64,000 nt of DNA from positions 64,005 to 128,004 of the IMG/VR virus record IMGVR_UViG_3300027749_000049; one strand, written 5' to 3'. This stretch comes from a virus. Shown here one piece after another: positions 1-64,000 of this stretch. Numbering within the stretch: position 1 is the stretch's first letter; every line of letters starts with the position of its first letter. The translations under genes and the position numbers were made by a program. Below the pieces are notes generated by a model. It was not told the origin of the DNA. It saw nothing but the letters and a program-made list of their open reading frames with translations, and ran no database searches.

Positions 1-569
1 TTAAGGTTGAAGCCTTTACCCTTAATTAATTTAATAAAATTTGAAATTTCAGTAGCAATACTGGCAGCATTTTTCCAACTGGTAATTAGATTAGATAATG
101 CAGTTTTTGCAGTAGTTCCTATGTTTGCAAATTTTTGGTCAGCTGGATTAATTGCTGAAATTGTAGCAGCTGCTGCCGGAATTGCATTAACTAATGATTC
201 AATATTTGAAATATAGTTATATTTTGATGCACCAGTTGTTGTTGTTTTACCACCAGCAATAAAGCCGCCTATCCAAAAATACATACTTTTAGCAGAATTT
301 GCTTTATCTTGGGCTGCAGCACCTCCAGTTTTTACTAAACTTTTCCATAGACTAAGATCAGCACCGCCGCGTTTCCACCATTCCGTTACTGACTTGTAAT
401 TAGGTAAGGCTTTTGTTGCTTCGTCATCGTTTGCAATTAATAGTTCGTAAAGTCCATTAAGGTCTTGATTCTTGGCCATTTGCTGAATAGTTGCTTGGTC
501 AACCGCTTCATTTAGCGATAGTGATTCAAGTAGCCAATTAGTATAGCTTTTAATTATTTGATTCTTCAT
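1..569 (-). CDS. Partial late protein with capsid-targeting-like N-terminus (MKNQIIKSYTNWLLES), runs off the window
   Basis: Manual translation from ATG at 569, open to the window edge; late-promoter-like GATAAATA at 600-607 (minus). Confidence 0.75.
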   Translation of the reverse strand, partial: MKNQIIKSYTNWLLESLSLNEAVDQATIQQMAKNQDLNGLYELLIANDDEATKALPNYKSVTEWWKRGGADLSLWKSLVKTGGAAAQDKANSAKSMYFWIGGFIAGGKTTTTGASKYNYISNIESLVNAIPAAAATISAINPADQKFANIGTTAKTALSNLITSWKNAASIATEISNFIKLIKGKGFNL

Positions 570-634
570 TATATTATAGAGTAATTATTTTCTAGATATT
601 ATTTATCTTTTGTACTATTTGATACTTACTGGTT

Positions 635-961
635 TTAGTCGGCAAGATCATTAACTATAATATATTCAAGCCAGCCCATATCGTATACAGTTTCACCATT
701 ATATAGATCATCCATAAATCTAGACCATTCATCTTCAGTACGACGGTCAATGAATTTATCAATAATTTGGCCAGTTCTCTCTTTTAGTTTGCGAATTGCG
801 GCATTAATCTCAGGATCGCTACCCCATTCATCTAATACCTTTTGGTATCTTTTGTCAAACGACTCAGGCTCGACAATTCCCAATTCCCTAAGTCTTGCTA
901 GGTTAGCCTCATTGTCTGATTCCTGGATCAAGTATTGCTTAAATAGTTTGATTTGTTTCAT
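635..961 (-). CDS. Putative head-internal protein (CTS-like N-terminus, NLARLRELGI motif)
   Basis: MKQIKLFKQYLIQE start; GATAAATA at 982-989 (minus). Confidence 0.7.
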   Translation of the reverse strand: MKQIKLFKQYLIQESDNEANLARLRELGIVEPESFDKRYQKVLDEWGSDPEINAAIRKLKERTGQIIDKFIDRRTEDEWSRFMDDLYNGETVYDMGWLEYIIVNDLAD

Positions 962-1053
962 TTTTAAAGAGATATTTTGATTATTTATCTAGGGTCGACC
1001 AATTTTAAAATGGATTAGGTACTTTAACTAAGTAATAATTTTAAATCAAAAAG

Positions 1054-1362
1054 ATGAAAAAGTCAACATCAAAAACAAAGTCTACTACCAAGGTAGCAGC
1101 AAAGGCAGTATCAACTCCAGTAGTTGCAACTGTTTCTCGTAGTACTAATAGCCGTAAAGGTGCTAGCTACAAAAAATTATCAATTCCACAAAAATTGGAA
1201 ATCATCACAGGCCGTAAGCGTCGTGGAGATAACCAGGTAATTGCTGCTGAATTGAATGTGACCCCTACTTACGTAAGTGGAGTAGTAAACGGTCGTCACC
1301 AAAATACTAAAATTGTGAATCGTATGTACGATAAAGTACGCGGTCGCAAGGTAGTTGCATAA
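1054..1362 (+). CDS. Basic DNA-binding protein (Lys/Ser/Thr-rich N-terminus plus HTH)
   Basis: NQVIAAELNVTPTYVSGVVNG HTH-like segment; highly basic. Confidence 0.6.
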   Translation: MKKSTSKTKSTTKVAAKAVSTPVVATVSRSTNSRKGASYKKLSIPQKLEIITGRKRRGDNQVIAAELNVTPTYVSGVVNGRHQNTKIVNRMYDKVRGRKVVA

Positions 1363-1392
1363 GTTTAGCAACTTACAACAGTCTAAAGGGAA

Positions 1393-1671
1393 TCAGTTAA
1401 TGGTTCCCTTTTTTGTGATTTGAACAGTTAGATCACCAGTGCCTTGCAGCAGTCGGTGCCATTCACCTTTTGGAATAATGACCGGTTTGGTTAGGACAAC
1501 TGGTAAACAGTTCTCAAATTGAATGAGCCAGTCAGTTTGGCCTAGTGATTCAACTACCCGATCTTCATCATCACGGTGCCAAGTAAGTTCTTCCCGATCA
1601 AGGTCGGCACTGAATTTTCGGACTGAGATTTCACCAGTAATTTGGGTTTCTTGAAATGGAAGTTGCATCAT
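1393..1671 (-). CDS. Small cupin-like protein
   Basis: WHRDDEDR and IPKGEWHRL cupin motifs. Confidence 0.6.
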   Translation of the reverse strand: MMQLPFQETQITGEISVRKFSADLDREELTWHRDDEDRVVESLGQTDWLIQFENCLPVVLTKPVIIPKGEWHRLLQGTGDLTVQITKKGTIN

Positions 1672-1777
1672 TTATTACTTTTTACCAAGTTGGCGTTTTA
1701 CTTCAGCTCTAACGCTTTCCATCTTTTTTGCATAAGCTGGATTCTTTTTACGGTTAAACACAACTTGTTGATTAATG

Positions 1778-2365
1778 CTACCAGAAACCTGGGTAAGTTT
1801 TGCCACCCCAAAGATGGGCATAGCGATTAATACGACAAGCCCAGTAACCTGCGCTCATGCGGTCCGTTTTAAGATGGCACTGGTGGCGAGCTGCAAAGCT
1901 TTTACGCGCAGCCGGATTACTAACCTTTGCAGTAAGTCCGCCGTGAACATCGCCAAATGCAATTTTCTTGACTTTACCCGTGGCCGGGTTCTTTACGTAG
2001 ACGTGATATTTCTTGGCTCCACCGCGTTGAGGTTTACCGATTTCTACGGTTTTACCGTGGTATTCGGCTTCAAAAATTGGAAAGTCGAGTAGGATAGTTG
2101 TGCCTTCAAATTGGGCAGTTAGGCCCAGGTCGGTATCCCTAAACAGGTCCTGATCTATACTAGACAGGCTAATTTCTCCAGCTTGCCAAACCCTTCGAGC
2201 CTCAACGATTAAGCGCTGATGGGCAAGACTGCCGGGTCTAAATACTGATTCGCAAACCGAGAGGCCGGCCACTAGGTGGTATTGCAGTGCCTCGTGTAGA
2301 GGAACCTTGTGCTCTGCTTTTTCTTGGTAGGCTTCAGTTATCCAAGCCTGGAATGGTTTCAACAT
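1778..2365 (-). CDS. Conserved phage protein with CTS-like N-terminus
   Basis: Probable start MLKPFQAWITEA at 2365; C-terminal KIAFGD...SFAARHQC...AGYWAC region typical of T4-like phage hypothetical proteins. Confidence 0.65.
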   Translation of the reverse strand: MLKPFQAWITEAYQEKAEHKVPLHEALQYHLVAGLSVCESVFRPGSLAHQRLIVEARRVWQAGEISLSSIDQDLFRDTDLGLTAQFEGTTILLDFPIFEAEYHGKTVEIGKPQRGGAKKYHVYVKNPATGKVKKIAFGDVHGGLTAKVSNPAARKSFAARHQCHLKTDRMSAGYWACRINRYAHLWGGKTYPGFW

Positions 2366-2430
2366 TTTCTCTTTTTCTTTTTTCCGGCCCGCCCAAGGGG
2401 GTAACCTTGGCGGTGCAGGCACGCCCAATT

Positions 2431-2811
2431 TTATCTGCGGTTACCCAACCCATACTGCATTATTAACTGTACCCCATTTTCATTAAAGCCTAATTCGCGT
2501 AACCGTTTTGCAAACGGTGCAAATATTGTACCTAACTCTTCTGGTCGCTGGCGATGAATTTCAGAGGCGACTGCTTTTGCTCGGCGTATCAATTTTTCCG
2601 GGTCAGTAATTAATTTACTCATACTCACGGCTCGGCCCAATGGGTTTGACCCCGCAACCAGGTCCCTGGCACGGTCTAGATCCTTGATATGCGGGCGTTG
2701 ACCATCAATTCGGCGGTCGGGTTGAACCTCTGCAATACCCAATTGGATAAGCCGGGCATAGTTAAGTTCAGTATTTTCAAATAGCTTAAATGAGGTTATG
2801 TAGTTTTTCAT
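2431..2811 (-). CDS. Putative head-internal protein (CTS-like, NYARLIQLGI motif)
   Basis: MKNYITSFKLFEN start. Confidence 0.7.
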   Translation of the reverse strand: MKNYITSFKLFENTELNYARLIQLGIAEVQPDRRIDGQRPHIKDLDRARDLVAGSNPLGRAVSMSKLITDPEKLIRRAKAVASEIHRQRPEELGTIFAPFAKRLRELGFNENGVQLIMQYGLGNRR

Positions 2812-2813
2812 AG

Positions 2814-3272
2814 TTATAGTTTATTTAATGGGGGTAGAAATTCGCCAGTTGCCACAAATCTCCAGATATTGTCGGTTGCTATCCATAAGACATCCGCATC
2901 GTGTTGGTAGGCTTCATCTAGTAACCATTCATCAACGATTTCAGTATCACCTTCACGACCATAAGCCTCCATGAAGCCTGGAATACTTTGTGGAAAATCT
3001 ACCCAAGAGTCTTCTTCAGCTTTGGATTGAGCCAGATCCGCCGGCCAATTTTCATAACGCTGCCAAATAACAAAAGGTTCTGGATTACCGTATAGTGGAT
3101 TTTTAAGCCCAATATTTTCCCAACGTAAGCTTGCTTTAATAACCCTGAGCCCTTTCTCTGCGATACCCAATTGGTTAAGCCTAGCTAGATTTACCAGGTG
3201 CTGAGCCTCTGGTGAAAGACTTAAAGCCTCGGTTAGTGCAAACTTATGAAATTGATCAATATACTGTTTCAT
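2814..3272 (-). CDS. Putative head-internal protein (CTS-like, NLARLNQLGI motif)
   Basis: Start MKQYIDQFHKFALTEA 5 nt after a perfect TATAAATA. Confidence 0.7.
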   Translation of the reverse strand: MKQYIDQFHKFALTEALSLSPEAQHLVNLARLNQLGIAEKGLRVIKASLRWENIGLKNPLYGNPEPFVIWQRYENWPADLAQSKAEEDSWVDFPQSIPGFMEAYGREGDTEIVDEWLLDEAYQHDADVLWIATDNIWRFVATGEFLPPLNKL

Positions 3273-3277
3273 GGTAT

Positions 3278-3285
3278 TATTTATA
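3278..3285 (-). promoter_or_regulatory. T4-type late promoter TATAAATA
   Basis: Exact T4 late consensus; NATAAATA recurs upstream of many late genes (e.g. 17381, 19884, 20310, 22100, 28536, 29887, 31993, 37806, 41168, 41447, 44919, 63694). Confidence 0.7.
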
Positions 3286-3299
3286 GGAGCCCGCTCCAC

Positions 3300-3900
3300 G
3301 ATTTATTTAATCTATTAGCCTGTATAAGCAGACCCCAACCCGGGGGAGAATTTGCTCCAGGTAGCGGGTGACCTCCCAAATGAGCCCAGCAAACCGGCCC
3401 GGGCCCGGGGAGAATTTCAGAATAGCTCTTGGGCACATTGGTATTGTCGGTGAATCCTGGTCCGTGGAGAAACCGGAAAAAAGTAAAGTGCTGCGGCCGG
3501 CCTCCAGGAGTACTTTTTTTATGTCAGCAAGGTCACTCCTGGGGCACCTCCCGGAGTCACCCCGGGCTGCTATATTGTGAGCCTGGGGCAGCTCCGGTAG
3601 TGACCTCCAGGGCAGCCTCCAGGGCATCTCCTGGGCCGGGAGTAGTTCACTTTTTGCTGCTCCCGGGACAGCTAGCCCGGTGGCAGGCCAGGAGCCGGCT
3701 GGCCAGTTGCTAGCTCGGTACCGAGCATGGAGCCTGCTCCTAGCTAGCCAAACTCCGGCCGGGCTTAGGCCTGTCCAGACCTGGCCTGCGCTAGAGACCA
3801 GCCGAGCTTAGCCTAACCTGGGCCGGAATCGGTTGTACTGTACCCCGCCGAAATCGGTTAGACCCCGCCGAAAGTTAGTTAAGCTTAACCTAACCTGCTC
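3300..3900. other. GC-rich, probably non-coding block at the strand switch
   Basis: Abrupt GC rise; short repeats (CCTCCAGG variants, ACCCCGCCGAAA twice at 3842 and 3862); only low-quality overlapping ORFs. Confidence 0.6.
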
Positions 3901-4005
3901 TAGAGAAAAAAGCATTTAACTCCTTTAGCCTATGCATTTTTTTGGATCTAAACTTTGTGGTTGGATAGAGTATAAGATTTCTGTAAAATATAATTTAGGA
4001 AGAAG

Positions 4006-4317
4006 ATGTTATTACAAACCTTGGTTGCAGAATTTCTAAGAATTCTCGAGAAGTCTGGCCGGGACTGGCACCAAATAGCATGGGCAATTCGCGGTTTGGA
4101 ATCTGAAGTCCGGGATTCAAGTCTCACGGCGGCGGATTGGTATCCGGAATTAGAAGAGTATTTAGGGAGCAGAGTTGTTGAAGCCTTGATCCTCGCAAGA
4201 GCCGAGGCAATAGACCGAGAAGAGTTTGAATGGGCGCATGAAATAACCCGCAGACTGGCAGAGTTAGGTTGGGAAAAATTTGAGGAAGAAGAATGTTACA
4301 GAGACCAAAGGATATAA
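4006..4317 (+). CDS. Hypothetical protein with UvrB/C (UVR)-like motif
   Basis: EAIDREEFEWAHEI. Confidence 0.55.
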   Translation: MLLQTLVAEFLRILEKSGRDWHQIAWAIRGLESEVRDSSLTAADWYPELEEYLGSRVVEALILARAEAIDREEFEWAHEITRRLAELGWEKFEEEECYRDQRI

Positions 4318-4481
4318 TCGACCAGACTCTTGAGACCGCGCTAAAAAAACCAGGTCTAATTGACTGGAACTGGATCTTAGCAGATCTATTGGAGAAAAAG
4401 GTTGGGGTAGAAAAAAAGATTCTTTACCGCAGGGTTAAAGCCCTCCTAAAGTCTAGAAGAGAAGAACCTTGGTTATGGTAA
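4293..4481 (+). CDS. Hypothetical protein
   Basis: ORF coupled to the upstream gene. Confidence 0.45.
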   Translation: MLQRPKDIIDQTLETALKKPGLIDWNWILADLLEKKVGVEKKILYRRVKALLKSRREEPWLW

Positions 4482-4517
4482 GATATACTTATACAGAAAT
4501 ATAAAATATAATACAAT

Positions 4518-4739
4518 ATGAAAAATAGAAAAGAACAGATTGTTCAGTTACTTGGAGCGCTCGCGATTGGATTTGCAGCCTCGGTAATAATGGCTTTTCC
4601 AGTTAAATGGCTCTGGAACTGGTTGATTCCAGAAATTTTTACAGGTGTTGCGCAGATTTCTGCACTGCAGGCTTGGGGTCTAGTATTCCTAATCCAATTG
4701 TTGGTACCTAAATCCGGAAAAGACTTAACTAAGAAATAA
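4518..4739 (+). CDS. Small membrane protein
   Basis: Two hydrophobic segments, WLWNWLIPEIF. Confidence 0.7.
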   Translation: MKNRKEQIVQLLGALAIGFAASVIMAFPVKWLWNWLIPEIFTGVAQISALQAWGLVFLIQLLVPKSGKDLTKK

Positions 4740-4744
4740 TTGGT

Positions 4745-4975
4745 ATGGGAAAAGGCGGACGCAAAGGCGGAACAGAAGACAGGGTACAAGAAAAGATTGA
4801 CCGGACCCGAGGTCAAGACCGGGATTCAGATCCAGGATTTTGGCCCTATCTAAAAATGGTAGAAGACTGGGCTGGAAGACATAATTTTTCCTACACCGAA
4901 GCCGAGGTCAAGCAGGCCTGGACAAGCGGCCAATGGGTAGAAGATTTTATTCTAGTTAAATGTAAACGTAGATAA
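4745..4975 (+). CDS. Hypothetical protein
   Basis: ORF followed by a terminator hairpin. Confidence 0.5.
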   Translation: MGKGGRKGGTEDRVQEKIDRTRGQDRDSDPGFWPYLKMVEDWAGRHNFSYTEAEVKQAWTSGQWVEDFILVKCKRR

Positions 4976-4996
4976 CTCTTAACCAAATCTTTTCTG

Positions 4997-5034
4997 AAAA
5001 GGTCCCTAACTATTTTTTAGTTGGGGACCTTTTT
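4997..5034 (+). terminator. Intrinsic terminator
   Basis: AAAAGGTCCCTAACTA...TAGTTGGGGACCTTTT hairpin with T tract. Confidence 0.7.
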
Positions 5035-5151
5035 TCTTTAACGAGTTCCGCAAATTGTTAATAACTTTTTTCTAAAATAATTCACTAAAAATTTTTTAGT
5101 CTCAAATAGATTTGTTATATTTACTCTATCAACCAATCTAAAAAATCAACT

Positions 5152-5670
5152 ATGAGAAACCAATCAACTCCCCGTCCGAACCTCAACCCACTCGCTCTTC
5201 CAAAACTTGCCTTAGCGGGCAGAGCGGTGCTTACCTTTCGCAATCTTGCAGAAGGCAGCCACATGACAGTTAAAATCAAGCAGTTGCGCGACAAGCAAGA
5301 TCGCAAGAAAATGCTGCCAATTTTCTACGTGTACATTTCTTTACTTAACGACGGTCGTACCGGCATGGATTTTGCAGGTACCCTGTTCGCGGAGGATATG
5401 GGAACCAAACTTGGTCGCGGAGTTCAGCCGGACTCTCGCCTAGCCCGTGCTCTGGGCTGGATCGTAGCCGCAATCAAAAATCCTGAAATCTTACGCGGTC
5501 GAGTTGGACTCTTCCATGAAGGTAGATGTTGCAAATGCGGACTACCGCTTACCCATCCGGAATCTATCCACACCGCTCTTGGCCCAGTATGCTTGGAGAG
5601 AATGGTAGCCGCCGCACAAAGAGAAGAATTCAACATTGCCGAAATCTTTACACCGATCGAGTCTATTTAG
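5152..5670 (+). CDS. DUF6011-like Zn-finger protein
   Basis: GRCCKCGLPLTHPESIHTALGPVC. Confidence 0.7.
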   Translation: MRNQSTPRPNLNPLALPKLALAGRAVLTFRNLAEGSHMTVKIKQLRDKQDRKKMLPIFYVYISLLNDGRTGMDFAGTLFAEDMGTKLGRGVQPDSRLARALGWIVAAIKNPEILRGRVGLFHEGRCCKCGLPLTHPESIHTALGPVCLERMVAAAQREEFNIAEIFTPIESI

Positions 5671-5773
5671 ACTCGGCCGGCTCGGTCTCCCTAGTCCCAG
5701 TTGTTAATAACTTTATTTTTCCGTGTCAAAAATTATACTTATATTTGTATTAACCAATCTAAACCAACCAAAC

Positions 5774-5986
5774 ATGACAGAAGAACAATCGCTAATTTTC
5801 AGCCAGGTGTTAGACACCAATTGGCAAGTTAAAGAACTAATGGACGCCAACAAATGGCTCGAGTCTTTTGAGAAAGTAAAAGAGTTAAATGCCTTAAAGC
5901 AGAAACTTAAAGAGTCAATGGGCGCGGCCGCGTACGATAAATTTATTACTACTGGCCAGAAAATGTTTGCCTCAAGTCAAGATTAA
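5774..5986 (+). CDS. Early hypothetical protein
   Basis: ATG after promoter cassette and A/C-rich leader. Confidence 0.7.
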   Translation: MTEEQSLIFSQVLDTNWQVKELMDANKWLESFEKVKELNALKQKLKESMGAAAYDKFITTGQKMFASSQD

Positions 5987-6009
5987 TTAACCCTTAACCA
6001 AACTTAACC

Positions 6010-6195
6010 ATGAAGAAGAAAATCAAATCATTTATCGAACGATTAGCCGGTCTTGACCAGACAGCCGGAACCCCAGTAAACTTGGAATTTGGCGGCGGTC
6101 CACGACTACAGAGCACAGTGTTACCGGATGAGACCCTAGGCTTCAACGAGTTTTGGGAAAGGGTATATAAGCTCAACGGTCAAAAGACTCCCTAG
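6010..6195 (+). CDS. Early hypothetical protein
   Basis: ORF with A/C-rich leader. Confidence 0.6.
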   Translation: MKKKIKSFIERLAGLDQTAGTPVNLEFGGGPRLQSTVLPDETLGFNEFWERVYKLNGQKTP

Positions 6196-6247
6196 TCCCA
6201 GTGTTATACCTAATTAATTATTAATCAACCCATAAAACAAATCAACT

Positions 6248-6556
6248 ATGCAAGAATACAAATTAGAACTTGGAGAAGACGAATATCAAGTAACACTTGA
6301 GTTTGGTAAATACCATGGAAACGGAAGAACTGCAATTACTGTTGTAGATGCAACGTTCGGTGAAGACCTTCTAGTAGCTACGGTAAATATACCGGAAGCA
6401 AGTTTGGAAGAAGGAGAAACTGTAATAAAAGATTATTCAGAGAACGAAGGAATCCTAAAGTTCTTAGTCGAGAATAAGATCGTTAGTAAACCAGTCAGAA
6501 CCGTAAGCACAGGTTTTGTACAATGTCAGGTGGTTAAATTATTAATTAATCCTTAA
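6248..6556 (+). CDS. DUF4313-like phage protein
   Basis: ATVNIPE...IKDYSENEGILKFLVENKIV...STGFV pattern. Confidence 0.6.
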   Translation: MQEYKLELGEDEYQVTLEFGKYHGNGRTAITVVDATFGEDLLVATVNIPEASLEEGETVIKDYSENEGILKFLVENKIVSKPVRTVSTGFVQCQVVKLLINP

Positions 6557-6560
6557 GCCT

Positions 6561-6932
6561 ATGAAGAGTATCAAAGTTCGATTTAATTTAGGAGCCGGTA
6601 AAAACTTTATGAAATGGAAGATTGAAAGACCGGACGGTAATGTATCATACCACTCGCCAAAGGAGGTTCAACTCGTAATGGCAGGTTGCGTGTTAAAAAA
6701 TCAAAGGTCCACTGCACTTAAAATATTTCAAGGAGCAAATAAAACTGTCTGCTCTTGGATACTATGTGAGAGCATAGAAATTAGGGTACCAACGATTTCA
6801 AAGATAAACGAACTAGATCGGGTTTCTTATAATCCAAGAGTAACACCCAATTGGATCTTTCAAGGTTCGGTTGCGGATGGAACCCGATTTAATAATTTGG
6901 TAAGCTTAGATAATAAAGTTTATAATTGTTAA
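6561..6932 (+). CDS. Hypothetical phage protein
   Basis: Full ORF in operon. Confidence 0.7.
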   Translation: MKSIKVRFNLGAGKNFMKWKIERPDGNVSYHSPKEVQLVMAGCVLKNQRSTALKIFQGANKTVCSWILCESIEIRVPTISKINELDRVSYNPRVTPNWIFQGSVADGTRFNNLVSLDNKVYNC

Positions 6933-7002
6933 TAACTTTATTTTCAGGTCTCAAACCCTTTTGTTATATTTACAATCTAAACCCCTAAAAACCAAACCAA
7001 TC

Positions 7003-7248
7003 ATGGCAAAAAAAGAATTCACAGTAAAACAAGGGCTAGCAGTCCAAGCCGATAACATGGCGTTCTGGAAAAAACTCTTAAAGAAGAAACACTATGCAAC
7101 ATTAGAAGAAGTTGTTGCTACACGAAATAGAGAGATCAAAGCTCGAGACGGTTATGAGGTCTATCGCGGTTCAGATATAAGTTGCGCAGTGCAGAACTTG
7201 TTCTATATTTCTGGAGAGTGTGACTCATTAATTCCAGTGGAAGACTAA
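7003..7248 (+). CDS. Early hypothetical protein
   Basis: ATG after promoter cassette. Confidence 0.7.
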   Translation: MAKKEFTVKQGLAVQADNMAFWKKLLKKKHYATLEEVVATRNREIKARDGYEVYRGSDISCAVQNLFYISGECDSLIPVED

Positions 7249-7483
7249 GGTACAAGTAATCCTACATTATAAAAAGCGCGGCCAGTCAGCTGCGCTTTTT
7301 TGGTATAGTATAATTATTATTAAAGACCAAAGAGATGAGACACGATAACCAGGGCAAGAGACCCGATCAACTAGACCTCTCTGCTAAATTAGCAAGTATA
7401 GCAGTAATAGGAATCTTAATTAGTGTAATTATTATTAAGATATTTGGGTAAGATAATATTATAACCAACTAGATATAAAGGAT

Positions 7484-7759
7484 ATGGAAGCACGGGATTT
7501 AGAAAAGAAAAAGATTATTACAGACTTAACTGACTTGGCTCAAAGTCTAGTAATTGGCGGAATCCGTAAAGACCAGCCGGATATTTTAATGTTAGGCAAG
7601 ACCTTGCTTGCAGCAATTGGAGCAGTAGAAACACCGGGCGGTGCAGACATTCTAGAAGGTGTACTTAGAGAAACAAGCAACCGGATAAGAGTAGAACAAG
7701 AGCCGGATAAGGTGCTAAAAGATTTACTTAGTGGGCTAGGAATCTCAACTAATGGGTAA
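7484..7759 (+). CDS. Hypothetical protein
   Basis: ORF track. Confidence 0.6.
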   Translation: MEARDLEKKKIITDLTDLAQSLVIGGIRKDQPDILMLGKTLLAAIGAVETPGGADILEGVLRETSNRIRVEQEPDKVLKDLLSGLGISTNG

Positions 7760-7869
7760 TATAACTTTAAATAAGAAACTAAATTTGATTGGTTTGGTTG
7801 ATCCAGGACTGGGAACCCTAACAGGTTCCCTTTCCAGGTATTAGGAGCCAAAGTTAAATACAAGATAAT

Positions 7870-8820
7870 ATGAAAAACATAAATTCAAAAGACGTCGTAA
7901 GAACCTTAGCCGAAAACAAAGAGAGTTACGATAAGTACGTAAACGAGATTGGAAAAAACAGACCCTTAAGCCGGGAAGAAGAGCTTGAAACCTTTGCACG
8001 AATCGCGGCTGGCGACGAGACCGCGGTAACCAAGATTATAAAACATAACCTGCTGTTTGTTGTAACGGTTGCAAAGAAATACCAGAACGTTGTGCAACAA
8101 GGTAGCTTGACTCTAGAAGACTTGATAAGCGAGGGTAATGTTGGGCTAGCCAAAGCGGTCCGCCGTTTTGACCCTGCAACCGGTAACAAATTTATATCAT
8201 ATGCAGTATGGTGGATCAAGCAGACAATAATAGAAGCAATCAACGATCACGTTAAGGTAATCCGAATTCCTTCTAATGCAAGATACACTATGAATACTCT
8301 TAATGAGATAGAACGAGAGCTTGAAGCAAAGCACGGCAGACCGGTTACGGTTGACGAATTATTGGAAGCAGCGGAGGTCCATCCAAAGATGGAAAATAAA
8401 ATGAAGCTCTCTACTCGAGTTATTGCAGACCTTAAAGGAGTAACTGGCTTTGAGAAAAGAATAGACGATCCAATTGGTCAGGATTCCGAAGAGAGCTTTG
8501 GAGACCGATTGGAATCTGCAGATAAAACAGATTCCGGACTATACAAGGAAGAAAGGTCTAGAGTAATAGAGGCAATGTTGGCTGGCCTAACGTCCGAAAC
8601 ACGGGAATGGATTAACTTGGTGTATGGGCTCAACGGCTCGGAACCTCAAAGTTATAAAAGCGTTGCTGACCGATTTGAGTGTAGTCCGGAAACTATTAGA
8701 CAGCGAGTTAACATGGCTCTCACTAGAATCCGCCGAACCCATAAAGATAAACTAAATTACTTTGACCCAAATTATACTGGAAGAGATTCACAGTATAAAA
8801 GAATTAGACCGACCTGGTAA
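7870..8820 (+). CDS. RNA polymerase sigma70 factor (RpoD/SigA-like)
   Basis: Region 1.2 PLSREEE; region 2 HNLLFVVTVAKKY...DLISEGNVGLAKAVRRFD...KFISYAVWWIKQ; region 4 HTH PETIRQRVNMAL. Confidence 0.9.
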   Translation: MKNINSKDVVRTLAENKESYDKYVNEIGKNRPLSREEELETFARIAAGDETAVTKIIKHNLLFVVTVAKKYQNVVQQGSLTLEDLISEGNVGLAKAVRRFDPATGNKFISYAVWWIKQTIIEAINDHVKVIRIPSNARYTMNTLNEIERELEAKHGRPVTVDELLEAAEVHPKMENKMKLSTRVIADLKGVTGFEKRIDDPIGQDSEESFGDRLESADKTDSGLYKEERSRVIEAMLAGLTSETREWINLVYGLNGSEPQSYKSVADRFECSPETIRQRVNMALTRIRRTHKDKLNYFDPNYTGRDSQYKRIRPTW

Positions 8821-8916
8821 TTGTTAATAACTTTTGAAAAAAGATTCCCTAAACATTTTTTTGTTTGGGGATTTTTTGTTATATTTGTACTCTAAACCAA
8901 TCTAAAAAAATCAATT

Positions 8917-9150
8917 ATGAAACAGGAAGTTAAGATTAAAAAAGTTTACGCGGCCGGCATTATAAATCCAAAAGACCAATGGTCTTGGCAAGGTACGGTG
9001 GTTGCCCATTCAATAGCGGAAGCTAAAAGATTATTAACCTCATATAAAAAAGAGGATGGTATGCAGGGTCGTTGCGAGGTAATCGATATGGATGGACCTC
9101 ATTATACAAATCGCCCAATCGGCGTAAGCGATTCTACTCAATTATTTTAA
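8917..9150 (+). CDS. Early hypothetical protein
   Basis: Follows promoter cassette. Confidence 0.7.
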   Translation: MKQEVKIKKVYAAGIINPKDQWSWQGTVVAHSIAEAKRLLTSYKKEDGMQGRCEVIDMDGPHYTNRPIGVSDSTQLF

Positions 9151-9400
9151 ATCAATCTAAACCCCAAATCTCATGATAAAGAAAATTATAATCGCAGCAA
9201 TCGTAATACTGTTGATACTTAAGTTTAGACTCGTTGGAGAAATTATTATTTCAGTCCTAAATTTATTGGAGTCAATTGTACGGACCCTAATCTCAATTTA
9301 ATTGTTAATAACTATTTTTAAAATAAATGAAAATAAATTTTTTAGTGTCAAACCTATTTGTTATATTTGTATTCTAAACCAATCTAAAAAAACTAAAATC

Positions 9401-9574
9401 ATGTCAGACAGAAAAATCGCCTTTACAATATTAGAAGAACTTCGCGCAGCGGGTTTTTCAGACACCCAAATCCTAGAAGATATTTTAGGTAATCAATTAT
9501 CCGGATCTGAAGCAGCAGAGGCAATCACTGCAACAGCTGAAGCATTTAACGAGTACATGGATTTTAATTCTTAA
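9401..9574 (+). CDS. Early hypothetical protein
   Basis: Follows promoter cassette. Confidence 0.65.
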   Translation: MSDRKIAFTILEELRAAGFSDTQILEDILGNQLSGSEAAEAITATAEAFNEYMDFNS

Positions 9575-9608
9575 TCAATTTAACCAACCCCTAAAAACCT
9601 TATCAATT

Positions 9609-10004
9609 ATGGAAATCAAATTAACCACAACCGAATCAGAAGAAATATTTCATAACGCTCTTTGCAACGGGCTAGGCTACGTGCAAGGATATGGAATCGA
9701 ATTGGATTTCTTTAAGCAAGACTATGAACGAGCTTCTAGTGCCTTAAAGCAGGAAAATCCTGGAACCCAAATCTGTTACGAAGATGTTTTACTTAGACTC
9801 TTGAAAGACGGTAAAGAACTTACAATGGTCGATCACGAATGCGAAGGAGAATATACTCGTTCTATTTCTATCAAGGATGTCCACGAGCGAGTTTCTAAAA
9901 CTCCAATCAGACACTTGATGAATATGATAAATGAAGAAGACGATGCTGAAACTGCTGATGTAGTTTTACAGACAGTATTCTTTGAAGACGTAATATTCGG
10001 CTAG
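9609..10004 (+). CDS. Hypothetical phage protein
   Basis: C-terminal DAETADVVLQTVFFEDVIFG, a motif seen in phage early proteins. Confidence 0.75.
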   Translation: MEIKLTTTESEEIFHNALCNGLGYVQGYGIELDFFKQDYERASSALKQENPGTQICYEDVLLRLLKDGKELTMVDHECEGEYTRSISIKDVHERVSKTPIRHLMNMINEEDDAETADVVLQTVFFEDVIFG

Positions 10005-10128
10005 CCGGAACCGGCTTTGGCCGGTTCTCCCTAGTCCCAAATTGTTAATAACTTTATTTTTTAGTGTCAACTTAATTACTTATATTTGCTTTATCAATTA
10101 TTAATCAACCCTTAAAAACAAATCAATC

Positions 10129-10548
10129 ATGGCAACAAGAAGCAGAATCGCAATTGAAAATTCAGACAAGACAGTATCAAGTATTTACTGCCACAGTGAC
10201 GGCTACCCTGAAGGAGTCGGTCAAACCCTAATGTCTTTCTATCAAGACAGAACAAAAGTTGAAGAGCTAATCGCTCTTGGCGATCTTAGTATCTTGGGAG
10301 CCCGAACAGCCCCAACCCCAGGTACTCCGCATTCGTTTGATGGAGAACGAGAAAAAGGAGTAACAGTAGCCTACCACCGGGACCGAGGTGAAGATCTCCC
10401 TAGTCCCAGACTTGATGCCGGGTTAGCGGTATTCAACGAGTCAGACGTTGAACAATACGGATACGTATTTACTCTTGACGGAGAATGGTACATGGTAGAA
10501 AACGGTACCGATTTTAGAGAATTAGTACCACTATCTGAAATATTATAA
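10129..10548 (+). CDS. Conserved phage early protein
   Basis: MATRSRIAI...SIYCHSDGYPEGVG family motif. Confidence 0.8.
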   Translation: MATRSRIAIENSDKTVSSIYCHSDGYPEGVGQTLMSFYQDRTKVEELIALGDLSILGARTAPTPGTPHSFDGEREKGVTVAYHRDRGEDLPSPRLDAGLAVFNESDVEQYGYVFTLDGEWYMVENGTDFRELVPLSEIL

Positions 10549-10607
10549 AAATAAATTTTTTAGTGTCAAAATAATTAGTTATATTTACAATCTAAAACCA
10601 ATCAATC

Positions 10608-11336
10608 ATGAGCAATAAAAGATTTGAAACAGCAGCCGGTCTGCCACAGTATTTTAAAAGTTTAGATAGGCATTCTAAACCAATCAGTAAAGAAGAAGAG
10701 CATAATCTGGCCAGACGAATTCAGGCTGGAGACGAGACGGCGGTAGATATTTTAGTAACAGCCAATCTTAAGTTCGTTGTAACTCTTGCCAATAAGTTTA
10801 TTGGTATGGGCTTATCAATTGAAGACTTAATTCAAGAAGGAAATGCTGGTCTTATCGAAGCTGCTCGTAAGTTTACAGCAGATAAGAATGTAAAGTTTAT
10901 AACCTATGCCCAATTCTGGATTCGCAAAAGATTAAATCTTTCTCTTTGCGAGTATGGAAGAACAGTTAGGATTCCGGTAAATCAGGAATACGATCTATAC
11001 AAACGCAAGATGGCAGGTGAATCAATTAACCTTACTAATATTGCACTAGATCGCCCAATCGGCGAGGATGGAGACAATACGCTAGGTGATCTTATCTTAA
11101 GAACAGAAGCAGTTGATCCATTTGAATCACAGGAAACTACACAGTTTATTAATCGATTACTCTGCAAGTTAAAGGTAACCGATAGAGAAATTGTAGAATT
11201 ATTCTATGGTCTAGTAGGCGATGGCTTATCTACAAAAGAAATCGCTGCTCAAGTCGGTAAAACTCCAGCGGAAGTTAATCGTTCTCTTAAAGTTGCTAGA
11301 GCTCAAATGAGAAAGGAGGTTGTATGCAAACGCTAA
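10608..11336 (+). CDS. Second RNA polymerase sigma70 factor
   Basis: ANLKFVVTLANKF...EDLIQEGNAGLIEAARKF...KFITYAQFWIRK; region 4 HTH. Confidence 0.9.
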   Translation: MSNKRFETAAGLPQYFKSLDRHSKPISKEEEHNLARRIQAGDETAVDILVTANLKFVVTLANKFIGMGLSIEDLIQEGNAGLIEAARKFTADKNVKFITYAQFWIRKRLNLSLCEYGRTVRIPVNQEYDLYKRKMAGESINLTNIALDRPIGEDGDNTLGDLILRTEAVDPFESQETTQFINRLLCKLKVTDREIVELFYGLVGDGLSTKEIAAQVGKTPAEVNRSLKVARAQMRKEVVCKR

Positions 11337-11539
11337 CTCATGCAAGTACAATGGCCGAAATGGCGGTAGATATTTTATTCTCGGAAGGAGACCCATTCAG
11401 AGGTAAAGTAGACAGACTTAAATTATACGATGCAATTCGTCAAGCCACATTGAAGAAATTAGTTATTGAAGACCATGATATTCTAGATGAGGAAGAATTC
11501 CAGGAATGCCTAAAGGTTTCTAAAATAGAAAATTGTTAA
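11324..11539 (+). CDS. Hypothetical protein
   Basis: Overlaps the sigma stop codon. Confidence 0.6.
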   Translation: MQTLTHASTMAEMAVDILFSEGDPFRGKVDRLKLYDAIRQATLKKLVIEDHDILDEEEFQECLKVSKIENC

Positions 11540-12021
11540 TAACTTTTGAAAAATAAGTCCCCAACCATTTTTTTGTTTGGGGATTTTTTGTTATATTTGC
11601 TCTATATTAATCAATTAACCCCAATAGACAATGAAAAAGCCAAAGACTGCCCCAAAGAAATTACTCAAACAACTAGAGTATTTTAAACAAACTGCCGATT
11701 TCTTCCGAAATGCAACAGGAACCCAGAACGATTTGGATAATGCTGCACAATACGATCGATGGGCTGATGGTGTACAGAAACAAATAGATGATATTATTAA
11801 TTCTTAATCCAATATCCTATGAAAATCTTAAGCATTATAAATAATGAATTCGTAGAAATCCTATGGATTGACGATTCAGAAATAGAGTTAATTCCTATTC
11901 AAGAGTTTATTGATATCCATGGGGTTGAGAAGTTAGAAGCCTTTAAAAATAAGGCCTAATCTTTTGACCCCAATTAGGTATAATAATACTAGCAGAAATA
12001 GGAAAATAAATAATAGAAACC

Positions 12022-12285
12022 ATGGCAGACTTAAATCAATACTCGCGAATCTTATTGGATCTTATCCATCTTAGACAGACTGATTACGATGCCTTCATGA
12101 ATAGACTTTATGAAGCCCTAACCGGCGAGTTTAAAGATGCTCTTTACGATAAGAGCCCAATTGAAGAGAAATCTCAAGCAGTTTGGAGCATGATAAAACA
12201 TTTTGAAAAACAGGAAGAATTTGAGAAATGCGCAAGTCTCAAGAAGATGATAGAAGAAATTGACCATAAACCCCTTAACAAATAA
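12022..12285 (+). CDS. Hypothetical protein with UVR-like motif
   Basis: FEKQEEFEKCASLKK. Confidence 0.65.
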   Translation: MADLNQYSRILLDLIHLRQTDYDAFMNRLYEALTGEFKDALYDKSPIEEKSQAVWSMIKHFEKQEEFEKCASLKKMIEEIDHKPLNK

Positions 12286-12356
12286 GACTATGTGTATACT
12301 CGCAGGAATCCTAGTAATTGTAGCACTCATTGCTCAATTTAAAATAAAAGACTAAT

Positions 12357-12656
12357 ATGGCAGCTTCATTAATTAAAATCGTAACCTCAACCTCAATTCG
12401 AGAGTTTACGCCAGCAGCAGTAGTAAAGATTGAATACCAGATTGGAGCAAGCAAACTAGATATTGTGTTGCACGGCTTGGTTGTTGTAACACTACAATTA
12501 CAGTCAGCAGCGGAAGCCTTAATCAAGCTAGGCCAGCTCGAGACTGCCATGAATTCTGGAACTGGGATTGCAACAATAACTGAGACGCCAACTGTTACAA
12601 CTACAACTGTTGCTCCAACAACTACCACTACTACATTAGGTTGGCCTCCCGGTTAA
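12357..12656 (+). CDS. Hypothetical protein with Thr-rich tail
   Basis: TPTVTTTTVAPTTTTTT. Confidence 0.6.
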   Translation: MAASLIKIVTSTSIREFTPAAVVKIEYQIGASKLDIVLHGLVVVTLQLQSAAEALIKLGQLETAMNSGTGIATITETPTVTTTTVAPTTTTTTLGWPPG

Positions 12657-12748
12657 TAACTTTGTTAATAACTTTTGGGAAATAAATTTTTTAGTGTCAA
12701 AAAGATTTGTTATATTTGTATTCTAAACCAATCTAAAAACAATCAACC

Positions 12749-13132
12749 ATGACAAAATTATTTTTAATTCGCTTCGGCCAAACTCCAAGTCCAATCGTAT
12801 CGCAAGCATTAGCTCCGCATATCGTTGGTAAAGCATCAGCACTTCCAATTCCTGGTGCAGTACTATCCATCTTCAATACTGAGTCATCAATAGAAGATGT
12901 GAGAGCATCCATTGAAGAAACTGGTGCATTCTTTATCTTAACGGATAATGCAGAATTAGTATTACCTCAACCACTAATGGCGGAAATTGAAAAGGTTTTC
13001 CCAAGTGGAGCTCAACCCGTAAAGGAGGATAAAACTTTAACGATGGATGATATCCTTGACCTAATAAGTCAAAATGGAATTGAGTCACTTACTCCATCTC
13101 AACTCCAAATCTTAAGATCCGGTACTGTATAA
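12749..13132 (+). CDS. Early protein with DUF6576-like C-terminus
   Basis: MDDILDLISQNGIESLTPSQLQIL. Confidence 0.6.
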   Translation: MTKLFLIRFGQTPSPIVSQALAPHIVGKASALPIPGAVLSIFNTESSIEDVRASIEETGAFFILTDNAELVLPQPLMAEIEKVFPSGAQPVKEDKTLTMDDILDLISQNGIESLTPSQLQILRSGTV

Positions 13133-13145
13133 TTAACTGAACACA

Positions 13146-13173
13146 AGACTCTCCTTAATGGAGAGTCTTTTTC
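13146..13173 (+). terminator. Intrinsic terminator
   Basis: AAGACTCTCC TTAAT GGAGAGTCTT TTT. Confidence 0.75.
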
Positions 13174-13204
13174 TCCGTGTTAAATAACCAAAAAGCACCT
13201 AATC

Positions 13205-13420
13205 ATGAATGAGATAGTAAGACTATACTTAGAACAAAACGGTACCGAAACCTGTATCAAAGACCCAGCCGAAATGATCAGACTCTTGAGTTCTGCAACG
13301 GATGATATAGACCTGGATTACCATGACCAGCGCGGACACGCCAAAGCCGGATCAAGTCGAGACCTAATTGGAAAGACTGTTAAGATCGGAGACCACGAAT
13401 TGGAAATACCTCAACACTAA
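13205..13420 (+). CDS. Hypothetical protein
   Basis: ORF track. Confidence 0.6.
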   Translation: MNEIVRLYLEQNGTETCIKDPAEMIRLLSSATDDIDLDYHDQRGHAKAGSSRDLIGKTVKIGDHELEIPQH

Positions 13421-13509
13421 ATTGTTAATAACTTTTCCCAAAATAATAGGACCCAGATTTTTTAGTTTGGGTTTTTTTTGGTATATTAGAATAAATAAAC
13501 AATAAAAAA

Positions 13510-13956
13510 ATGGTAAACCTAAAAAAATTATTAGTAATAATTGCAGCTTGGAATCAAGCAGATCAGGATGAATCTACTTTAGCTGAATTACAATCTTACT
13601 ATGCGGACAAAAATATCCAAGCTCTATCCTTGGAAGATCTGACAAGCCGTACGTCTTTCTTGCCTAATAGCCTTGTGATGACATGCGAAGATGATCCAAG
13701 AGATTCATGTTTTTATACAGAAGATGGAATTCATCTTACTCCAATAGTGATGATAGATGCAAATAGTCAAGAAGAAATAGATCCCAAAGAAGTTCTAACC
13801 GAAGAAGAAGCAGAAGACGAAGGTTACGAATACTACGACTTTGAAACGTTTATGGACCATTTCGAAGGATACGAAAACATACTACTAAACTTTAAAATTA
13901 CTAGAGTCAACAGTATTAAAGAAGGAACTGTACTTCGATTTGACGAATTTATCTAA
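13510..13956 (+). CDS. Acidic hypothetical protein
   Basis: Asp/Glu-rich ORF after promoter cassette. Confidence 0.7.
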   Translation: MVNLKKLLVIIAAWNQADQDESTLAELQSYYADKNIQALSLEDLTSRTSFLPNSLVMTCEDDPRDSCFYTEDGIHLTPIVMIDANSQEEIDPKEVLTEEEAEDEGYEYYDFETFMDHFEGYENILLNFKITRVNSIKEGTVLRFDEFI

Positions 13957-13975
13957 AAACAATTAATCTAGCTAC

Positions 13976-14011
13976 AAAAAGCGGTTCGGAAACGGGCCGC
14001 TTTTTTTTTTT
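13976..14011 (+). terminator. Intrinsic terminator
   Basis: AGCGGTTCG GAAA CGGGCCGCT plus long T tract. Confidence 0.8.
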
Positions 14012-14247
14012 GAAAATAATTGGAAAAAGTTTTTTACTGTCAAGTTTTTGTTTTATATTAGCTTTGTAATTAATTTTACTACGGTTCGCTGAACAAGCGC
14101 AGAGGGTAGACTCCGACCTACGACACTGTGTAAGTTGTTAACACACGATTGTTAATAACTTTATTTAAAAATAATTCACAAATAATTTTTTAGTGTCAAA
14201 CCTATTTGTTATATTTGCTCTATATTAATCAATTAAAAAAATCAACT

Positions 14248-14505
14248 ATGGCAAATTCAATGCAACCAATCAACGCTCAAATTCTTAGGTCAGAGTTAAA
14301 TCAGCGTATCGTAAAATTCTTTTTTGTAAAGAAAGACGGCAGCCTCAGAGAGGTACATGGTACAACCAAACTTGCGCACGTTCCTGCGGACAAACATCCA
14401 CAAGGAGTACGTGAAACCCCAGCCAGCGTGATCACCTTCTGGGATCTCTTAGCGGGCGATTGGCGCAGTGCTAAAGTAGAAACACAATTCTTTATTAACG
14501 ACTAA
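14248..14505 (+). CDS. SH3-fold (WYL_2/DUF2693-like) protein
   Basis: VKFFFVKKDGSLREVHGT...FWDLLAGDWRS. Confidence 0.75.
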   Translation: MANSMQPINAQILRSELNQRIVKFFFVKKDGSLREVHGTTKLAHVPADKHPQGVRETPASVITFWDLLAGDWRSAKVETQFFIND

Positions 14506-14524
14506 CCCCCTAAACCTAAATCAC

Positions 14525-14710
14525 ATGGCAACACAAGAAGCAATCAATGAAGCAATTGCCCAATGGGGCGAAGACGCAGTCTATCAAGCAATGGAAGTCG
14601 TAGCGATGTCAGATGCTGACGGAGCTTGGTCAATGTTCGAAGATATGGGCATGTTCGAATGCGCGGAAGTAGTAGAATTTCTTTACTTCGATGGTGCGGC
14701 TGACGACTAA
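14525..14710 (+). CDS. Small acidic protein
   Basis: ORF track. Confidence 0.6.
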   Translation: MATQEAINEAIAQWGEDAVYQAMEVVAMSDADGAWSMFEDMGMFECAEVVEFLYFDGAADD

Positions 14711-14764
14711 AGAATAAATAACTGTAGTACATTAGTAGTAATTAACCAATCAAAAATCAAACTT

Positions 14765-15895
14765 ATGCAAGAGAAAATCGGTAAAAAAGAAATCACAGTC
14801 AGAGACTTTTTCGAGAACCACCATAGTGGTCGAGTTCCTAACTTAACAGTACAACAGCTGTACACGCAGTTCATGACGCAAGGCTCTGATGCTACTGGTA
14901 TATCTTATGGCCTCTTCAATGGAGTAGTTAAGAAACTCCGCTTTGAGACCGGCGACTCCCTAGTCCCGGCTGCAGGTCAAAGTACAATAGCGCGCCCAAC
15001 CTCACAAGACCAGGCGGACTCCGTAGTAACAATAAGCGACGAGCCGGAGATCTTCGAGATTGGATCAATGCAATTCCCTGACTTCAAGAAGTTTACCACA
15101 GGTACAGTGTTTGACCAGTTAATGTCAGATCATGACGAAGAGGGCGGAGTGTTTGCAGGTACAGCCAATATAGTTATTGGAGAGTCAGGAGTTGGTAAGT
15201 CAACTATTACATTAGACCTCTTAGCTAAGATTAAACAGCAGCAACCGGATGCAAAGGTGCTCTATATCTCTAGTGAAATGACACGTAACGACTTGTATTT
15301 CTATTACAAGAAAATGCCAATCATTGAAACTATTCCTACTCTCTTGATTATGGATTACCTACTAGGTCGTTTTGACAGGACCTTGCAAAAAGCAATCAAC
15401 GGCGACTATGACGTAATCTTAATTGACTCTCATCAGGATATTATTGTTAAACTAAAAGATGTCTTAGGCTGGAAGAGTACAAGAGCTGAGACTTGGTTAA
15501 CCAATCTTATTATTGAAGCAGCAGACAAGAAAGGAAAAGCAATCTTTGCAATTCAACACATGACCAAAGGCGGTCAGTATGTTGGTTCAACCTATCTAAA
15601 GCATGCGACAACAAGTATGATGGAAATCCGCAAGGACGAGACTGGTCGCCGATACGCTGAGTTTACAAAGAACCGTCGTGGAGGTAGTCTGGTAGGTAAG
15701 CGCCTTTATTACTCCCTAGTAAACGGAGAGGTTCAATGGGACAAAGACTCATGGAGACAAGAGAATGTTGTTGCTGAACTTGCAGGTCAGGAGTCAGAAC
15801 GCCGCCACCAGTTAGAGGGTCAGTTTAACGATCTTTTCTTGAGTGTTAAACGTCCAAGAACTGAAGAGGAAACTGCTGCTACTGAAGCCGAGTAG
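14765..15895 (+). CDS. RadA/Sms-like RecA-fold ATPase
   Basis: Walker A GESGVGKS, LYISSEM, Walker B ILIDS, HMTKGG, KNRRG. Confidence 0.8.
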   Translation: MQEKIGKKEITVRDFFENHHSGRVPNLTVQQLYTQFMTQGSDATGISYGLFNGVVKKLRFETGDSLVPAAGQSTIARPTSQDQADSVVTISDEPEIFEIGSMQFPDFKKFTTGTVFDQLMSDHDEEGGVFAGTANIVIGESGVGKSTITLDLLAKIKQQQPDAKVLYISSEMTRNDLYFYYKKMPIIETIPTLLIMDYLLGRFDRTLQKAINGDYDVILIDSHQDIIVKLKDVLGWKSTRAETWLTNLIIEAADKKGKAIFAIQHMTKGGQYVGSTYLKHATTSMMEIRKDETGRRYAEFTKNRRGGSLVGKRLYYSLVNGEVQWDKDSWRQENVVAELAGQESERRHQLEGQFNDLFLSVKRPRTEEETAATEAE

Positions 15896-15950
15896 TCGGA
15901 AACTAGTGCACAATTTTTAGTATATTAACCTTATAAAATAAAAAATAGAC

Positions 15951-17069
15951 ATGATAAACCAATCGCAATTCAACCAAGCAAAACAGGAACTTTCAGGATT
16001 AGATCCGTTAGTTAAGAGAGTAAAGCTCTCCGATATTATCTTAAATGATAATTCAATTAAACACAATTCAATTGAGATTGAAGGCTCAAGAGTTCCAGTC
16101 TCAGACAAGTTCTTCAACCGTCTAGGCCAAATGGTAAACCTTAATACTGGGTTAATGGGCAAAATGTCTAAGGTCGGGGACAAGGAGATCGAGACCAAGT
16201 TGTTGCAGTCAGTAAAAGCCTATTCTGAAACCCGCGATGGTGGTAAAGAGTTCTTATTGGTAGGCGACGGTGCAAGCCATCAGGTTACTAATATCGTGCG
16301 AGCTGACAAATACCACAGGTTATCTAACGATACCTTATTCGCGACTGCTGACACTATCCTAAATGAAATTCCGGATATGCATATCGAGTCTATTGACCGT
16401 ACTGGTCCAGGTGGAGTAAGTATTAATCTTATCCATGGCAGCCAAGTTGGTTACGAGAAAATTGGTAAGGACGAGGTATTCCGTTTTGGGATCTCCCTAG
16501 TAAATGGTGCTACATCAAGTCGAGTTGACGATTTCTTCTACCGCCTTGCATGCGCAAACGGTGCAGTTGCTCGTAACTTAAATACAGCATTTGAATTTGG
16601 TAACGGCGACGAAGCCTTCCGTAAATTGCTAGAGCAAATGAGCGGTTGGGCAAAAGCAGGTTTTGTACCACGTACTTTCCAAGACAGACTGGAACGTGCA
16701 ATGGTAACCAAAGCAAGCTATTCGGAAGTTGAAAAAGCCTTGTACTCAGTAACTGGTGCAATCGGCGAAAAGGATTTCGATATGGCTGCCAAGTTGGTAA
16801 AGGGTGCAGAACAACAGTTCTTCCCAGAATACGATGCGGCTACTAAACGTATCTTCCGTGCCGGCCACAATCCACTAAGCTTAACTGATGCTCAAAAGAA
16901 GTTTATCAAAACTGATGCTACGGTTTGGGATGTTGTTAACGAATTAACCTGGATTGGAAGTCATGATACAATCTTTGACCTTAAGAATTCAAAAGGTTTT
17001 AAAGTAGCAGGTGGTAATCTATTCGCTAAGACATGGGATCTAGAACATGCAGGTTTAGCGCAAATCTAA
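15951..17069 (+). CDS. DUF932-like protein
   Basis: GISLVNG...FYRLACANGAV and TVWDVVNELT motifs. Confidence 0.55.
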   Translation: MINQSQFNQAKQELSGLDPLVKRVKLSDIILNDNSIKHNSIEIEGSRVPVSDKFFNRLGQMVNLNTGLMGKMSKVGDKEIETKLLQSVKAYSETRDGGKEFLLVGDGASHQVTNIVRADKYHRLSNDTLFATADTILNEIPDMHIESIDRTGPGGVSINLIHGSQVGYEKIGKDEVFRFGISLVNGATSSRVDDFFYRLACANGAVARNLNTAFEFGNGDEAFRKLLEQMSGWAKAGFVPRTFQDRLERAMVTKASYSEVEKALYSVTGAIGEKDFDMAAKLVKGAEQQFFPEYDAATKRIFRAGHNPLSLTDAQKKFIKTDATVWDVVNELTWIGSHDTIFDLKNSKGFKVAGGNLFAKTWDLEHAGLAQI

Positions 17070-17092
17070 TCCTTATATAATACACACTCTAA

Positions 17093-17122
17093 GAAGGGGT
17101 CCTCAACAGGGACCCCTTTTTT
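17093..17122. terminator. Intrinsic terminator between convergent genes
   Basis: AGGGGTCCT CAACA GGGACCCCT TTTT. Confidence 0.75.
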
Positions 17123-17126
17123 GGGT

Positions 17127-17261
17127 TTAACCTTGACCTACATTGCGCTTAACATAGTACTTACTGTTCTTGCTTACTGATGTCTTCTTTTTAGAGTGGA
17201 CACCAGGTCTGCGACGCTTGGCTTTGGCTACCCGATTGGTTGTGGTTGACTGTTTGGCCAT
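17127..17261 (-). CDS. Small basic protein (44 aa), not in the ORF track
   Basis: MAKQSTTTNRVAKAKRRRPGVHSKKKTSVSKNSKYYVKRNVGQG; convergent on the terminator. Confidence 0.6.
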   Translation of the reverse strand: MAKQSTTTNRVAKAKRRRPGVHSKKKTSVSKNSKYYVKRNVGQG

Positions 17262-17393
17262 TAGTTAAATCTATATTTTTATACTATTTAATCCCAAAAA
17301 CCGTGCAGTCCCGGCGAGGACCCTGGAATCGGCCCCAGGCCATGGGGATTTTCGTCACACAGTACTATCCTCGCCCCGAATATAAATAACCAT

Positions 17394-17795
17394 ATGAAAG
17401 AAGCTTCTACATCAGACATTAGTTTTGTCCGGTTCTGTATTGCAGAATTAGGGATCGAAACAAGTCCCAATATCAGGATAGGCGATGACCACCGTAAGGC
17501 GCAAGAGCACCGAGCTATGGGTTACTATAGTCCAGCAGATAACTTGATCTGGGTGTTACGCGGTAGTCGGGTACCTGCAGACTGGTATCGAACCCTAGCC
17601 CATGAATTGGTCCACTGGCGCCAGCGCGAGCTAGGCCAAGGTTTGGACGGTGCAGACGGTAGCGAAATCGAGAATGAAGCTAACTCTAAAGCAGCAGTAC
17701 TCTTACGGGAATGGGGTAGAAGAGATGAATTAATTTATGTCTTACCTAATGAGGCGCAACCGGCTGACCCCCAAGTAGAGCCTGCGACCCCATAA
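17394..17795 (+). CDS. Zn metallopeptidase-like protein (HExxH)
   Basis: RTLAHELVHWRQ...ENEAN; TATAAATA at 17381-17388. Confidence 0.75.
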   Translation: MKEASTSDISFVRFCIAELGIETSPNIRIGDDHRKAQEHRAMGYYSPADNLIWVLRGSRVPADWYRTLAHELVHWRQRELGQGLDGADGSEIENEANSKAAVLLREWGRRDELIYVLPNEAQPADPQVEPATP

Positions 17796-18411
17796 TCAGG
17801 TAGCTTAAGTCTTCCTTTAACTCTGCCCTGTATTCTTCCTGATACAGGGTTTTTTGTATAACATGCAGTTCAACACCGTGCCAGACCAGGAATCTCTCTA
17901 GAATCTCAGCACCCGCAAACCTGGCCAGCCTGTCCGGGGTCTCAACTATAACCATGCTTATCTGCTTGCGTAACACTAAGTCAAAGATCTTGTCTAGCCC
18001 AGACCTGCCGACTAGGCTACCAGCCTTACCGACCTCCGCAATTACCTGGTCTACCCTGATCCCGGCCGCCGTGCAGTAGGCTAGCACCCGGTCCTGCTGA
18101 GCCTGCAGCCGGGTTCGGGATGAGACGCCGGCCGCGCCCTGGTCCGGAATTCCCGCCGCCCGGCAGTAGACTACGACTTCCCTAGACTGGGGTAGTTTAC
18201 TCCCTAGTAGCTTCAAGAGGTCCTGCTTGTCGTAGTAGATCCGGCCGTTGATCTCGTTCTTCCAGTGTCTTAGGGTACCGGCTTTAACGTAGCGGTCTAG
18301 GGTCTTTAAGGAAATACCTAGGAATTCCGCGGCCCCCTTCTTGTACACGAGCTCGCCGGTTGGGAACTCGGTTAGGGGTCTAGAGTCTGGGGTCTGGGCT
18401 GGTTCCTGCAT
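17746..18411 (-). CDS. IS607 TnpA-like serine recombinase (MerR-type HTH plus resolvase domain), catalytic Ser apparently replaced
   Basis: AAEFLGISLKTLDRY HTH; YCRAAG where YARVS is expected; DRLARF; late promoter GATAAATA at 18417-18424 (minus). Confidence 0.8.
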   Translation of the reverse strand: MQEPAQTPDSRPLTEFPTGELVYKKGAAEFLGISLKTLDRYVKAGTLRHWKNEINGRIYYDKQDLLKLLGSKLPQSREVVVYCRAAGIPDQGAAGVSSRTRLQAQQDRVLAYCTAAGIRVDQVIAEVGKAGSLVGRSGLDKIFDLVLRKQISMVIVETPDRLARFAGAEILERFLVWHGVELHVIQKTLYQEEYRAELKEDLSYLIMGSQALLGGQPVAPH

Positions 18412-18549
18412 GGGGTTATTTATCTACTGCCCGGCCTGCCCGCTTGGACAGCCCCCGGCCCCGGGTCCAGCAGTGTCCATATACTTCTCGAGTCCGGGCC
18501 CCCTCTAGAGCCCGGGAGCCTGCTCGGGTCCGTGGAGGCCGCGGTCGCC

Positions 18550-18735
18550 GTACTCCCTAGTCCCCATGAATGCACAGCTTGTACCCTTTGGGCGGTGGCA
18601 AGCAGGGGTACTCCCTAGTCCCACGGGGCCGGGGTCAGGGCTGGGCTCGGCTGGCCTGGCAGGGGTACTCCCTAGTCCCGAGCCGGGCTGGCCTGGTTGG
18701 GTAGAGCCGGGCTGGCTGCAGGTACTCCCTAGTCC
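18550..18735 (+). repeat. Periodic array of four GTACTCCCTAGTCC copies
   Basis: Starts at 18550, 18608, 18665, 18722 (58, 57, 57 nt), with G-rich non-identical spacers. Confidence 0.9.
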
Positions 18736-18999
18736 TGGGTAACCAGGACATGGGCCTGCCCTAGACTTGGCTAGTCTAGTAGTCAGGGTCTATAGGATAG
18801 GGTTCTGAATAGGGTTGGGTATAGGGTTGGGTATACGGGTTATTTTTCTTTTTATGTATATAAGTAGACAGAGTCTTGCCTGGAGAGTTTCTTCTTAGAT
18901 TAGTATCTTTACTTAGAGTAGTAGGGCGCGCCTCTAAGCTTTGGGACGCAGGCATACCCACGGCCAGGACCCGGACCGATTGGGTATATTAGACTCAAT

Positions 19000-19086
19000 A
19001 GTCAGGTGGCTGAAATGGTAACAGCACAACGAAACTCTTAGGGTTGTTGGTCAAAACTTATAGGTTCGATTCCTGTCCTGATTACA
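19000..19086 (+). ncRNA. tRNA-like RNA 1 (non-canonical anticodon arm)
   Basis: Acceptor AGTCAGG/CCTGATT-ACA, D arm GCTGAAATGGTAACAGC, T arm ATAGG-TTCGATT-CCTGT. Confidence 0.75.
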
Positions 19087-19160
19087 AATAAATGAGTTCA
19101 CAATTTGCCGATGCACTTCGCCATGCGGATTCACAATGGGCTAATGTACCTCATTTATAC

Positions 19161-19239
19161 AGTCAGGTAGCTAAATGGGTAAAGCGGTTCCTCTTCACAA
19201 AGATGGAATGATGCAGGTTCGAGTCCTGTCCTGACTACA
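19161..19239 (+). ncRNA. tRNA-like RNA 2
   Basis: Acceptor AGTCAGG/CCTGACT-ACA, T arm GCAGG-TTCGAGT-CCTGT, extended bulged central hairpin. Confidence 0.75.
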
Positions 19240-19331
19240 CAGATTAATGGTATAATAACCCTATAAAAGTAGAAACAACGTCTCCCCAGTTTCTTGTTCC
19301 GTGCACGGAAAGGATTTATAAGGAGCAATTT

Positions 19332-19438
19332 AGTCAGGTGGCGGAATGGTAGACGCTAAGAAAGAGATAAACTTTGTACTTCACATGATGGTACACTAAA
19401 GCATTATCTCGTATAGGTTCGAATCCTATCCTGACTAC
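19332..19438 (+). ncRNA. tRNA-like RNA 3 (Leu-type D arm, long irregular helix)
   Basis: AGTCAGG-TGGCGGAATGGTAGACGC...ATAGG-TTCGAAT-CCTAT-CCTGACT-ACA; helix GAGATAA/TTATCTC. Confidence 0.8.
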
Positions 19439-19440
19439 AA

Positions 19441-19518
19441 ATAGATGTATTGATCGTCTAGCGGTAAGACATATCGTAAGATAAGACGCAGGTTCAAATC
19501 CTGGGTATTTGCATCTAT
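19441..19518 (+). ncRNA. tRNA-like RNA 4 (degenerate)
   Basis: ATAGATGTA/TGCATCTAT closing stem, D arm GTC-TAGCGGTAA-GAC, TATC-GTAA-GATA hairpin, CAGG-TTCAAAT-CCTG. Confidence 0.6.
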
Positions 19519-19523
19519 TAAAT

Positions 19524-19607
19524 AGTCAGGCGGCGAGCATGGTGGCACCTACCCAAGTGGCTTGAGCTCGTTAATGGTCCATACCCGTTCGAATCGGGTC
19601 CTGACTA
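19524..19607 (+). ncRNA. tRNA-like RNA 5
   Basis: AGTCAGG/CCTGACT-A acceptor, T arm ACCCG-TTCGAAT-CGGGT. Confidence 0.7.
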
Positions 19608-19621
19608 CTAATATAAAAATA

Positions 19622-19858
19622 ATGAAAGCAATACTTGAATTTGACTTAACTGATCCGGCTGATGTTGAAGCCCACCTACGTTGTGTACAGTCCTTGGAGC
19701 TGGTGCTCTTTGTGCTCAAGATAGAAGCCGACCTCAGGGCTAAACTAAAGCACGGCGAGCTCAGCGAATGCGAATGGCGAACCCTTGACAAGTTCAGGGA
19801 AGAGTTTTATGCAGAGCTCAATGGGCACGGTATTAACCTTGACAAGCTGATTAGTTAG
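19622..19858 (+). CDS. Hypothetical phage protein
   Basis: MKAILEFDL start. Confidence 0.7.
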   Translation: MKAILEFDLTDPADVEAHLRCVQSLELVLFVLKIEADLRAKLKHGELSECEWRTLDKFREEFYAELNGHGINLDKLIS

Positions 19859-19915
19859 AGCCCAATTGGTGTATATTAGCCTAGATAAATAACTTTACAA
19901 AAAAAGAATTAGAAA

Positions 19916-20227
19916 ATGAAACAACCAATAATTAAAAGATTTGGGCAATTTGTAAACGAAAACCACATGGGCGATATGAATGATATGGGTCGTGAAGATG
20001 TTGCATATACTTATGAAGTTGGTGTAGCTGTTCAGGAGATTGGTAAACGTGAAACCTCTAAACTAATAGATGAATTTGAAAAAGCCGGTATTGAGATATT
20101 AGATAGAACTGACGGTTTATATAATGGCGATGAGGACTGGACGTTAAGAGGTACCAAGTCAAATTTAGAAAGGACGCTTCTTTCATGGGGTTTTGATTTT
20201 AATGAAGATAATCTGGTAAACGACTAG
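19916..20227 (+). CDS. Putative head-internal protein (CTS-like)
   Basis: MKQPIIKRFGQFVNEN; GATAAATA at 19884. Confidence 0.7.
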   Translation: MKQPIIKRFGQFVNENHMGDMNDMGREDVAYTYEVGVAVQEIGKRETSKLIDEFEKAGIEILDRTDGLYNGDEDWTLRGTKSNLERTLLSWGFDFNEDNLVND

Positions 20228-20261
20228 GACTTTGTAATATTAATTACCAACACATAACTCT

Positions 20262-20317
20262 AAAAGGACCCTTAGCAATATCGGTCTTTTTTTTGGGTAT
20301 ATTAACCTAAATAAATA
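20262..20317 (+). promoter_or_regulatory. Terminator plus GGTATATTA plus late-promoter cassette (near copy at 22052-22107)
   Basis: AAAAGGACCC(T/A)TAGCAATAT(C/T)GGTC(T/C)TTTT...GGGTATA(T/A)TAACC...ATAAATAAC in both places. Confidence 0.7.
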
Positions 20318-20341
20318 ACCTTACCAAAAAGAATTAAACTA

Positions 20342-21118
20342 ATGAAACACGAAATAATAAAAGGATTTACCAAGTTTATAAACGAAAACTACTCTGACGA
20401 ATCGGCTGACAACTCAATATCACCTAAACAGCACAGTTCAAATTTAGACAGACTACGCCAATTAGGTATAGCGGACGGGATTGCAACTGTATATGCAGGT
20501 AACAGCAATGAAGAAATGCTTAGACTTACATTTAGTACAAGTGATGAGGAAGTTTTAATTAGTCTAGATTCATTAGCAGAGGTAGTTGATATTGATGATA
20601 TGTCTGAAGAAGGTGAGGCTGCAATTAACTCAGCACTATGGAACAGAGCCGAACAACTTGCAAAAAGTCATGGTTGCAGTATATTAATTGATGATGAGAC
20701 TGGCTCTGAGCATCATATATACGAAGCAGCAAATGAAAATGCTAATCTAAATCGACTTAGGCAATTAGGTATTGCTGACCATGAATGGCAAGCGAGTATG
20801 GTTATTGATTTTGATTACATATACGATGGTACACCAGATGGAGTTAAAGCACTATTTATGGAGCATGCGCAAAATGCAGGAGCAGTTAAAATTAATCTAG
20901 AGTCAGTTGACATTGATGATTGGACAGATGAGAATACCCAAACAACTGATGAAGATGGTGAAACTGGGATTAACTATGGGTTTCAAGCATTAATCTATTT
21001 TACATTTACTACTCCCTTAACTGACTATCACCAAATAAAAGAATCACTTGAAAGTACCTTTCCAAATAATGTGTTTATGTATGTTGACGAGTTATCTCGA
21101 CTTGATTCGAATAAATAA
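20342..21118 (+). CDS. Putative head-internal, two-module acidic protein
   Basis: MKHEIIKGFTKFINEN; NLDRLRQLGI and NLNRLRQLGI. Confidence 0.7.
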   Translation: MKHEIIKGFTKFINENYSDESADNSISPKQHSSNLDRLRQLGIADGIATVYAGNSNEEMLRLTFSTSDEEVLISLDSLAEVVDIDDMSEEGEAAINSALWNRAEQLAKSHGCSILIDDETGSEHHIYEAANENANLNRLRQLGIADHEWQASMVIDFDYIYDGTPDGVKALFMEHAQNAGAVKINLESVDIDDWTDENTQTTDEDGETGINYGFQALIYFTFTTPLTDYHQIKESLESTFPNNVFMYVDELSRLDSNK

Positions 21119-21135
21119 AAAAAAAGAATTAGAAA

Positions 21136-22029
21136 ATGAAAAAGATAATTAAAGGATTTACTCAATTTGTAAACGAAAACTTCTATTATGGGGAAAAAGA
21201 TAGTGATGCTACTTTATTTGATAGCTATGAAGAAGCTGATAAAATTACAGCGGCTGCATTAGGTTGTAGTCTAGAAGAACTAGACAACTATTTTATTGGT
21301 TCACCAGTTACAAGAGAAGGCGAACCTAATATGATGGATGATTTTGCTCCAGTGATAGACTTGTTTAATACTGAAATAGATCCTGAAGAACCTCAATGGT
21401 CAGTTCGTAATACACGTAACAGCGACTGGCGTTTAAAGAAACACGGTCAAATTATTTGGACAGTAAATCAGGCTGGTCCAGGTGGTTATGCTCAAGCTCA
21501 TCTATTTAACCATAACGGAATGACAGTTGTAGTAATTGATGGAGATGATGGTCCGTTTGTCTATATTAAACCAAGTGTAAACGAAGGAGATAATCCAGCA
21601 CATAATTTCTTGAGAAAAACACATAAACACAAGACTGGTGAAGAGCCTAACCCTAAATATAATGGGGAAGAACTAGAACGTGAGTTTGGTGCTATGAGCG
21701 ATACTGATAAAGATCGTTTTGAAAAAGTTGCAGATCGTACTAGAAATTTCCGTAAAGCTGATGTTAGCCGTGCAAAAGAGTCAGTAATTGCCGCATTCTA
21801 CCGTAACAATCCAAACCGACTATTATTGATATTAGACGACGCATACTTTACTCGTGGAAGCGAGGTCGCAACTGATATTGTTGACAAGTTTGTGAATGAC
21901 CCGAGTATGACACTAACTCAACTAGCACAAGAGGTTTCATCTAGTGATACTCATCGCGAGACTAGTCCAGAATCGGTGATTCGCCTATTGACTATGTACG
22001 CTAACAATCCTAGGATTGGAATATCTTAA
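21136..22029 (+). CDS. Putative head-internal protein (CTS-like)
   Basis: MKKIIKGFTQFVNEN. Confidence 0.7.
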   Translation: MKKIIKGFTQFVNENFYYGEKDSDATLFDSYEEADKITAAALGCSLEELDNYFIGSPVTREGEPNMMDDFAPVIDLFNTEIDPEEPQWSVRNTRNSDWRLKKHGQIIWTVNQAGPGGYAQAHLFNHNGMTVVVIDGDDGPFVYIKPSVNEGDNPAHNFLRKTHKHKTGEEPNPKYNGEELEREFGAMSDTDKDRFEKVADRTRNFRKADVSRAKESVIAAFYRNNPNRLLLILDDAYFTRGSEVATDIVDKFVNDPSMTLTQLAQEVSSSDTHRETSPESVIRLLTMYANNPRIGIS

Positions 22030-22112
22030 ACACTAGTTTAAAATTTCTTAAAAAAGGACCCATAGCAATATTGGTCCTTTTTTGGGGTATAATAACCAAG
22101 ATAAATAACTTC

Positions 22113-22568
22113 ATGAAATACCTTAAACTGTTTGAAAACCAATCTTCTCCAAATACAGCCAAGAATTTAGCTAGGCTAAGGCAATTAGGTATTGCTAAAT
22201 ACGCAGCTACTTGGGAAGTTCAACTTGAAATAGACTGGGATCAAGCTGCTCAAAGTGAACCTCAAGAAGTCAAGGACTATTTTATAGAAATCTTTGTGGA
22301 TCAAGCTGAGCAATACGAATATCGTATTAACGTAGATTTAATTGATGTAGATACATGGAAGCACTCAAACTATTGGAGAGGTATTAATCCAAACTATAAT
22401 AGACGAGATTTTGTTACCTTTACTCTTGAGAGCCCAACTGCCGATCAGGAAGAGGTAGAACAATGGATTGACGATCATTTATTAGGTAGACTATTTAGTT
22501 CTCTTGAGTCTATTGAAAAAATTGAATATAACGAAGAAGCCGAAGAAGCCTCTGACCAAATTATATAA
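22113..22568 (+). CDS. Putative head-internal protein (CTS-like, NLARLRQLGI)
   Basis: MKYLKLFEN 5 nt after GATAAATA. Confidence 0.7.
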   Translation: MKYLKLFENQSSPNTAKNLARLRQLGIAKYAATWEVQLEIDWDQAAQSEPQEVKDYFIEIFVDQAEQYEYRINVDLIDVDTWKHSNYWRGINPNYNRRDFVTFTLESPTADQEEVEQWIDDHLLGRLFSSLESIEKIEYNEEAEEASDQII

Positions 22569-22580
22569 TTAAATTATTTT

Positions 22581-24689
22581 ATGAAATTCCTTAAACCTTT
22601 TAATCAATTAGACGAAATTCGGAAGTCCGACTTAAATCCAAACCTGAAAAGGCTAATTGATTTAGGTATTGCGGAGGAAGAGTTGGATTGGAAGGTAGAC
22701 TACGATGAGGATACTAAGAGCATGGAAAGCAGTGATAAGCAAAGAATATTAAAGTATAGATCCCCAACCGGCGCTCACATTACTAAAATTGAGGGTAATA
22801 TTGAAGCATTTCAAACCCAATTAGACATTTACTTTAGCAATGAAGATAAAATTCAAATGCATACTAAATTCTCACAACACCCTGGAGACAAGGGTCGAGC
22901 CACTTTTCAAGTTAAGCATAATAGTAAATGGCACTCAGTATTTAACCCAATAGTTAGTTCTGATAAAGCTGAACAATGGTTAGAGAAAGTAGAAGACTCA
23001 GGCTCAAGCGTTCAGCCAATATTCTATTATTACGAAGAGTTTTTAAAAGCCTTACCTAATTACCAAAGTTATTGGACAATGGAAAATGAAGGTTTAGATT
23101 TAGACGAAATTCGGCAGTCTGCCTTAAATCCAAACCTGAAAAGACTAATTGATTTGGGTATTGCAAAGGAAGAGTTAGATTGGGACGTTAAGTATGACGA
23201 GGACATGCGTGCTTATGAAAATACTGATAGACAAGCTACGTATGATTATGAATCCCCAACCGGTGATCAGGTTATTAGTGTTGAAGGCACAGTCACCAAA
23301 TTTGAAACTAAATTAAGCTTTAAGCTCAGTGATTCAACAATATATGCACATGTTAACTTCCCAAAATCAGCTAAGAGTAAAAGTCGAGTCATTTTAACTA
23401 TGGCGTATTCTGACAGCCAATCCAATCTACCTGTTTGGTTAACCGTATTTGGAGGTGGGCTCCGATCTAGCGAGCCTACTGGCAATGCCAAAGAATGGTT
23501 AGGCTTAGTTAAGCAACACAATTCAGCGGTATGGCCTATCTTCTATTATTGCAATGAGTTTTTAAAAACCTTAAATGAAGGTTTAAATATTACAACCAAT
23601 GAAATGATGAAGCCTGACTATACTCGACTACAGTTATTCATTAGAGCTTTACGTGATTTACCAATTGACTCAAATATAATACTTAAAATACGCCAACTAA
23701 TTAATAATCTGATAATTGATCCTTATCATAATAGGATTTCTATTTTAGCTGAAGTAGACTACGGCTTTTCAGATATTCCAGGTATCAGTGAATTGGTTGC
23801 AAAGTTTAGTAGACCGCTCACTGAAGCCCTTGAGATACAACCTCATCAAGACGCTGAGATAACCCAAATGGGCATAACTCTTGCAAATTTTAAAAGGCTA
23901 GTTGAAATTGGAGTTATTGAGGATGAGGTATATCGTCGTCAATTTAAGAACCTGGCGGTTTCATTTAATAAATTAATTAAAGGTTTACAACTTAACGTGA
24001 GAGACCAAACTGATCTTGACCTATTAATGTCGCTTAGACAAAAGGCTGGTCAAGATTCATTGCTTGGATTGGAAACTGCTGGCACTAAGGCTCTATTAGC
24101 AAAAGGTTTACATCTGGTTTCAAGTCCAACTCAATTGACCAATGGCTCTTTAATATTTTCGCTTGACTCAGATTATAAACGTCGTAATGGATGGGGTATT
24201 GGGTTCTTTCCTGGTCCAAAGGTTATTAGGCGTATGACCCCAAAGCAAATCAATATTGGAGTTTGGTCAAGAAGCTATGGGTCAATGGATATTGGAATAA
24301 AACATTTTAAGGATACCCCTACTGATGTTGACTTCTATAATAAGGCAATGTTATGGGCTGCTGATAACATTGATTTTGAACATGCAGCTTTGTATCCCGA
24401 AGAGAACCAATGGAAATATTATAAAAAGAAAAAGGACTCACCAGCTAAACGGTCTGAATCAGACGAATTACGTGTACAAGCAACCGCAATGGATTCAAGG
24501 ACTAGGATCAAACCATATCAAACATGGGAAGGCCGGCTTGAAGCACTTAACGTTCATCTTGAAGCCTCGAAATTAAGACTTAAAGCCTCTCAACTTGACA
24601 ATGATGAAGCTGCAGTAATCAGTGCAAAAGAGCAAATTGCCCATATTGAACTTGATATAGCTAACTTACAAAACAAATTAACCAATTAA
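22581..24689 (+). CDS. Multi-module putative head-internal protein with an internal duplication
   Basis: LDEIRxSxLNPNLKRLIDLGIAxEELDW twice, 492 nt apart; third copy NFKRLVEIGV. Confidence 0.75.
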   Translation: MKFLKPFNQLDEIRKSDLNPNLKRLIDLGIAEEELDWKVDYDEDTKSMESSDKQRILKYRSPTGAHITKIEGNIEAFQTQLDIYFSNEDKIQMHTKFSQHPGDKGRATFQVKHNSKWHSVFNPIVSSDKAEQWLEKVEDSGSSVQPIFYYYEEFLKALPNYQSYWTMENEGLDLDEIRQSALNPNLKRLIDLGIAKEELDWDVKYDEDMRAYENTDRQATYDYESPTGDQVISVEGTVTKFETKLSFKLSDSTIYAHVNFPKSAKSKSRVILTMAYSDSQSNLPVWLTVFGGGLRSSEPTGNAKEWLGLVKQHNSAVWPIFYYCNEFLKTLNEGLNITTNEMMKPDYTRLQLFIRALRDLPIDSNIILKIRQLINNLIIDPYHNRISILAEVDYGFSDIPGISELVAKFSRPLTEALEIQPHQDAEITQMGITLANFKRLVEIGVIEDEVYRRQFKNLAVSFNKLIKGLQLNVRDQTDLDLLMSLRQKAGQDSLLGLETAGTKALLAKGLHLVSSPTQLTNGSLIFSLDSDYKRRNGWGIGFFPGPKVIRRMTPKQINIGVWSRSYGSMDIGIKHFKDTPTDVDFYNKAMLWAADNIDFEHAALYPEENQWKYYKKKKDSPAKRSESDELRVQATAMDSRTRIKPYQTWEGRLEALNVHLEASKLRLKASQLDNDEAAVISAKEQIAHIELDIANLQNKLTN

Positions 24690-24706
24690 AATATACAATA
24701 TAAAAT

Positions 24707-26428
24707 ATGAGAATAGTTGAATCATTTAGCAATTGGATAACTTCATACGAGATTAATGAAAATATCTCTGCTGCTAAAATCTTTATGCAAAAAAGATATG
24801 CAAAAAGATTACGTAAAGAACCTAATGCGTTAACCCCTGAAGAATTAGTAAAAGCAGTAGAAGATCCAATTTATAAAGAGGTAATCGATATGGTTCAAGG
24901 CTATCCAGGTTATGCAATGTCATTTATTAAATTCCATTTTGATCATGGTGCAACTCTTGAGCAATTAGCTGAGTTGTTAAAGGTAATTCAAACCGAAAAA
25001 TATATTATCCAACAACTACCAAAAACAATTGATCAATATTCAAATGCTGAACCGCTTGGTAATATTAAAGGTTTTGAACAGCTAATGGATGCAATTAGAA
25101 CAGTTAAAAGATCAAAGGAGGCTAAATGGCTAGTTGATCGTCTACCTAAACGACTTAGGGATGGAGCTCGATCACTAGATATTGATGCTAAAAATACCTT
25201 GGTTAATGCTGCAATTAAATTAACTGAATTAGATACTGAAAATCCAGTTGAACAAGGCAAATTATCAATTAGCGCTAGGCTGCTTACCAAAATTAAACAG
25301 TTTGATACTGAAGGTTGGCAAATTGAAGAGGTGCTTGACTATATTGTAAAATACATTAAAGGATTCTCTAATCTAGACCTAAGCACTAAGATAAAGGCAA
25401 TTGAGGCGTTAGACCCAGAGGCTGGAGTTTTATATTCTGACGATCAATATTTGGTAATGAGTATGCGAACTGAAAAAGCTCAAAAGGATCTATGTTCCAT
25501 TGCCAACTGGTGTATTAATAGAGGACAGTTTAATAGCTATGCAAGTAAAGGTCTTCAAGTTAATATCTTTAATTTTGGACTTGACCCAACTGATAAATTA
25601 TTTTTAACCGGTACCACCATATCCTTTGGCGGTAAAGTAACTGATTCTCATGATATTAATGATAGATCCATTAAAGGTTCTGATAATCCAGTATACCACT
25701 TTACTCAATTAGGTTACCCAAGCAACTTAGTAAAAACAGTAGTTCGTCAATTATCTACTGAGTTTATGGTTAAAAGGGTAGTCGCTAATCTTAACCTAGA
25801 TAAACTTAAACCAGCTGAGGTATTATTTAATATTATTAAATCAAGTTACTTGATTGACCCAACCGCAAATACCGATTCATTAGACACTGTGTTATACATA
25901 GTTGAGACTCGAATTAAATCGTCAATGTCAGAAGAAGAAATTATTAATTTATATTCTAAAAATGGAATACTTTCATTATTTTCTGCAAAGCTATTTAAAA
26001 TGTTACTGCCGAATCCGGCTGAAATTAGTACTAAGAAAATACTAGATAATACAATTGGATTATTTGCTGAACTTAATAGTATTCATCAAACTGATCTGGC
26101 TGTACTTCAACAAGCTCCACACTTAACTTATATGTTATCTCAAGAGAAAGCAATTCTTAATGAACTTGGACTTACTCAACAAGATGTTGAAGAAGTAATG
26201 GAATCAATTGATCATGCGAGATTCCGTAAATTAATTATGGAATTTATAGCGGCGGAACCTATGACCAAGCCTGTTACTAAACCGGCTAGACCAACAACTA
26301 AACCTGCTACACCAAGCAGACCAAGTCCAATTCCAAACAAACAACCGTTTAAACAACCTGAACCGGCAAAGGCGGAAGCTGATGATGTTATAAAAAGATA
26401 TACACTATTAACCAATGAAAAGTTTTAA
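24707..26428 (+). CDS. Large hypothetical virion-associated protein
   Basis: CTS-like start MRIVESFSNW...INEN; WCI motif; Pro-rich C-terminus. Confidence 0.7.
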   Translation: MRIVESFSNWITSYEINENISAAKIFMQKRYAKRLRKEPNALTPEELVKAVEDPIYKEVIDMVQGYPGYAMSFIKFHFDHGATLEQLAELLKVIQTEKYIIQQLPKTIDQYSNAEPLGNIKGFEQLMDAIRTVKRSKEAKWLVDRLPKRLRDGARSLDIDAKNTLVNAAIKLTELDTENPVEQGKLSISARLLTKIKQFDTEGWQIEEVLDYIVKYIKGFSNLDLSTKIKAIEALDPEAGVLYSDDQYLVMSMRTEKAQKDLCSIANWCINRGQFNSYASKGLQVNIFNFGLDPTDKLFLTGTTISFGGKVTDSHDINDRSIKGSDNPVYHFTQLGYPSNLVKTVVRQLSTEFMVKRVVANLNLDKLKPAEVLFNIIKSSYLIDPTANTDSLDTVLYIVETRIKSSMSEEEIINLYSKNGILSLFSAKLFKMLLPNPAEISTKKILDNTIGLFAELNSIHQTDLAVLQQAPHLTYMLSQEKAILNELGLTQQDVEEVMESIDHARFRKLIMEFIAAEPMTKPVTKPARPTTKPATPSRPSPIPNKQPFKQPEPAKAEADDVIKRYTLLTNEKF

Positions 26429-27806
26429 ACAATTCCTAAATGAAGCAGATATTAAAGGCAATCCTGCAGTATCTCCAGAATATTTAGCATCTTTAAATAA
26501 AAGAGCTGAGCAAAGTGCTCGTGAAATTGAGTCTAAATACGGTCGCGATATGGGCTCGTTAATGAGAGCGGTTCATGAAGTTCAGCGTATGCAAAGAGGC
26601 AAAGAGAAACAGCTTGAGACTTTAACAAAAGAAGTTATCTTAGACCAGTATGCTACAATTCTTGGAGAAACCGAATTAGACATTCGAATTCCAGTTGATC
26701 AGCGTGAAATGAAACAGAAAATGGATCAAGAAGATCCAGAAGAACCTGAGCAACCAACCTTTAAGGAAATAGAAGACGAGGATACTAAAACAGCAATTCA
26801 CAAACGTAAGATCTTAAACATGATTGCACAAGGCGAAGCTATTAATTCAAAGAAGATGTTAATGGGCGATACTAACGTTGCTGGTTTAACTCAACTGTTT
26901 GGAGAAGAGCTTGCTAAAAAGATGGTTGAGCTTTTAGTTATGATCACCGATATTTGTAATGCGCGCGATTGGCGAATTCCAGAACAGGTTGCGGCTGCTA
27001 TGATTGAACAAGGAAGCTCACTTAGTGGAATTTCTAAAATTGAATGGAAGCCTAAAAAGAAAAAGGAAAAAAAAGAAGAAGAATCCGAAGAAGAACAGGA
27101 AGAGACCGAAGAAGATTTTTCAACTACGCCAAAATTAACTATTTTAGGTTTAGATCAGGCAATGTTATTCCATGAAGCGATTAAAGCAATATACGGTTTA
27201 ATTAATCAAGGCGGGCTTGCCCATCTTGACGATGAGACTATTGCCAAAGTTTTTATGAATGCTGATACTCCAGAAGACGAAGCTCAAGACTTAAAACGTG
27301 CTAAATTAACAGCCGCTGATCTTAGAGATTTTATTCAATCTTTTGCAGAGGTTGATGAGATTGAAAATGGTCGTGAATACGTTTGGGGTAAAATGATTGA
27401 TGCAAGTATTATACCAGATAAGGAATTCTTGGAGTTAATGAATTTGATTTTTACTGCAGCCCCAGAATACAGAACACTCGGAGAACGTGAACCTCAATAT
27501 ACCGAAGACGAACTAGCTAAAGCAGCAGAGGCAATGCCTAAAGCTCAAGCAAAAGTTCGTAAACTTATTCAACTAATTAAGAAAGAGCTTAAGGATTGGG
27601 AAGATTCGTTAGAGACTCCAGGCTATGAAGATAATTATGGAGAAGAAACTGATCAAGAGTTTAAAATGCCATCTCAACAATCTGACATATCTAGTCAAGA
27701 GCCAAATAAAAAGTTAAGCCCAAAAGAAATTCAAGATCTTATTGATCAAGCGCTAGATCGTAGAGATTTTGCTGAGGTTAAAAGATTATCTGATTTACTT
27801 CGATAA
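26415..27806 (+). CDS. Hypothetical virion-associated protein with C-terminal UVR-like motif
   Basis: MKSFKQFLNEA; IDQALDRRDFAEVKRL. Confidence 0.7.
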   Translation: MKSFKQFLNEADIKGNPAVSPEYLASLNKRAEQSAREIESKYGRDMGSLMRAVHEVQRMQRGKEKQLETLTKEVILDQYATILGETELDIRIPVDQREMKQKMDQEDPEEPEQPTFKEIEDEDTKTAIHKRKILNMIAQGEAINSKKMLMGDTNVAGLTQLFGEELAKKMVELLVMITDICNARDWRIPEQVAAAMIEQGSSLSGISKIEWKPKKKKEKKEEESEEEQEETEEDFSTTPKLTILGLDQAMLFHEAIKAIYGLINQGGLAHLDDETIAKVFMNADTPEDEAQDLKRAKLTAADLRDFIQSFAEVDEIENGREYVWGKMIDASIIPDKEFLELMNLIFTAAPEYRTLGEREPQYTEDELAKAAEAMPKAQAKVRKLIQLIKKELKDWEDSLETPGYEDNYGEETDQEFKMPSQQSDISSQEPNKKLSPKEIQDLIDQALDRRDFAEVKRLSDLLR

Positions 27807-27827
27807 CTAAATTTAATTTTATATTCT

Positions 27828-27855
27828 AAAGGCTGGTAACTCCAGCCTTTTTTTA
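27828..27855 (+). terminator. Intrinsic terminator
   Basis: AAAGGCTGG TAACT CCAGCCTTT TTTT. Confidence 0.75.
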
Positions 27856-27885
27856 TGTGATGATAGTACAATAGATTAAAAAGAC

Positions 27886-28104
27886 ATGGAAGCAGAAACT
27901 AAACTTACTAAAACTCAAATTGCAATTAGTCAAGCCCGTTTAATAATGGAAAGTTTTGATGCAAGTGGAGCGCTGACCATTGGTTATGACCAGCCTACTT
28001 ATGTCTTAACCTCTGATCAGATGTCAACCATTGCTGGAGCTCTGTATTTAGCAGATTGCGAAATTCAAGACATATTAGACAGACTATCAGTATTAGAGGA
28101 TTAA
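27886..28104 (+). CDS. Hypothetical protein
   Basis: ORF track. Confidence 0.6.
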   Translation: MEAETKLTKTQIAISQARLIMESFDASGALTIGYDQPTYVLTSDQMSTIAGALYLADCEIQDILDRLSVLED

Positions 28105-28113
28105 TAAACAGAT

Positions 28114-28536
28114 ATGATTGCTGAAAACCGAAAGGCCAAATACGAATATGAATTTATTGAGAGGTGGACTGCTGGTATTTCGCTAGTCGGGTCAGAGGTC
28201 AAGTCGATTAAAGCCGGACATATTGATTTTACTGGATCTTGGTGCGAATTACGAAATGGAGAATGCTGGATTAGGGAACTGTATATTAAAGAATCAGCTA
28301 CGGCTTTTAGCCACCAGGATAAACGAGAGAGGCGCTTACTCTTAACTAAAAAGGAACTAAAGAAGCTTGATAAGCTGATGGACAAGGGCCTCACGATCGT
28401 TCCAGTATCAATTCAGGTTAATCCAAAAGGTTTAATTAAAGTATCTATTGCCCTAGCCAAAGGTAAAAAACTTTGGGACAAGCGCCAAGTTATAAAAAAT
28501 AGAGATGCTGACCGAGCTTTATTAGTTTCAGGTTAA
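28114..28536 (+). CDS. smpB: SsrA-binding protein SmpB
   Basis: ENRKAKYEY, AGISLVGSEVKSIK, RRLLL, GLTIVP, LAKGKKLWDKR. Confidence 0.92.
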   Translation: MIAENRKAKYEYEFIERWTAGISLVGSEVKSIKAGHIDFTGSWCELRNGECWIRELYIKESATAFSHQDKRERRLLLTKKELKKLDKLMDKGLTIVPVSIQVNPKGLIKVSIALAKGKKLWDKRQVIKNRDADRALLVSG

Positions 28537-28564
28537 ATAAATAAACCTTGAAATAATAACAATT

Positions 28565-29413
28565 ATGAAATATATTAAACTATTTGAATCATTTATTGCA
28601 GAAGTTGCGGGTTATCCATCTGCGTTTGCTGCAACCTCAGCAGTTAAAGGTTGGACTGATCAGGGTGGTGGTACTTGGATGGTTAATTGCACGTTAGGTA
28701 GAATTTATGTTGCAACAGTTGAAACCCAAAATACTAGTAATGTTTCAGTATTTCTACCAGCAAATGATCCGGCAATTATAAAACAACTTAAAACCGCCGT
28801 GCCGCTCCTTAATGTAAATGAACCTCCAGCCGGCAAACCAAAGACTATTACACTTGGTGGTACTACCTGGAATTATGAAAAGATGCTTACGTGTGAGCTA
28901 ACTGATGTAAAGACAGGCGATCCAATTCTATTATCAATTGCCAATGTATTAAATAAAGTGCAAACAGCAGATAACGATCAATCAACTACTAATAATCAAC
29001 CCGTTTCTAATTATACTGGTCTTAAAGTTTCAACAACTGCCGATCCTAAAGTTAAAGAACTACAAACTGCAATTATTAATAGTGGAAATGCTGCTGCCGC
29101 TCTAGCACTCACTAACGCGGGAGGAGCTACTGGAATTTATGGTCCTGAAACATCAGCTGCAATTGTAATTTTAATAGGTGCTCCACCTACCACATCTATT
29201 AACGAAATTACAGCAGAGATTAACGCAAAGATTGCACCTAAGCTATCAGCTGGTAAAAAATATGCAGATGATTTCTTTGGTACAGTAGTTGATCCAAATG
29301 ATCCATCCAAAAAAATTAAAATAGCAGATGTGATTCGGCAGCAAAGGGATGCTGATAAAGAGGCTGCCAATAACTCAGCCGCAGTTACTACTACCACAAC
29401 TAAAAAACCATAA
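28565..29413 (+). CDS. Putative head-internal protein with peptidoglycan-binding-like segment
   Basis: MKYIKLFESFIAE; VKELQTAI...GIYGPETSAAI. Confidence 0.6.
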   Translation: MKYIKLFESFIAEVAGYPSAFAATSAVKGWTDQGGGTWMVNCTLGRIYVATVETQNTSNVSVFLPANDPAIIKQLKTAVPLLNVNEPPAGKPKTITLGGTTWNYEKMLTCELTDVKTGDPILLSIANVLNKVQTADNDQSTTNNQPVSNYTGLKVSTTADPKVKELQTAIINSGNAAAALALTNAGGATGIYGPETSAAIVILIGAPPTTSINEITAEINAKIAPKLSAGKKYADDFFGTVVDPNDPSKKIKIADVIRQQRDADKEAANNSAAVTTTTTKKP

Positions 29414-29479
29414 GTATTTTAATTAAATTAGCCAAATCTATTAATTAATTGGTATTATTTAATTTTAATAAACATATTT

Positions 29480-29680
29480 ATGGAAAATATAGTACACGGA
29501 ATTCTAGAATATTTAATAATTGGAATTTGCTGGGCAATCTTGGTTGAATACTTAGATTCTAGACAATCCTCTTCAAAACTAAAAAAGAGTATTACAACTA
29601 GGCTTATACTTGTATTGCTTTGGCCAGCTACAGTATTCATAGCAATCGTTAATGTATTAAGTAATTTAATAAAAAAGTAA
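29480..29680 (+). CDS. Small membrane protein
   Basis: Two hydrophobic helices. Confidence 0.6.
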   Translation: MENIVHGILEYLIIGICWAILVEYLDSRQSSSKLKKSITTRLILVLLWPATVFIAIVNVLSNLIKK

Positions 29681-29681
29681 T

Positions 29682-29891
29682 ATGTCAAAATCAATATTAG
29701 TACACGATCGGTTTAGAACTAATGAATTAAGTGTACAACCAGGCAGATCAACTGTAACTGTTGAATATGCAGATGGATCTAATCGATCCTATAATAAAGT
29801 TAAAAATCCAAGAGCTTATATTAATTCAATAATTAAAGATGAGACTATCTCTTCAGTAAAAGTAGACGGTCAAGCCTATTGGGCAAGATAA
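29682..29891 (+). CDS. Hypothetical protein
   Basis: ORF track. Confidence 0.65.
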   Translation: MSKSILVHDRFRTNELSVQPGRSTVTVEYADGSNRSYNKVKNPRAYINSIIKDETISSVKVDGQAYWAR

Positions 29892-29913
29892 ATAACCTAA
29901 AGTTTTTTAATAA

Positions 29914-30660
29914 ATGCAATATCCATTTATCTCATGTAAATGTATTACCTACGGTAGAGTTAATTTATTAGAAGAGAGCATTGAATCATTCATTAAACAA
30001 GAATATCCTGGTAAAAAGGAACTTATTATTGTAAATGATTATCCACTACAAAAATTAGAATACAACCATCCCGATGTAAAGATCTATAATCTAGATCAAA
30101 CATTTGAAACAATTGGCGAGAAAGAGAACTTTGCCGTTGCTAAATGTTCAGCAGATATTATTGCAGTTTGGGATGACGATGATGTTGCAATGCCAAATCA
30201 TCTTACTAATATTGCCAAATTCTTTATTGAAGGTTCTGATCTATTGCATTGGGAACGTGGGGTCCTATTCAACGAACCAAATATCAGTGCAATCACAGGT
30301 CTTGGAAACTCCGGTATTGTTTACAGTAAACAAATATGGGAAAAATTAGGTGGCCATCCTCTTGAGAACGCTGGTTATGATATGACCTTTGTTATTGCAA
30401 TCAAGAACGCTAGTCGTAATATTGTATTAGCGGATCCACCAAATGAAGAAGTTAGTTGGTTCTATATGTGGGGCGGTAGAGGCTATCACATGAGCGGTTT
30501 AGGCACAGATAATGAAGGTCGTCCAAACGTTATCACTCGACACTCAGATCACATTGAAGCATTAAGAGTGGCAGGCCAAATTCCAACTGGCGAAGTCAAG
30601 TTAAGACCTCATTGGAAAAAAGATTATTCCCAAATGCTAAAAAATTATATAACCAAATAG
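29914..30660 (+). CDS. Glycosyltransferase family 2
   Basis: ELIIVND, IAVWDDDD (DxD); late promoter at 29887. Confidence 0.85.
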   Translation: MQYPFISCKCITYGRVNLLEESIESFIKQEYPGKKELIIVNDYPLQKLEYNHPDVKIYNLDQTFETIGEKENFAVAKCSADIIAVWDDDDVAMPNHLTNIAKFFIEGSDLLHWERGVLFNEPNISAITGLGNSGIVYSKQIWEKLGGHPLENAGYDMTFVIAIKNASRNIVLADPPNEEVSWFYMWGGRGYHMSGLGTDNEGRPNVITRHSDHIEALRVAGQIPTGEVKLRPHWKKDYSQMLKNYITK

Positions 30661-30663
30661 ATT

Positions 30664-31296
30664 ATGAAGAATTATAAAATCCAAGAAGGCTATATATGTA
30701 GACTTGAACCAGGCCATCATGATGATTCAAATTGGGAAGGCCAATCTCAATATGAAGTATATCAATACTGCGCTGAGTTCATGAGAGAAAATGGTTTACA
30801 AACTATAGTTGACGTAGGTTGCGGCAGTGGATTTAAACTAATAAAATACCTAAGTGAGTTTAAAACAATTGGTACTGATACTGAACCGTGTTATTCTTTA
30901 CTTAAGTCAAAATATCCTGATCGTGAATGGTATTTAGCTGGAGAACCTGAGAAATCATTCTTTGAAAATCCAAGCATTAAAGATGCTGATGTTGTTTTAT
31001 GTTGCGATGTAATCGAGCACATTGTTGATCCTGATAGTTTAGTGGAACACCTAATAGATTTGAATGCTAAGTACTACATCATCTCTACTCCATGTAGAGA
31101 AGTGTTATGTAATAGTGCTAAATATTCTGCTACATATAAATCAACATGGAACGGTCCTCCGTTAAATGGGTGCCATGTAAGAGAATGGACCATGGCAGAA
31201 TTAGTAGAATATCTTTCAGAAAAATTTGAGGTGATTCATTCTTTTCATGGAGAGAAACAAATTGAATGTCAATATCATCTAGTAAAAAAACTGTGA
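30664..31296 (+). CDS. SAM-dependent methyltransferase
   Basis: VDVGCGSG, DVIEHI, ISTP, HVREWT. Confidence 0.85.
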   Translation: MKNYKIQEGYICRLEPGHHDDSNWEGQSQYEVYQYCAEFMRENGLQTIVDVGCGSGFKLIKYLSEFKTIGTDTEPCYSLLKSKYPDREWYLAGEPEKSFFENPSIKDADVVLCCDVIEHIVDPDSLVEHLIDLNAKYYIISTPCREVLCNSAKYSATYKSTWNGPPLNGCHVREWTMAELVEYLSEKFEVIHSFHGEKQIECQYHLVKKL

Positions 31297-31988
31297 AGGT
31301 ATTAATAACGAGCGCTTCATTTGGTAGCCCATTATCTAATAATATAGTTCAGCAAGAATCTGATAGCCTTGAGATAACAGTTAACCATATCTCAGATAAC
31401 GTTGCAAAGCTAACTACCAACGGTCAAGTCCAGTCAGTTGCTCAAGCTAATCGGATTAATGCAATGCATCCACGGCTCAGAGCAAAAATACCAAAGATGC
31501 TACAGTGGTCTGAATTTCCAGGTTACGACTACTATATTTGGGTGGACTCAAAATTAAGGATGGATAATCCAAAGGCAGCCGAGTCTCTGGTTGAAGCATG
31601 TTCCGGAAAAGATGCCTGTTTCTTTAGACACTCTTCTCGAGCATCAATCAAATCGGAGCTTAAATACGTGGTTGATTGTATAAATCAAGGTTCACAATAT
31701 CTTATTGACAGATACTCTGGAGAAGATATGACAGGTCAAGTATCAACTTACTTAGCTGACCCAAATTTCATAGATGATTCCCTATTTGAATGCGGAGCTT
31801 TTGTCTATTCAAGCAGAGCTGTTCAAAATCCTGATCTAAACTTATTCAAGGAATGGTTCTATCATAATTGTATCTGGTCGGTGCAGGATCAACTTAGTCT
31901 ACCGTACTTGATTCAATCATTTGGAATCAATTATGGGGTCTTGGACGGAACCGTATACAAAAATAAGTATCTCAATCTGGATAGTTAA
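31293..31988 (+). CDS. Glycosyltransferase-like protein (DUF616-like)
   Basis: YIWVDS, FFRHSSR, QDQLSLPY; GTG start overlapping the upstream stop. Confidence 0.65.
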   Translation: MKVLITSASFGSPLSNNIVQQESDSLEITVNHISDNVAKLTTNGQVQSVAQANRINAMHPRLRAKIPKMLQWSEFPGYDYYIWVDSKLRMDNPKAAESLVEACSGKDACFFRHSSRASIKSELKYVVDCINQGSQYLIDRYSGEDMTGQVSTYLADPNFIDDSLFECGAFVYSSRAVQNPDLNLFKEWFYHNCIWSVQDQLSLPYLIQSFGINYGVLDGTVYKNKYLNLDS

Positions 31989-32007
31989 TCCTAATAAATA
32001 AACCCAG

Positions 32008-33150
32008 ATGAAACACTTAAAACCATATACATCATTTATTAATGAGGGCCAATTTTATCAAGGGGAACTTAACCCAGTATTTTGGCAAGATGGTCAATTT
32101 GACCAAGAGACCCGAACTAAACTATTACAAATAGCTACCGATTTTTATACTGACCTTAAAGTTGAGGCTCCAATTATTGATATTCATTTAACTGGATCAT
32201 TAGCCAATTTTAACTGGACCGAACACTCTGACCTTGATGTACACGTTCTACTTGACTTCTCAACGATCGGAGAGGATGTTGAACTGGTTAAAAAAGCAAT
32301 GGACGGCTTGCGATTCGTTTGGAACTTAAGACATCCAGTTAAAATTAAAGGATTTGATGTTGAACTCTATGCACAAGACCATAAAGAGCCTCACGTTGCA
32401 TCAGGTTTATATTCTTTGCTAAAAGGCGAATGGATTATTGAACCAAAGGCAGATGAGCCAAAAATTGATGAAAACGACGTTTTACGTAAAGCCGAAGCTT
32501 ATAAAGTAGAAATTGCTGAACTTGAAAAAGAGGTTGAGCAAACTGATTCTGACCAAGCACGCGAAGCCCAAGACCGTATCTCTGCCCTAAAGCAAAAGAT
32601 AATGAAAGCTCGTAAAGAGGGTCTTGCCGCAAATGGAGAGTTCTCTATTGAGAATCTAGTATTTAAACAGTTACGTAATGCCGGATTTATTGAAAGACTA
32701 ATAAATCTTGGAGCGAAAGCCTATTCCCATATCTATTCAGATCCAGCAGATTCGCTAGACCATGACGAGAGAGTAAATGAATCACTAGTTGGAAAAGGCA
32801 GTACAGTATTGGTACTTGGGCCAGAGGTTGAAGGTGCTAAACGATTATTCCTGTTTCATGCTGACTGGTCAAGGCAAGTTGAAAGAAACGGGTGGACTGT
32901 AAACATGGTTGGTCTTACTGCACCAGTTTATATCGTTCAAGAACAGGAAGGTAGATTAGTTGCAAAGACTATATCGATAAGCCCAGGTAATTTAAAGAAA
33001 TATGTAGGCCTTACTGACTATAATGTTGTCCTAAATTCCAAAACAAAAACTCCGTTTTGGCATCAAGCTGTTAAGTATACAAATGCTGCTGCTTTATTAA
33101 AAGATCTGTCAGCAAGCATTCGATCAATACCAGAAGTTACATTTAATTAA
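32008..33150 (+). CDS. Pol-beta-superfamily nucleotidyltransferase with CTS-like N-terminus
   Basis: LTGSLANFNWTEHSDLDVH (GS...DxD), VELYAQ; start MKHLKPYTSFINEG. Confidence 0.75.
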   Translation: MKHLKPYTSFINEGQFYQGELNPVFWQDGQFDQETRTKLLQIATDFYTDLKVEAPIIDIHLTGSLANFNWTEHSDLDVHVLLDFSTIGEDVELVKKAMDGLRFVWNLRHPVKIKGFDVELYAQDHKEPHVASGLYSLLKGEWIIEPKADEPKIDENDVLRKAEAYKVEIAELEKEVEQTDSDQAREAQDRISALKQKIMKARKEGLAANGEFSIENLVFKQLRNAGFIERLINLGAKAYSHIYSDPADSLDHDERVNESLVGKGSTVLVLGPEVEGAKRLFLFHADWSRQVERNGWTVNMVGLTAPVYIVQEQEGRLVAKTISISPGNLKKYVGLTDYNVVLNSKTKTPFWHQAVKYTNAAALLKDLSASIRSIPEVTFN

Positions 33151-33221
33151 TAATTTAAGTATTTAATATATAAATGGGTCCTAGAAATAGAGACCCATTT
33201 TTTTGGTATATTAGGACTAAC

Positions 33222-33635
33222 ATGAAATCAACTGACTTAAGAATAGGAAATATTGTGGATCTTGGAAACAGGATTGCTAAGATTATTGAGGTCGGTCCAC
33301 TAATGTGCATAGTTGTGGACTTAGAAGAAACTCAAGACACGATTGAAGATTACGAAAGAGTAAAAGGTCTTCCATTAACCGATGAATGGTTTATTAAATG
33401 GGGCTTTCATAAGGATGGTGAGTATTGGTGCAGAGGTATAAACGATTATAAGTTTTGCTTTAGATATCGGGACTGGGCTAAAAACTGGGCATTTTATCAA
33501 GAGTTTACAGATAGTCCCGACCAAGAGGATGATGGCACGAAATACCCAATCTCATTTGATATTGAATACGTGCATCAAATACAAAACTTATGGTTCGCAT
33601 TATTACATTACGAGATAACAACTAACCTAGAATAA
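33222..33635 (+). CDS. YopX-like hypothetical protein
   Basis: DLRIGNIV...PLTDEW...YVHQIQNLWFAL pattern. Confidence 0.65.
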   Translation: MKSTDLRIGNIVDLGNRIAKIIEVGPLMCIVVDLEETQDTIEDYERVKGLPLTDEWFIKWGFHKDGEYWCRGINDYKFCFRYRDWAKNWAFYQEFTDSPDQEDDGTKYPISFDIEYVHQIQNLWFALLHYEITTNLE

Positions 33636-33852
33636 TATGGAAGATAAAGAACTAATCATAAAAGCAATAGCTGATAGAATTAAAGAAGAGCAAAAGAAAC
33701 ATGAAAGGAGTATTCCAGATTGGCATGAAATTGCTGCTAGAAAGATTTATGCTACTTTTGATATAAAACTAAAACAAGACTAATATTGGTTAGTTTAAAA
33801 GAATCTAGCTCTATTTAAAAACTTTTAGTACTTTTACAAATACAATAAAAAT

Positions 33853-35688
33853 ATGGCATCGAACAAAGACATAGGAAAGAAGTATCAATTATTAGACGAG
33901 ATTGAACACGTACTTAAAAGACCAGGCATGTATATTGGTTCTACTAAACCTCATACCGGAAATGAATGGATCCTAGAAGATGGAGTCTATGAAAAATACG
34001 AACTCACATATAACCCAGGTTTTCTTAAGTTGTTTGATGAGATCATTTCAAATTCAGTTGATGAGCATAAGCGCTCAGGTAAAATCAATACAATTAAAGT
34101 AACTACTACCCTAGACACTATTACCATTTGGGATAATGGCGGAATCCCAGTAGTTCAACATCCTGAACATAAAGTTTGGATTCCAGAATTAATTTTCTCT
34201 AATCTTAGAGCTGGTTCAAATTTTAATGACGATGAAGGTCGTACTGTTGCAGGTACAAATGGAGTAGGTGCATCGCTAGTTAATATATTCTCAAAGAGGT
34301 TTGTTATTGATACAGCTGATGGCAAGAATCGCTTGCTACAAACCTTTACCAACAACATGGCAAACCGAACCCCTGCTAAAATTAGTCGCAGCAGCCAAGG
34401 TTTTACTGAGATTACATATGTTCCAGATCTGGCCAGATTTGAAATGAAAGAGATTAATGCAAGCAATTGGAAGATGATGCGCAAACGGGTTATTGATATT
34501 GCGGCAGCAAATCCAGGCCTTAAATTAGAATTCAATGGAGAAAAGTTTAAATTTAAAACATTTAAAGAATACGTTGATCTCTATGTAAAGGATTCAATTT
34601 GGGAAAAGTCAAAGGACTGGGAATTTGCAATGGGCGTTTCAAAAGAAGGTTATCAATCTATTTCATTTGTTAATTCAATTCAAACCAAAGACGGAGGAAC
34701 TCATGAAGCTTATATCTTAAATCAGGTTATTGAGTACCTACGTACCATGATTAAGAAAAAACATAAGGTTGAAGTTAAACCATCTGAAATAAAAAACCAT
34801 CTATTTCTTTTTATAAATTGTACAGTCTTAAATCCAGCATTCTCTTCCCAAACTAAAGAGAAGTTAATTACTGAACCTAAAGATTTTGGTACCAAACACG
34901 ATGTAACTGAAAAATTTGCAAAGGCTGTATTTACATCAGAAGTAATTCAGTCTCTACTGGATTGGATTGAGCAAAAGAAAAATGCAGATGAGAGAGCTGA
35001 ACTTCGTAAACTAAATAAATCTCTTGCAAATACTAAAGTCTTAAAATTAATTGATGCAAAAGGCAAGGACCGCAACAAATGTGTTCTTGGAATATTTGAA
35101 GGTATGTCTGCCTTATCGGCAGTTCGTAAGTTTAGAGATCCTCAGAACTTTGGAGCATTTCCATTAAAAGGTAAGTTCCTAAATGTAAGTGAGATGACAA
35201 ACTCTGGCGTTATTCAGAATGATGAGGTGGTTCAGTTAATGGCTTCATTAGGAATTAAGTTAGGAGAAGAACCCAAGGATCTTAGGTATGGAAAAGTTTA
35301 CATCTATACTGATGCAGACCCAGATGGAGACTCAATTGCAGCTCTCCTAATAAACTTCTTTAATAAGTATTGGCCAGAACTATTTGATCAAGGTCGAGTA
35401 TTTAAAGTAATGACTCCACTTGTTGTTGCAAAGAAAAGCAAAGAAGTAAAACCTTTCTATTCAAATGAAGAATATTCTGCATGGGAAAAGAAATCAGGTT
35501 CAAAGGGTTGGGATGTTGAATATAAGAAAGGCCTTGCTGCTCTTGAAGATGTTGAGTATCGAGATATTATACACAGCCCAGTTCTGGTTAAACTTCAAAA
35601 CGATAAGCTATATAAAGATAGCCTTAGTGATTGGTTTGGGTCTGACTCTGAACCTCGTAAAGAAAAACTTCTTAAGCTTTCAATATAA
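33853..35688 (+). CDS. Type II DNA topoisomerase ATPase/TOPRIM subunit (T4 gp39+gp60-like, GyrB/ParE family)
   Basis: HVLKRPGMYIG, DEIISNSVD, GTNGVG, EGMSA, PLKGK, DADPDG, YKKGL. Confidence 0.95.
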   Translation: MASNKDIGKKYQLLDEIEHVLKRPGMYIGSTKPHTGNEWILEDGVYEKYELTYNPGFLKLFDEIISNSVDEHKRSGKINTIKVTTTLDTITIWDNGGIPVVQHPEHKVWIPELIFSNLRAGSNFNDDEGRTVAGTNGVGASLVNIFSKRFVIDTADGKNRLLQTFTNNMANRTPAKISRSSQGFTEITYVPDLARFEMKEINASNWKMMRKRVIDIAAANPGLKLEFNGEKFKFKTFKEYVDLYVKDSIWEKSKDWEFAMGVSKEGYQSISFVNSIQTKDGGTHEAYILNQVIEYLRTMIKKKHKVEVKPSEIKNHLFLFINCTVLNPAFSSQTKEKLITEPKDFGTKHDVTEKFAKAVFTSEVIQSLLDWIEQKKNADERAELRKLNKSLANTKVLKLIDAKGKDRNKCVLGIFEGMSALSAVRKFRDPQNFGAFPLKGKFLNVSEMTNSGVIQNDEVVQLMASLGIKLGEEPKDLRYGKVYIYTDADPDGDSIAALLINFFNKYWPELFDQGRVFKVMTPLVVAKKSKEVKPFYSNEEYSAWEKKSGSKGWDVEYKKGLAALEDVEYRDIIHSPVLVKLQNDKLYKDSLSDWFGSDSEPRKEKLLKLSI

Positions 35689-36068
35689 TGACAGATAACA
35701 AAACCTTAATCCTTGCAGAGTTTGAACAGCTTAAAGGCCAATTCGTAATCAATGACAGCTGGGAAATTGAAAGACTTGTAGCAGTTGGTGAAGACGATAT
35801 GGACTACTACTGGATAACCTATAATGGCCGAAAACTAAAATGGAATACTTGCGTCGGGCGCATCATGCCGCTTAAAGGCCATTTACAAAATAAAGATTAT
35901 TCAGAATTAATTAGAATAGCTAAGCTAAATCATTACGATCAGGTCACTCTTTGGGGTAATAAAGAACCTGAGAAATTTCAGACAGCCTGTGACGAACACA
36001 TTAAAGAAGTTTTAACTTTACCAGAAGACCACCGTTTTTTAACTGAGGTCTATATGGAACTAAATTAG
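35688..36068 (+). CDS. Hypothetical protein between the topoisomerase subunits
   Basis: ORF track. Confidence 0.7.
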   Translation: MTDNKTLILAEFEQLKGQFVINDSWEIERLVAVGEDDMDYYWITYNGRKLKWNTCVGRIMPLKGHLQNKDYSELIRIAKLNHYDQVTLWGNKEPEKFQTACDEHIKEVLTLPEDHRFLTEVYMELN

Positions 36069-36082
36069 TATATTAATAAAGA

Positions 36083-37444
36083 ATGAATCAACTACAAAAT
36101 AAAACAGTTACTGAGTATCTTGACCAGGACTATGCAATGTACGGCATGTACACGTTAGAGAGTAGAGCAATTCCATCTGTGATTGATGGTTTTAAACCTA
36201 CTGCTCGTAAAATTATCTACATTGCAGATAAGGTTTGGAAATCAGGTAATGAGAAACCCTTAAAGATATTTCAATTAGGCGGACGTATTGCAGCTGATGC
36301 ACATTACCACCATGGCGATGGATCCTTAAATGGTGCAATTATTGGAATGGCTCAATCATTTAAGAACTCGTTACCTCTACTTGAAGAGCTTGGTCAATTT
36401 GGTTCTTTACGATCTCCTGAAGCTGGCGCTGCTCGTTATATTTCAACCAAATTAACTTCAAACTTTAGATTATTATATAAAGACTTTGAACTACTAGAAA
36501 ATCAGGTCGAAGAAGGCAATGTGATTGAACCTAAATATTTCTTACCAGTTATTCCAACTGTCCTATTAAATGGAAGCTCAGGTATTGCAGTAGGTTTTGC
36601 AACTAATATTCTTAATCGTAATCCACTTGACCTAGTTGATGCATGTGTTAAAGTGCTTGATGGTAAAAAGGTTGGCAAATTACTTCCATGGTGGAAAGAA
36701 TATTCTGGCCAAGTTGAGTCGGTTGCTGGTACCAATCAATATGTAATGCGTGGAGTATATGAGATTCAAAATACAACTACTGTTAATATTACAGAGTTAC
36801 CGCCATCAATGACCTTTCAGAAATATGAAGTGTACCTTAACTCTTTAGTAGATAGAGGAATTGTTTATTCGTATGAAGACAATTCAACTAACGGCATTAA
36901 TTATACAATTAAATTTGCACGAGCAACCCTAGCTGATCTTATTGCAAAGGGCAAGCTTGATCAAACCCTTAAAATGGTTGAGACTGAAACTGAGAACTTA
37001 ACTTGCTTAAATGAACGTGGTAAATTAATAATCTTTGAAGAGGTTTCTCAAGTTGTAGAATACTTTATAACTTTCAGATTAAGTTTTTATTCAAAGCGAA
37101 AGGCTTTCTTAATTAATAAGTATACTGAAGAACTTAAGTATCTTTCAAACCGAGCACGCTTTGTAAAACTTATAGTTGACGGAAAATTAAAGGTTAATAA
37201 TGTTCCGCGAAAAGAAATAGTAGAATACCTGCAAGCAAATGGATTTGATGAAGTAAATGGGTCTTACAGTTACTTACTAAACATGCCAATTCATTCCTTA
37301 ACCAAAGAAACCTATGAGCAATTATTAAAAGAGGTTGCTGATAAGAAAATTGAATTAGCTGAAATTAAAAAATTAGAACCAATTGATATGTACAGAACAG
37401 ATTTAACTGATCTTAAAAAGAATTTAAAAACAACACTAAAATAA
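36083..37444 (+). CDS. Type II DNA topoisomerase cleavage subunit (T4 gp52-like, GyrA/ParC family)
   Basis: DGFKPTARK, YHHGD, AARYI (catalytic Tyr), NGSSGIAVGFAT. Confidence 0.95.
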   Translation: MNQLQNKTVTEYLDQDYAMYGMYTLESRAIPSVIDGFKPTARKIIYIADKVWKSGNEKPLKIFQLGGRIAADAHYHHGDGSLNGAIIGMAQSFKNSLPLLEELGQFGSLRSPEAGAARYISTKLTSNFRLLYKDFELLENQVEEGNVIEPKYFLPVIPTVLLNGSSGIAVGFATNILNRNPLDLVDACVKVLDGKKVGKLLPWWKEYSGQVESVAGTNQYVMRGVYEIQNTTTVNITELPPSMTFQKYEVYLNSLVDRGIVYSYEDNSTNGINYTIKFARATLADLIAKGKLDQTLKMVETETENLTCLNERGKLIIFEEVSQVVEYFITFRLSFYSKRKAFLINKYTEELKYLSNRARFVKLIVDGKLKVNNVPRKEIVEYLQANGFDEVNGSYSYLLNMPIHSLTKETYEQLLKEVADKKIELAEIKKLEPIDMYRTDLTDLKKNLKTTLK

Positions 37445-37446
37445 AG

Positions 37447-37818
37447 ATGGAAAGACACGAAGTAATTTCGCAAACGTTAGGTTTTCCAGGAAGAATGATT
37501 TCTGGTTCAAAGAGTGGATATCACAAAAATTATCCAAACAATCTGGTAATATTCAATGCAAATGTATGCACTGACAGAAATAAAATATGGTATGGAGATT
37601 TGGATTTAACGTTAGATAAAGAAAAGCTTTCCTTACTTGCAGTTGCACTAGGCCAAGATCTATATGTTCTATACGAGATGGATGGCCGATTTGAAAATGA
37701 AAAAGCTCCAATACTTAAAGCAGCATCAGTCATTTTTAAAGCTGACGGAACTTGGGAAATTGGCCAAGGGTCAAGATATGAAAGACTTGATGCTGAAACC
37801 CTAACCATAAATAATTAA
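37447..37818 (+). CDS. Hypothetical phage protein
   Basis: ORF track. Confidence 0.7.
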   Translation: MERHEVISQTLGFPGRMISGSKSGYHKNYPNNLVIFNANVCTDRNKIWYGDLDLTLDKEKLSLLAVALGQDLYVLYEMDGRFENEKAPILKAASVIFKADGTWEIGQGSRYERLDAETLTINN

Positions 37819-37825
37819 TACACTC

Positions 37826-38377
37826 ATGATTAAATCATTTACTCAATTCCTAACCGGTATATTTGAAAAGAAAGGCGAAACTCATGAGTTTGGCTGCGCA
37901 ATGGTCTATTTTAACTTTCCGGAAATAGCAGACTTCCATTCACAAATTGATCAAGCTGACGTCTATACTGAAGAAGGCGACCGTTCATTTGGCCTAGAGG
38001 ACGAACCTCATACTACTCTACTATACGGATTACATTCATATAAAATTCCAGACCAAGAAGTGTTGGATATTTGCATGGCTCAACCAATTGGCCCAATGAC
38101 CTTAGTCAATGCATCTCTATTTCAAAATGAAAAATACGATGTTCTTAAATTTGACGTTGAGAATCCAGTCTTATCCAAAATAAATGCAGAATTAGCAAAG
38201 TTTCCGCATACTACTAATTTTCCAGACTACCATCCTCATGCAACCATTGGATACTTAAAACCTGGTACTGGTAAAAAATACGTCGAATTATTTAAGGATA
38301 AACAATACGAAGTTGTACCTGAGAAAATTGTATATTCAAAACCAGGAGGAGAAAGGATTGAGAAGCCGTGGAATTAG
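37826..38377 (+). CDS. 2H phosphodiesterase, T4 gp57B/Acb1-like
   Basis: PHTTLLYG and YHPHATIGY (two HxT motifs); CTS-like MIKSFTQFL. Confidence 0.8.
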   Translation: MIKSFTQFLTGIFEKKGETHEFGCAMVYFNFPEIADFHSQIDQADVYTEEGDRSFGLEDEPHTTLLYGLHSYKIPDQEVLDICMAQPIGPMTLVNASLFQNEKYDVLKFDVENPVLSKINAELAKFPHTTNFPDYHPHATIGYLKPGTGKKYVELFKDKQYEVVPEKIVYSKPGGERIEKPWN

Positions 38378-48260: not shown

Positions 48261-48668
48261 ATGTCAACTCTTAAAACCACACTCATATTTGAATCGGCTG
48301 CTTTATTTCCAACGCCAATGTCATTTACTAAAATTGCAACTGAAACCTTAACTGGTACCTATGCATCATTTCAAACCAATACGTTGGCTGCAGGTTCTTT
48401 AGAAACCTTATTTGAAACTAATGAATCAATTGGAAACTCTGGTGTTCTGTATTTTTATGCAAATGCAGCTTCGGCTAATACAAAACCAATTGACTTAGTT
48501 ATTGATAATAAAAGTACAAGCCAATCTTATTTTGTTAGACTAATTCCTGGAGATATAACCTATTTGCCAGTATTTGCAGCAGACTATGCAGGTATCAAAA
48601 TTTCAGCAAGAAATAACGATCCTAGTAATACAGCAGCTCTTACCTATTTTTATGGATCTAAAGACTAA
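48261..48668 (+). CDS. Putative virion protein, paralog of the N-domain of 45525..47867
   Basis: MSTLKTTLIFESAALFPTP vs MSILKTTLKVESTTLFPTP. Confidence 0.6.
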   Translation: MSTLKTTLIFESAALFPTPMSFTKIATETLTGTYASFQTNTLAAGSLETLFETNESIGNSGVLYFYANAASANTKPIDLVIDNKSTSQSYFVRLIPGDITYLPVFAADYAGIKISARNNDPSNTAALTYFYGSKD

Positions 48669-48763
48669 TTAAAACCTTTTTTAAAAAGGTTAACATAATA
48701 ACCTAAGAAAACCTTGAACCTAAAAAATTCAAGGTTTTTTAGGTATATTAATAATATAAACAT

Positions 48764-48835
48764 AGCGGGTTAGAGCAGTGGTAGCTCGCGAGCCTCATAA
48801 GCTCGAGGTCGGTGGTTCGAATCCCTCACCCGCAA
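48764..48835 (+). tRNA. tRNA-Met(CAT), initiator-like
   Basis: Anticodon arm CGAGC-CTCATAA-GCTCG; unpaired 1:72 position (A:A). Confidence 0.85.
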
Positions 48836-48947
48836 CCCGGATCCATGCAAGTTGAGCGCAAACCAAATTGCTCTTCAGGTAGATTTGTATGGATTAAACA
48901 CCCCGTCACGGTATGCTCTAAGGGGCAGGAGTGAACTGAAGAGAAAC

Positions 48948-49021
48948 GGACTGGTAGTTCAGCTGGTTAGAATGCCGCCCTGTCACGGCGGAGGTCACGG
49001 GTTCGAGTCCCGTCCAGTCCG
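48948..49021 (+). tRNA. tRNA-Asp(GTC)
   Basis: GGACTGG/CCAGTCC, anticodon arm CCGCC-CTGTCAC-GGCGG. Confidence 0.95.
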
Positions 49022-49176
49022 CAAATCATATTAGGGTCGAGCCGTATTGTGCCATGATATGAAATAGACTTGAGAGGATTAGAGACGGCCGTGACTACCT
49101 CAAGTCAAATTATTTAAGAAAACCTTGAACCTAAAAAATTCAAGGTTTTTTGGTATAATAACCCTAAAATAAAAAA

Positions 49177-49566
49177 ATGACACATACAACATTATTAAAC
49201 ACAGCAGAGCGGTTAATGCAACTGCCAAAGGAAATTGAAAGCTTGCAGTATTCTATCCTAAAAAAGATGGCATCATCTACTATAATTGCAGCAAGTGCTT
49301 CAAGTATTGAATCAAAGATTAGACTTGAAATTAATTCAGAAGTAGATGCAAACGGTAAAAAAGTTTACTCAAATGCTGAAACTCGTGGAGCTGAATTTGA
49401 AGAAAGAGCTCAATTTAATTCCGAGTTATTGGCAATTCGAGAAGACTATGACTTAATGCAAAGAGAGATTCAGGAAATGAAAATTCAGGTAGAGACCCTA
49501 AATAATGAACAGCGTAATATCCGTTCAATTCTGCACTTCTTTGCTGGACACGATGACCAGTTATAA
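49177..49566 (+). CDS. Coiled-coil protein (possibly UvsY-like)
   Basis: Helical heptads; family assignment weak. Confidence 0.5.
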   Translation: MTHTTLLNTAERLMQLPKEIESLQYSILKKMASSTIIAASASSIESKIRLEINSEVDANGKKVYSNAETRGAEFEERAQFNSELLAIREDYDLMQREIQEMKIQVETLNNEQRNIRSILHFFAGHDDQL

Positions 49567-49650
49567 TTAAGTTAACCTTTATATATTAAACCGGTTCACT
49601 TGGACCGGTTTTTTTATGTGAGATAAATAGAATAAAGTAATTAAAACAGG

Positions 49651-50520
49651 ATGAGTACTACCCCATTTGCATATAATCCAAGTCAGTCTACTATTGCTGG
49701 AACAACAAATTTAGTTAATTTATCAATAGGAACAACTGATCAGCACTATGGTGCTAATCCGGGTGGGTTAACTTGGTGGCTAGGACCTGAAGATATAACT
49801 GGTTATCTAATTTGCAGACCGGTACCTGCTGGAAATCAGCCAACTCAAATTGGTGCAATTGGAACAGTTCGATTTGCTAGAAGCACGGCTAAAACTGATC
49901 AATCATTTTTGGAACTGGCTAATTATATTAAAAGAGATTTAGGCGGATCTCCTAACTTGGCTAGTGCATCAGCCGCTCTTACTTGGTTAACCGATAATGG
50001 CTATTGGACTTCATGGGTTCAACCATATATTGCAGGTTTATATAAAACAACATACAATGGATATTTTGCAGATAACGTTAGCTTCTTTGCAACTGCAACT
50101 CCACAAGCATTTGGTGCAAATCCAATAACTGAAGTCCAAACAACCTCTATCTTTGAACCAGCGACGGATGATGGATCCGATTTTAGTTGTCAATGGCTAG
50201 GTTATTTTAAACCAACAACTTCTGAAACTTATACATTTTACACATCAAGCGATGATGCATCGTATATGTGGATCGGTGCAAATGCTCAAACTGGTTTTAC
50301 GACAGCCAATGCAACGGTTAACAATGGTGGATTGCATGGAACAACTGAAAAATCGGGATCAATTACATTAACCGCTGGCACTTATTATCCAGTTAGAATT
50401 CAATTTGGTGAACGTGGTGGTGGGGATGTATTAACATTTAATTACTCAACTCCAACTATCTCTAAAACAACTAATGTTACTGGATTAGTTTTCTATAATT
50501 CAACAACAAACAATTTTTAA
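49651..50520 (+). CDS. Virion protein with C-terminal PA14 domain
   Basis: WLGYFKP...YTFYTSSDDASYMWIG...YYPVRIQFGERGGGD. Confidence 0.8.
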   Translation: MSTTPFAYNPSQSTIAGTTNLVNLSIGTTDQHYGANPGGLTWWLGPEDITGYLICRPVPAGNQPTQIGAIGTVRFARSTAKTDQSFLELANYIKRDLGGSPNLASASAALTWLTDNGYWTSWVQPYIAGLYKTTYNGYFADNVSFFATATPQAFGANPITEVQTTSIFEPATDDGSDFSCQWLGYFKPTTSETYTFYTSSDDASYMWIGANAQTGFTTANATVNNGGLHGTTEKSGSITLTAGTYYPVRIQFGERGGGDVLTFNYSTPTISKTTNVTGLVFYNSTTNNF

Positions 50521-50535
50521 AAATAAAATACTATA

Positions 50536-51651
50536 ATGGCTAGTACAAAACCATTTTCTAGAAATCCATCACATACTGCAATTTCAGGGGTAACCAATCT
50601 TGGAGATATTGCAATAGGAACCTCTGCTCAAAACTATTCAGCTAATCCAGGCGGATTAACTTGGTGGATGGGGCCAGACGAATCAACTGGCTATGTGATT
50701 GGTGCACCAGTTGCTCTAGAAAATCAATCAACTCCAATTGGATCAGTAGGAAATGTTCAATTTTGGAGAACCAATTCCTTAAGCGATTCTGAATTTCTTT
50801 CATTAGCCAATTATGTTAAACGGACATTCGGTGGAGCTGCTGATTTAGCAACTGCAACCGATGCTAATGTATGGTTAGCTGCAAACAATTACTATACAAA
50901 CTGGACTTTGCCAGCAACTACAACAACGACGACGGCTGCTCCGACTACGACCACCACTACCACAGCTTCAGGTGGATTAGTGACAAGTGGACTAGTATTC
51001 AATTTACAAACCGCACCTTCATCTGGAACAACATGGACAGATGCAAGTGGAAACGGTTATAATGCAACATTACAAGGTTCGCCATCTTATGTATCTAATA
51101 ATGGTGGAGGTATACTATTAAATAATGCGGACTATACTGGGGTAGATTTTATTAGTGTTCCATATAACATTAGCAGTAATACGTTTACGGTTGAAATAGT
51201 TGCATCGTTTAACTCAACCTCGTATTGGGCAACAATTTGGGGTAACGAGGCATACAGTTTCAGTAGAGGATACTTTGCGTATCAACTTAATTCAACAAAT
51301 ATAACTTGGGGTTCGCCAAGTAGTAATACAACGGCAGCGACCATAACTGCAAGTAATTCAATAAGACACTGGGTCTTTGTAGTTAACGGTACAAGTAAAA
51401 GTTTATACTTAAATGGATCTCAGCTGGGTTCAACTGTAACCTTAAATAATCCAACTGGTGGATATGCAACTGGTAATTTCTATTTTGGCTCAAGACATAC
51501 TAATACAGGTACTGGAAATACAGACAGACTTAACAATTCAAATTCTGCAAACTATCCAGTATTCTACCAAATGAGAATATACAACACAGCTCTATCTGCT
51601 GCAAATGTGGATACTAATTTTAACGCAATCCGATCAACCTACGGTCTGTAA
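50536..51651 (+). CDS. Virion protein with Thr-rich linker and LamG/ConA-like domain
   Basis: N-domain shared with 49651; WTDASGNGYNATL...LYLNG...MRIYNTALS. Confidence 0.8.
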   Translation: MASTKPFSRNPSHTAISGVTNLGDIAIGTSAQNYSANPGGLTWWMGPDESTGYVIGAPVALENQSTPIGSVGNVQFWRTNSLSDSEFLSLANYVKRTFGGAADLATATDANVWLAANNYYTNWTLPATTTTTTAAPTTTTTTTASGGLVTSGLVFNLQTAPSSGTTWTDASGNGYNATLQGSPSYVSNNGGGILLNNADYTGVDFISVPYNISSNTFTVEIVASFNSTSYWATIWGNEAYSFSRGYFAYQLNSTNITWGSPSSNTTAATITASNSIRHWVFVVNGTSKSLYLNGSQLGSTVTLNNPTGGYATGNFYFGSRHTNTGTGNTDRLNNSNSANYPVFYQMRIYNTALSAANVDTNFNAIRSTYGL

Positions 51652-51670
51652 TTCTTGGTATATTAATACC

Positions 51671-52342
51671 ATGATGAATGAATTCCAAAAGTATGCAATG
51701 AGCGAGCACGGGGTGTCCTCATTGAAATTAGATTATTACGGTAAACAAGTTGAGTCATCCATGACTCCTTATATCTTAGAAGAACGCGAGTTACGTGTTA
51801 CTCAAATGGATATTTTTTCGAGGCTCATGCGCGATAGAATTCTTTGGGTTGCTGGTCCAGTAAATGATTATATGTCAACTATTGTGCAGGCTCAGTTAAT
51901 GTTCCTAGATTCAGTTGATGGTACTGATATTACAATGCATATTGATTCTCCAGGCGGATCAGTTAAGTCTGGACTTTCAATGGTGGACGTAATGGATTAT
52001 ATTAAAGCTGATATCCGAACTGTAAATACTGGAATGGCTGCATCAATGGGATCTATTCTCTTAGGTGCTGGCACAAAGGGTAAGCGTAGTTCCCTAAAGC
52101 ATTCAACCACAATGTTACACCAATCTTCTGGTGGATTTAGCGGAAATATCCAGGACGCTGAAGTTGACTGGGCTGAATGGCAAAAAGTTAATCATGAACT
52201 ATTTGTATTATTAGGTAAATACTGTGGTAAAAAACCTGATCAGGTAAAGAAGGATGCAACCAGAGACTTTTGGTTAAGCGCAGAAGAGGCTGTAAAATAC
52301 GGAATCATTGATGAGATTGTAAAATCTAAAAAATCTAAATAA
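51671..52342 (+). CDS. clpP: ATP-dependent Clp protease proteolytic subunit
   Basis: DIFSRLMRDRI, IDSPGG, AASMGS, MLHQ, RDFWLSAEEAVKYG. Confidence 0.93.
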   Translation: MMNEFQKYAMSEHGVSSLKLDYYGKQVESSMTPYILEERELRVTQMDIFSRLMRDRILWVAGPVNDYMSTIVQAQLMFLDSVDGTDITMHIDSPGGSVKSGLSMVDVMDYIKADIRTVNTGMAASMGSILLGAGTKGKRSSLKHSTTMLHQSSGGFSGNIQDAEVDWAEWQKVNHELFVLLGKYCGKKPDQVKKDATRDFWLSAEEAVKYGIIDEIVKSKKSK

Positions 52343-52348
52343 TAATAT

Positions 52349-52768
52349 ATGCATGGTAAAGTATTAGTACTCCTACGTGGAGTTCCTGGAGCAGGCAAAA
52401 GCTCGTTCGCAAATTTTGTATGGAATAGTGGTGTAATTTTTGAAGCTGATAAATTCTTTGATACGCCAGATGGAGGTTATAAGTTTGATGGAGCTAAATT
52501 AAAAGAAGCCCATGAATGGTGTAGGCTTGGTGTACAAACTGCAATGGAAGAAAATATTCAAACCAACGGTCAGTATTATCCAGAAATAATTGTATCAAAT
52601 ACATTTACTCGTGAATGGGAAATGCAAGCCTATGTAGACTTAGCCAAAGAATTTGGGTATACAATAGTCTCCCTAATTGTTGAGAACCGTCATGGTGGAG
52701 TTAATCAACATGGAGTACCTGAGGAAAAGGTGCAAGAAATGCGAGACCGATTTGAAGTAAAATTATAA
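52349..52768 (+). CDS. P-loop kinase (AAA_33, polynucleotide-kinase-like)
   Basis: RGVPGAGKS, EADKFF, VSNTF, HGVP. Confidence 0.8.
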   Translation: MHGKVLVLLRGVPGAGKSSFANFVWNSGVIFEADKFFDTPDGGYKFDGAKLKEAHEWCRLGVQTAMEENIQTNGQYYPEIIVSNTFTREWEMQAYVDLAKEFGYTIVSLIVENRHGGVNQHGVPEEKVQEMRDRFEVKL

Positions 52769-52809
52769 ATTAAAGTGGTATATTATTTAAAATCATAAAA
52801 AATAAAGCT

Positions 52810-53145
52810 ATGAACAAAAAAGAATTAATTGATGCATTTCTACAGAAGCTGGGAGTGTTTGGCAAAAAACTTGGTAACCTAATTATTGTTGCCATTGCAA
52901 TGTTAGCAGGTTTCTTTATTGGCTATTACTATTGGGTAATGACAAACAAGGTTGGAAAATCTCAATGGGATAGTATTAAGCCACTAACCACAACATCAGT
53001 TGCAATTAATGAACGTAATGAATTATTGGTAATTGACCGAAAGACTGGAATCTATTCAATTTATCAAGATTCAGTAGGGAGTGTTATTTTTAATCTCTAT
53101 GCAAATCGTATTTATAAACAAGCAGTTCCAGTAACTACTAAATAA
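52810..53145 (+). CDS. Membrane protein
   Basis: Single TM. Confidence 0.6.
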   Translation: MNKKELIDAFLQKLGVFGKKLGNLIIVAIAMLAGFFIGYYYWVMTNKVGKSQWDSIKPLTTTSVAINERNELLVIDRKTGIYSIYQDSVGSVIFNLYANRIYKQAVPVTTK

Positions 53146-53660
53146 TGACCTCATTAAAAACCATATTAATCTTGAGCAGCTTAATCTTATTTGGAGCAAT
53201 ATGGACTTATGAGATTAATGAAACCACTGTTGGACTACCGGATGGAGCACGCACAATTGAAAGTGCTCCACCCTGTGTTCAAATGTATGATCACCTTAAG
53301 GAATATTCAGATAAGTACAAGATTCCATTTCATATTGCATATGGAGTAGCTCATAAAGAAACTGGATACAATGGAGCATTTGATTGGTCATATAATCCAG
53401 CACTAACCTCGTCGGCTGCTGCATACGGAGCAATGCAGGTACAGGTGCCTACTGCAAACTTTATTTGGCCGTCAGGCAAAAAGATTACCGCAAAAAGATT
53501 ATTGACGGATCTGAAATTTAATGTTGAGACCTCAATGAAACTGCTTGCACATTTGAAAAAACGATACGGTAGTTGGGAACTTGCATTGGGTTGTTATAAT
53601 ACCGGAAGACCTTTAATAAATTCATATGCACTAGAAATTGTACACTCAAACTATAAATAA
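53145..53660 (+). CDS. Lytic transglycosylase (SLT domain)
   Basis: HKETGY, AYGAMQV, ALGCYNTG. Confidence 0.85.
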   Translation: MTSLKTILILSSLILFGAIWTYEINETTVGLPDGARTIESAPPCVQMYDHLKEYSDKYKIPFHIAYGVAHKETGYNGAFDWSYNPALTSSAAAYGAMQVQVPTANFIWPSGKKITAKRLLTDLKFNVETSMKLLAHLKKRYGSWELALGCYNTGRPLINSYALEIVHSNYK

Positions 53661-53674
53661 AAAAATTAAATAAA

Positions 53675-53935
53675 ATGGCAGACTTTTGTAATAAATGCGC
53701 TCACGAATTATGGGGAGAAGATTTTGAACCAGAAATCGATGTTCCTAAAATAGCTAATCAACTTCCGGCTGGTCATTATATTTCGGTACTTTGTGAAGGT
53801 TGCGTAATGGTTGCAGTTTCAAAGGACGACACCGGTAAAGTTAATATTGCCTATGGCAATATTGGAGGAGATGACTTAACTTGGGGGTCTTTTGAAGACT
53901 GGGAAGCAAAGGACTCAAGTTTAAAAATTAAATAA
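53675..53935 (+). CDS. Hypothetical Cys-containing phage protein
   Basis: MADFCNKC...CEGC. Confidence 0.7.
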   Translation: MADFCNKCAHELWGEDFEPEIDVPKIANQLPAGHYISVLCEGCVMVAVSKDDTGKVNIAYGNIGGDDLTWGSFEDWEAKDSSLKIK

Positions 53936-53936
53936 T

Positions 53937-54191
53937 ATGACACACTTAGATAAATTTGAAATGGTTAATTTGTGCGAGACCTCTGAGGAATTAACTAATG
54001 CATTAAGGGCAATTGCTGATCAGGAAACTGGTATGATCAAAGGTCGATTACGTGAATTTGATTCACAGCGGATGGCCGGATATGTTTCACTAGTTATAAA
54101 TGAAGGAGCTCCAGCCAATTTATTAACCAGAGAATTTGGAATTCGGCAACAAGCTCTATATTTAAGGTACTGTATACAAAACGGAATTTAA
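53937..54191 (+). CDS. Hypothetical protein
   Basis: ORF in operon. Confidence 0.7.
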   Translation: MTHLDKFEMVNLCETSEELTNALRAIADQETGMIKGRLREFDSQRMAGYVSLVINEGAPANLLTREFGIRQQALYLRYCIQNGI

Positions 54192-54192
54192 T

Positions 54193-54483
54193 ATGACACC
54201 AGAAGAAAAAATAGAGATACTAGAGGCAAGATTGGAATTACGTTCTAAAATAATGCTTGAATTAATGGATGCAACTGAATATTATCAATCTCGCTCCCAT
54301 ATAATTGAAAAAATTAGTTTAGAATTAATGGCTTGTCCATGGTGGAAGATTACAAAGCTTATTAAATTAGAAAAACGAATTCATTTGGCAATTTTAAGTC
54401 ATATGGAAGATCGGTCAATTGACCAAACGGTTGACCGCCTAATGGAACTTGCCGTAAATAATTTGGAGGATCTTAACTCATGA
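54193..54483 (+). CDS. Hypothetical protein
   Basis: ORF in operon. Confidence 0.6.
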   Translation: MTPEEKIEILEARLELRSKIMLELMDATEYYQSRSHIIEKISLELMACPWWKITKLIKLEKRIHLAILSHMEDRSIDQTVDRLMELAVNNLEDLNS

Positions 54484-55136
54484 TGAAATTAACAATTGAA
54501 CCTCATCAGCGTGTTTGGTTTACTTCAGACACTCATTACATGCACTCTAATATTTGTAGAGGTACGTCTAATTGGGTAGAGGGCAGTAAGACTCGTGATT
54601 TTGACGAGCTTGAACAAATGAATGAGGTTATTATTAATAATATTAATAATTCAGTTAGGGAAGACGATATTCTATTTCATCTAGGTGATTGGTCATTTGG
54701 GGGATACGAGAATATTGAAGGGTTTAGGCAAAAGATTACCTGTAAGAACATTCATCTACTACTTGGAAATCACGACCATCACATCGAGAATGACAAGGGC
54801 GGTATTCAAAAACTATTTAAGTCAGTTAATAATTATCTTAGGCTTGAACTTAATATTTTAAATCCAGAAGCTAAAGAAACCATTCGTAAAACTTTTGTAC
54901 TATGCCATTACCCAATTGCAAGTTGGCACGATATGAACCGCGGAGTTATTCAATTGCATGGGCACGTGCATTTACCGCCAGACCTAAAGTTACATGAAGG
55001 TAAAGCAATGGATGTTGGAATGGATGGTAATTTATTGGAGCCATATTCTTTACAAGAAATTTTACAAATAATGAGGGACCGCCCAATCAGGTGCCTTGAA
55101 TTACCAAACGACCATCATGAGGATGGTGCAAAATAA
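54480..55136 (+). CDS. Calcineurin-like metallophosphoesterase
   Basis: SDTH, HLGD, GNHD, CHYP, HGHVH. Confidence 0.9.
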   Translation: MMKLTIEPHQRVWFTSDTHYMHSNICRGTSNWVEGSKTRDFDELEQMNEVIINNINNSVREDDILFHLGDWSFGGYENIEGFRQKITCKNIHLLLGNHDHHIENDKGGIQKLFKSVNNYLRLELNILNPEAKETIRKTFVLCHYPIASWHDMNRGVIQLHGHVHLPPDLKLHEGKAMDVGMDGNLLEPYSLQEILQIMRDRPIRCLELPNDHHEDGAK

Positions 55137-55152
55137 TATTATAAATTAACGA

Positions 55153-55632
55153 ATGATTCAACAAGTAGACGCCTTACTCAAGGATATTAATACAAAACCA
55201 AACTGGAGTGCAAAAGAACTTGCACCAAAATTACAGTCTCTATCTCATCAATTGGAAAATCAATTACAGGCAGACGGTAAAGTTGTAAATTTTACTGGAG
55301 CTAGTAAAAAATCAAAAGTAAAAGTAATCCGAAAATACGATCTTCTCTATTTAGCAATAGTTGGAGTTCCTCATTATTTCCTAATCCATAAAATTGACAG
55401 AGACACAGTCTTTGGAATTATTTTTACCTCAACCAATAAACCAGAACACTGCATACACGAAGTATTAGAGGACCGAATTCTTGAAGGATCCTTTGCTACT
55501 TGCACCTATTTTACAGTTTCATTAGCTGAAGCAATGGACTCTTTTATCCGAGTTTACGAAAGCAAAAAGGAAGCTGACGATATTTTTGTAAAGGTCAAAG
55601 CCCATTATAAAACAGTCTTTAATTTTAAATAA
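55153..55632 (+). CDS. Hypothetical protein
   Basis: ORF track. Confidence 0.65.
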   Translation: MIQQVDALLKDINTKPNWSAKELAPKLQSLSHQLENQLQADGKVVNFTGASKKSKVKVIRKYDLLYLAIVGVPHYFLIHKIDRDTVFGIIFTSTNKPEHCIHEVLEDRILEGSFATCTYFTVSLAEAMDSFIRVYESKKEADDIFVKVKAHYKTVFNFK

Positions 55633-55681
55633 TTAGTTCAATATTATGTACCTTTGGGTATATTAATATAAAGAATTAATT

Positions 55682-56233
55682 ATGAAAGCTCAAGATAATC
55701 CAAAAATTGATTGGATCATCTCTCAACACAGGGATACTAATCATATGTACGATGCGTACTTACCTTACGAATTCCATTTAAGAATGGTCGTAGAGGTTGC
55801 AAATAAATTCCAACACTTAATTACCTATAAGCAAGATTTTCCTAGTGTAATTCTTGGAGCATGGGGCCATGACTTGATTGAGGATACTCGCGTTTCCTAC
55901 AATGATGTTAAGCAAGAACTTGGCAAAATGGCTGCTGACATTATCTATGCATGCTCAAATGAAAAGGGTAAAACCCGAGAAGACCGAGCAAATCATAATT
56001 ATTATAGAGTAATCAGGTCAACTCCTTATGCAGTATTTGTAAAGTTATGCGATCGTATTGCCAATGTGCAATATTCAAAAATGTCAGGCAGTCGTATGTT
56101 TGAAATGTATAAGAAAGAAAATCGTGGCTTTACTCAATCATTGGAACTTAGACATGATATGATAGAATATTCAGGCCATGAGTATTATAAAATGTACCAG
56201 TACTTAAACGAGCTATTTAGACAAGAGTCATAA
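55682..56233 (+). CDS. HD-domain hydrolase, SpoT/Mesh1-like
   Basis: PYEFHL, HDLIEDT, VKLCDRIAN. Confidence 0.85.
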   Translation: MKAQDNPKIDWIISQHRDTNHMYDAYLPYEFHLRMVVEVANKFQHLITYKQDFPSVILGAWGHDLIEDTRVSYNDVKQELGKMAADIIYACSNEKGKTREDRANHNYYRVIRSTPYAVFVKLCDRIANVQYSKMSGSRMFEMYKKENRGFTQSLELRHDMIEYSGHEYYKMYQYLNELFRQES

Positions 56234-56236
56234 CTT

Positions 56237-56809
56237 ATGAAAATAATATTTTTAGATATAGATGGTGTTCTTAATTGTGAAAATGCATACAAAAATGGAG
56301 AATGTCAATATCAGGGGTGGACTTGGGAAGACGGTCGCAAAGATCATTACCAACGTTTTTGCGTACGTAGCAAGGATTTATTAAATAAGCTCATTGATGA
56401 AACTGGAGCAAAAATTATTATCAGTTCAACATGGAGAATGAGTGGTATTGAATTTATGAGGAAGGTGTGGGAGTTTGAAGAAATGCATGGCGAAATAATA
56501 GGAATTACTCCATCATTGAGAACCAATGGTATTAATATTCCAAGAGGAATGGAAATTAAATATTATCTAGAAAATGATTTAAAATTCCAACACATTAATT
56601 GGTCAGAAGAAGAACAACAGAAATGCATAGATACTTCAGGAGTAGAGAATTATATTATTATTGACGATGATTCTGACATGCTTTATGGACAACGAAATCA
56701 TTTTGTACACGTATTACCGTCCCCAAGAAATAAAGATGGATTTAATCAATTCTATTATGAAACCGCTTTACAGAAGTTAAGTAGAACAATAATCGATTTG
56801 AATTATTAA
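56237..56809 (+). CDS. HAD-family phosphatase (Swiss-army-knife RNA-repair type)
   Basis: FLDIDGVLN, SSTWR, RGMEI, IIIDDD. Confidence 0.85.
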   Translation: MKIIFLDIDGVLNCENAYKNGECQYQGWTWEDGRKDHYQRFCVRSKDLLNKLIDETGAKIIISSTWRMSGIEFMRKVWEFEEMHGEIIGITPSLRTNGINIPRGMEIKYYLENDLKFQHINWSEEEQQKCIDTSGVENYIIIDDDSDMLYGQRNHFVHVLPSPRNKDGFNQFYYETALQKLSRTIIDLNY

Positions 56810-56824
56810 TAAAAAAATATAACA

Positions 56825-57970
56825 ATGGAAAATAAAGACTCAGTTTGCTATGTAGCAAAAATTAACGAAATTAGGCCTATTGAAGGTGCAGACAACATTG
56901 AATTAGCAATTGTTGGAGGATGGAATTGTATTACTAAAAAAGGAGAATATGCAGCTGACGATTTAATTGTAGTTGCTACAACTGATGCAGTCATTCCACA
57001 AGAATTATCAGATGTAATGAACGTGACAAATTATTTACGTAAAGGTGGACGTGTTCGTACTGTAAAATTACGTGGAGTATATTCAGAATGTTTAATTATT
57101 CCGTTTGAACATTGTAAAGATGGCACTAAATTAGCCAATACCAAATGGAACGAAGGAGAAGACATGATGATGTTCTTAGGTATTTTCAAGTATGAACCGC
57201 CAGTTAAAACAATATCATTAGGCGGTGGTAAAAAGATTCGCTATCAAGATAACCCTAATTTTCATGTTTACTACAAGTTTCCTAACTTGAAGAATGTAGC
57301 TGGGATGTTTACTGAAGATGATGCGGTAGAAATTACTCGTAAAATCCACGGAACAAATGCTCGTTATGGAATTGTTAAGAAGACTAAATTAACATTTTGG
57401 GACAAGGCTAAGAAATTCTTTGGTTTGGCTGACAAATGGATAGGTTATGAATTTGTAGTTGGTTCTCATAATGTTGAAAAGGGTTCTGATTCTCAAGGTT
57501 TCTACGATACGAATGTTTGGTACCAAATTGCAGACAAATATGAAATCAAACAGAGATTATGGGAATACGTTAAGAGTGTTGCAATGGAACCAGAAATCGG
57601 AGACGGCATTACAATCTATGGAGAAATTTATGGAGCTGGAATTCAAAAAAATTATGAATACGGATTAACTGACATTGAGTTTGTTGGGTTTGATGTCAAA
57701 GAGGCTGGAGAATACTTAAGTCCTATCAATTCTAAATTGATGATTAAAGATATTTTGCAATTGCCTTATGTTGAAATCTTACATTTTGGAAACTGGTCTC
57801 AAGAAACCCAAGACAAATTTGTATTCAATAATTTTATTGCAGGTACTAAAGTTCCAGAAGAAGGAATTGTAATTAAGTACCATACTGGAGAAAGAAACAA
57901 AGTTGCAAAGGTAATTAATCCTGACTACTTGATTTACGGAGAAAAACACGATATCGGAGACTCACACTAA
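56825..57970 (+). CDS. RNA ligase (DRB0094/Rnl2-like)
   Basis: N-terminal OB-like IEGADNIE; motif I KIHGTN; YGEIYG; FDV; EEGIVIK; KVIN. Confidence 0.9.
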   Translation: MENKDSVCYVAKINEIRPIEGADNIELAIVGGWNCITKKGEYAADDLIVVATTDAVIPQELSDVMNVTNYLRKGGRVRTVKLRGVYSECLIIPFEHCKDGTKLANTKWNEGEDMMMFLGIFKYEPPVKTISLGGGKKIRYQDNPNFHVYYKFPNLKNVAGMFTEDDAVEITRKIHGTNARYGIVKKTKLTFWDKAKKFFGLADKWIGYEFVVGSHNVEKGSDSQGFYDTNVWYQIADKYEIKQRLWEYVKSVAMEPEIGDGITIYGEIYGAGIQKNYEYGLTDIEFVGFDVKEAGEYLSPINSKLMIKDILQLPYVEILHFGNWSQETQDKFVFNNFIAGTKVPEEGIVIKYHTGERNKVAKVINPDYLIYGEKHDIGDSH

Positions 57971-57976
57971 GCCCTA

Positions 57977-58327
57977 ATGATAAACCTCAAGACACTAATA
58001 ATAGGAATGCTATTTGGGCTTATAGCTCAAGTGCTAACATTCTTTCAGCTACAAGGACAAATGCGATATGAGTGGTTTAAAAACCATTATTGGGCAATAG
58101 TGTTAATGGGTATTCCGATATCAATGACATTTATGTATTCAGTAAAAAATATGATAATAGCATTTGATGGTCAAATGTGGCCATCTCGATTAATTGGGTT
58201 CAGCATAGGAGCAATCTCATTTACTTACCTAAGCTATGTTATATTTAATGAGCCTATTACCGCAAAGACATTAGTGTGCTTGGCATTAGCCGTTGCAATA
58301 TTATTAATACAATTATTTTGGAAATAA
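57977..58327 (+). CDS. Small multi-pass membrane protein (DMT-like)
   Basis: Four hydrophobic helices. Confidence 0.65.
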   Translation: MINLKTLIIGMLFGLIAQVLTFFQLQGQMRYEWFKNHYWAIVLMGIPISMTFMYSVKNMIIAFDGQMWPSRLIGFSIGAISFTYLSYVIFNEPITAKTLVCLALAVAILLIQLFWK

Positions 58328-58328
58328 A

Positions 58329-58796
58329 ATGGAAGAAAATAAATTAATTAGAATTTACCTAGACGATGTTAGAACACCAATTGAACAGGATTGGATTGTT
58401 GTTAGAAGTTATCAGGAGTTCAAGGATGCAGTCAATGAAATTGGGCTAAGGAATATTCATATGATCTCGTTAGATCACGACTTAGGCGACTCAGCTATGT
58501 CGGAGTATTTTACAAATGTGAGTCCTAATTATAAATTAGACTATAATAATATTACAGAAAAAACTGGAATGGACTGTACTAAATGGTTAGTTAATAAGTT
58601 TTATGACGAAAATCCAAAACGGCTTGATATGAGTCGTCAAGATAAACGTAATGTACCAATTAAATTTCCAGCAGTTTACGTGCACTCAGCCAATCCAATT
58701 GGTTCAGCTAATATGATGGGTTACTTTAATAATTTCTTTATGAATGAAGGCGAACCTCAAAATTGTGTACGAGTTCAGATACCGCATACCGTTTAA
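58329..58796 (+). CDS. Cyclic-phosphate-processing receiver-like domain protein
   Basis: IYLDDVRTP, ISLDHDLG, TGMDC, HSANPIG. Confidence 0.8.
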   Translation: MEENKLIRIYLDDVRTPIEQDWIVVRSYQEFKDAVNEIGLRNIHMISLDHDLGDSAMSEYFTNVSPNYKLDYNNITEKTGMDCTKWLVNKFYDENPKRLDMSRQDKRNVPIKFPAVYVHSANPIGSANMMGYFNNFFMNEGEPQNCVRVQIPHTV

Positions 58797-58819
58797 TTTG
58801 GTATAATAATTATAAGATT

Positions 58820-58901
58820 GCCCTCTTGTTGGAATTGGTAGACATCAATGACTTAGGATCATTGGCCGTAAGGTGTAAGAGTTCGAGTCTCTTAGAGGGT
58901 A
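58820..58901 (+). tRNA. tRNA-Leu(TAG)
   Basis: GCCCTCT/AGAGGGT, anticodon arm AATGA-CTTAGGA-TCATT, variable arm. Confidence 0.9.
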
Positions 58902-58929
58902 CTACTAGAAATAGTAAACAACAGTTTCT

Positions 58930-59038
58930 AGCCGGGTGGTGGAAACGAGCAAGTGAAAACTTGCCGATGGATAGACACAGGTGCTTAAAATGCTCCCGCG
59001 TAAATGCAGTTACCCGTTCGAATCGGGTCCCGGCTACA
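58930..59038 (+). ncRNA. Degenerate tRNA-Leu(TAA)-like RNA with a hairpin inserted in the D loop
   Basis: AGCCGGG/CCCGGCT-ACA; insert GCAAGT-GAAA-ACTTGC; weak anticodon stem around CTTAAAA. Confidence 0.65.
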
Positions 59039-59195
59039 AAAATAAACTCAACAAATAAAGTCGTGAGTTACTTTAAAATAGCCAATTATAAGCCAACATA
59101 AAGCTGTTGGATACAGACGGAGTAATTACCAGAGTATAGGCACCGATTGTGATATTGTAACAAATACCCTTCTGAGTTGGGTTTGTTTTTAATAT

Positions 59196-59301
59196 AGCCA
59201 GATGGGCGTAATGCGGGATGGTACCCAAGTCCCCAACTCGAAAGAGGTAAGGTTGTCTAATCCGTCTAGTACGGTATCCGGTTCGAGTCCGGCTCTGGCT
59301 T
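59196..59301 (+). ncRNA. tRNA-like RNA with non-canonical core
   Basis: AGCCAGA/TCTGGCT acceptor, T arm CCGG-TTCGAGT-CCGG. Confidence 0.6.
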
Positions 59302-59331
59302 CTAACTGTATTTAATTGGTATAATATAATT

Positions 59332-60036
59332 ATGAAATTATTAGAATATAACGAAGATAACCTCATCACCTATACCGTATACGAAGTTTCTCCAAAAATC
59401 TATGTCGTAGAAGCAGCTGATGATTATGCTAGAGCAATGTTATTTGTTAGAGCTCAAGAATATTATGAGTCCGCGTATTCTGAATTTAGAAAAAAGACCT
59501 TTTGTATTTTTGAATACATGAATAAGTATCGTAAAGAAAGAGGTACTAAGTATTTTGGATATACTAAAGATTGGAGCGGATACAATATTCCAAGCGATTC
59601 TCTTGAAGCCTGTCTTAATGGTTTAACTTCTAATAAAGCTTTGACCACTCCATATGATACTCTTATACATACAATATATACAACAATTCGTAAGCACCAA
59701 CCTCGTGGAAAATTTTATATATTGGGAGTAGACGATATAAAATCACAAGTAATGGATCATGAACTTTCCCATGCACTATTCTATACAAATAAAAAGTATA
59801 AAGCCGAAATGGTAGAAATGGTTTTATCTTTAAAGACGAGTGTATACGAACAATTAGAAGCATACTTATCTCAAATGGGTTATGTTAAGCAGGTTATGGT
59901 TGACGAAATCCATGCATATCTTTCAACTGGCTTGATTGAGCCAATGGACCGGGCTAGAGGTTCAATTGCCGCCTCAAAGAAATTTAAAAAGGTTTTTAAA
60001 GAATACCGAAAAACATTTAATTTAAAACTTGATTGA
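59332..60036 (+). CDS. Hypothetical protein with HExxH motif
   Basis: MDHELSHALF...DEIHAY. Confidence 0.65.
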   Translation: MKLLEYNEDNLITYTVYEVSPKIYVVEAADDYARAMLFVRAQEYYESAYSEFRKKTFCIFEYMNKYRKERGTKYFGYTKDWSGYNIPSDSLEACLNGLTSNKALTTPYDTLIHTIYTTIRKHQPRGKFYILGVDDIKSQVMDHELSHALFYTNKKYKAEMVEMVLSLKTSVYEQLEAYLSQMGYVKQVMVDEIHAYLSTGLIEPMDRARGSIAASKKFKKVFKEYRKTFNLKLD

Positions 60037-60239
60037 TGTATAAATTTGAACTAGTTGATTCCGAAATTAAAAAATTCGAGAAGTGGAAAAAGAAACAGAA
60101 AAAGAAGGACCCATTCATGCCAACTGCCGGTGAAAGATGGACTTTTATGTTTACTCCAACTGGAATTGGTACAGTAGTTGAAGTAAAAGACCAAACTACT
60201 GGAGACGTACTTGACTTAACTGATTGGGACTTATGGTAA
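60033..60239 (+). CDS. Hypothetical phage protein
   Basis: FTPTGIG...LDLTD motif. Confidence 0.7.
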   Translation: MMYKFELVDSEIKKFEKWKKKQKKKDPFMPTAGERWTFMFTPTGIGTVVEVKDQTTGDVLDLTDWDLW

Positions 60240-60550
60240 ATTATGAAACTTGTAACTGTGGTAAAAAAGCAACCTGGCTATATGCGCCTTCAACGGATTC
60301 TACAGAGAATCCTTTTCACTGTGATGATTGCGTTCCTCGCGGTTGTTCTTGTAATAGCTACCATACTGACCCAAACGCTTATCACCCTCCTCTCGAAAAT
60401 CCTGAATTACCGGAAGGCATTGAAAACAAAGATTGGCACTGGCTTAATGAAGAAAAAACTGAATGGTGCCGATTAGATGATGAGGGCCGAGAATATCCAT
60501 GTTGTGAATTTTGGTATGACGAAAATGGCTATGAAATTGAAGAAAAATAA
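60233..60550 (+). CDS. Cys-rich hypothetical protein
   Basis: CNCG...CDDCVPRGCSC...PCCE. Confidence 0.7.
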   Translation: MVNYETCNCGKKATWLYAPSTDSTENPFHCDDCVPRGCSCNSYHTDPNAYHPPLENPELPEGIENKDWHWLNEEKTEWCRLDDEGREYPCCEFWYDENGYEIEEK

Positions 60551-60560
60551 ATTATAGATT

Positions 60561-61247
60561 ATGAGAACTTTAGTAATATCAGATATACACATTGGATCTA
60601 AAGGTTGCAATACTGAAGCAATTACAATGTTATTAAAAACAGAAACATTTGATCGACTGATTTTAGTTGGCGATATTATTGATGGATGGCTCTTTACTAA
60701 ATATAAAAAGTTTTCTCAAGACCATACTAACTTAATAAGAAAATTTCTAAAGATTTCAAAGAGAATGGAAGTTATTTGGATAGCTGGCAATCATGATGAG
60801 TTCCTAAGAAAATATTTACCAGTTGATATTGGTAATATTATAGTAGTTGATGAATGGACCGAAGATGGAATATGGTTTTGTCATGGAGACAAATACGATG
60901 GAATCGTTAAGATGCACTGGTTGGGAATGTTAGGTTCAATTGGCTATGACTTGGCAATTGAACTAGACCGATTTATAAAAAGATTTGGTAAAAAAACAAG
61001 TTTGTCAAAATACTTAAAGGATAATGTAAAGGCAGCTGTTTCATTTATGGTTGATTTTGAAAATGAAATGGTTCGTCAAGCAAAAAAGAGAAATTGCCAT
61101 ACTGTTGTATGCGGTCACATTCATACTCCATCAGATAAAGAAATAGACGGAGTTCGCTACTTAAACACTGGCGACTGGATTGAAAATACTTCATATGTTA
61201 TATATGAGTCAACTAAAAACACTAACTGGCTAACCTTATTTAGATAA
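60561..61247 (+). CDS. LpxH-like metallophosphoesterase
   Basis: ISDIHIG, GDIIDGW, GNHDE, HGD, CGHIH, NTGDWIE. Confidence 0.85.
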   Translation: MRTLVISDIHIGSKGCNTEAITMLLKTETFDRLILVGDIIDGWLFTKYKKFSQDHTNLIRKFLKISKRMEVIWIAGNHDEFLRKYLPVDIGNIIVVDEWTEDGIWFCHGDKYDGIVKMHWLGMLGSIGYDLAIELDRFIKRFGKKTSLSKYLKDNVKAAVSFMVDFENEMVRQAKKRNCHTVVCGHIHTPSDKEIDGVRYLNTGDWIENTSYVIYESTKNTNWLTLFR

Positions 61248-61963
61248 TGATTAATGATTTAACTATTATAATTCCATGCTATAATGAAGAGGCCTATATT
61301 GGTAGAACTCTTAGAGCTATATTAAGACAAAAAGAATGTGCTGGTGTTAAAATAATTATAGCAGATGCTGGCTCAACTGATCAAACTGTTAATATAATTA
61401 ATTCAATAGCTCTAAAATTTAATCTAAATGTTGAAATAATTAAAGGAGGTTTGCCTGCAATTGGCCGAAACGCCGGTGCTCAAATAGCAACTACTCCATT
61501 ATTGCTATTTTTAGATGCTGATATTACATTTACACATAACAGAGTTATTATTGAATCGGTTAATACCCTCCTTGCTGGTAATTATGCAGTACTTGGAACA
61601 ACCCCTAAATATAAAGGAGAATTTGATTTACGAGCAACTTTTATATTTTGGATAAACGGACTAACTACTTGGTATCTTTCTAAAACTAAACCATTTGCAA
61701 TAGGCGGATTTATGTTGATACGCAAATTTATTTTTAATGACCTTGGCGGATTTGACGAGCTTGCCCATCAAAGTGAAGACTGGTTATTAAGTAGAAAAAT
61801 AAAGCCTAATAAATTTAAGCTTATACCTAAACTAATTACACAGGACAATCGCCGATTTAAAAAATATGGATATCTTAATATGATTTGGCTAGTTATTAAA
61901 AATTGGCTGAACCGTAATAATGAATCGCATTTTTATAAAGACCAAAAATATTGGCATAACTAA
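61247..61963 (+). CDS. Glycosyltransferase family 2
   Basis: IIIPCYNEE, DAGSTD, RNAGA, FLDAD, GGFDE, ED. Confidence 0.9.
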   Translation: MINDLTIIIPCYNEEAYIGRTLRAILRQKECAGVKIIIADAGSTDQTVNIINSIALKFNLNVEIIKGGLPAIGRNAGAQIATTPLLLFLDADITFTHNRVIIESVNTLLAGNYAVLGTTPKYKGEFDLRATFIFWINGLTTWYLSKTKPFAIGGFMLIRKFIFNDLGGFDELAHQSEDWLLSRKIKPNKFKLIPKLITQDNRRFKKYGYLNMIWLVIKNWLNRNNESHFYKDQKYWHN

Positions 61964-61965
61964 CT

Positions 61966-63702
61966 ATGAATAAACTCCAAGAGGAATTTGAACAATTTGT
62001 AAAAGGAAAACACCCAGGACTGGAGTTTCGGCCTCAACAGAAAGAGGCAATACTTGATATAATCTCTGCGTATAACGATGATCCTAATGGTATCTACTTA
62101 TTAGATGCCCCAACTGGTTCAGGTAAATCAGTAATTGCAATGGTCTTTGCAGACTTTCTTGCATTTAAGGGCAACCGTGGTTATATTCTTGCATCTGATC
62201 TTTCGCTACATGAACAATACGTAAAGGACTTTCGTAAACTACAGTTATGGAATTGGGGTAATATTAAAGGCGTTGATAATTATAGATGTGTTGTTAATGA
62301 CGAAAAATTTTCAATAGGTGAATGTAAAAGTAAAGGAACTTCATATGAAGCTGCTGAATCATTACCGTGTTTTAAACAATGTGGGTATTTAACATCACGT
62401 AAAAAATCAATTAAATCTCAAGTTGCCCTACTTACTTATCCGTATGCCTTAATTCAAAGAAATTATGTTGAGGATAAACAGCAAGGAAAGGGTAAAGGCT
62501 CTCCATTTCCACAAAGAGATTTTGTAGTTTGCGATGAAGCTCATAAATTATTAGATATTGTACAGAGCCACTTTAGTCCAATTGTATCAAAGGAGATTGT
62601 AAAGAAGGCTGAAAAATTATTGGAAGGACTTGGCGATATTGGCCAAACTGTACCAAAAATAAATCTTGAAAGACTTGAGAAAATAATAGACCGCATTTAT
62701 GCAGATGATGATCAAGCGAATTTACTTAAACTATTAAGAGAAGTTACTAAAGTACTTGGTGAAGTTATGAAAGCCACAAGCCCTCTTAGAGAAAATGCCT
62801 CAACTGAATTTACTGAAGGCAGTGTTCCGCTTGAATGGCTTGCAGTTTTTAACCTAGCTGACTGGTGTAAAGACGTGCACTGTAAACTTGAAGATTATTG
62901 CGAAATTGTTGGAAAGGTTGGGGTTGAAAAACTAATTAAGAACCCTGGAGAAAAAGCCCTGGTTTTTAACTGTATTGACGAGTACTACTTATTAAAGAAA
63001 CACTTCTATACTAAATTTGGGTTTAAGTTATTAATGACTGCCACTATGGGTAATCCTAGTGACTTCATGCGAAATCACGGTATCAAGTCAGCCAAGTACT
63101 TTAAAATAGAGAGCCATTTTAATTGGGAAAAGTCGCCAATCATTTTCTATCCGGGTAAAAAAATGTCAACCCGATTCCTAAGTGATAATATGCAATGGGC
63201 AATTGATACCGTAACCCGAATTGTCCGAGAGCATTCTGAGGACTCTGGGATCATTCATTCTGGTTCCTATGAATTGAATACTAAGATCTGGACAGGGCTT
63301 CCTAAAGACGTTAAGAAACGCATTTTACTCTATAAAGGTTCTGAAGAAAAGGACCAAGCTCTAAAGAAAATGAGCAAAAAGAAAGGGCTTGTATTAATGG
63401 GGCCTTCTATCTTAGAAGGTTTAAATATGGTAGATGACCAGAGCAGATTTCAAATTTTCTTAAAGGTTCCATATCCGCATCTTGGTGATAAGTATGTTGC
63501 TGCTAAACTTGAATATTCACAAGCTTGGTATAACTGGAAAACTTCAATTGCAGTATTACAGGGAGTAGGTCGGTCGATTCGTACGCCAGATGATTGGGCC
63601 ATTACTTATTTACTAGATGGGTGTTTTGCTGATCTTATGAAGTCAGCCGGCGATCAATTTCCACCAGAATTTAAAGCCAGACTGAAAGTAGAATATAAAT
63701 AA
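61966..63702 (+). CDS. DinG/Rad3-like SF2 helicase
   Basis: Q motif RPQQ, APTGSGKS, Fe-S-type Cys cluster, DEAH, QGVGRSIR. Confidence 0.9.
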   Translation: MNKLQEEFEQFVKGKHPGLEFRPQQKEAILDIISAYNDDPNGIYLLDAPTGSGKSVIAMVFADFLAFKGNRGYILASDLSLHEQYVKDFRKLQLWNWGNIKGVDNYRCVVNDEKFSIGECKSKGTSYEAAESLPCFKQCGYLTSRKKSIKSQVALLTYPYALIQRNYVEDKQQGKGKGSPFPQRDFVVCDEAHKLLDIVQSHFSPIVSKEIVKKAEKLLEGLGDIGQTVPKINLERLEKIIDRIYADDDQANLLKLLREVTKVLGEVMKATSPLRENASTEFTEGSVPLEWLAVFNLADWCKDVHCKLEDYCEIVGKVGVEKLIKNPGEKALVFNCIDEYYLLKKHFYTKFGFKLLMTATMGNPSDFMRNHGIKSAKYFKIESHFNWEKSPIIFYPGKKMSTRFLSDNMQWAIDTVTRIVREHSEDSGIIHSGSYELNTKIWTGLPKDVKKRILLYKGSEEKDQALKKMSKKKGLVLMGPSILEGLNMVDDQSRFQIFLKVPYPHLGDKYVAAKLEYSQAWYNWKTSIAVLQGVGRSIRTPDDWAITYLLDGCFADLMKSAGDQFPPEFKARLKVEYK

Positions 63703-63724
63703 CCCTAAATACTAGGGAACTTTG

Positions 63725-64000
63725 ATGTCTATACTTAACTGGGAACTATATCACCAAACTAAAGAAGTTAGTAAAATCTATACTACTTCAATATTTGAAG
63801 CAAAGAAACCTGAAACCTTTGAACAATTTGCAAGTAACCGACTTGCTGGAGCAATTAAGATTGCTGAAACTACAAAAGCAAAAGGCGGGGACTCTCTATT
63901 AACATATCAGCACTATAAAGTTAAGTTACCCTATTACAAAAAGGCTGCAGCTGGTAAATTTAATATCGAAGAGGCCAAATCTGAACTAAAAAAATTACAC
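63725..64000 (+). CDS. Partial late protein, runs off the window
   Basis: ATG at 63725 after TATAAATA (63694); open to the window end. Confidence 0.7.
   Translation, partial: MSILNWELYHQTKEVSKIYTTSIFEAKKPETFEQFASNRLAGAIKIAETTKAKGGDSLLTYQHYKVKLPYYKKAAAGKFNIEEAKSELKKLH

Follow-up and report, generated by a model that had tools for sequence, protein, structure and literature searches.

The early module of this virus carries a short motif in one orientation only, and the motif ends in a phased array in front of a gene for an IS607-type transposase (TnpA) homologue in which alanine replaces the nucleophile serine. The window analysed here is the 64,000-nucleotide stretch at positions 64,005 to 128,004 of the IMG/VR record IMGVR_UViG_3300027749_000049. 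The polarity of the motif, its conservation at the nucleotide level, its confinement to the module and its association with the gene recur in related phages. Our leading explanation, held tentatively and at somewhat less than an even chance, is that the copies are sites of a domesticated, probably inactive TnpA organising or silencing the early module, and we infer the binding itself.

In the window, the 9-mer CTCCCTAGT was matched 12 times on the plus strand and never on the minus strand (0.28 copies expected), and none of 100 shuffles reached 12 copies. The matches start at 5687, 6188, 10027, 10396, 14956, 15712, 16493, 18200, 18553, 18611, 18668 and 18725, in agreement with the coordinates and strand given in an earlier, sequence-only reading of this DNA. 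Exact matches to the 12-mer CTCCCTAGTCCC start at 5687, 6188, 10027, 10396, 14956, 18553, 18611 and 18668; the copy at 18725 differs from it at one position. When the whole 128,004-base record was counted, CTCCCTAGT again gave 12 forward and 0 reverse matches, all at window positions 5687-18733, and a reversed control word gave none on either strand. Thus, the earlier impression by eye that no exact copy lies outside 5.6-18.8 kb is borne out on both strands of the record.

The early genes are co-oriented, and every motif copy lies on their sense strand; about half of the copies fall within genes. Many of the intergenic copies follow an upstream stop codon by 0-33 nt, the TAG of the motif being the stop in several, and several copies lie 60-110 nt upstream of start codons. 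For example, the TAG of the copy at 6188..6199 (+) is the stop codon of ORF 6010-6195, and the ATG of ORF 6248-6556 comes 60 nt past this copy. The copy at 5687..5698 (+) lies 17 nt past the stop of ORF 5152-5670, and that at 10027..10038 (+) lies 23 nt past the stop of ORF 9609-10004; both have a GC-rich hairpin before them and a TTGTTAATAAC cassette after them. This cassette was said to begin exactly 14 nt on in both cases, which is right for 5687, but the offset at 10027 is 15 nt (cassette start 10042). Only 2 of the 10 TTGTTAATAAC cassettes go with the motif at all, and a general link between the two is not supported. Since so few cassettes have a site and about half of the sites are in genes, simple promoter-operator control is inadequate as an explanation.

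The copies inside genes are read in two frames, as the sequence-only reading had observed. The copy at 10396..10407 (+), within ORF 10129-10548 (phrog_1987), reads LPSP (in DLPSP), and the second sigma-factor gene begins 212 nt after it. The gene of a P-loop ATPase (AAA_25, RecA/DnaB-like; 14765..15895, +), which belongs to the conserved module and carries 2-3 copies, has one at 14956..14967 (+; DSLV), at a position kept in relatives, the variant CTCCGTAGT 63 nt further on at 15019..15027 (+), and the 11-mer TACTCCCTAGT at 15711..15721 (+; YSLV). One copy at 16493..16501 (+; ISLV) is within the DUF932-like gene of the same conserved module (15951-17069, +). The copy at 18200..18208 (+) is antisense to the TnpA gene, and on the gene strand it encodes the LGS of the invariant LLGS linker.

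The related phages are uncultured freshwater jumbo phages of about 250-270 kb, whose host is probably Bacteroidota. In every one fetched, the same word was present with the same polarity and a spacing of 56-58 bp; across 11 distinct sequences, 103 copies were on one strand and 1 on the other, and all 15 loci found through the DUF932-like neighbour carried the motif. The complete genomes (records rated 94-100% complete by CheckV) have 10, 10 and 13 copies, all on a single strand and within 8-11 kb of 253-271 kb. The motif therefore occupies about 3% of these genomes and is absent from 97%, and the earlier suggestion that it marks the early segment holds in the complete genomes. The ATPase gene was compared among 10 relatives, the most distant at about 61% protein identity; its longest invariant run was TACTCCCTAGT (11 nt), although only 6.3% of third codon positions were invariant. 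Selection therefore acts on the nucleic acid and the protein sequence is not its target, as had been proposed from the reading frames. Few variants have one mismatch (18 versus 5), and the change of C5 to G predominates among them; in the clade, this C-to-G variant (the CTCCGTAGT type) occurs 8 times on the motif strand and not on the other. Such a pattern fits reading by a protein better than base-pairing.

At 18550..18736 (+), four GTACTCCCTAGTCC(C/T) copies are phased at 58/57/57 bp, with their GTA-prefixed forms starting at 18550, 18608, 18665 and 18722. The spacers are GC-rich (0.65-0.69) and mutually unlike, and for this reason the array was not called by Tandem Repeats Finder; it is made of phased copies of a 15-18-nt element, and a tandem repeat is ruled out. 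Coding is also excluded, because the periods are 57 and 58. The array adjoins a short AT-rich tract and G-rich tracts, and a terminator-like hairpin at 17825-17850 lies ahead of it and of the last five motif copies. A GC-rich leader (18412..18549) separates it from the start of the TnpA gene, 142 nt from the nearest copy, and contains a conserved palindromic block and, 5 nt before the ATG on the minus strand, a conserved (T/G)ATAAATA. In all relatives the array closes the early module on its downstream side, and in every examined relative that has the region, a cluster of 2-5 copies, the number varying between close relatives, lies within about 150-350 nt upstream of the TnpA start. It is thus a conserved end-point next to the very protein that the sequence-only reading had named for binding assays. 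The TnpA gene of the relatives usually has one further copy inside, and the most distant subclade (44-46% identity) has a motif pair with a 57-nt spacing within the coding sequence, where it encodes VLGSR twice.

The TnpA gene (17746..18411, minus strand) alone runs in the reverse direction within the module, and its synteny is kept in all relatives. Its product has the IS607 architecture, in which an N-terminal MerR/excisionase-type helix-turn-helix is followed by a serine-recombinase domain: Pfam matches were HTH_17 at residues 27-69 (7e-9) and Resolvase at 99-189 (9.5e-12), the PHROG match was 'transposase' (3.6e-27), and the best solved relatives were catalytic domains of IS607-family TnpA. 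In contrast, the catalytic serine of the YxRVS motif is missing. YCRAAG of the family profile aligns to YARVSS of 3lhf, and at the nucleophile position 13 of 14 family members have Ala and one (P0066) has Ser, while DRLAR is kept. The HTH and the core are equally conserved (0.71 each). Judged from these residues, the protein is probably a domesticated, inactive transposase, and the 'site-specific integrase-resolvase' labels on such phage genes probably do not indicate recombination. An IS607-family mobile unit was considered and rejected: the gene has the same position in all relatives, no inverted copy of the word was found, and no TnpB-sized ORF adjoins the gene, whose neighbours are a metallopeptidase gene and the array.

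In IS1535 (PMC6188088), four 9-bp direct repeats precede tnpA and are bound by TnpA, which spreads to cover about 70 bp and brings two ends together; IS607-family transposases are described as nucleating on short upstream direct repeats, spreading cooperatively and pairing two DNA segments. The phage system resembles this family (IS1535, IS607, ISC1926) in the HTH and serine-recombinase fold and in the one-orientation repeats upstream of the gene. It differs in the Ala for the nucleophile Ser, in having no tnpB and no second end, in the fixed, syntenic gene, and in at least eight further copies spread over 8-17 kb. A further difference, and an argument against TnpA as reader, is the period of 57-58 bp (about 5.5 helical turns), which is very unlike the phasing of about 10 bp given there for IS1535.

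On our preferred reading, (T/G)A-CTCC(C/G)TAGT-(A/C)(C/A) would be an asymmetric, sequence-specific protein site on double-stranded DNA, most likely read by the 17746-18411 product. Keeping an excisionase-type winged helix (HTH_17) and a resolvase-fold oligomerisation core without the serine nucleophile, this protein may nucleate on the 2-5-copy array before its gene (inside the gene in some relatives) and may also occupy single and paired sites across the module. The single orientation of the sites would follow from transcription of the module in one direction, and the outcome would be a polar nucleoprotein structure controlling the module; in the simplest case early transcription would be shut off or road-blocked and the protein would regulate itself. 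The link between word and protein is suggested by adjacency, family precedent and co-occurrence, of which the last does not discriminate: the ATPase, the DUF932-like protein, the metallopeptidase and the two sigma-70-family factors (7870-8820 and 10608-11336 in the early module) have the same phyletic distribution as the motif, and therefore the word might be read by any of these or by a host factor. The nine positions that are near-invariant in more than 100 sites, stricter than in usual operator sets, also speak against TnpA. A more specific proposal, which we regard as possible but doubtful, is that the chemistry-less TnpA is a polar chromatin-like organiser that nucleates on the edge array and the oriented sites and pairs or coats the DNA, so that the early block is switched off, or shielded against head-on replication forks, as a unit.

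If the TnpA reading holds, the system would clearly exemplify the conversion of a serine transposase into a DNA-binding factor, whose cognate sites are conserved as a set throughout a clade of uncultured phages of about 270 kb. If the organiser proposal is also true, the protein would be the first IS607 TnpA domesticated for a regulatory or architectural task, and its phage would have a new means of timing early genes. In vitro tests could be made without the host, on a defined 11-nt word, a defined protein and a compact array. Whichever reading is right, the polarity, the 57-58-bp phasing and the sites in coding sequence point to a directional process such as a roadblock, a fork barrier or filament assembly, and such processes are, to our knowledge, rare among phage regulatory elements.

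The strongest rival, which we nevertheless consider unlikely, is an RNA-level signal for processing, pausing, termination or antitermination of the rightward early transcripts, the array then acting as a fail-safe end block. The sense-strand placement of the copies, their frequent position at stop codons and the location of the array at the downstream end of the module would suit such a signal, and in one relative (L017, at 11150) a hairpin with a T-run behind it has the word as its 5' arm and loop. However, the array folds no better than shuffles on either strand (z -0.8 and -0.6), no Rfam family was matched, and no NusG/RfaH-like gene was found in three records in which the search control was positive. 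The hairpin at 17825-17850 already precedes the last five copies, the copy in the TnpA gene is antisense to that gene, and the tolerated C-to-G change argues against base-pairing. The single RNA run covered consists of contigs and shows no RNA ends.

A replication element is also unlikely, and we place it below the RNA signal. Here the array would serve as an iteron-type origin or, at the 3' end of a heavily transcribed unit, as a polar fork barrier, and the dispersed copies would be auxiliary sites read by the ATPase module or the dead TnpA. Phased direct repeats beside AT-rich and G-rich tracts, and a conserved RecA/DnaB-like ATPase gene 2.5 kb away that itself has sites, are in its favour, and a fork barrier needs just the strict polarity found. 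On the other hand, the GC skew has no inflection at or near the array, its cumulative curve rising through the whole record; the copy number changes from 2 to 5 among close relatives; and no initiator family was recognised with Pfam or PHROG. Iteron origins have tandem 17-22-bp repeats at 1-2 helical turns, an AT-rich unwinding element, an initiator gene and a skew change; the array, with unlike spacers and a period of 57-58 bp, was rejected as such an origin. The iteron function suggested in the sequence-only reading is not supported, and the directional protein-binding code that it proposed survives as the best general reading.

The remaining rivals are improbable. Sites for packaging, injection stop or strand-specific nicking, governing how the early module is cut, packaged or delivered, would explain a one-strand, near-invariant sequence that resembles enzyme recognition sites, in a module that looks like a first-expressed block between GC-rich islands. 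The four near-identical assemblies of about 270 kb begin at four different places, none at the array, so that the array has no fixed genome end beside it; this weighs weakly against the earlier suggestion, and the scan of the flanking genes recognised neither a terminase nor a nuclease family. We rate lower still a promoter element for a phage sigma factor or another phage polymerase: two sigma-factor genes are in the module and several copies precede start codons by 60-110 nt, but the 103 aligned copies have no second conserved element at any fixed distance, half of the copies sit well inside genes, and a GC-rich stretch with four to five copies at 57-bp intervals is unlike promoters. For a T7-type polymerase, PF00940 had no match in three records, in which the control also matched nowhere, and the word read on the minus strand as a T7-type promoter would point against the genes. 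Functionless scars, either leftover IS607-like element ends or a locally spread mobile repeat, could account for the transposase-derived neighbour and for the GC of gene and array (0.55-0.69 versus 0.35 in the genome), but are close to refuted by the kept position and synteny down to 44% protein identity, the nucleotide-level purifying selection on in-gene copies and the absent inverted copy for a second end.

Several known systems share single features with these sites. Phage P1 C1 has many non-palindromic operators scattered over the genome, some away from promoters. The putative one-protein, many-asymmetric-sites arrangement is similar here; in contrast, the present sites all point the same way, cover about 3% of the genome and are often in coding sequence, and a phased array closes the set. 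Winged helices of the lambda Xis type, which share the HTH_17 Pfam class, bind asymmetric head-to-tail direct repeats as a cooperative filament, but Xis sites are mutually adjacent in one attachment site, whereas the phage motif is dispersed or has a period of 57-58 bp. Tus-Ter and the rDNA fork barrier, the latter at the 3' end of a transcription unit, are polar, orientation-dependent protein-DNA barriers; the phage has similarly oriented asymmetric sites with a cluster downstream of a strongly transcribed unit, but its candidate reader is from a different protein family and its sites are known from sequence only. KOPS and Chi are polar words with comparable strand bias, but they are genome-wide, and the KOPS-like function proposed earlier was discarded, all 10-13 copies being within the module. 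A CRISPR array, with 28-37-nt repeats and unique acquired spacers, was rejected as well: the conserved unit is about 15-18 nt, the word is also dispersed singly, and the first spacer is homologous between relatives, therefore inherited, so acquisition is ruled out.

The metallopeptidase gene (17394..17795, +) is convergent with the TnpA gene, with a 50-nt overlap, and is its conserved partner in the clade. In the ImmA/IrrE pair, an M78 metallopeptidase is encoded next to an HTH protein that it cleaves. Of 7 members, 4 had a Peptidase_M78 match, in each case below threshold (best E 0.0029), and the match to other zincin families is equally good or better. The zincin-like residues of the phage enzyme (HELVH ... 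ENEAN) are themselves conserved, as HExxH and ENEAN.

The 9-mer CTCCCTAGT occurs 12 times on the + strand of the window and 0 times on the − strand, compared with an expectation of 0.28, and a count of 12 was reached in none of 100 shuffles. The window is AT-rich (GC ~0.35) with nearly every gene on the + strand. Extended by CCC to a 12-mer, the word matches exactly at eight of the 12 copies and with a single mismatch at a ninth, and a variant copy, CTCCGTAGT at 15019, differs from the word by one mismatch. The source record (128,004 bases, 46% complete by CheckV) has the window as its second half, and over its whole length the word again occurs 12 times forward and 0 times in reverse, every copy being within window 5687-18733; the reversed word, used as a control, had 0 occurrences. 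The sequence-only reading had described a motif confined to the + strand of the early region, with copies at 5687, 6188, 10027, 10396, 14956, 15712, 16493 and 18200 ahead of the array, and its strand bias, confinement and coordinates hold. It had also placed two copies (5687 and 10027) exactly 14 nt before an early promoter cassette headed by TTGTTAATAAC, which does not stand for the second, whose cassette lies 15 nt after its motif. The last four copies, which carry a GTA prefix, start at 18550, 18608, 18665 and 18722, and the resulting periods of 57 and 58 nt exclude a coding explanation for this array. Its spacers are GC-rich (0.65-0.69) and mutually dissimilar, and for this reason it was not called by Tandem Repeats Finder.

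The word is conserved across related freshwater jumbo phages of ~250-270 kb. Using the neighbouring 372-residue protein as the query in viral contigs, 15 loci were found, including four near-identical genomes of ~270 kb and one of 253 kb, and the word is present at all of them. Its forward and reverse counts are 10 and 0 in the record of 271,160 bases, 0 and 10 in that of 270,136 bases, 0 and 13 in those of 253,137 and 110,950 bases, and 7 and 0 in that of 78,376 bases, and in each of these five records all copies are confined to a single stretch of 8-17 kb. In the window and ten distinct loci, whose TnpA-like protein goes down to 44% identity, the word was found 103 times on the motif strand and once on the opposite strand, and gaps of 56-58 nt between copies were found in all of them; the search for equivalent motifs in relatives thus returned the same word with the same polarity and spacing. 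The consensus over the 103 aligned copies is (T/G)A-CTCCCTAGT-(A/C)(C/A). One-mismatch variants are scarce (18 on the motif strand vs 5 on the opposite strand), and the commonest, C5 to G (8 vs 0), is often separated from an exact copy by precisely 57 or 63 nt. Within the array, the first two copies and the intervening spacer are homologous in the relatives, and the number of further copies varies. Beyond the far side of the array the word is absent in every complete genome, and the array together with the gene at 17746-18411 (− strand), which encodes a TnpA homologue of the IS607 type (dead TnpA), is the border of the motif-bearing block.

As judged from the ATPase gene (14765-15895), selection on the word acts at the nucleic-acid level. 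In a codon alignment of 10 sequences, just 6.3% of the third positions of this gene are invariant, and the longest stretch without any nucleotide change is the 11-mer TACTCCCTAGT, ahead of one of 8 nt, which bears out the earlier suggestion that the DNA rather than the protein is selected. The companion observation, that in-gene copies lie in different reading frames, was also reproduced. When 111 sites (CTCC[CG]TAGT) were sorted against mechanical ORF calls, in which some + strand ORFs are certainly spurious (e.g. 18566-18742 over the array), 50 were in sense ORFs, 50 were intergenic and 11 were antisense within a long − strand ORF. The sense copies are read in two frames, as xSLV (38) and LPSx (12), and the frame that reads TAG is never used. 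Many intergenic copies lie 0-33 nt past the upstream stop codon, and at several, such as that at 6188, the TAG of the motif is itself the stop codon.

The specificity of the word was examined by an unbiased scan for two copies 55-59 nt apart in 2.9 million viral contigs, and also in one genome per prokaryote species. In the viral contigs 23 stretches were found, and 20 of these are on contigs whose clade membership was confirmed, either through a dead-TnpA match or through module-gene homology. Two more (G006 and G007) are short fragments in which the gene is absent; they are probable members, assigned from their 56-nt pairs alone. The remaining stretch, in a 69-kb temperate-looking, unrelated phage without the gene (G008), was rejected, since it overlaps by chance a palindromic operator-like repeat of another kind. 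The prokaryote scan gave 20 stretches, one of them from the clade: a contig of 254,203 bases (CAIWBA010000291.1, L081) that carries 8 polar copies, five of them forming an array. Its bin is a MAG named 'Bacteroidetes bacterium', which is a weak hint of the host phylum. Most of the other prokaryote stretches inspected were set aside as 9-nt microsatellite-like tandem repeats or isolated pairs, and a dispersed polar layout was seen in none of them. The 9-nt repeats were found in six contigs of one Flavobacteriales MAG (L077, L083, L085, L086, L089 and L092), in Prevotella and, as judged by copy spacing only, in other bins, and L075, L088 and others are likewise GC-rich bacterial contigs with such repeats. 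They are of the type CACCCTAGT/CTCCCTAGT, with up to a dozen units close to gene ends, and share the motif core, though a relationship to the phage motif is improbable.

The dead-TnpA gene is the sole reverse-oriented gene of the early module. Its product has Pfam HTH_17 and Resolvase domains and matches a PHROG annotated 'transposase' (3.6e-27), and its closest solved structures are catalytic domains from TnpA proteins of the IS607 family. The family has 82 homologues at E ≤ 1e-5, and those with a source name are from uncultured Caudovirales phage or named 'predicted site-specific integrase-resolvase'. In a 14-member profile, YCRAAG is aligned to YARVSS of 3lhf, and at the nucleophile position 13 members have Ala and one has Ser (P0066, 53% identical, YCRASP); the latter may have reverted or may still be active. 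DRLAR is kept without change, or nearly so, and the HTH and the core are equally conserved (mean column identity 0.71 for each). In all relatives the gene keeps its synteny, and it is convergent with that of a zincin-like metallopeptidase (17394-17795, HELVH ... ENEAN), with an overlap of 50 nt, and it has no tnpB-sized neighbour. The synteny, the lack of a tnpB-sized neighbour and the Ser-to-Ala change indicate that this is a fixed phage gene of IS607-type transposase descent, whose product has very probably lost recombinase activity. In every relative having the region, the word is most densely clustered (2-5 copies) upstream of the start of this gene; in the window, the closest array copy is 142 nt upstream of the start codon. 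One further copy is usually within the gene, where the gene strand encodes LGS of an invariant LLGS linker. In the most distant subclade (L039-L042) a 57-nt word pair is inside the coding sequence, for example at 4153 and 4210 of L040, so that VLGSR appears twice in the protein, 19 residues apart, with the second in-gene copy at the former active-site loop; here the DNA signal shapes the protein sequence. Both convergent genes carry (T/G)ATAAATA exactly 5 nt ahead of ATG (17381-17393 on the + strand and 18412-18424 on the − strand), and the element upstream of the dead-TnpA gene is kept in relatives, distant ones included. A general late promoter was rejected for this element since just 15 sites of this kind were found ahead of ORFs in 128 kb, and 'late' timing is therefore not relied on.

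Excisionase-type winged helices bind to direct repeats that are asymmetric, in a head-to-tail arrangement. With the TnpA of IS1535, nucleation takes place at four direct repeats of 9 bp upstream of tnpA, and the protein spreads in a cooperative manner over ~70 bp and captures a second DNA (PMC6188088). Taking this precedent together with the winged-helix behaviour, we propose that dead TnpA is a candidate binder of the word. With the array as its nucleation site, it would also fill the oriented sites across the early module, and the module would be controlled by the resulting polar nucleoprotein structure, through shut-off or roadblock, in addition to self-regulation. We hold this reading tentatively, with slightly less than even confidence. 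Several points stand against it: the phasing in IS1535 is ~10 bp compared with the period of 57-58 bp in the phage array, and only 2 of the 10 early promoter cassettes have a word site. In addition, the other conserved proteins of the module are distributed just as the word is, and co-occurrence therefore does not point to one reader; when the DUF932-like protein (15951-17069) was used for a profile search, the same clade only was recovered, which likewise gave no phyletic discrimination. The predicted structure of that protein (mean pLDDT 60) was too poor for a fold search, and its DUF932 clusters in the ESM Atlas are a lead only. A predicted complex of dead TnpA and the metallopeptidase scored 0.00 without controls, and speaks neither for nor against binding. 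In three records (G000-G002), no HU/IHF (PF00216) or archaeal-type histone (PF00808) was found, and T7-type RNA polymerase (PF00940) gave no match, but neither did its positive control.

A signal acting at the RNA level would suit the position of the word on the sense strand and the copies close to stop codons, but we consider it unlikely. A terminator-like hairpin already precedes the array, the fold of 18520-18800 gave no signal on either strand (z -0.81 and -0.64), NusG (PF02357) was not found in G000-G002 while its positive control matched, and the tolerated C-to-G change speaks against pairing. Using Rfam at a permissive threshold, just tRNA-like matches at 19000-19437 and chance matches below threshold were obtained. 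The strict polarity and the nearby ATPase would also fit an origin or a polar fork barrier at the array, which is nevertheless quite unlikely, because the spacing is unlike that of iterons and the skew inflection sought at the array was not found. Packaging, injection-stop or nick sites, which the sequence-only reading had partly entertained, are improbable given that the assemblies of near-identical genomes begin at four different points. A sigma-factor promoter is more doubtful still: the 103 aligned copies have no second conserved element at a fixed distance on either side that could serve as a partner. Finally, transposon scars are contradicted by both synteny and purifying selection, and are hardly credible.

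In literature searches, neither the word in a phage nor a domesticated IS607 TnpA was found described among the matches listed. Of the 287 papers in which the 9-mer stands, those listed deal with nucleosomes, and those listed that also mention bacteriophage are unrelated by title and abstract. The 12-mer TACTCCCTAGTC, with GGGGAT before it, is present in synthetic nucleosome-positioning sequences (PMC3167622), which explains at least some of these occurrences; this is probably a coincidence, though unusual bendability of the word is conceivable. Large aquatic phages called 'moraphages', predicted to have Bacteroidota as hosts, are described in a 2025 paper, and the words 'recombinase' and 'transposase' are absent from its main text. 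These phages may be the present lineage, in which case their hosts are a weak hint of Bacteroidota. Asymmetric binding-site sets and domesticated transposases are component kinds already known; among the matches listed, no description was found of their combination here, with strict polarity, 57-58-bp phasing, in-gene sites and, as candidate reader, a dead serine transposase.

Several further features were observed around the module. To the right of the array, 18750-18850 has short G-rich + strand repeats (ATAGGGTTCGGA-like, 3.7 copies) with GC skew up to +0.41, followed by a short T-rich tract, and both are kept in close relatives. Three Rfam tRNA-model matches follow at 19000-19437 (50.8, 38.3 and 37 bits), one of which was called by ARAGORN, as tRNA-SeC(tca). 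At the left edge of the module, where the genes switch from − to +, a second GC-rich island (3326-3900, up to 0.66 GC) has many CTAG- and CCGG-containing palindromes and zero copies of the word. The module has in TTGTTAATAAC a further polar element, independent of the word, with 10 copies on the + strand and 0 on the − strand of the 128-kb record, all in window 5055-14159 and often adjoining the stop codon of the preceding gene. The cassettes it heads are short, or long with an inserted hairpin and T-run, and end at variable distance in TTTGTTATATTTG-like boxes, which we take to match the Bacteroidota -7 consensus, again a weak hint of the host. Of sequencing runs, 24 were found, all as Logan contigs, with one RNA run having a small share of the words. 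When four contig sets were compared, no joint lay between motif copies and no molecule ends were seen, the contigs being silent on starts, ends, nicks and expression, and strain mosaicism was seen with joints at the promoter cassettes. Contigs from other lake samples join across entire early genes at or near the cassettes in window 4000-14300 (e.g. 5746/11609, 9384/14234 and 13484/14074), and strains seem to exchange early genes as cassettes, with repeated promoter sequence at the borders.

Follow-up and report, generated by a model that had tools for sequence, protein, structure and literature searches.

The gene at 17746–18411 (minus strand) of the window, the 64,000-nucleotide stretch analysed here from a large uncultured freshwater phage, encodes a 221-aa protein with the architecture of an IS607-family transposase TnpA, an HTH_17 domain followed by a resolvase domain, in which Ala occupies the nucleophile position. 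A 9-base word, CTCCCTAGT, is repeated on one strand beside the gene and over the adjacent early genes. On the basis of sequence comparison and of analogy with known systems, we speculated that the protein is a domesticated, site-specific DNA binder of IS607-TnpA type that forms a nucleoprotein structure on the early segment, a reading that we hold to be evenly balanced between right and wrong.

In the Pfam search, HTH_17 was matched at residues 27–69 (E 7.1e-09) and Resolvase at residues 99–189 (E 9.5e-12). The Resolvase profile was matched only from its position 13, so the stretch expected to carry the nucleophile was skipped. [quoted passage not shown] The top Foldseek matches of the AF2 model (pLDDT 79) were 3lhk, 6dgc, and 3lhf, with a target TM of 0.75–0.77, and its HTH part matched the DNA complexes of BldC (6ama) and RacA (5i44). 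These matches agree with the earlier sequence-only reading, which had recognised a MerR-type HTH and a serine-resolvase domain in the IS607 TnpA arrangement, and the motifs YCRAAG, GAAGVSSR, and PDRLARF were all found in the ORF translation. Homodimer prediction for residues 76–221 gave scores of 0.13 and 0.10 against a mark of 0.42, which is no evidence either way.

Serine recombinases need their serine nucleophile to make the covalent DNA break. It had been proposed that the nucleophile motif YARVS reads YCRAAG in this protein; Ala indeed stands at the nucleophile position, and the loss was found to hold family-wide. The family alignment comprised 83 rows, of which 79 were full-length (with Y82, R84, and R161) and four fragments were left out. 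Among the full-length rows, the two residues after the conserved Arg were AA in 63, SA in 10, AS in 4, TA in 1, and TR in 1, and the second of them, the nucleophile position, was Ser in only 4 of 79. For comparison with canonical TnpAs, 48 sequences were aligned, namely the window protein, 10 family representatives, and P0091–P0130 among the 150 matches listed, with the fragments P0093, P0116, and P0120 left out; P0086, a repetitive protein of 4,625 aa matched over 33 stretches, was kept out of the alignments as a low-complexity artefact. The 22 canonical homologs among the matches listed read Y[AC]RVSS-type and formed a separate clade (support 97). An insertion had been suspected after the nucleophile motif; 8–9 extra residues relative to canonical TnpAs were found, and they lengthen the loop between strand beta1 (YCR) and helix A. 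The nucleophile is lost in the 221-aa protein and in its family, and by the established mechanism of serine recombinases the covalent DNA break required for transposition would then be impossible. The dN/dS ratio was 0.09–0.27 in five pairs, in the HTH and resolvase domains alike, and both domains are under purifying selection. We believe that such a protein, encoded beside a one-directional set of the word, now most likely only recognises DNA.

If the protein still recombined DNA, as an invertase, resolvase, or transposase on direct repeats, its nucleophile would be Ser97 or Ser98, where helix A begins, or a different residue. Both serines are near the pocket in the sequence of this phage's protein, and the pocket residues R84, D160, R161, and R164, which we take to be the equivalents of resolvase R8, D67, R68, and R71, were kept in 81 of 83 rows (Y82 in 80 of 83). 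However, Ser was absent from positions 95–99 in 26 of the 79 full-length relatives and from the whole of positions 85–100 in 17 of them, yet the same synteny and word were found; Ser stood at position 97 in only 45 rows of the 83, and at position 98 in only 21. The sequence-only reading had asked whether a Ser of VSS fills the active site. In the AF2 model, VSS caps the N-terminal end of helix A, and family members do not conserve it; the loop itself is poorly modelled (residues 93–95 with pLDDT below 50). All word copies are direct repeats, so recombination among them would remove essential early genes, and their positions are conserved between relatives. The gene is single-copy and in fixed synteny, and the protein scored 96.1 bits against the IS607 transposase equivalog NF033518 of NCBIfam, below its cut-off of 110. 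Continued recombination is thus graded by us as extremely improbable. The invariant Arg/Asp pocket, which a pure DNA binder does not obviously need, is nevertheless counted against the domesticated-binder reading.

One copy each of the TnpA-like gene was found in G000, G001, and G002. TnpB domains (PF07282 and PF01385) were found neither in the 128-kb record nor in two relatives of 94–100% completeness, the TnpB profile controls being positive in 8 of 14 genomes, and the absence of tnpB first remarked on in the window extends to these three records. At all 11 related loci examined, the gene keeps two neighbours: a gene for a 372-aa protein without a family match (15951–17069, plus strand), which contains one CTCCCTAGT copy, and a gene for a RadA/KaiC-like P-loop ATPase of 376 aa (14765–15895, plus strand), which contains two word copies. 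A convergent neighbour encoding a zincin-like (HExxH) protein of 133 aa (17394–17795, plus strand), with a ATAAATAA box upstream, was present in 9 of 11 loci examined. Being single-copy, fixed in its synteny, and without tnpB, the TnpA-like gene is not mobile.

The word CTCCCTAGT occurred 12 times in the window, always on the plus strand, against an expectation of 0.28, and none of 100 shuffles reached 12. These are all the copies of the 128-kb record, and they are confined to 13 kb. Four of them form an array at 18553–18733 (starts 18553, 18611, 18668, and 18725; spacing 58, 57, and 57), which sits in an island of 65–70% G+C and, on the strand of the gene, lies at −150, −208, −265, and −322 from the ATG. 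Another copy is inside the gene on its antisense strand (18200–18208, plus strand), over codons 68–71 (LLGS), which are invariant in the family. The remaining seven exact copies are dispersed over 5687–16501 (plus strand; starts 5687, 6188, 10027, 10396, 14956, 15712, and 16493), between and inside the early-block genes, together with a variant, CTCCGTAGT, at 15019 (plus strand). Seven of the eight exact copies outside the array run with early-gene transcription, and the eighth is the antisense copy in the TnpA-like gene; the word keeps no fixed distance from gene starts. It is written in rare codons (TCC, 5.9% of Ser; CTA, 20% of Leu; and GGG, 6.6% of Gly codons).

The same pattern was observed in related phages. 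In G001 (270 kb), 10 forward copies lay within 8.2 kb, and in G002 (253 kb), 13 forward copies lay within 11 kb; neither had a reverse copy. In all 18 gene-bearing viral loci, the word was on a single strand only and the arrays were upstream of the gene, and in 16 of the 18 a copy lay inside the gene. Conversely, 17 of 23 array-bearing stretches had the TnpA-like gene, and two more were on contigs that have it. The word was kept while the flanking sequence varied, and its positions were conserved between relatives. In a second Ser-less clade (L043, L059, and L060) with 30–38% identity, the variant ACTACGGAG occurred in the same kind of set, with array spacings of 68, 169, 122, and 339, so that the 57–58 bp spacing was not kept. 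No such word was found at Ser-bearing homolog loci in phage contigs (L062, L063, L065, and L073; 0 of 4 distinct loci). The word also overlies codons of the former catalytic loop, in frame 2 in L018 and L019 (VLGS) and in frame 0 in L043 and L060 (TTES). With its rare codons, its varying flanks, and this overlay of catalytic-loop codons, the word appears to be under selection at the DNA level, which we counted in favour of the main reading. The sequence-only reading had named the adjacent and dispersed sites as candidate targets of the protein; a tight and deep linkage of the gene to the CTCCCTAGT/ACTAGGGAG word can now be added, and homologs in the related phages were Ser-less as well. We infer from this co-location, and from the precedent of IS1535 TnpA, that the protein reads the word.

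The reader of the word might instead be another conserved factor, for example a sigma factor or early-block regulator of the phage, a host protein, or a DNA translocase, with the TnpA-like gene merely adjoining the array and having another task, for example regulation of itself or of its neighbours. The word is more conserved than the protein, being exact across loci with proteins 44–95% identical and one base different at 30–38% identity, and two sigma-factor genes lie within the word-bearing segment. HTH and word were not seen to covary: the HTH domains of the two Ser-less clades are only about 30–38% identical and the family itself has two HTH variants, yet the word stays nearly the same. 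This is counted against the domesticated-binder reading, as the real reader could be a factor more conserved than the protein. On the contig L041 (4,471 bp), the array is retained, as are a word copy at its usual distance and the genes for the peptidase, the 372-aa protein, and the ATPase, with an unrelated 134-aa ORF on the opposite strand in place of the TnpA-like gene; for this ORF we found no Pfam family, no relative in the studied loci or viral_contigs, and no usable Atlas match. This replacement is counted against the domesticated-binder reading. Against a different reader, the arrays abut the gene in both Ser-less clades and Ser-bearing homologs in phage contigs are without the word, a word copy lies in most of the genes and in the catalytic-loop codons of two lineages, and the distance to gene starts is not fixed. 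TL-x-RY in the recognition-helix region is common to both Ser-less clades, whereas canonical TnpAs have TL-R-R-W, which is a weak point. We consider another reader unlikely.

Two other uses of the word were considered. A role as a promoter is rejected: the word has no fixed distance from starts, it lies within ORFs, and the six copies of L059 all run opposite to the TnpA-like gene and to a downstream gene. This inversion of the whole set argues against a role tied to the direction of transcription and is counted against the domesticated-binder reading. The sigma-70-like matches beside two word copies on the minus strand are an early-promoter box of the plus strand read in reverse, and this box recurs ahead of genes on that strand. 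As an RNA element, the word or array found no support, with no Rfam match in 17000–20000 except tRNA-like genes, and the array lies behind a terminator-like hairpin of the plus strand (17825–17850).

The box ATAAATAA, a late-type promoter core common to the late capsid-cargo genes, is located at 18416–18423 (minus strand), 4 nt before the ATG of the TnpA-like gene, and GATAAATA stands on the minus strand 5 nt upstream of this ATG. Of the 26 occurrences of ATAAATAA in the window, 20 had an ORF start within the next 45 nt, a condition that only 3.2% of strand positions satisfy, and the box preceded 9 of 12 capsid-cargo genes. ATAAATA was found ahead of the TnpA-like gene in 9 of 10 distinct loci. 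The late promoter claimed from the letters alone was confirmed as a box, and the late expression claimed with it is probable from the company that this box keeps. A late-made protein would suit a packaging site, in which the array is pac- or cos-like and the protein is a site selector resembling a small terminase. In phage lambda, gpNu1 acts at cosB, and a MerR-like winged HTH with an oligomerising domain that reads repeats next to its own gene resembles it. However, the large terminase gene is about 62–63 kb away in G000, and likewise in G001 if read as a circle. The related records of about 270 kb are broken at differing places, so nothing in the assemblies points to a fixed end there, at the array, and copies spread over 8–13 kb are unexpected for a pac site. 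A role in packaging seems to us very improbable.

A further rival casts the protein as a replication initiator of the iteron type or as a centromere-binding partition protein; its iterons or centromere would be the array and the in-gene copy, and the RadA/KaiC-like ATPase would be a motor that it recruits. The late-type promoter is ill-suited to an initiator required early. Direct repeats do stand ahead of, within, and behind the gene of the presumed binder, much as the lambda origin sits inside the O gene and iterons flank P1 repA. The gene for the P-loop ATPase, which has DnaB/RadA-like matches, adjoins at all related loci examined and holds two word copies itself, and the HTH resembles that of RacA, a binder of dispersed sites near an origin. 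However, the ATPase scored 49.8 bits against a cut-off of 403, far below any curated helicase or RadA cut-off. Neither an inflection of the cumulative GC skew nor a switch of gene strand was seen at the array in the complete relative G001, and the array sits in its G+C-rich island with no adjacent A+T-rich stretch noted. We regard an initiator or partition protein as rather improbable. An R-loop or G-quadruplex origin in the island found no support either; over the 380 nt upstream of the gene, the skew in 11 loci was only −0.17 to +0.01, and just 1 of the 11 had a G4-type run.

Compared with the IS607-family TnpAs (IS607, IS1535, ISC1926, and ISC1904), the phage protein has the same order of MerR-like HTH and serine-recombinase domain and keeps the pocket, but it is without the Ser nucleophile, has the longer loop, and scores under the NCBIfam IS607 cut-off, and its gene is single-copy, in fixed synteny, and without tnpB. 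The left end of IS1535 carries four 9-bp direct repeats ahead of the gene, as does this phage, and its TnpA is described as binding them cooperatively and pairing the ends (PMC6188088). The phage repeats, in contrast, are 57–58 bp apart and not about one helical turn, with more copies over 8–13 kb, and this difference in spacing from the one-turn IS1535 motifs, together with the changed spacing in the second Ser-less clade, is counted against the domesticated-binder reading. L5-type repressors are described as using many asymmetric, orientation-dependent sites, and their operators or "stoperators" share with the phage word the many co-oriented copies, an asymmetric word of about 9–13 bp, and an HTH reader, here presumed (PMC9283540). 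The fold of the protein is unrelated to theirs, and the phage word is limited to a segment of 8–13 kb, whereas L5-type sites are spread genome-wide. Many phage copies are within coding sequence, the set of L059 is inverted relative to the genes, and the TnpA-like gene has a late-type promoter. No sign of lysogeny was seen in the phage parts examined.

BldC reportedly binds direct repeats as cooperative multimers and regulates transcription, and the HTH part of the model superposes on DNA-bound BldC (6ama; target TM 0.75, 55 residues). RacA reads, through a MerR-like HTH, ram sites scattered over one chromosomal region; its HTH (5i44; NCBIfam PRK13182 family) gave a weak fold and sequence match over about 40–55 residues, and its C-terminal part is unrelated. 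In phage D29, the MerR-like repressor Gp36 is described as a binder of GC-rich direct repeats (PMC12266134), and like BldC it reportedly acts as a cooperative multimer. Unlike the phage protein, neither BldC nor D29 Gp36 has a recombinase-derived domain, and their sites are closely packed, not 57–58 bp or kilobases apart.

We propose the following mechanism for the domesticated binder. The protein keeps an N-terminal winged HTH of MerR-like type and, from the recombinase, the fold and the Arg/Asp pocket, with the serine nucleophile gone. Its HTH would recognise the asymmetric ACTAGGGAG(T) word, much as the TnpA of IS1535 reads four 9-bp direct repeats at the left end of that element, and molecules would nucleate on the 57–58-bp-phased array ahead of their own gene. 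The dead catalytic and oligomerisation domain could then link co-oriented word copies across the adjacent early segment of 8–13 kb. The most likely consequence would be a late, direction-sensitive nucleoprotein structure that silences the early block or insulates it from the late genes, accompanied by autoregulation of the TnpA-like gene; alternatively, the same complex might serve replication, partition, or packaging. Its purpose may be late silencing or insulation, an origin, or a centromere-like site. The idea of a domesticated transposase put forward by the sequence-only reading has gained a lost nucleophile, immobility, purifying selection, a late-type box, and the link to the word, and its DNA-binding part stays presumptive.

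Domesticated transposases are well known among the DDE and tyrosine enzymes. We know of no serine-transposase (IS607 TnpA) relic that acts as a non-catalytic DNA reader. None of the papers listed in our literature searches describes a Ser-less IS607 TnpA or a similar system, and one review, in the part consulted here, treats serine recombinases only as active invertases or resolvases (PMC8987985). Here, large freshwater phages of at least two deep clades conserve the relic, with a strictly one-directional word in one segment of a genome of about 260 kb. We tentatively suggest, as a possibility that we ourselves rather doubt, that the relic and its word are an undescribed DNA-level system of phages. 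In it, the machinery with which a transposase binds its ends would have become fixed at one site and now serve an early, possibly first-entering, jumbo-phage segment of 8–13 kb as a polar mark, a barrier, or a condensation device, and strong selection on the word would overwrite coding sequence, including the former active-site loop of its reader, in two reading frames. If the protein reads the word, the pair is a simple one of one small protein and one site of 9–12 bp. If this is true, the pair could be used to study the marking, silencing, or organisation of the early region of jumbo phages, and the family would be a natural experiment on the pocket of a serine recombinase without its serine.

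Contigs from 24 sequencing runs were compared with the window, and no listed joint removes or inverts the gene or the array. In the relative X3, a stretch of 442 different letters stands between 17761 and 17806. RNA-library contigs (X23 and X24) cover early genes at 12.6–17.1 kb. Almost none lie on 17.1–18.9 kb, where the bin 17719–18019 had a depth of 1.6 in X24. As contigs reveal neither absence nor starts, ends, or strand, these observations carry no weight for expression, excision, or genome ends.

The window gene is an ORF of 221 aa at 17746..18411 (-). Pfam placed HTH_17 at residues 27-69 of its product and Resolvase at residues 99-189, the latter match beginning only at profile position 13, so that the expected nucleophile segment was left unmatched. 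The closest solved proteins by sequence were catalytic domains of IS607-family TnpA, namely 3lhf (1.7e-10), then 3ilx, 6dgc, 3lhk and 6dgb, the PHROGs match was phrog_6620 'transposase' (3.6e-27), and the best NCBIfam family was IS607 transposase (96.1 bits, under the cut-off of 110). An AF2 model built from 31 sequences (mean pLDDT 79) had strand beta1 at 78-85, helix A at 98-116 and a 12-residue loop between them, the centre of which (93-95) was poorly defined. In Foldseek, the model superposed on 3lhk, 6dgc and 3lhf with a target TM of 0.75-0.77, and the HTH alone matched BldC (6ama) and RacA (5i44), both bound to DNA; the BldC study reportedly describes a MerR-like protein that reads direct repeats as a multimer. 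The Pfam domains and the closest structures agree with the IS607 TnpA architecture (MerR-type HTH plus serine-resolvase domain) proposed by the sequence-only reading. We take the window protein to be a descendant of IS607 TnpA that works in a similar way. It departs from type in three tested features: it lacks the nucleophile, scores below the curated cut-off and is not mobile.

The window protein was aligned with 82 relatives at 41-95% identity, and 79 of the 83 rows were full-length. Y82 was conserved in 80/83 rows, R84, D160, R161 and R164 in 81/83, and R101 and Q105 in 82/83. The two residues after R84, canonically V-S, were AA in 63, SA in 10, AS in 4, TA in 1 and TR in 1 of the full-length rows; 17/79 lacked any Ser at positions 85-100 and 26/79 at positions 95-99. 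A Ser of V96-S97-S98 might have filled the active site, but this segment was not family-conserved in the 83 rows: counts at position 97 included Ser (45 rows), Gly (16) and Ala (15), and those at position 98 Ala (48), Ser (21) and Val (12). Nucleophile loss, claimed earlier for the window protein, is evident from the aligned residues throughout the family.

A homology search over 1.84 billion representative proteins gave 368 matches at E <= 0.001, with E-values falling sharply from about 1e-44 to 1e-23 beyond the window family. One match, the highly repetitive 4,625-aa protein P0086 (5.2e-54, 33 stretches matching residues 28-117), was excluded as an apparent repeat or low-complexity artefact. 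When 48 of the search matches were aligned, canonical TnpAs had Y-[AC]-R-V-S-S followed by ..Q..L.RQ, and the window family had 8-9 additional residues after the Y-[AC]-R motif position; the insertion noticed in the window protein is thus family-wide. A quick maximum-likelihood tree united the 22 Ser-bearing rows in one clade (SH-aLRT 97) and placed the window family within a 14-row clade (support 95) in which 13 rows were missing the Ser; another 12-row clade (support 97) held nine rows without Ser and three with R-V-S-G. Nucleophile loss is thus old and widespread, not peculiar to this phage.

Five pairs gave dN/dS values of 0.09-0.27, for the HTH as well as for the ex-catalytic domain; the window gene is under purifying selection and is not decaying. 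The two domains were mosaic among close relatives, two HTH variants (..LDRYVKAGTLRHW.. and ..LEGYV.xG..NKW..) being combined with two variants of the C-terminal part; in the comparison of the window with locus L002, dN was 0.163 in the HTH vs 0.023 in the catalytic domain. The same short asymmetric DNA sequence, CTCCCTAGT (the word), accompanied both HTH variants.

The window record and two 94-100% complete relatives each had one copy of the gene. In line with the earlier claim, which was also asked of homologs, a TnpB domain was not found in these three records, although the controls responded. Genes for a 372-aa protein and a RadA/KaiC-like ATPase neighboured the homolog in 11/11 loci examined, a small zincin-like protein gene was present in 9/11, and all of these were convergent on the gene. 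The window gene is not mobile. The ends of the zincin-like gene and the window gene overlapped by 50 nt (17746-17795), and a terminator-like hairpin at 17825-17850 (+) lay within the 3' part of the (-)-strand window gene, after the convergent zincin-like gene. In a relative's contig from metagenome run X3, 442 other letters replaced the 44 at 17761-17806, which makes this junction of the convergent genes a hot spot for indels.

The word occurred 12 times in the window, all (+), against 0.28 expected; these copies spanned 5687-18733 and were the entire count for the 128-kb record on either strand. With one mismatch allowed, the word-bearing segment gained one copy, CTCCGTAGT at 15019, and the other four matches were scattered. 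Four (+) copies, 58, 57 and 57 bp apart, formed an array in a 65-70% G+C island directly upstream of the window gene, and one copy lay within the gene over codons LLGS. The related phage genomes G001 (270 kb, 100% complete) and G002 (253 kb) had 10 and 13 forward copies, all within 8.2 kb and 11 kb, respectively, and no reverse copies; the reversed-word control gave 0 and 1. Homologs sat beside arrays, as had been asked: at 18/18 relative-encoding viral loci, the word was on the gene's strand only, with 1-5 phased copies upstream and further copies downstream, and 16/18 had the in-gene copy. In 81 instances, drawn from 10 distinct loci, K-K-K bordered the core at one end and T-(A/C) at the opposite end, and the sequence further out was variable. 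The converse search, for viral stretches with two word copies 46-51 nt apart, gave 23, of which 17 also contained the gene; L023 and L033 were on gene-bearing contigs, L021, L030 and L038 were too short to tell, and at L041 the gene was absent. Neighbours and array were as elsewhere on this 4,471-bp contig, but an orphan G+C-rich ORF of 134 aa on the opposite strand (379-783 (-)) stood where the recombinase-like gene would be; this ORF itself contained the word, no family or relatives were found for it, and its Atlas model was low-confidence.

Three word copies in neighbouring genes encoded Ser-Leu-Val via TCC-CTA, and the copy at 10396 encoded Leu-Pro-Ser in a different frame. In the long ORFs of the window, TCC made up 5.9% of Ser, CTA 20% of Leu and GGG 6.6% of Gly codons. 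The copies were exact among relatives despite differing synonymous sites in the flanks, and codon and frame evidence of this kind shows selection on the word at the DNA level. L018 and L019, which encode the most divergent members of the family, had a second copy over the ex-catalytic loop, 57 bp past the first and reading V-L-G-S; in L043 and L060, of a second Ser-less clade, the variant word ACTACGGAG lay over the same loop in a different frame as T-T-E-S, so the word occupies the former nucleophile codons in two frames. L043, whose protein was 38% identical to the window protein, had seven ACTACGGAGTCC-like words (three upstream, three within the gene, one downstream), L060 had five copies of the variant, and L059, also of this clade, had six, the whole set being in inverted orientation with respect to both the gene and a downstream ORF. 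A clustered word was not found at four distinct Ser-bearing homolog loci used as controls (L062, L063, L065 and L073; near-copies L064 and L066-L072 left out), where the commonest 9-mers occurred at most four times, scattered. These comparisons establish, at the level of sequence, a deep association of the gene family with a polar word.

Studies have shown that binding of IS1535 TnpA to the four 9-bp direct repeats of its left end is cooperative and that the protein spreads and pairs two ends (PMC6188088), and that small MerR-like proteins read direct repeats as multimers (PMC12266134). From co-location and the IS1535 precedent, we infer that the HTH of the window protein reads the word. The dead recombinase domain, if still dimerising, could link co-oriented copies, and the favoured outcome would be a nucleoprotein structure formed late over the early segment, which would silence this segment or insulate it from late genes and would also autoregulate the window gene. 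The L5 'stoperator' system offers the closest functional picture of such a role (PMC9283540). Counting against word-reading, the word is almost unchanged while the HTH diverges, and in L041 the array persists with another ORF standing where the gene would be. The inverted word set in L059 speaks against any role that depends on transcription direction, and the invariant Arg/Asp pocket is unaccounted for by a DNA reader. That the array and protein form a replication origin or centromere system seems unlikely, with no support from skew or a gene-strand switch, and a packaging system is less probable still, the large terminase gene lying 62-63 kb from the array. The earlier idea of a domesticated transposase as DNA binder gains from the protein being dead, immobile, conserved and word-linked, its reading of the word being the putative part; a domesticated transposase predicted to serve as a DNA reader with an unusual DNA partner is the most likely description. 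In the literature searched, no published description of a Ser-less IS607 TnpA relic or of the word was found.

The box GATAAATA lay 5 nt upstream of the window gene's ATG, and ATAAATA stood at the corresponding place in 9/10 distinct loci, with a variant in L008. On both strands together, ATAAATAA occurred 26 times in the window; 20 of these fell in the 45 nt ahead of a same-strand ORF's ATG (ORFs of at least 80 aa), a location for which only 3.2% of strand positions qualify, and the box preceded 9/12 genes predicted to carry a capsid-targeting N-terminus. Early-block genes carried instead a T-run, GTGTCAA and a TTATATTTG-type box. The phage late promoter claimed earlier holds as a class: 'late-type promoter' is a well-founded class label, with late timing predicted only. 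Before early genes, a recurrent (+) box at 5700-5740, 10040-10090, 10555-10590 and 14030-14215 consisted of the T-run, GTGTCAA, about 10-12 nt and TTATATTT(G), and a near-palindromic TTGTTAATAAC box adjoined the word in two places (5700, 10041) and stood alone at about 14150. The early-gene leaders were A-rich and had no Shine-Dalgarno-like sequence; together with a TAnnTTTG-like element, we take this to suggest a Bacteroidota host.

CheckV rated the 128,004-bp record, of which the window forms the second half, as 46% complete, and relatives of the phage are known at about 253-271 kb. The word-bearing early segment contained two genes for sigma-factor-like proteins, at 7870-8820 and 10608-11336 (+), which matched phrog_351 (E 8.9e-51 and 4.6e-45). 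Such a tRNA cluster as adjoins the array here was not found by ARAGORN in the 8 related loci scanned. In the window, the tRNA-like genes lay just past the array at 19000-19504 (+), where the Rfam tRNA model also fitted at 19000, 19332 and, weakly, 19456, and the tRNA at 19161-19238, with anticodon tca, was reported by ARAGORN as SeC and may be a TGA reader.
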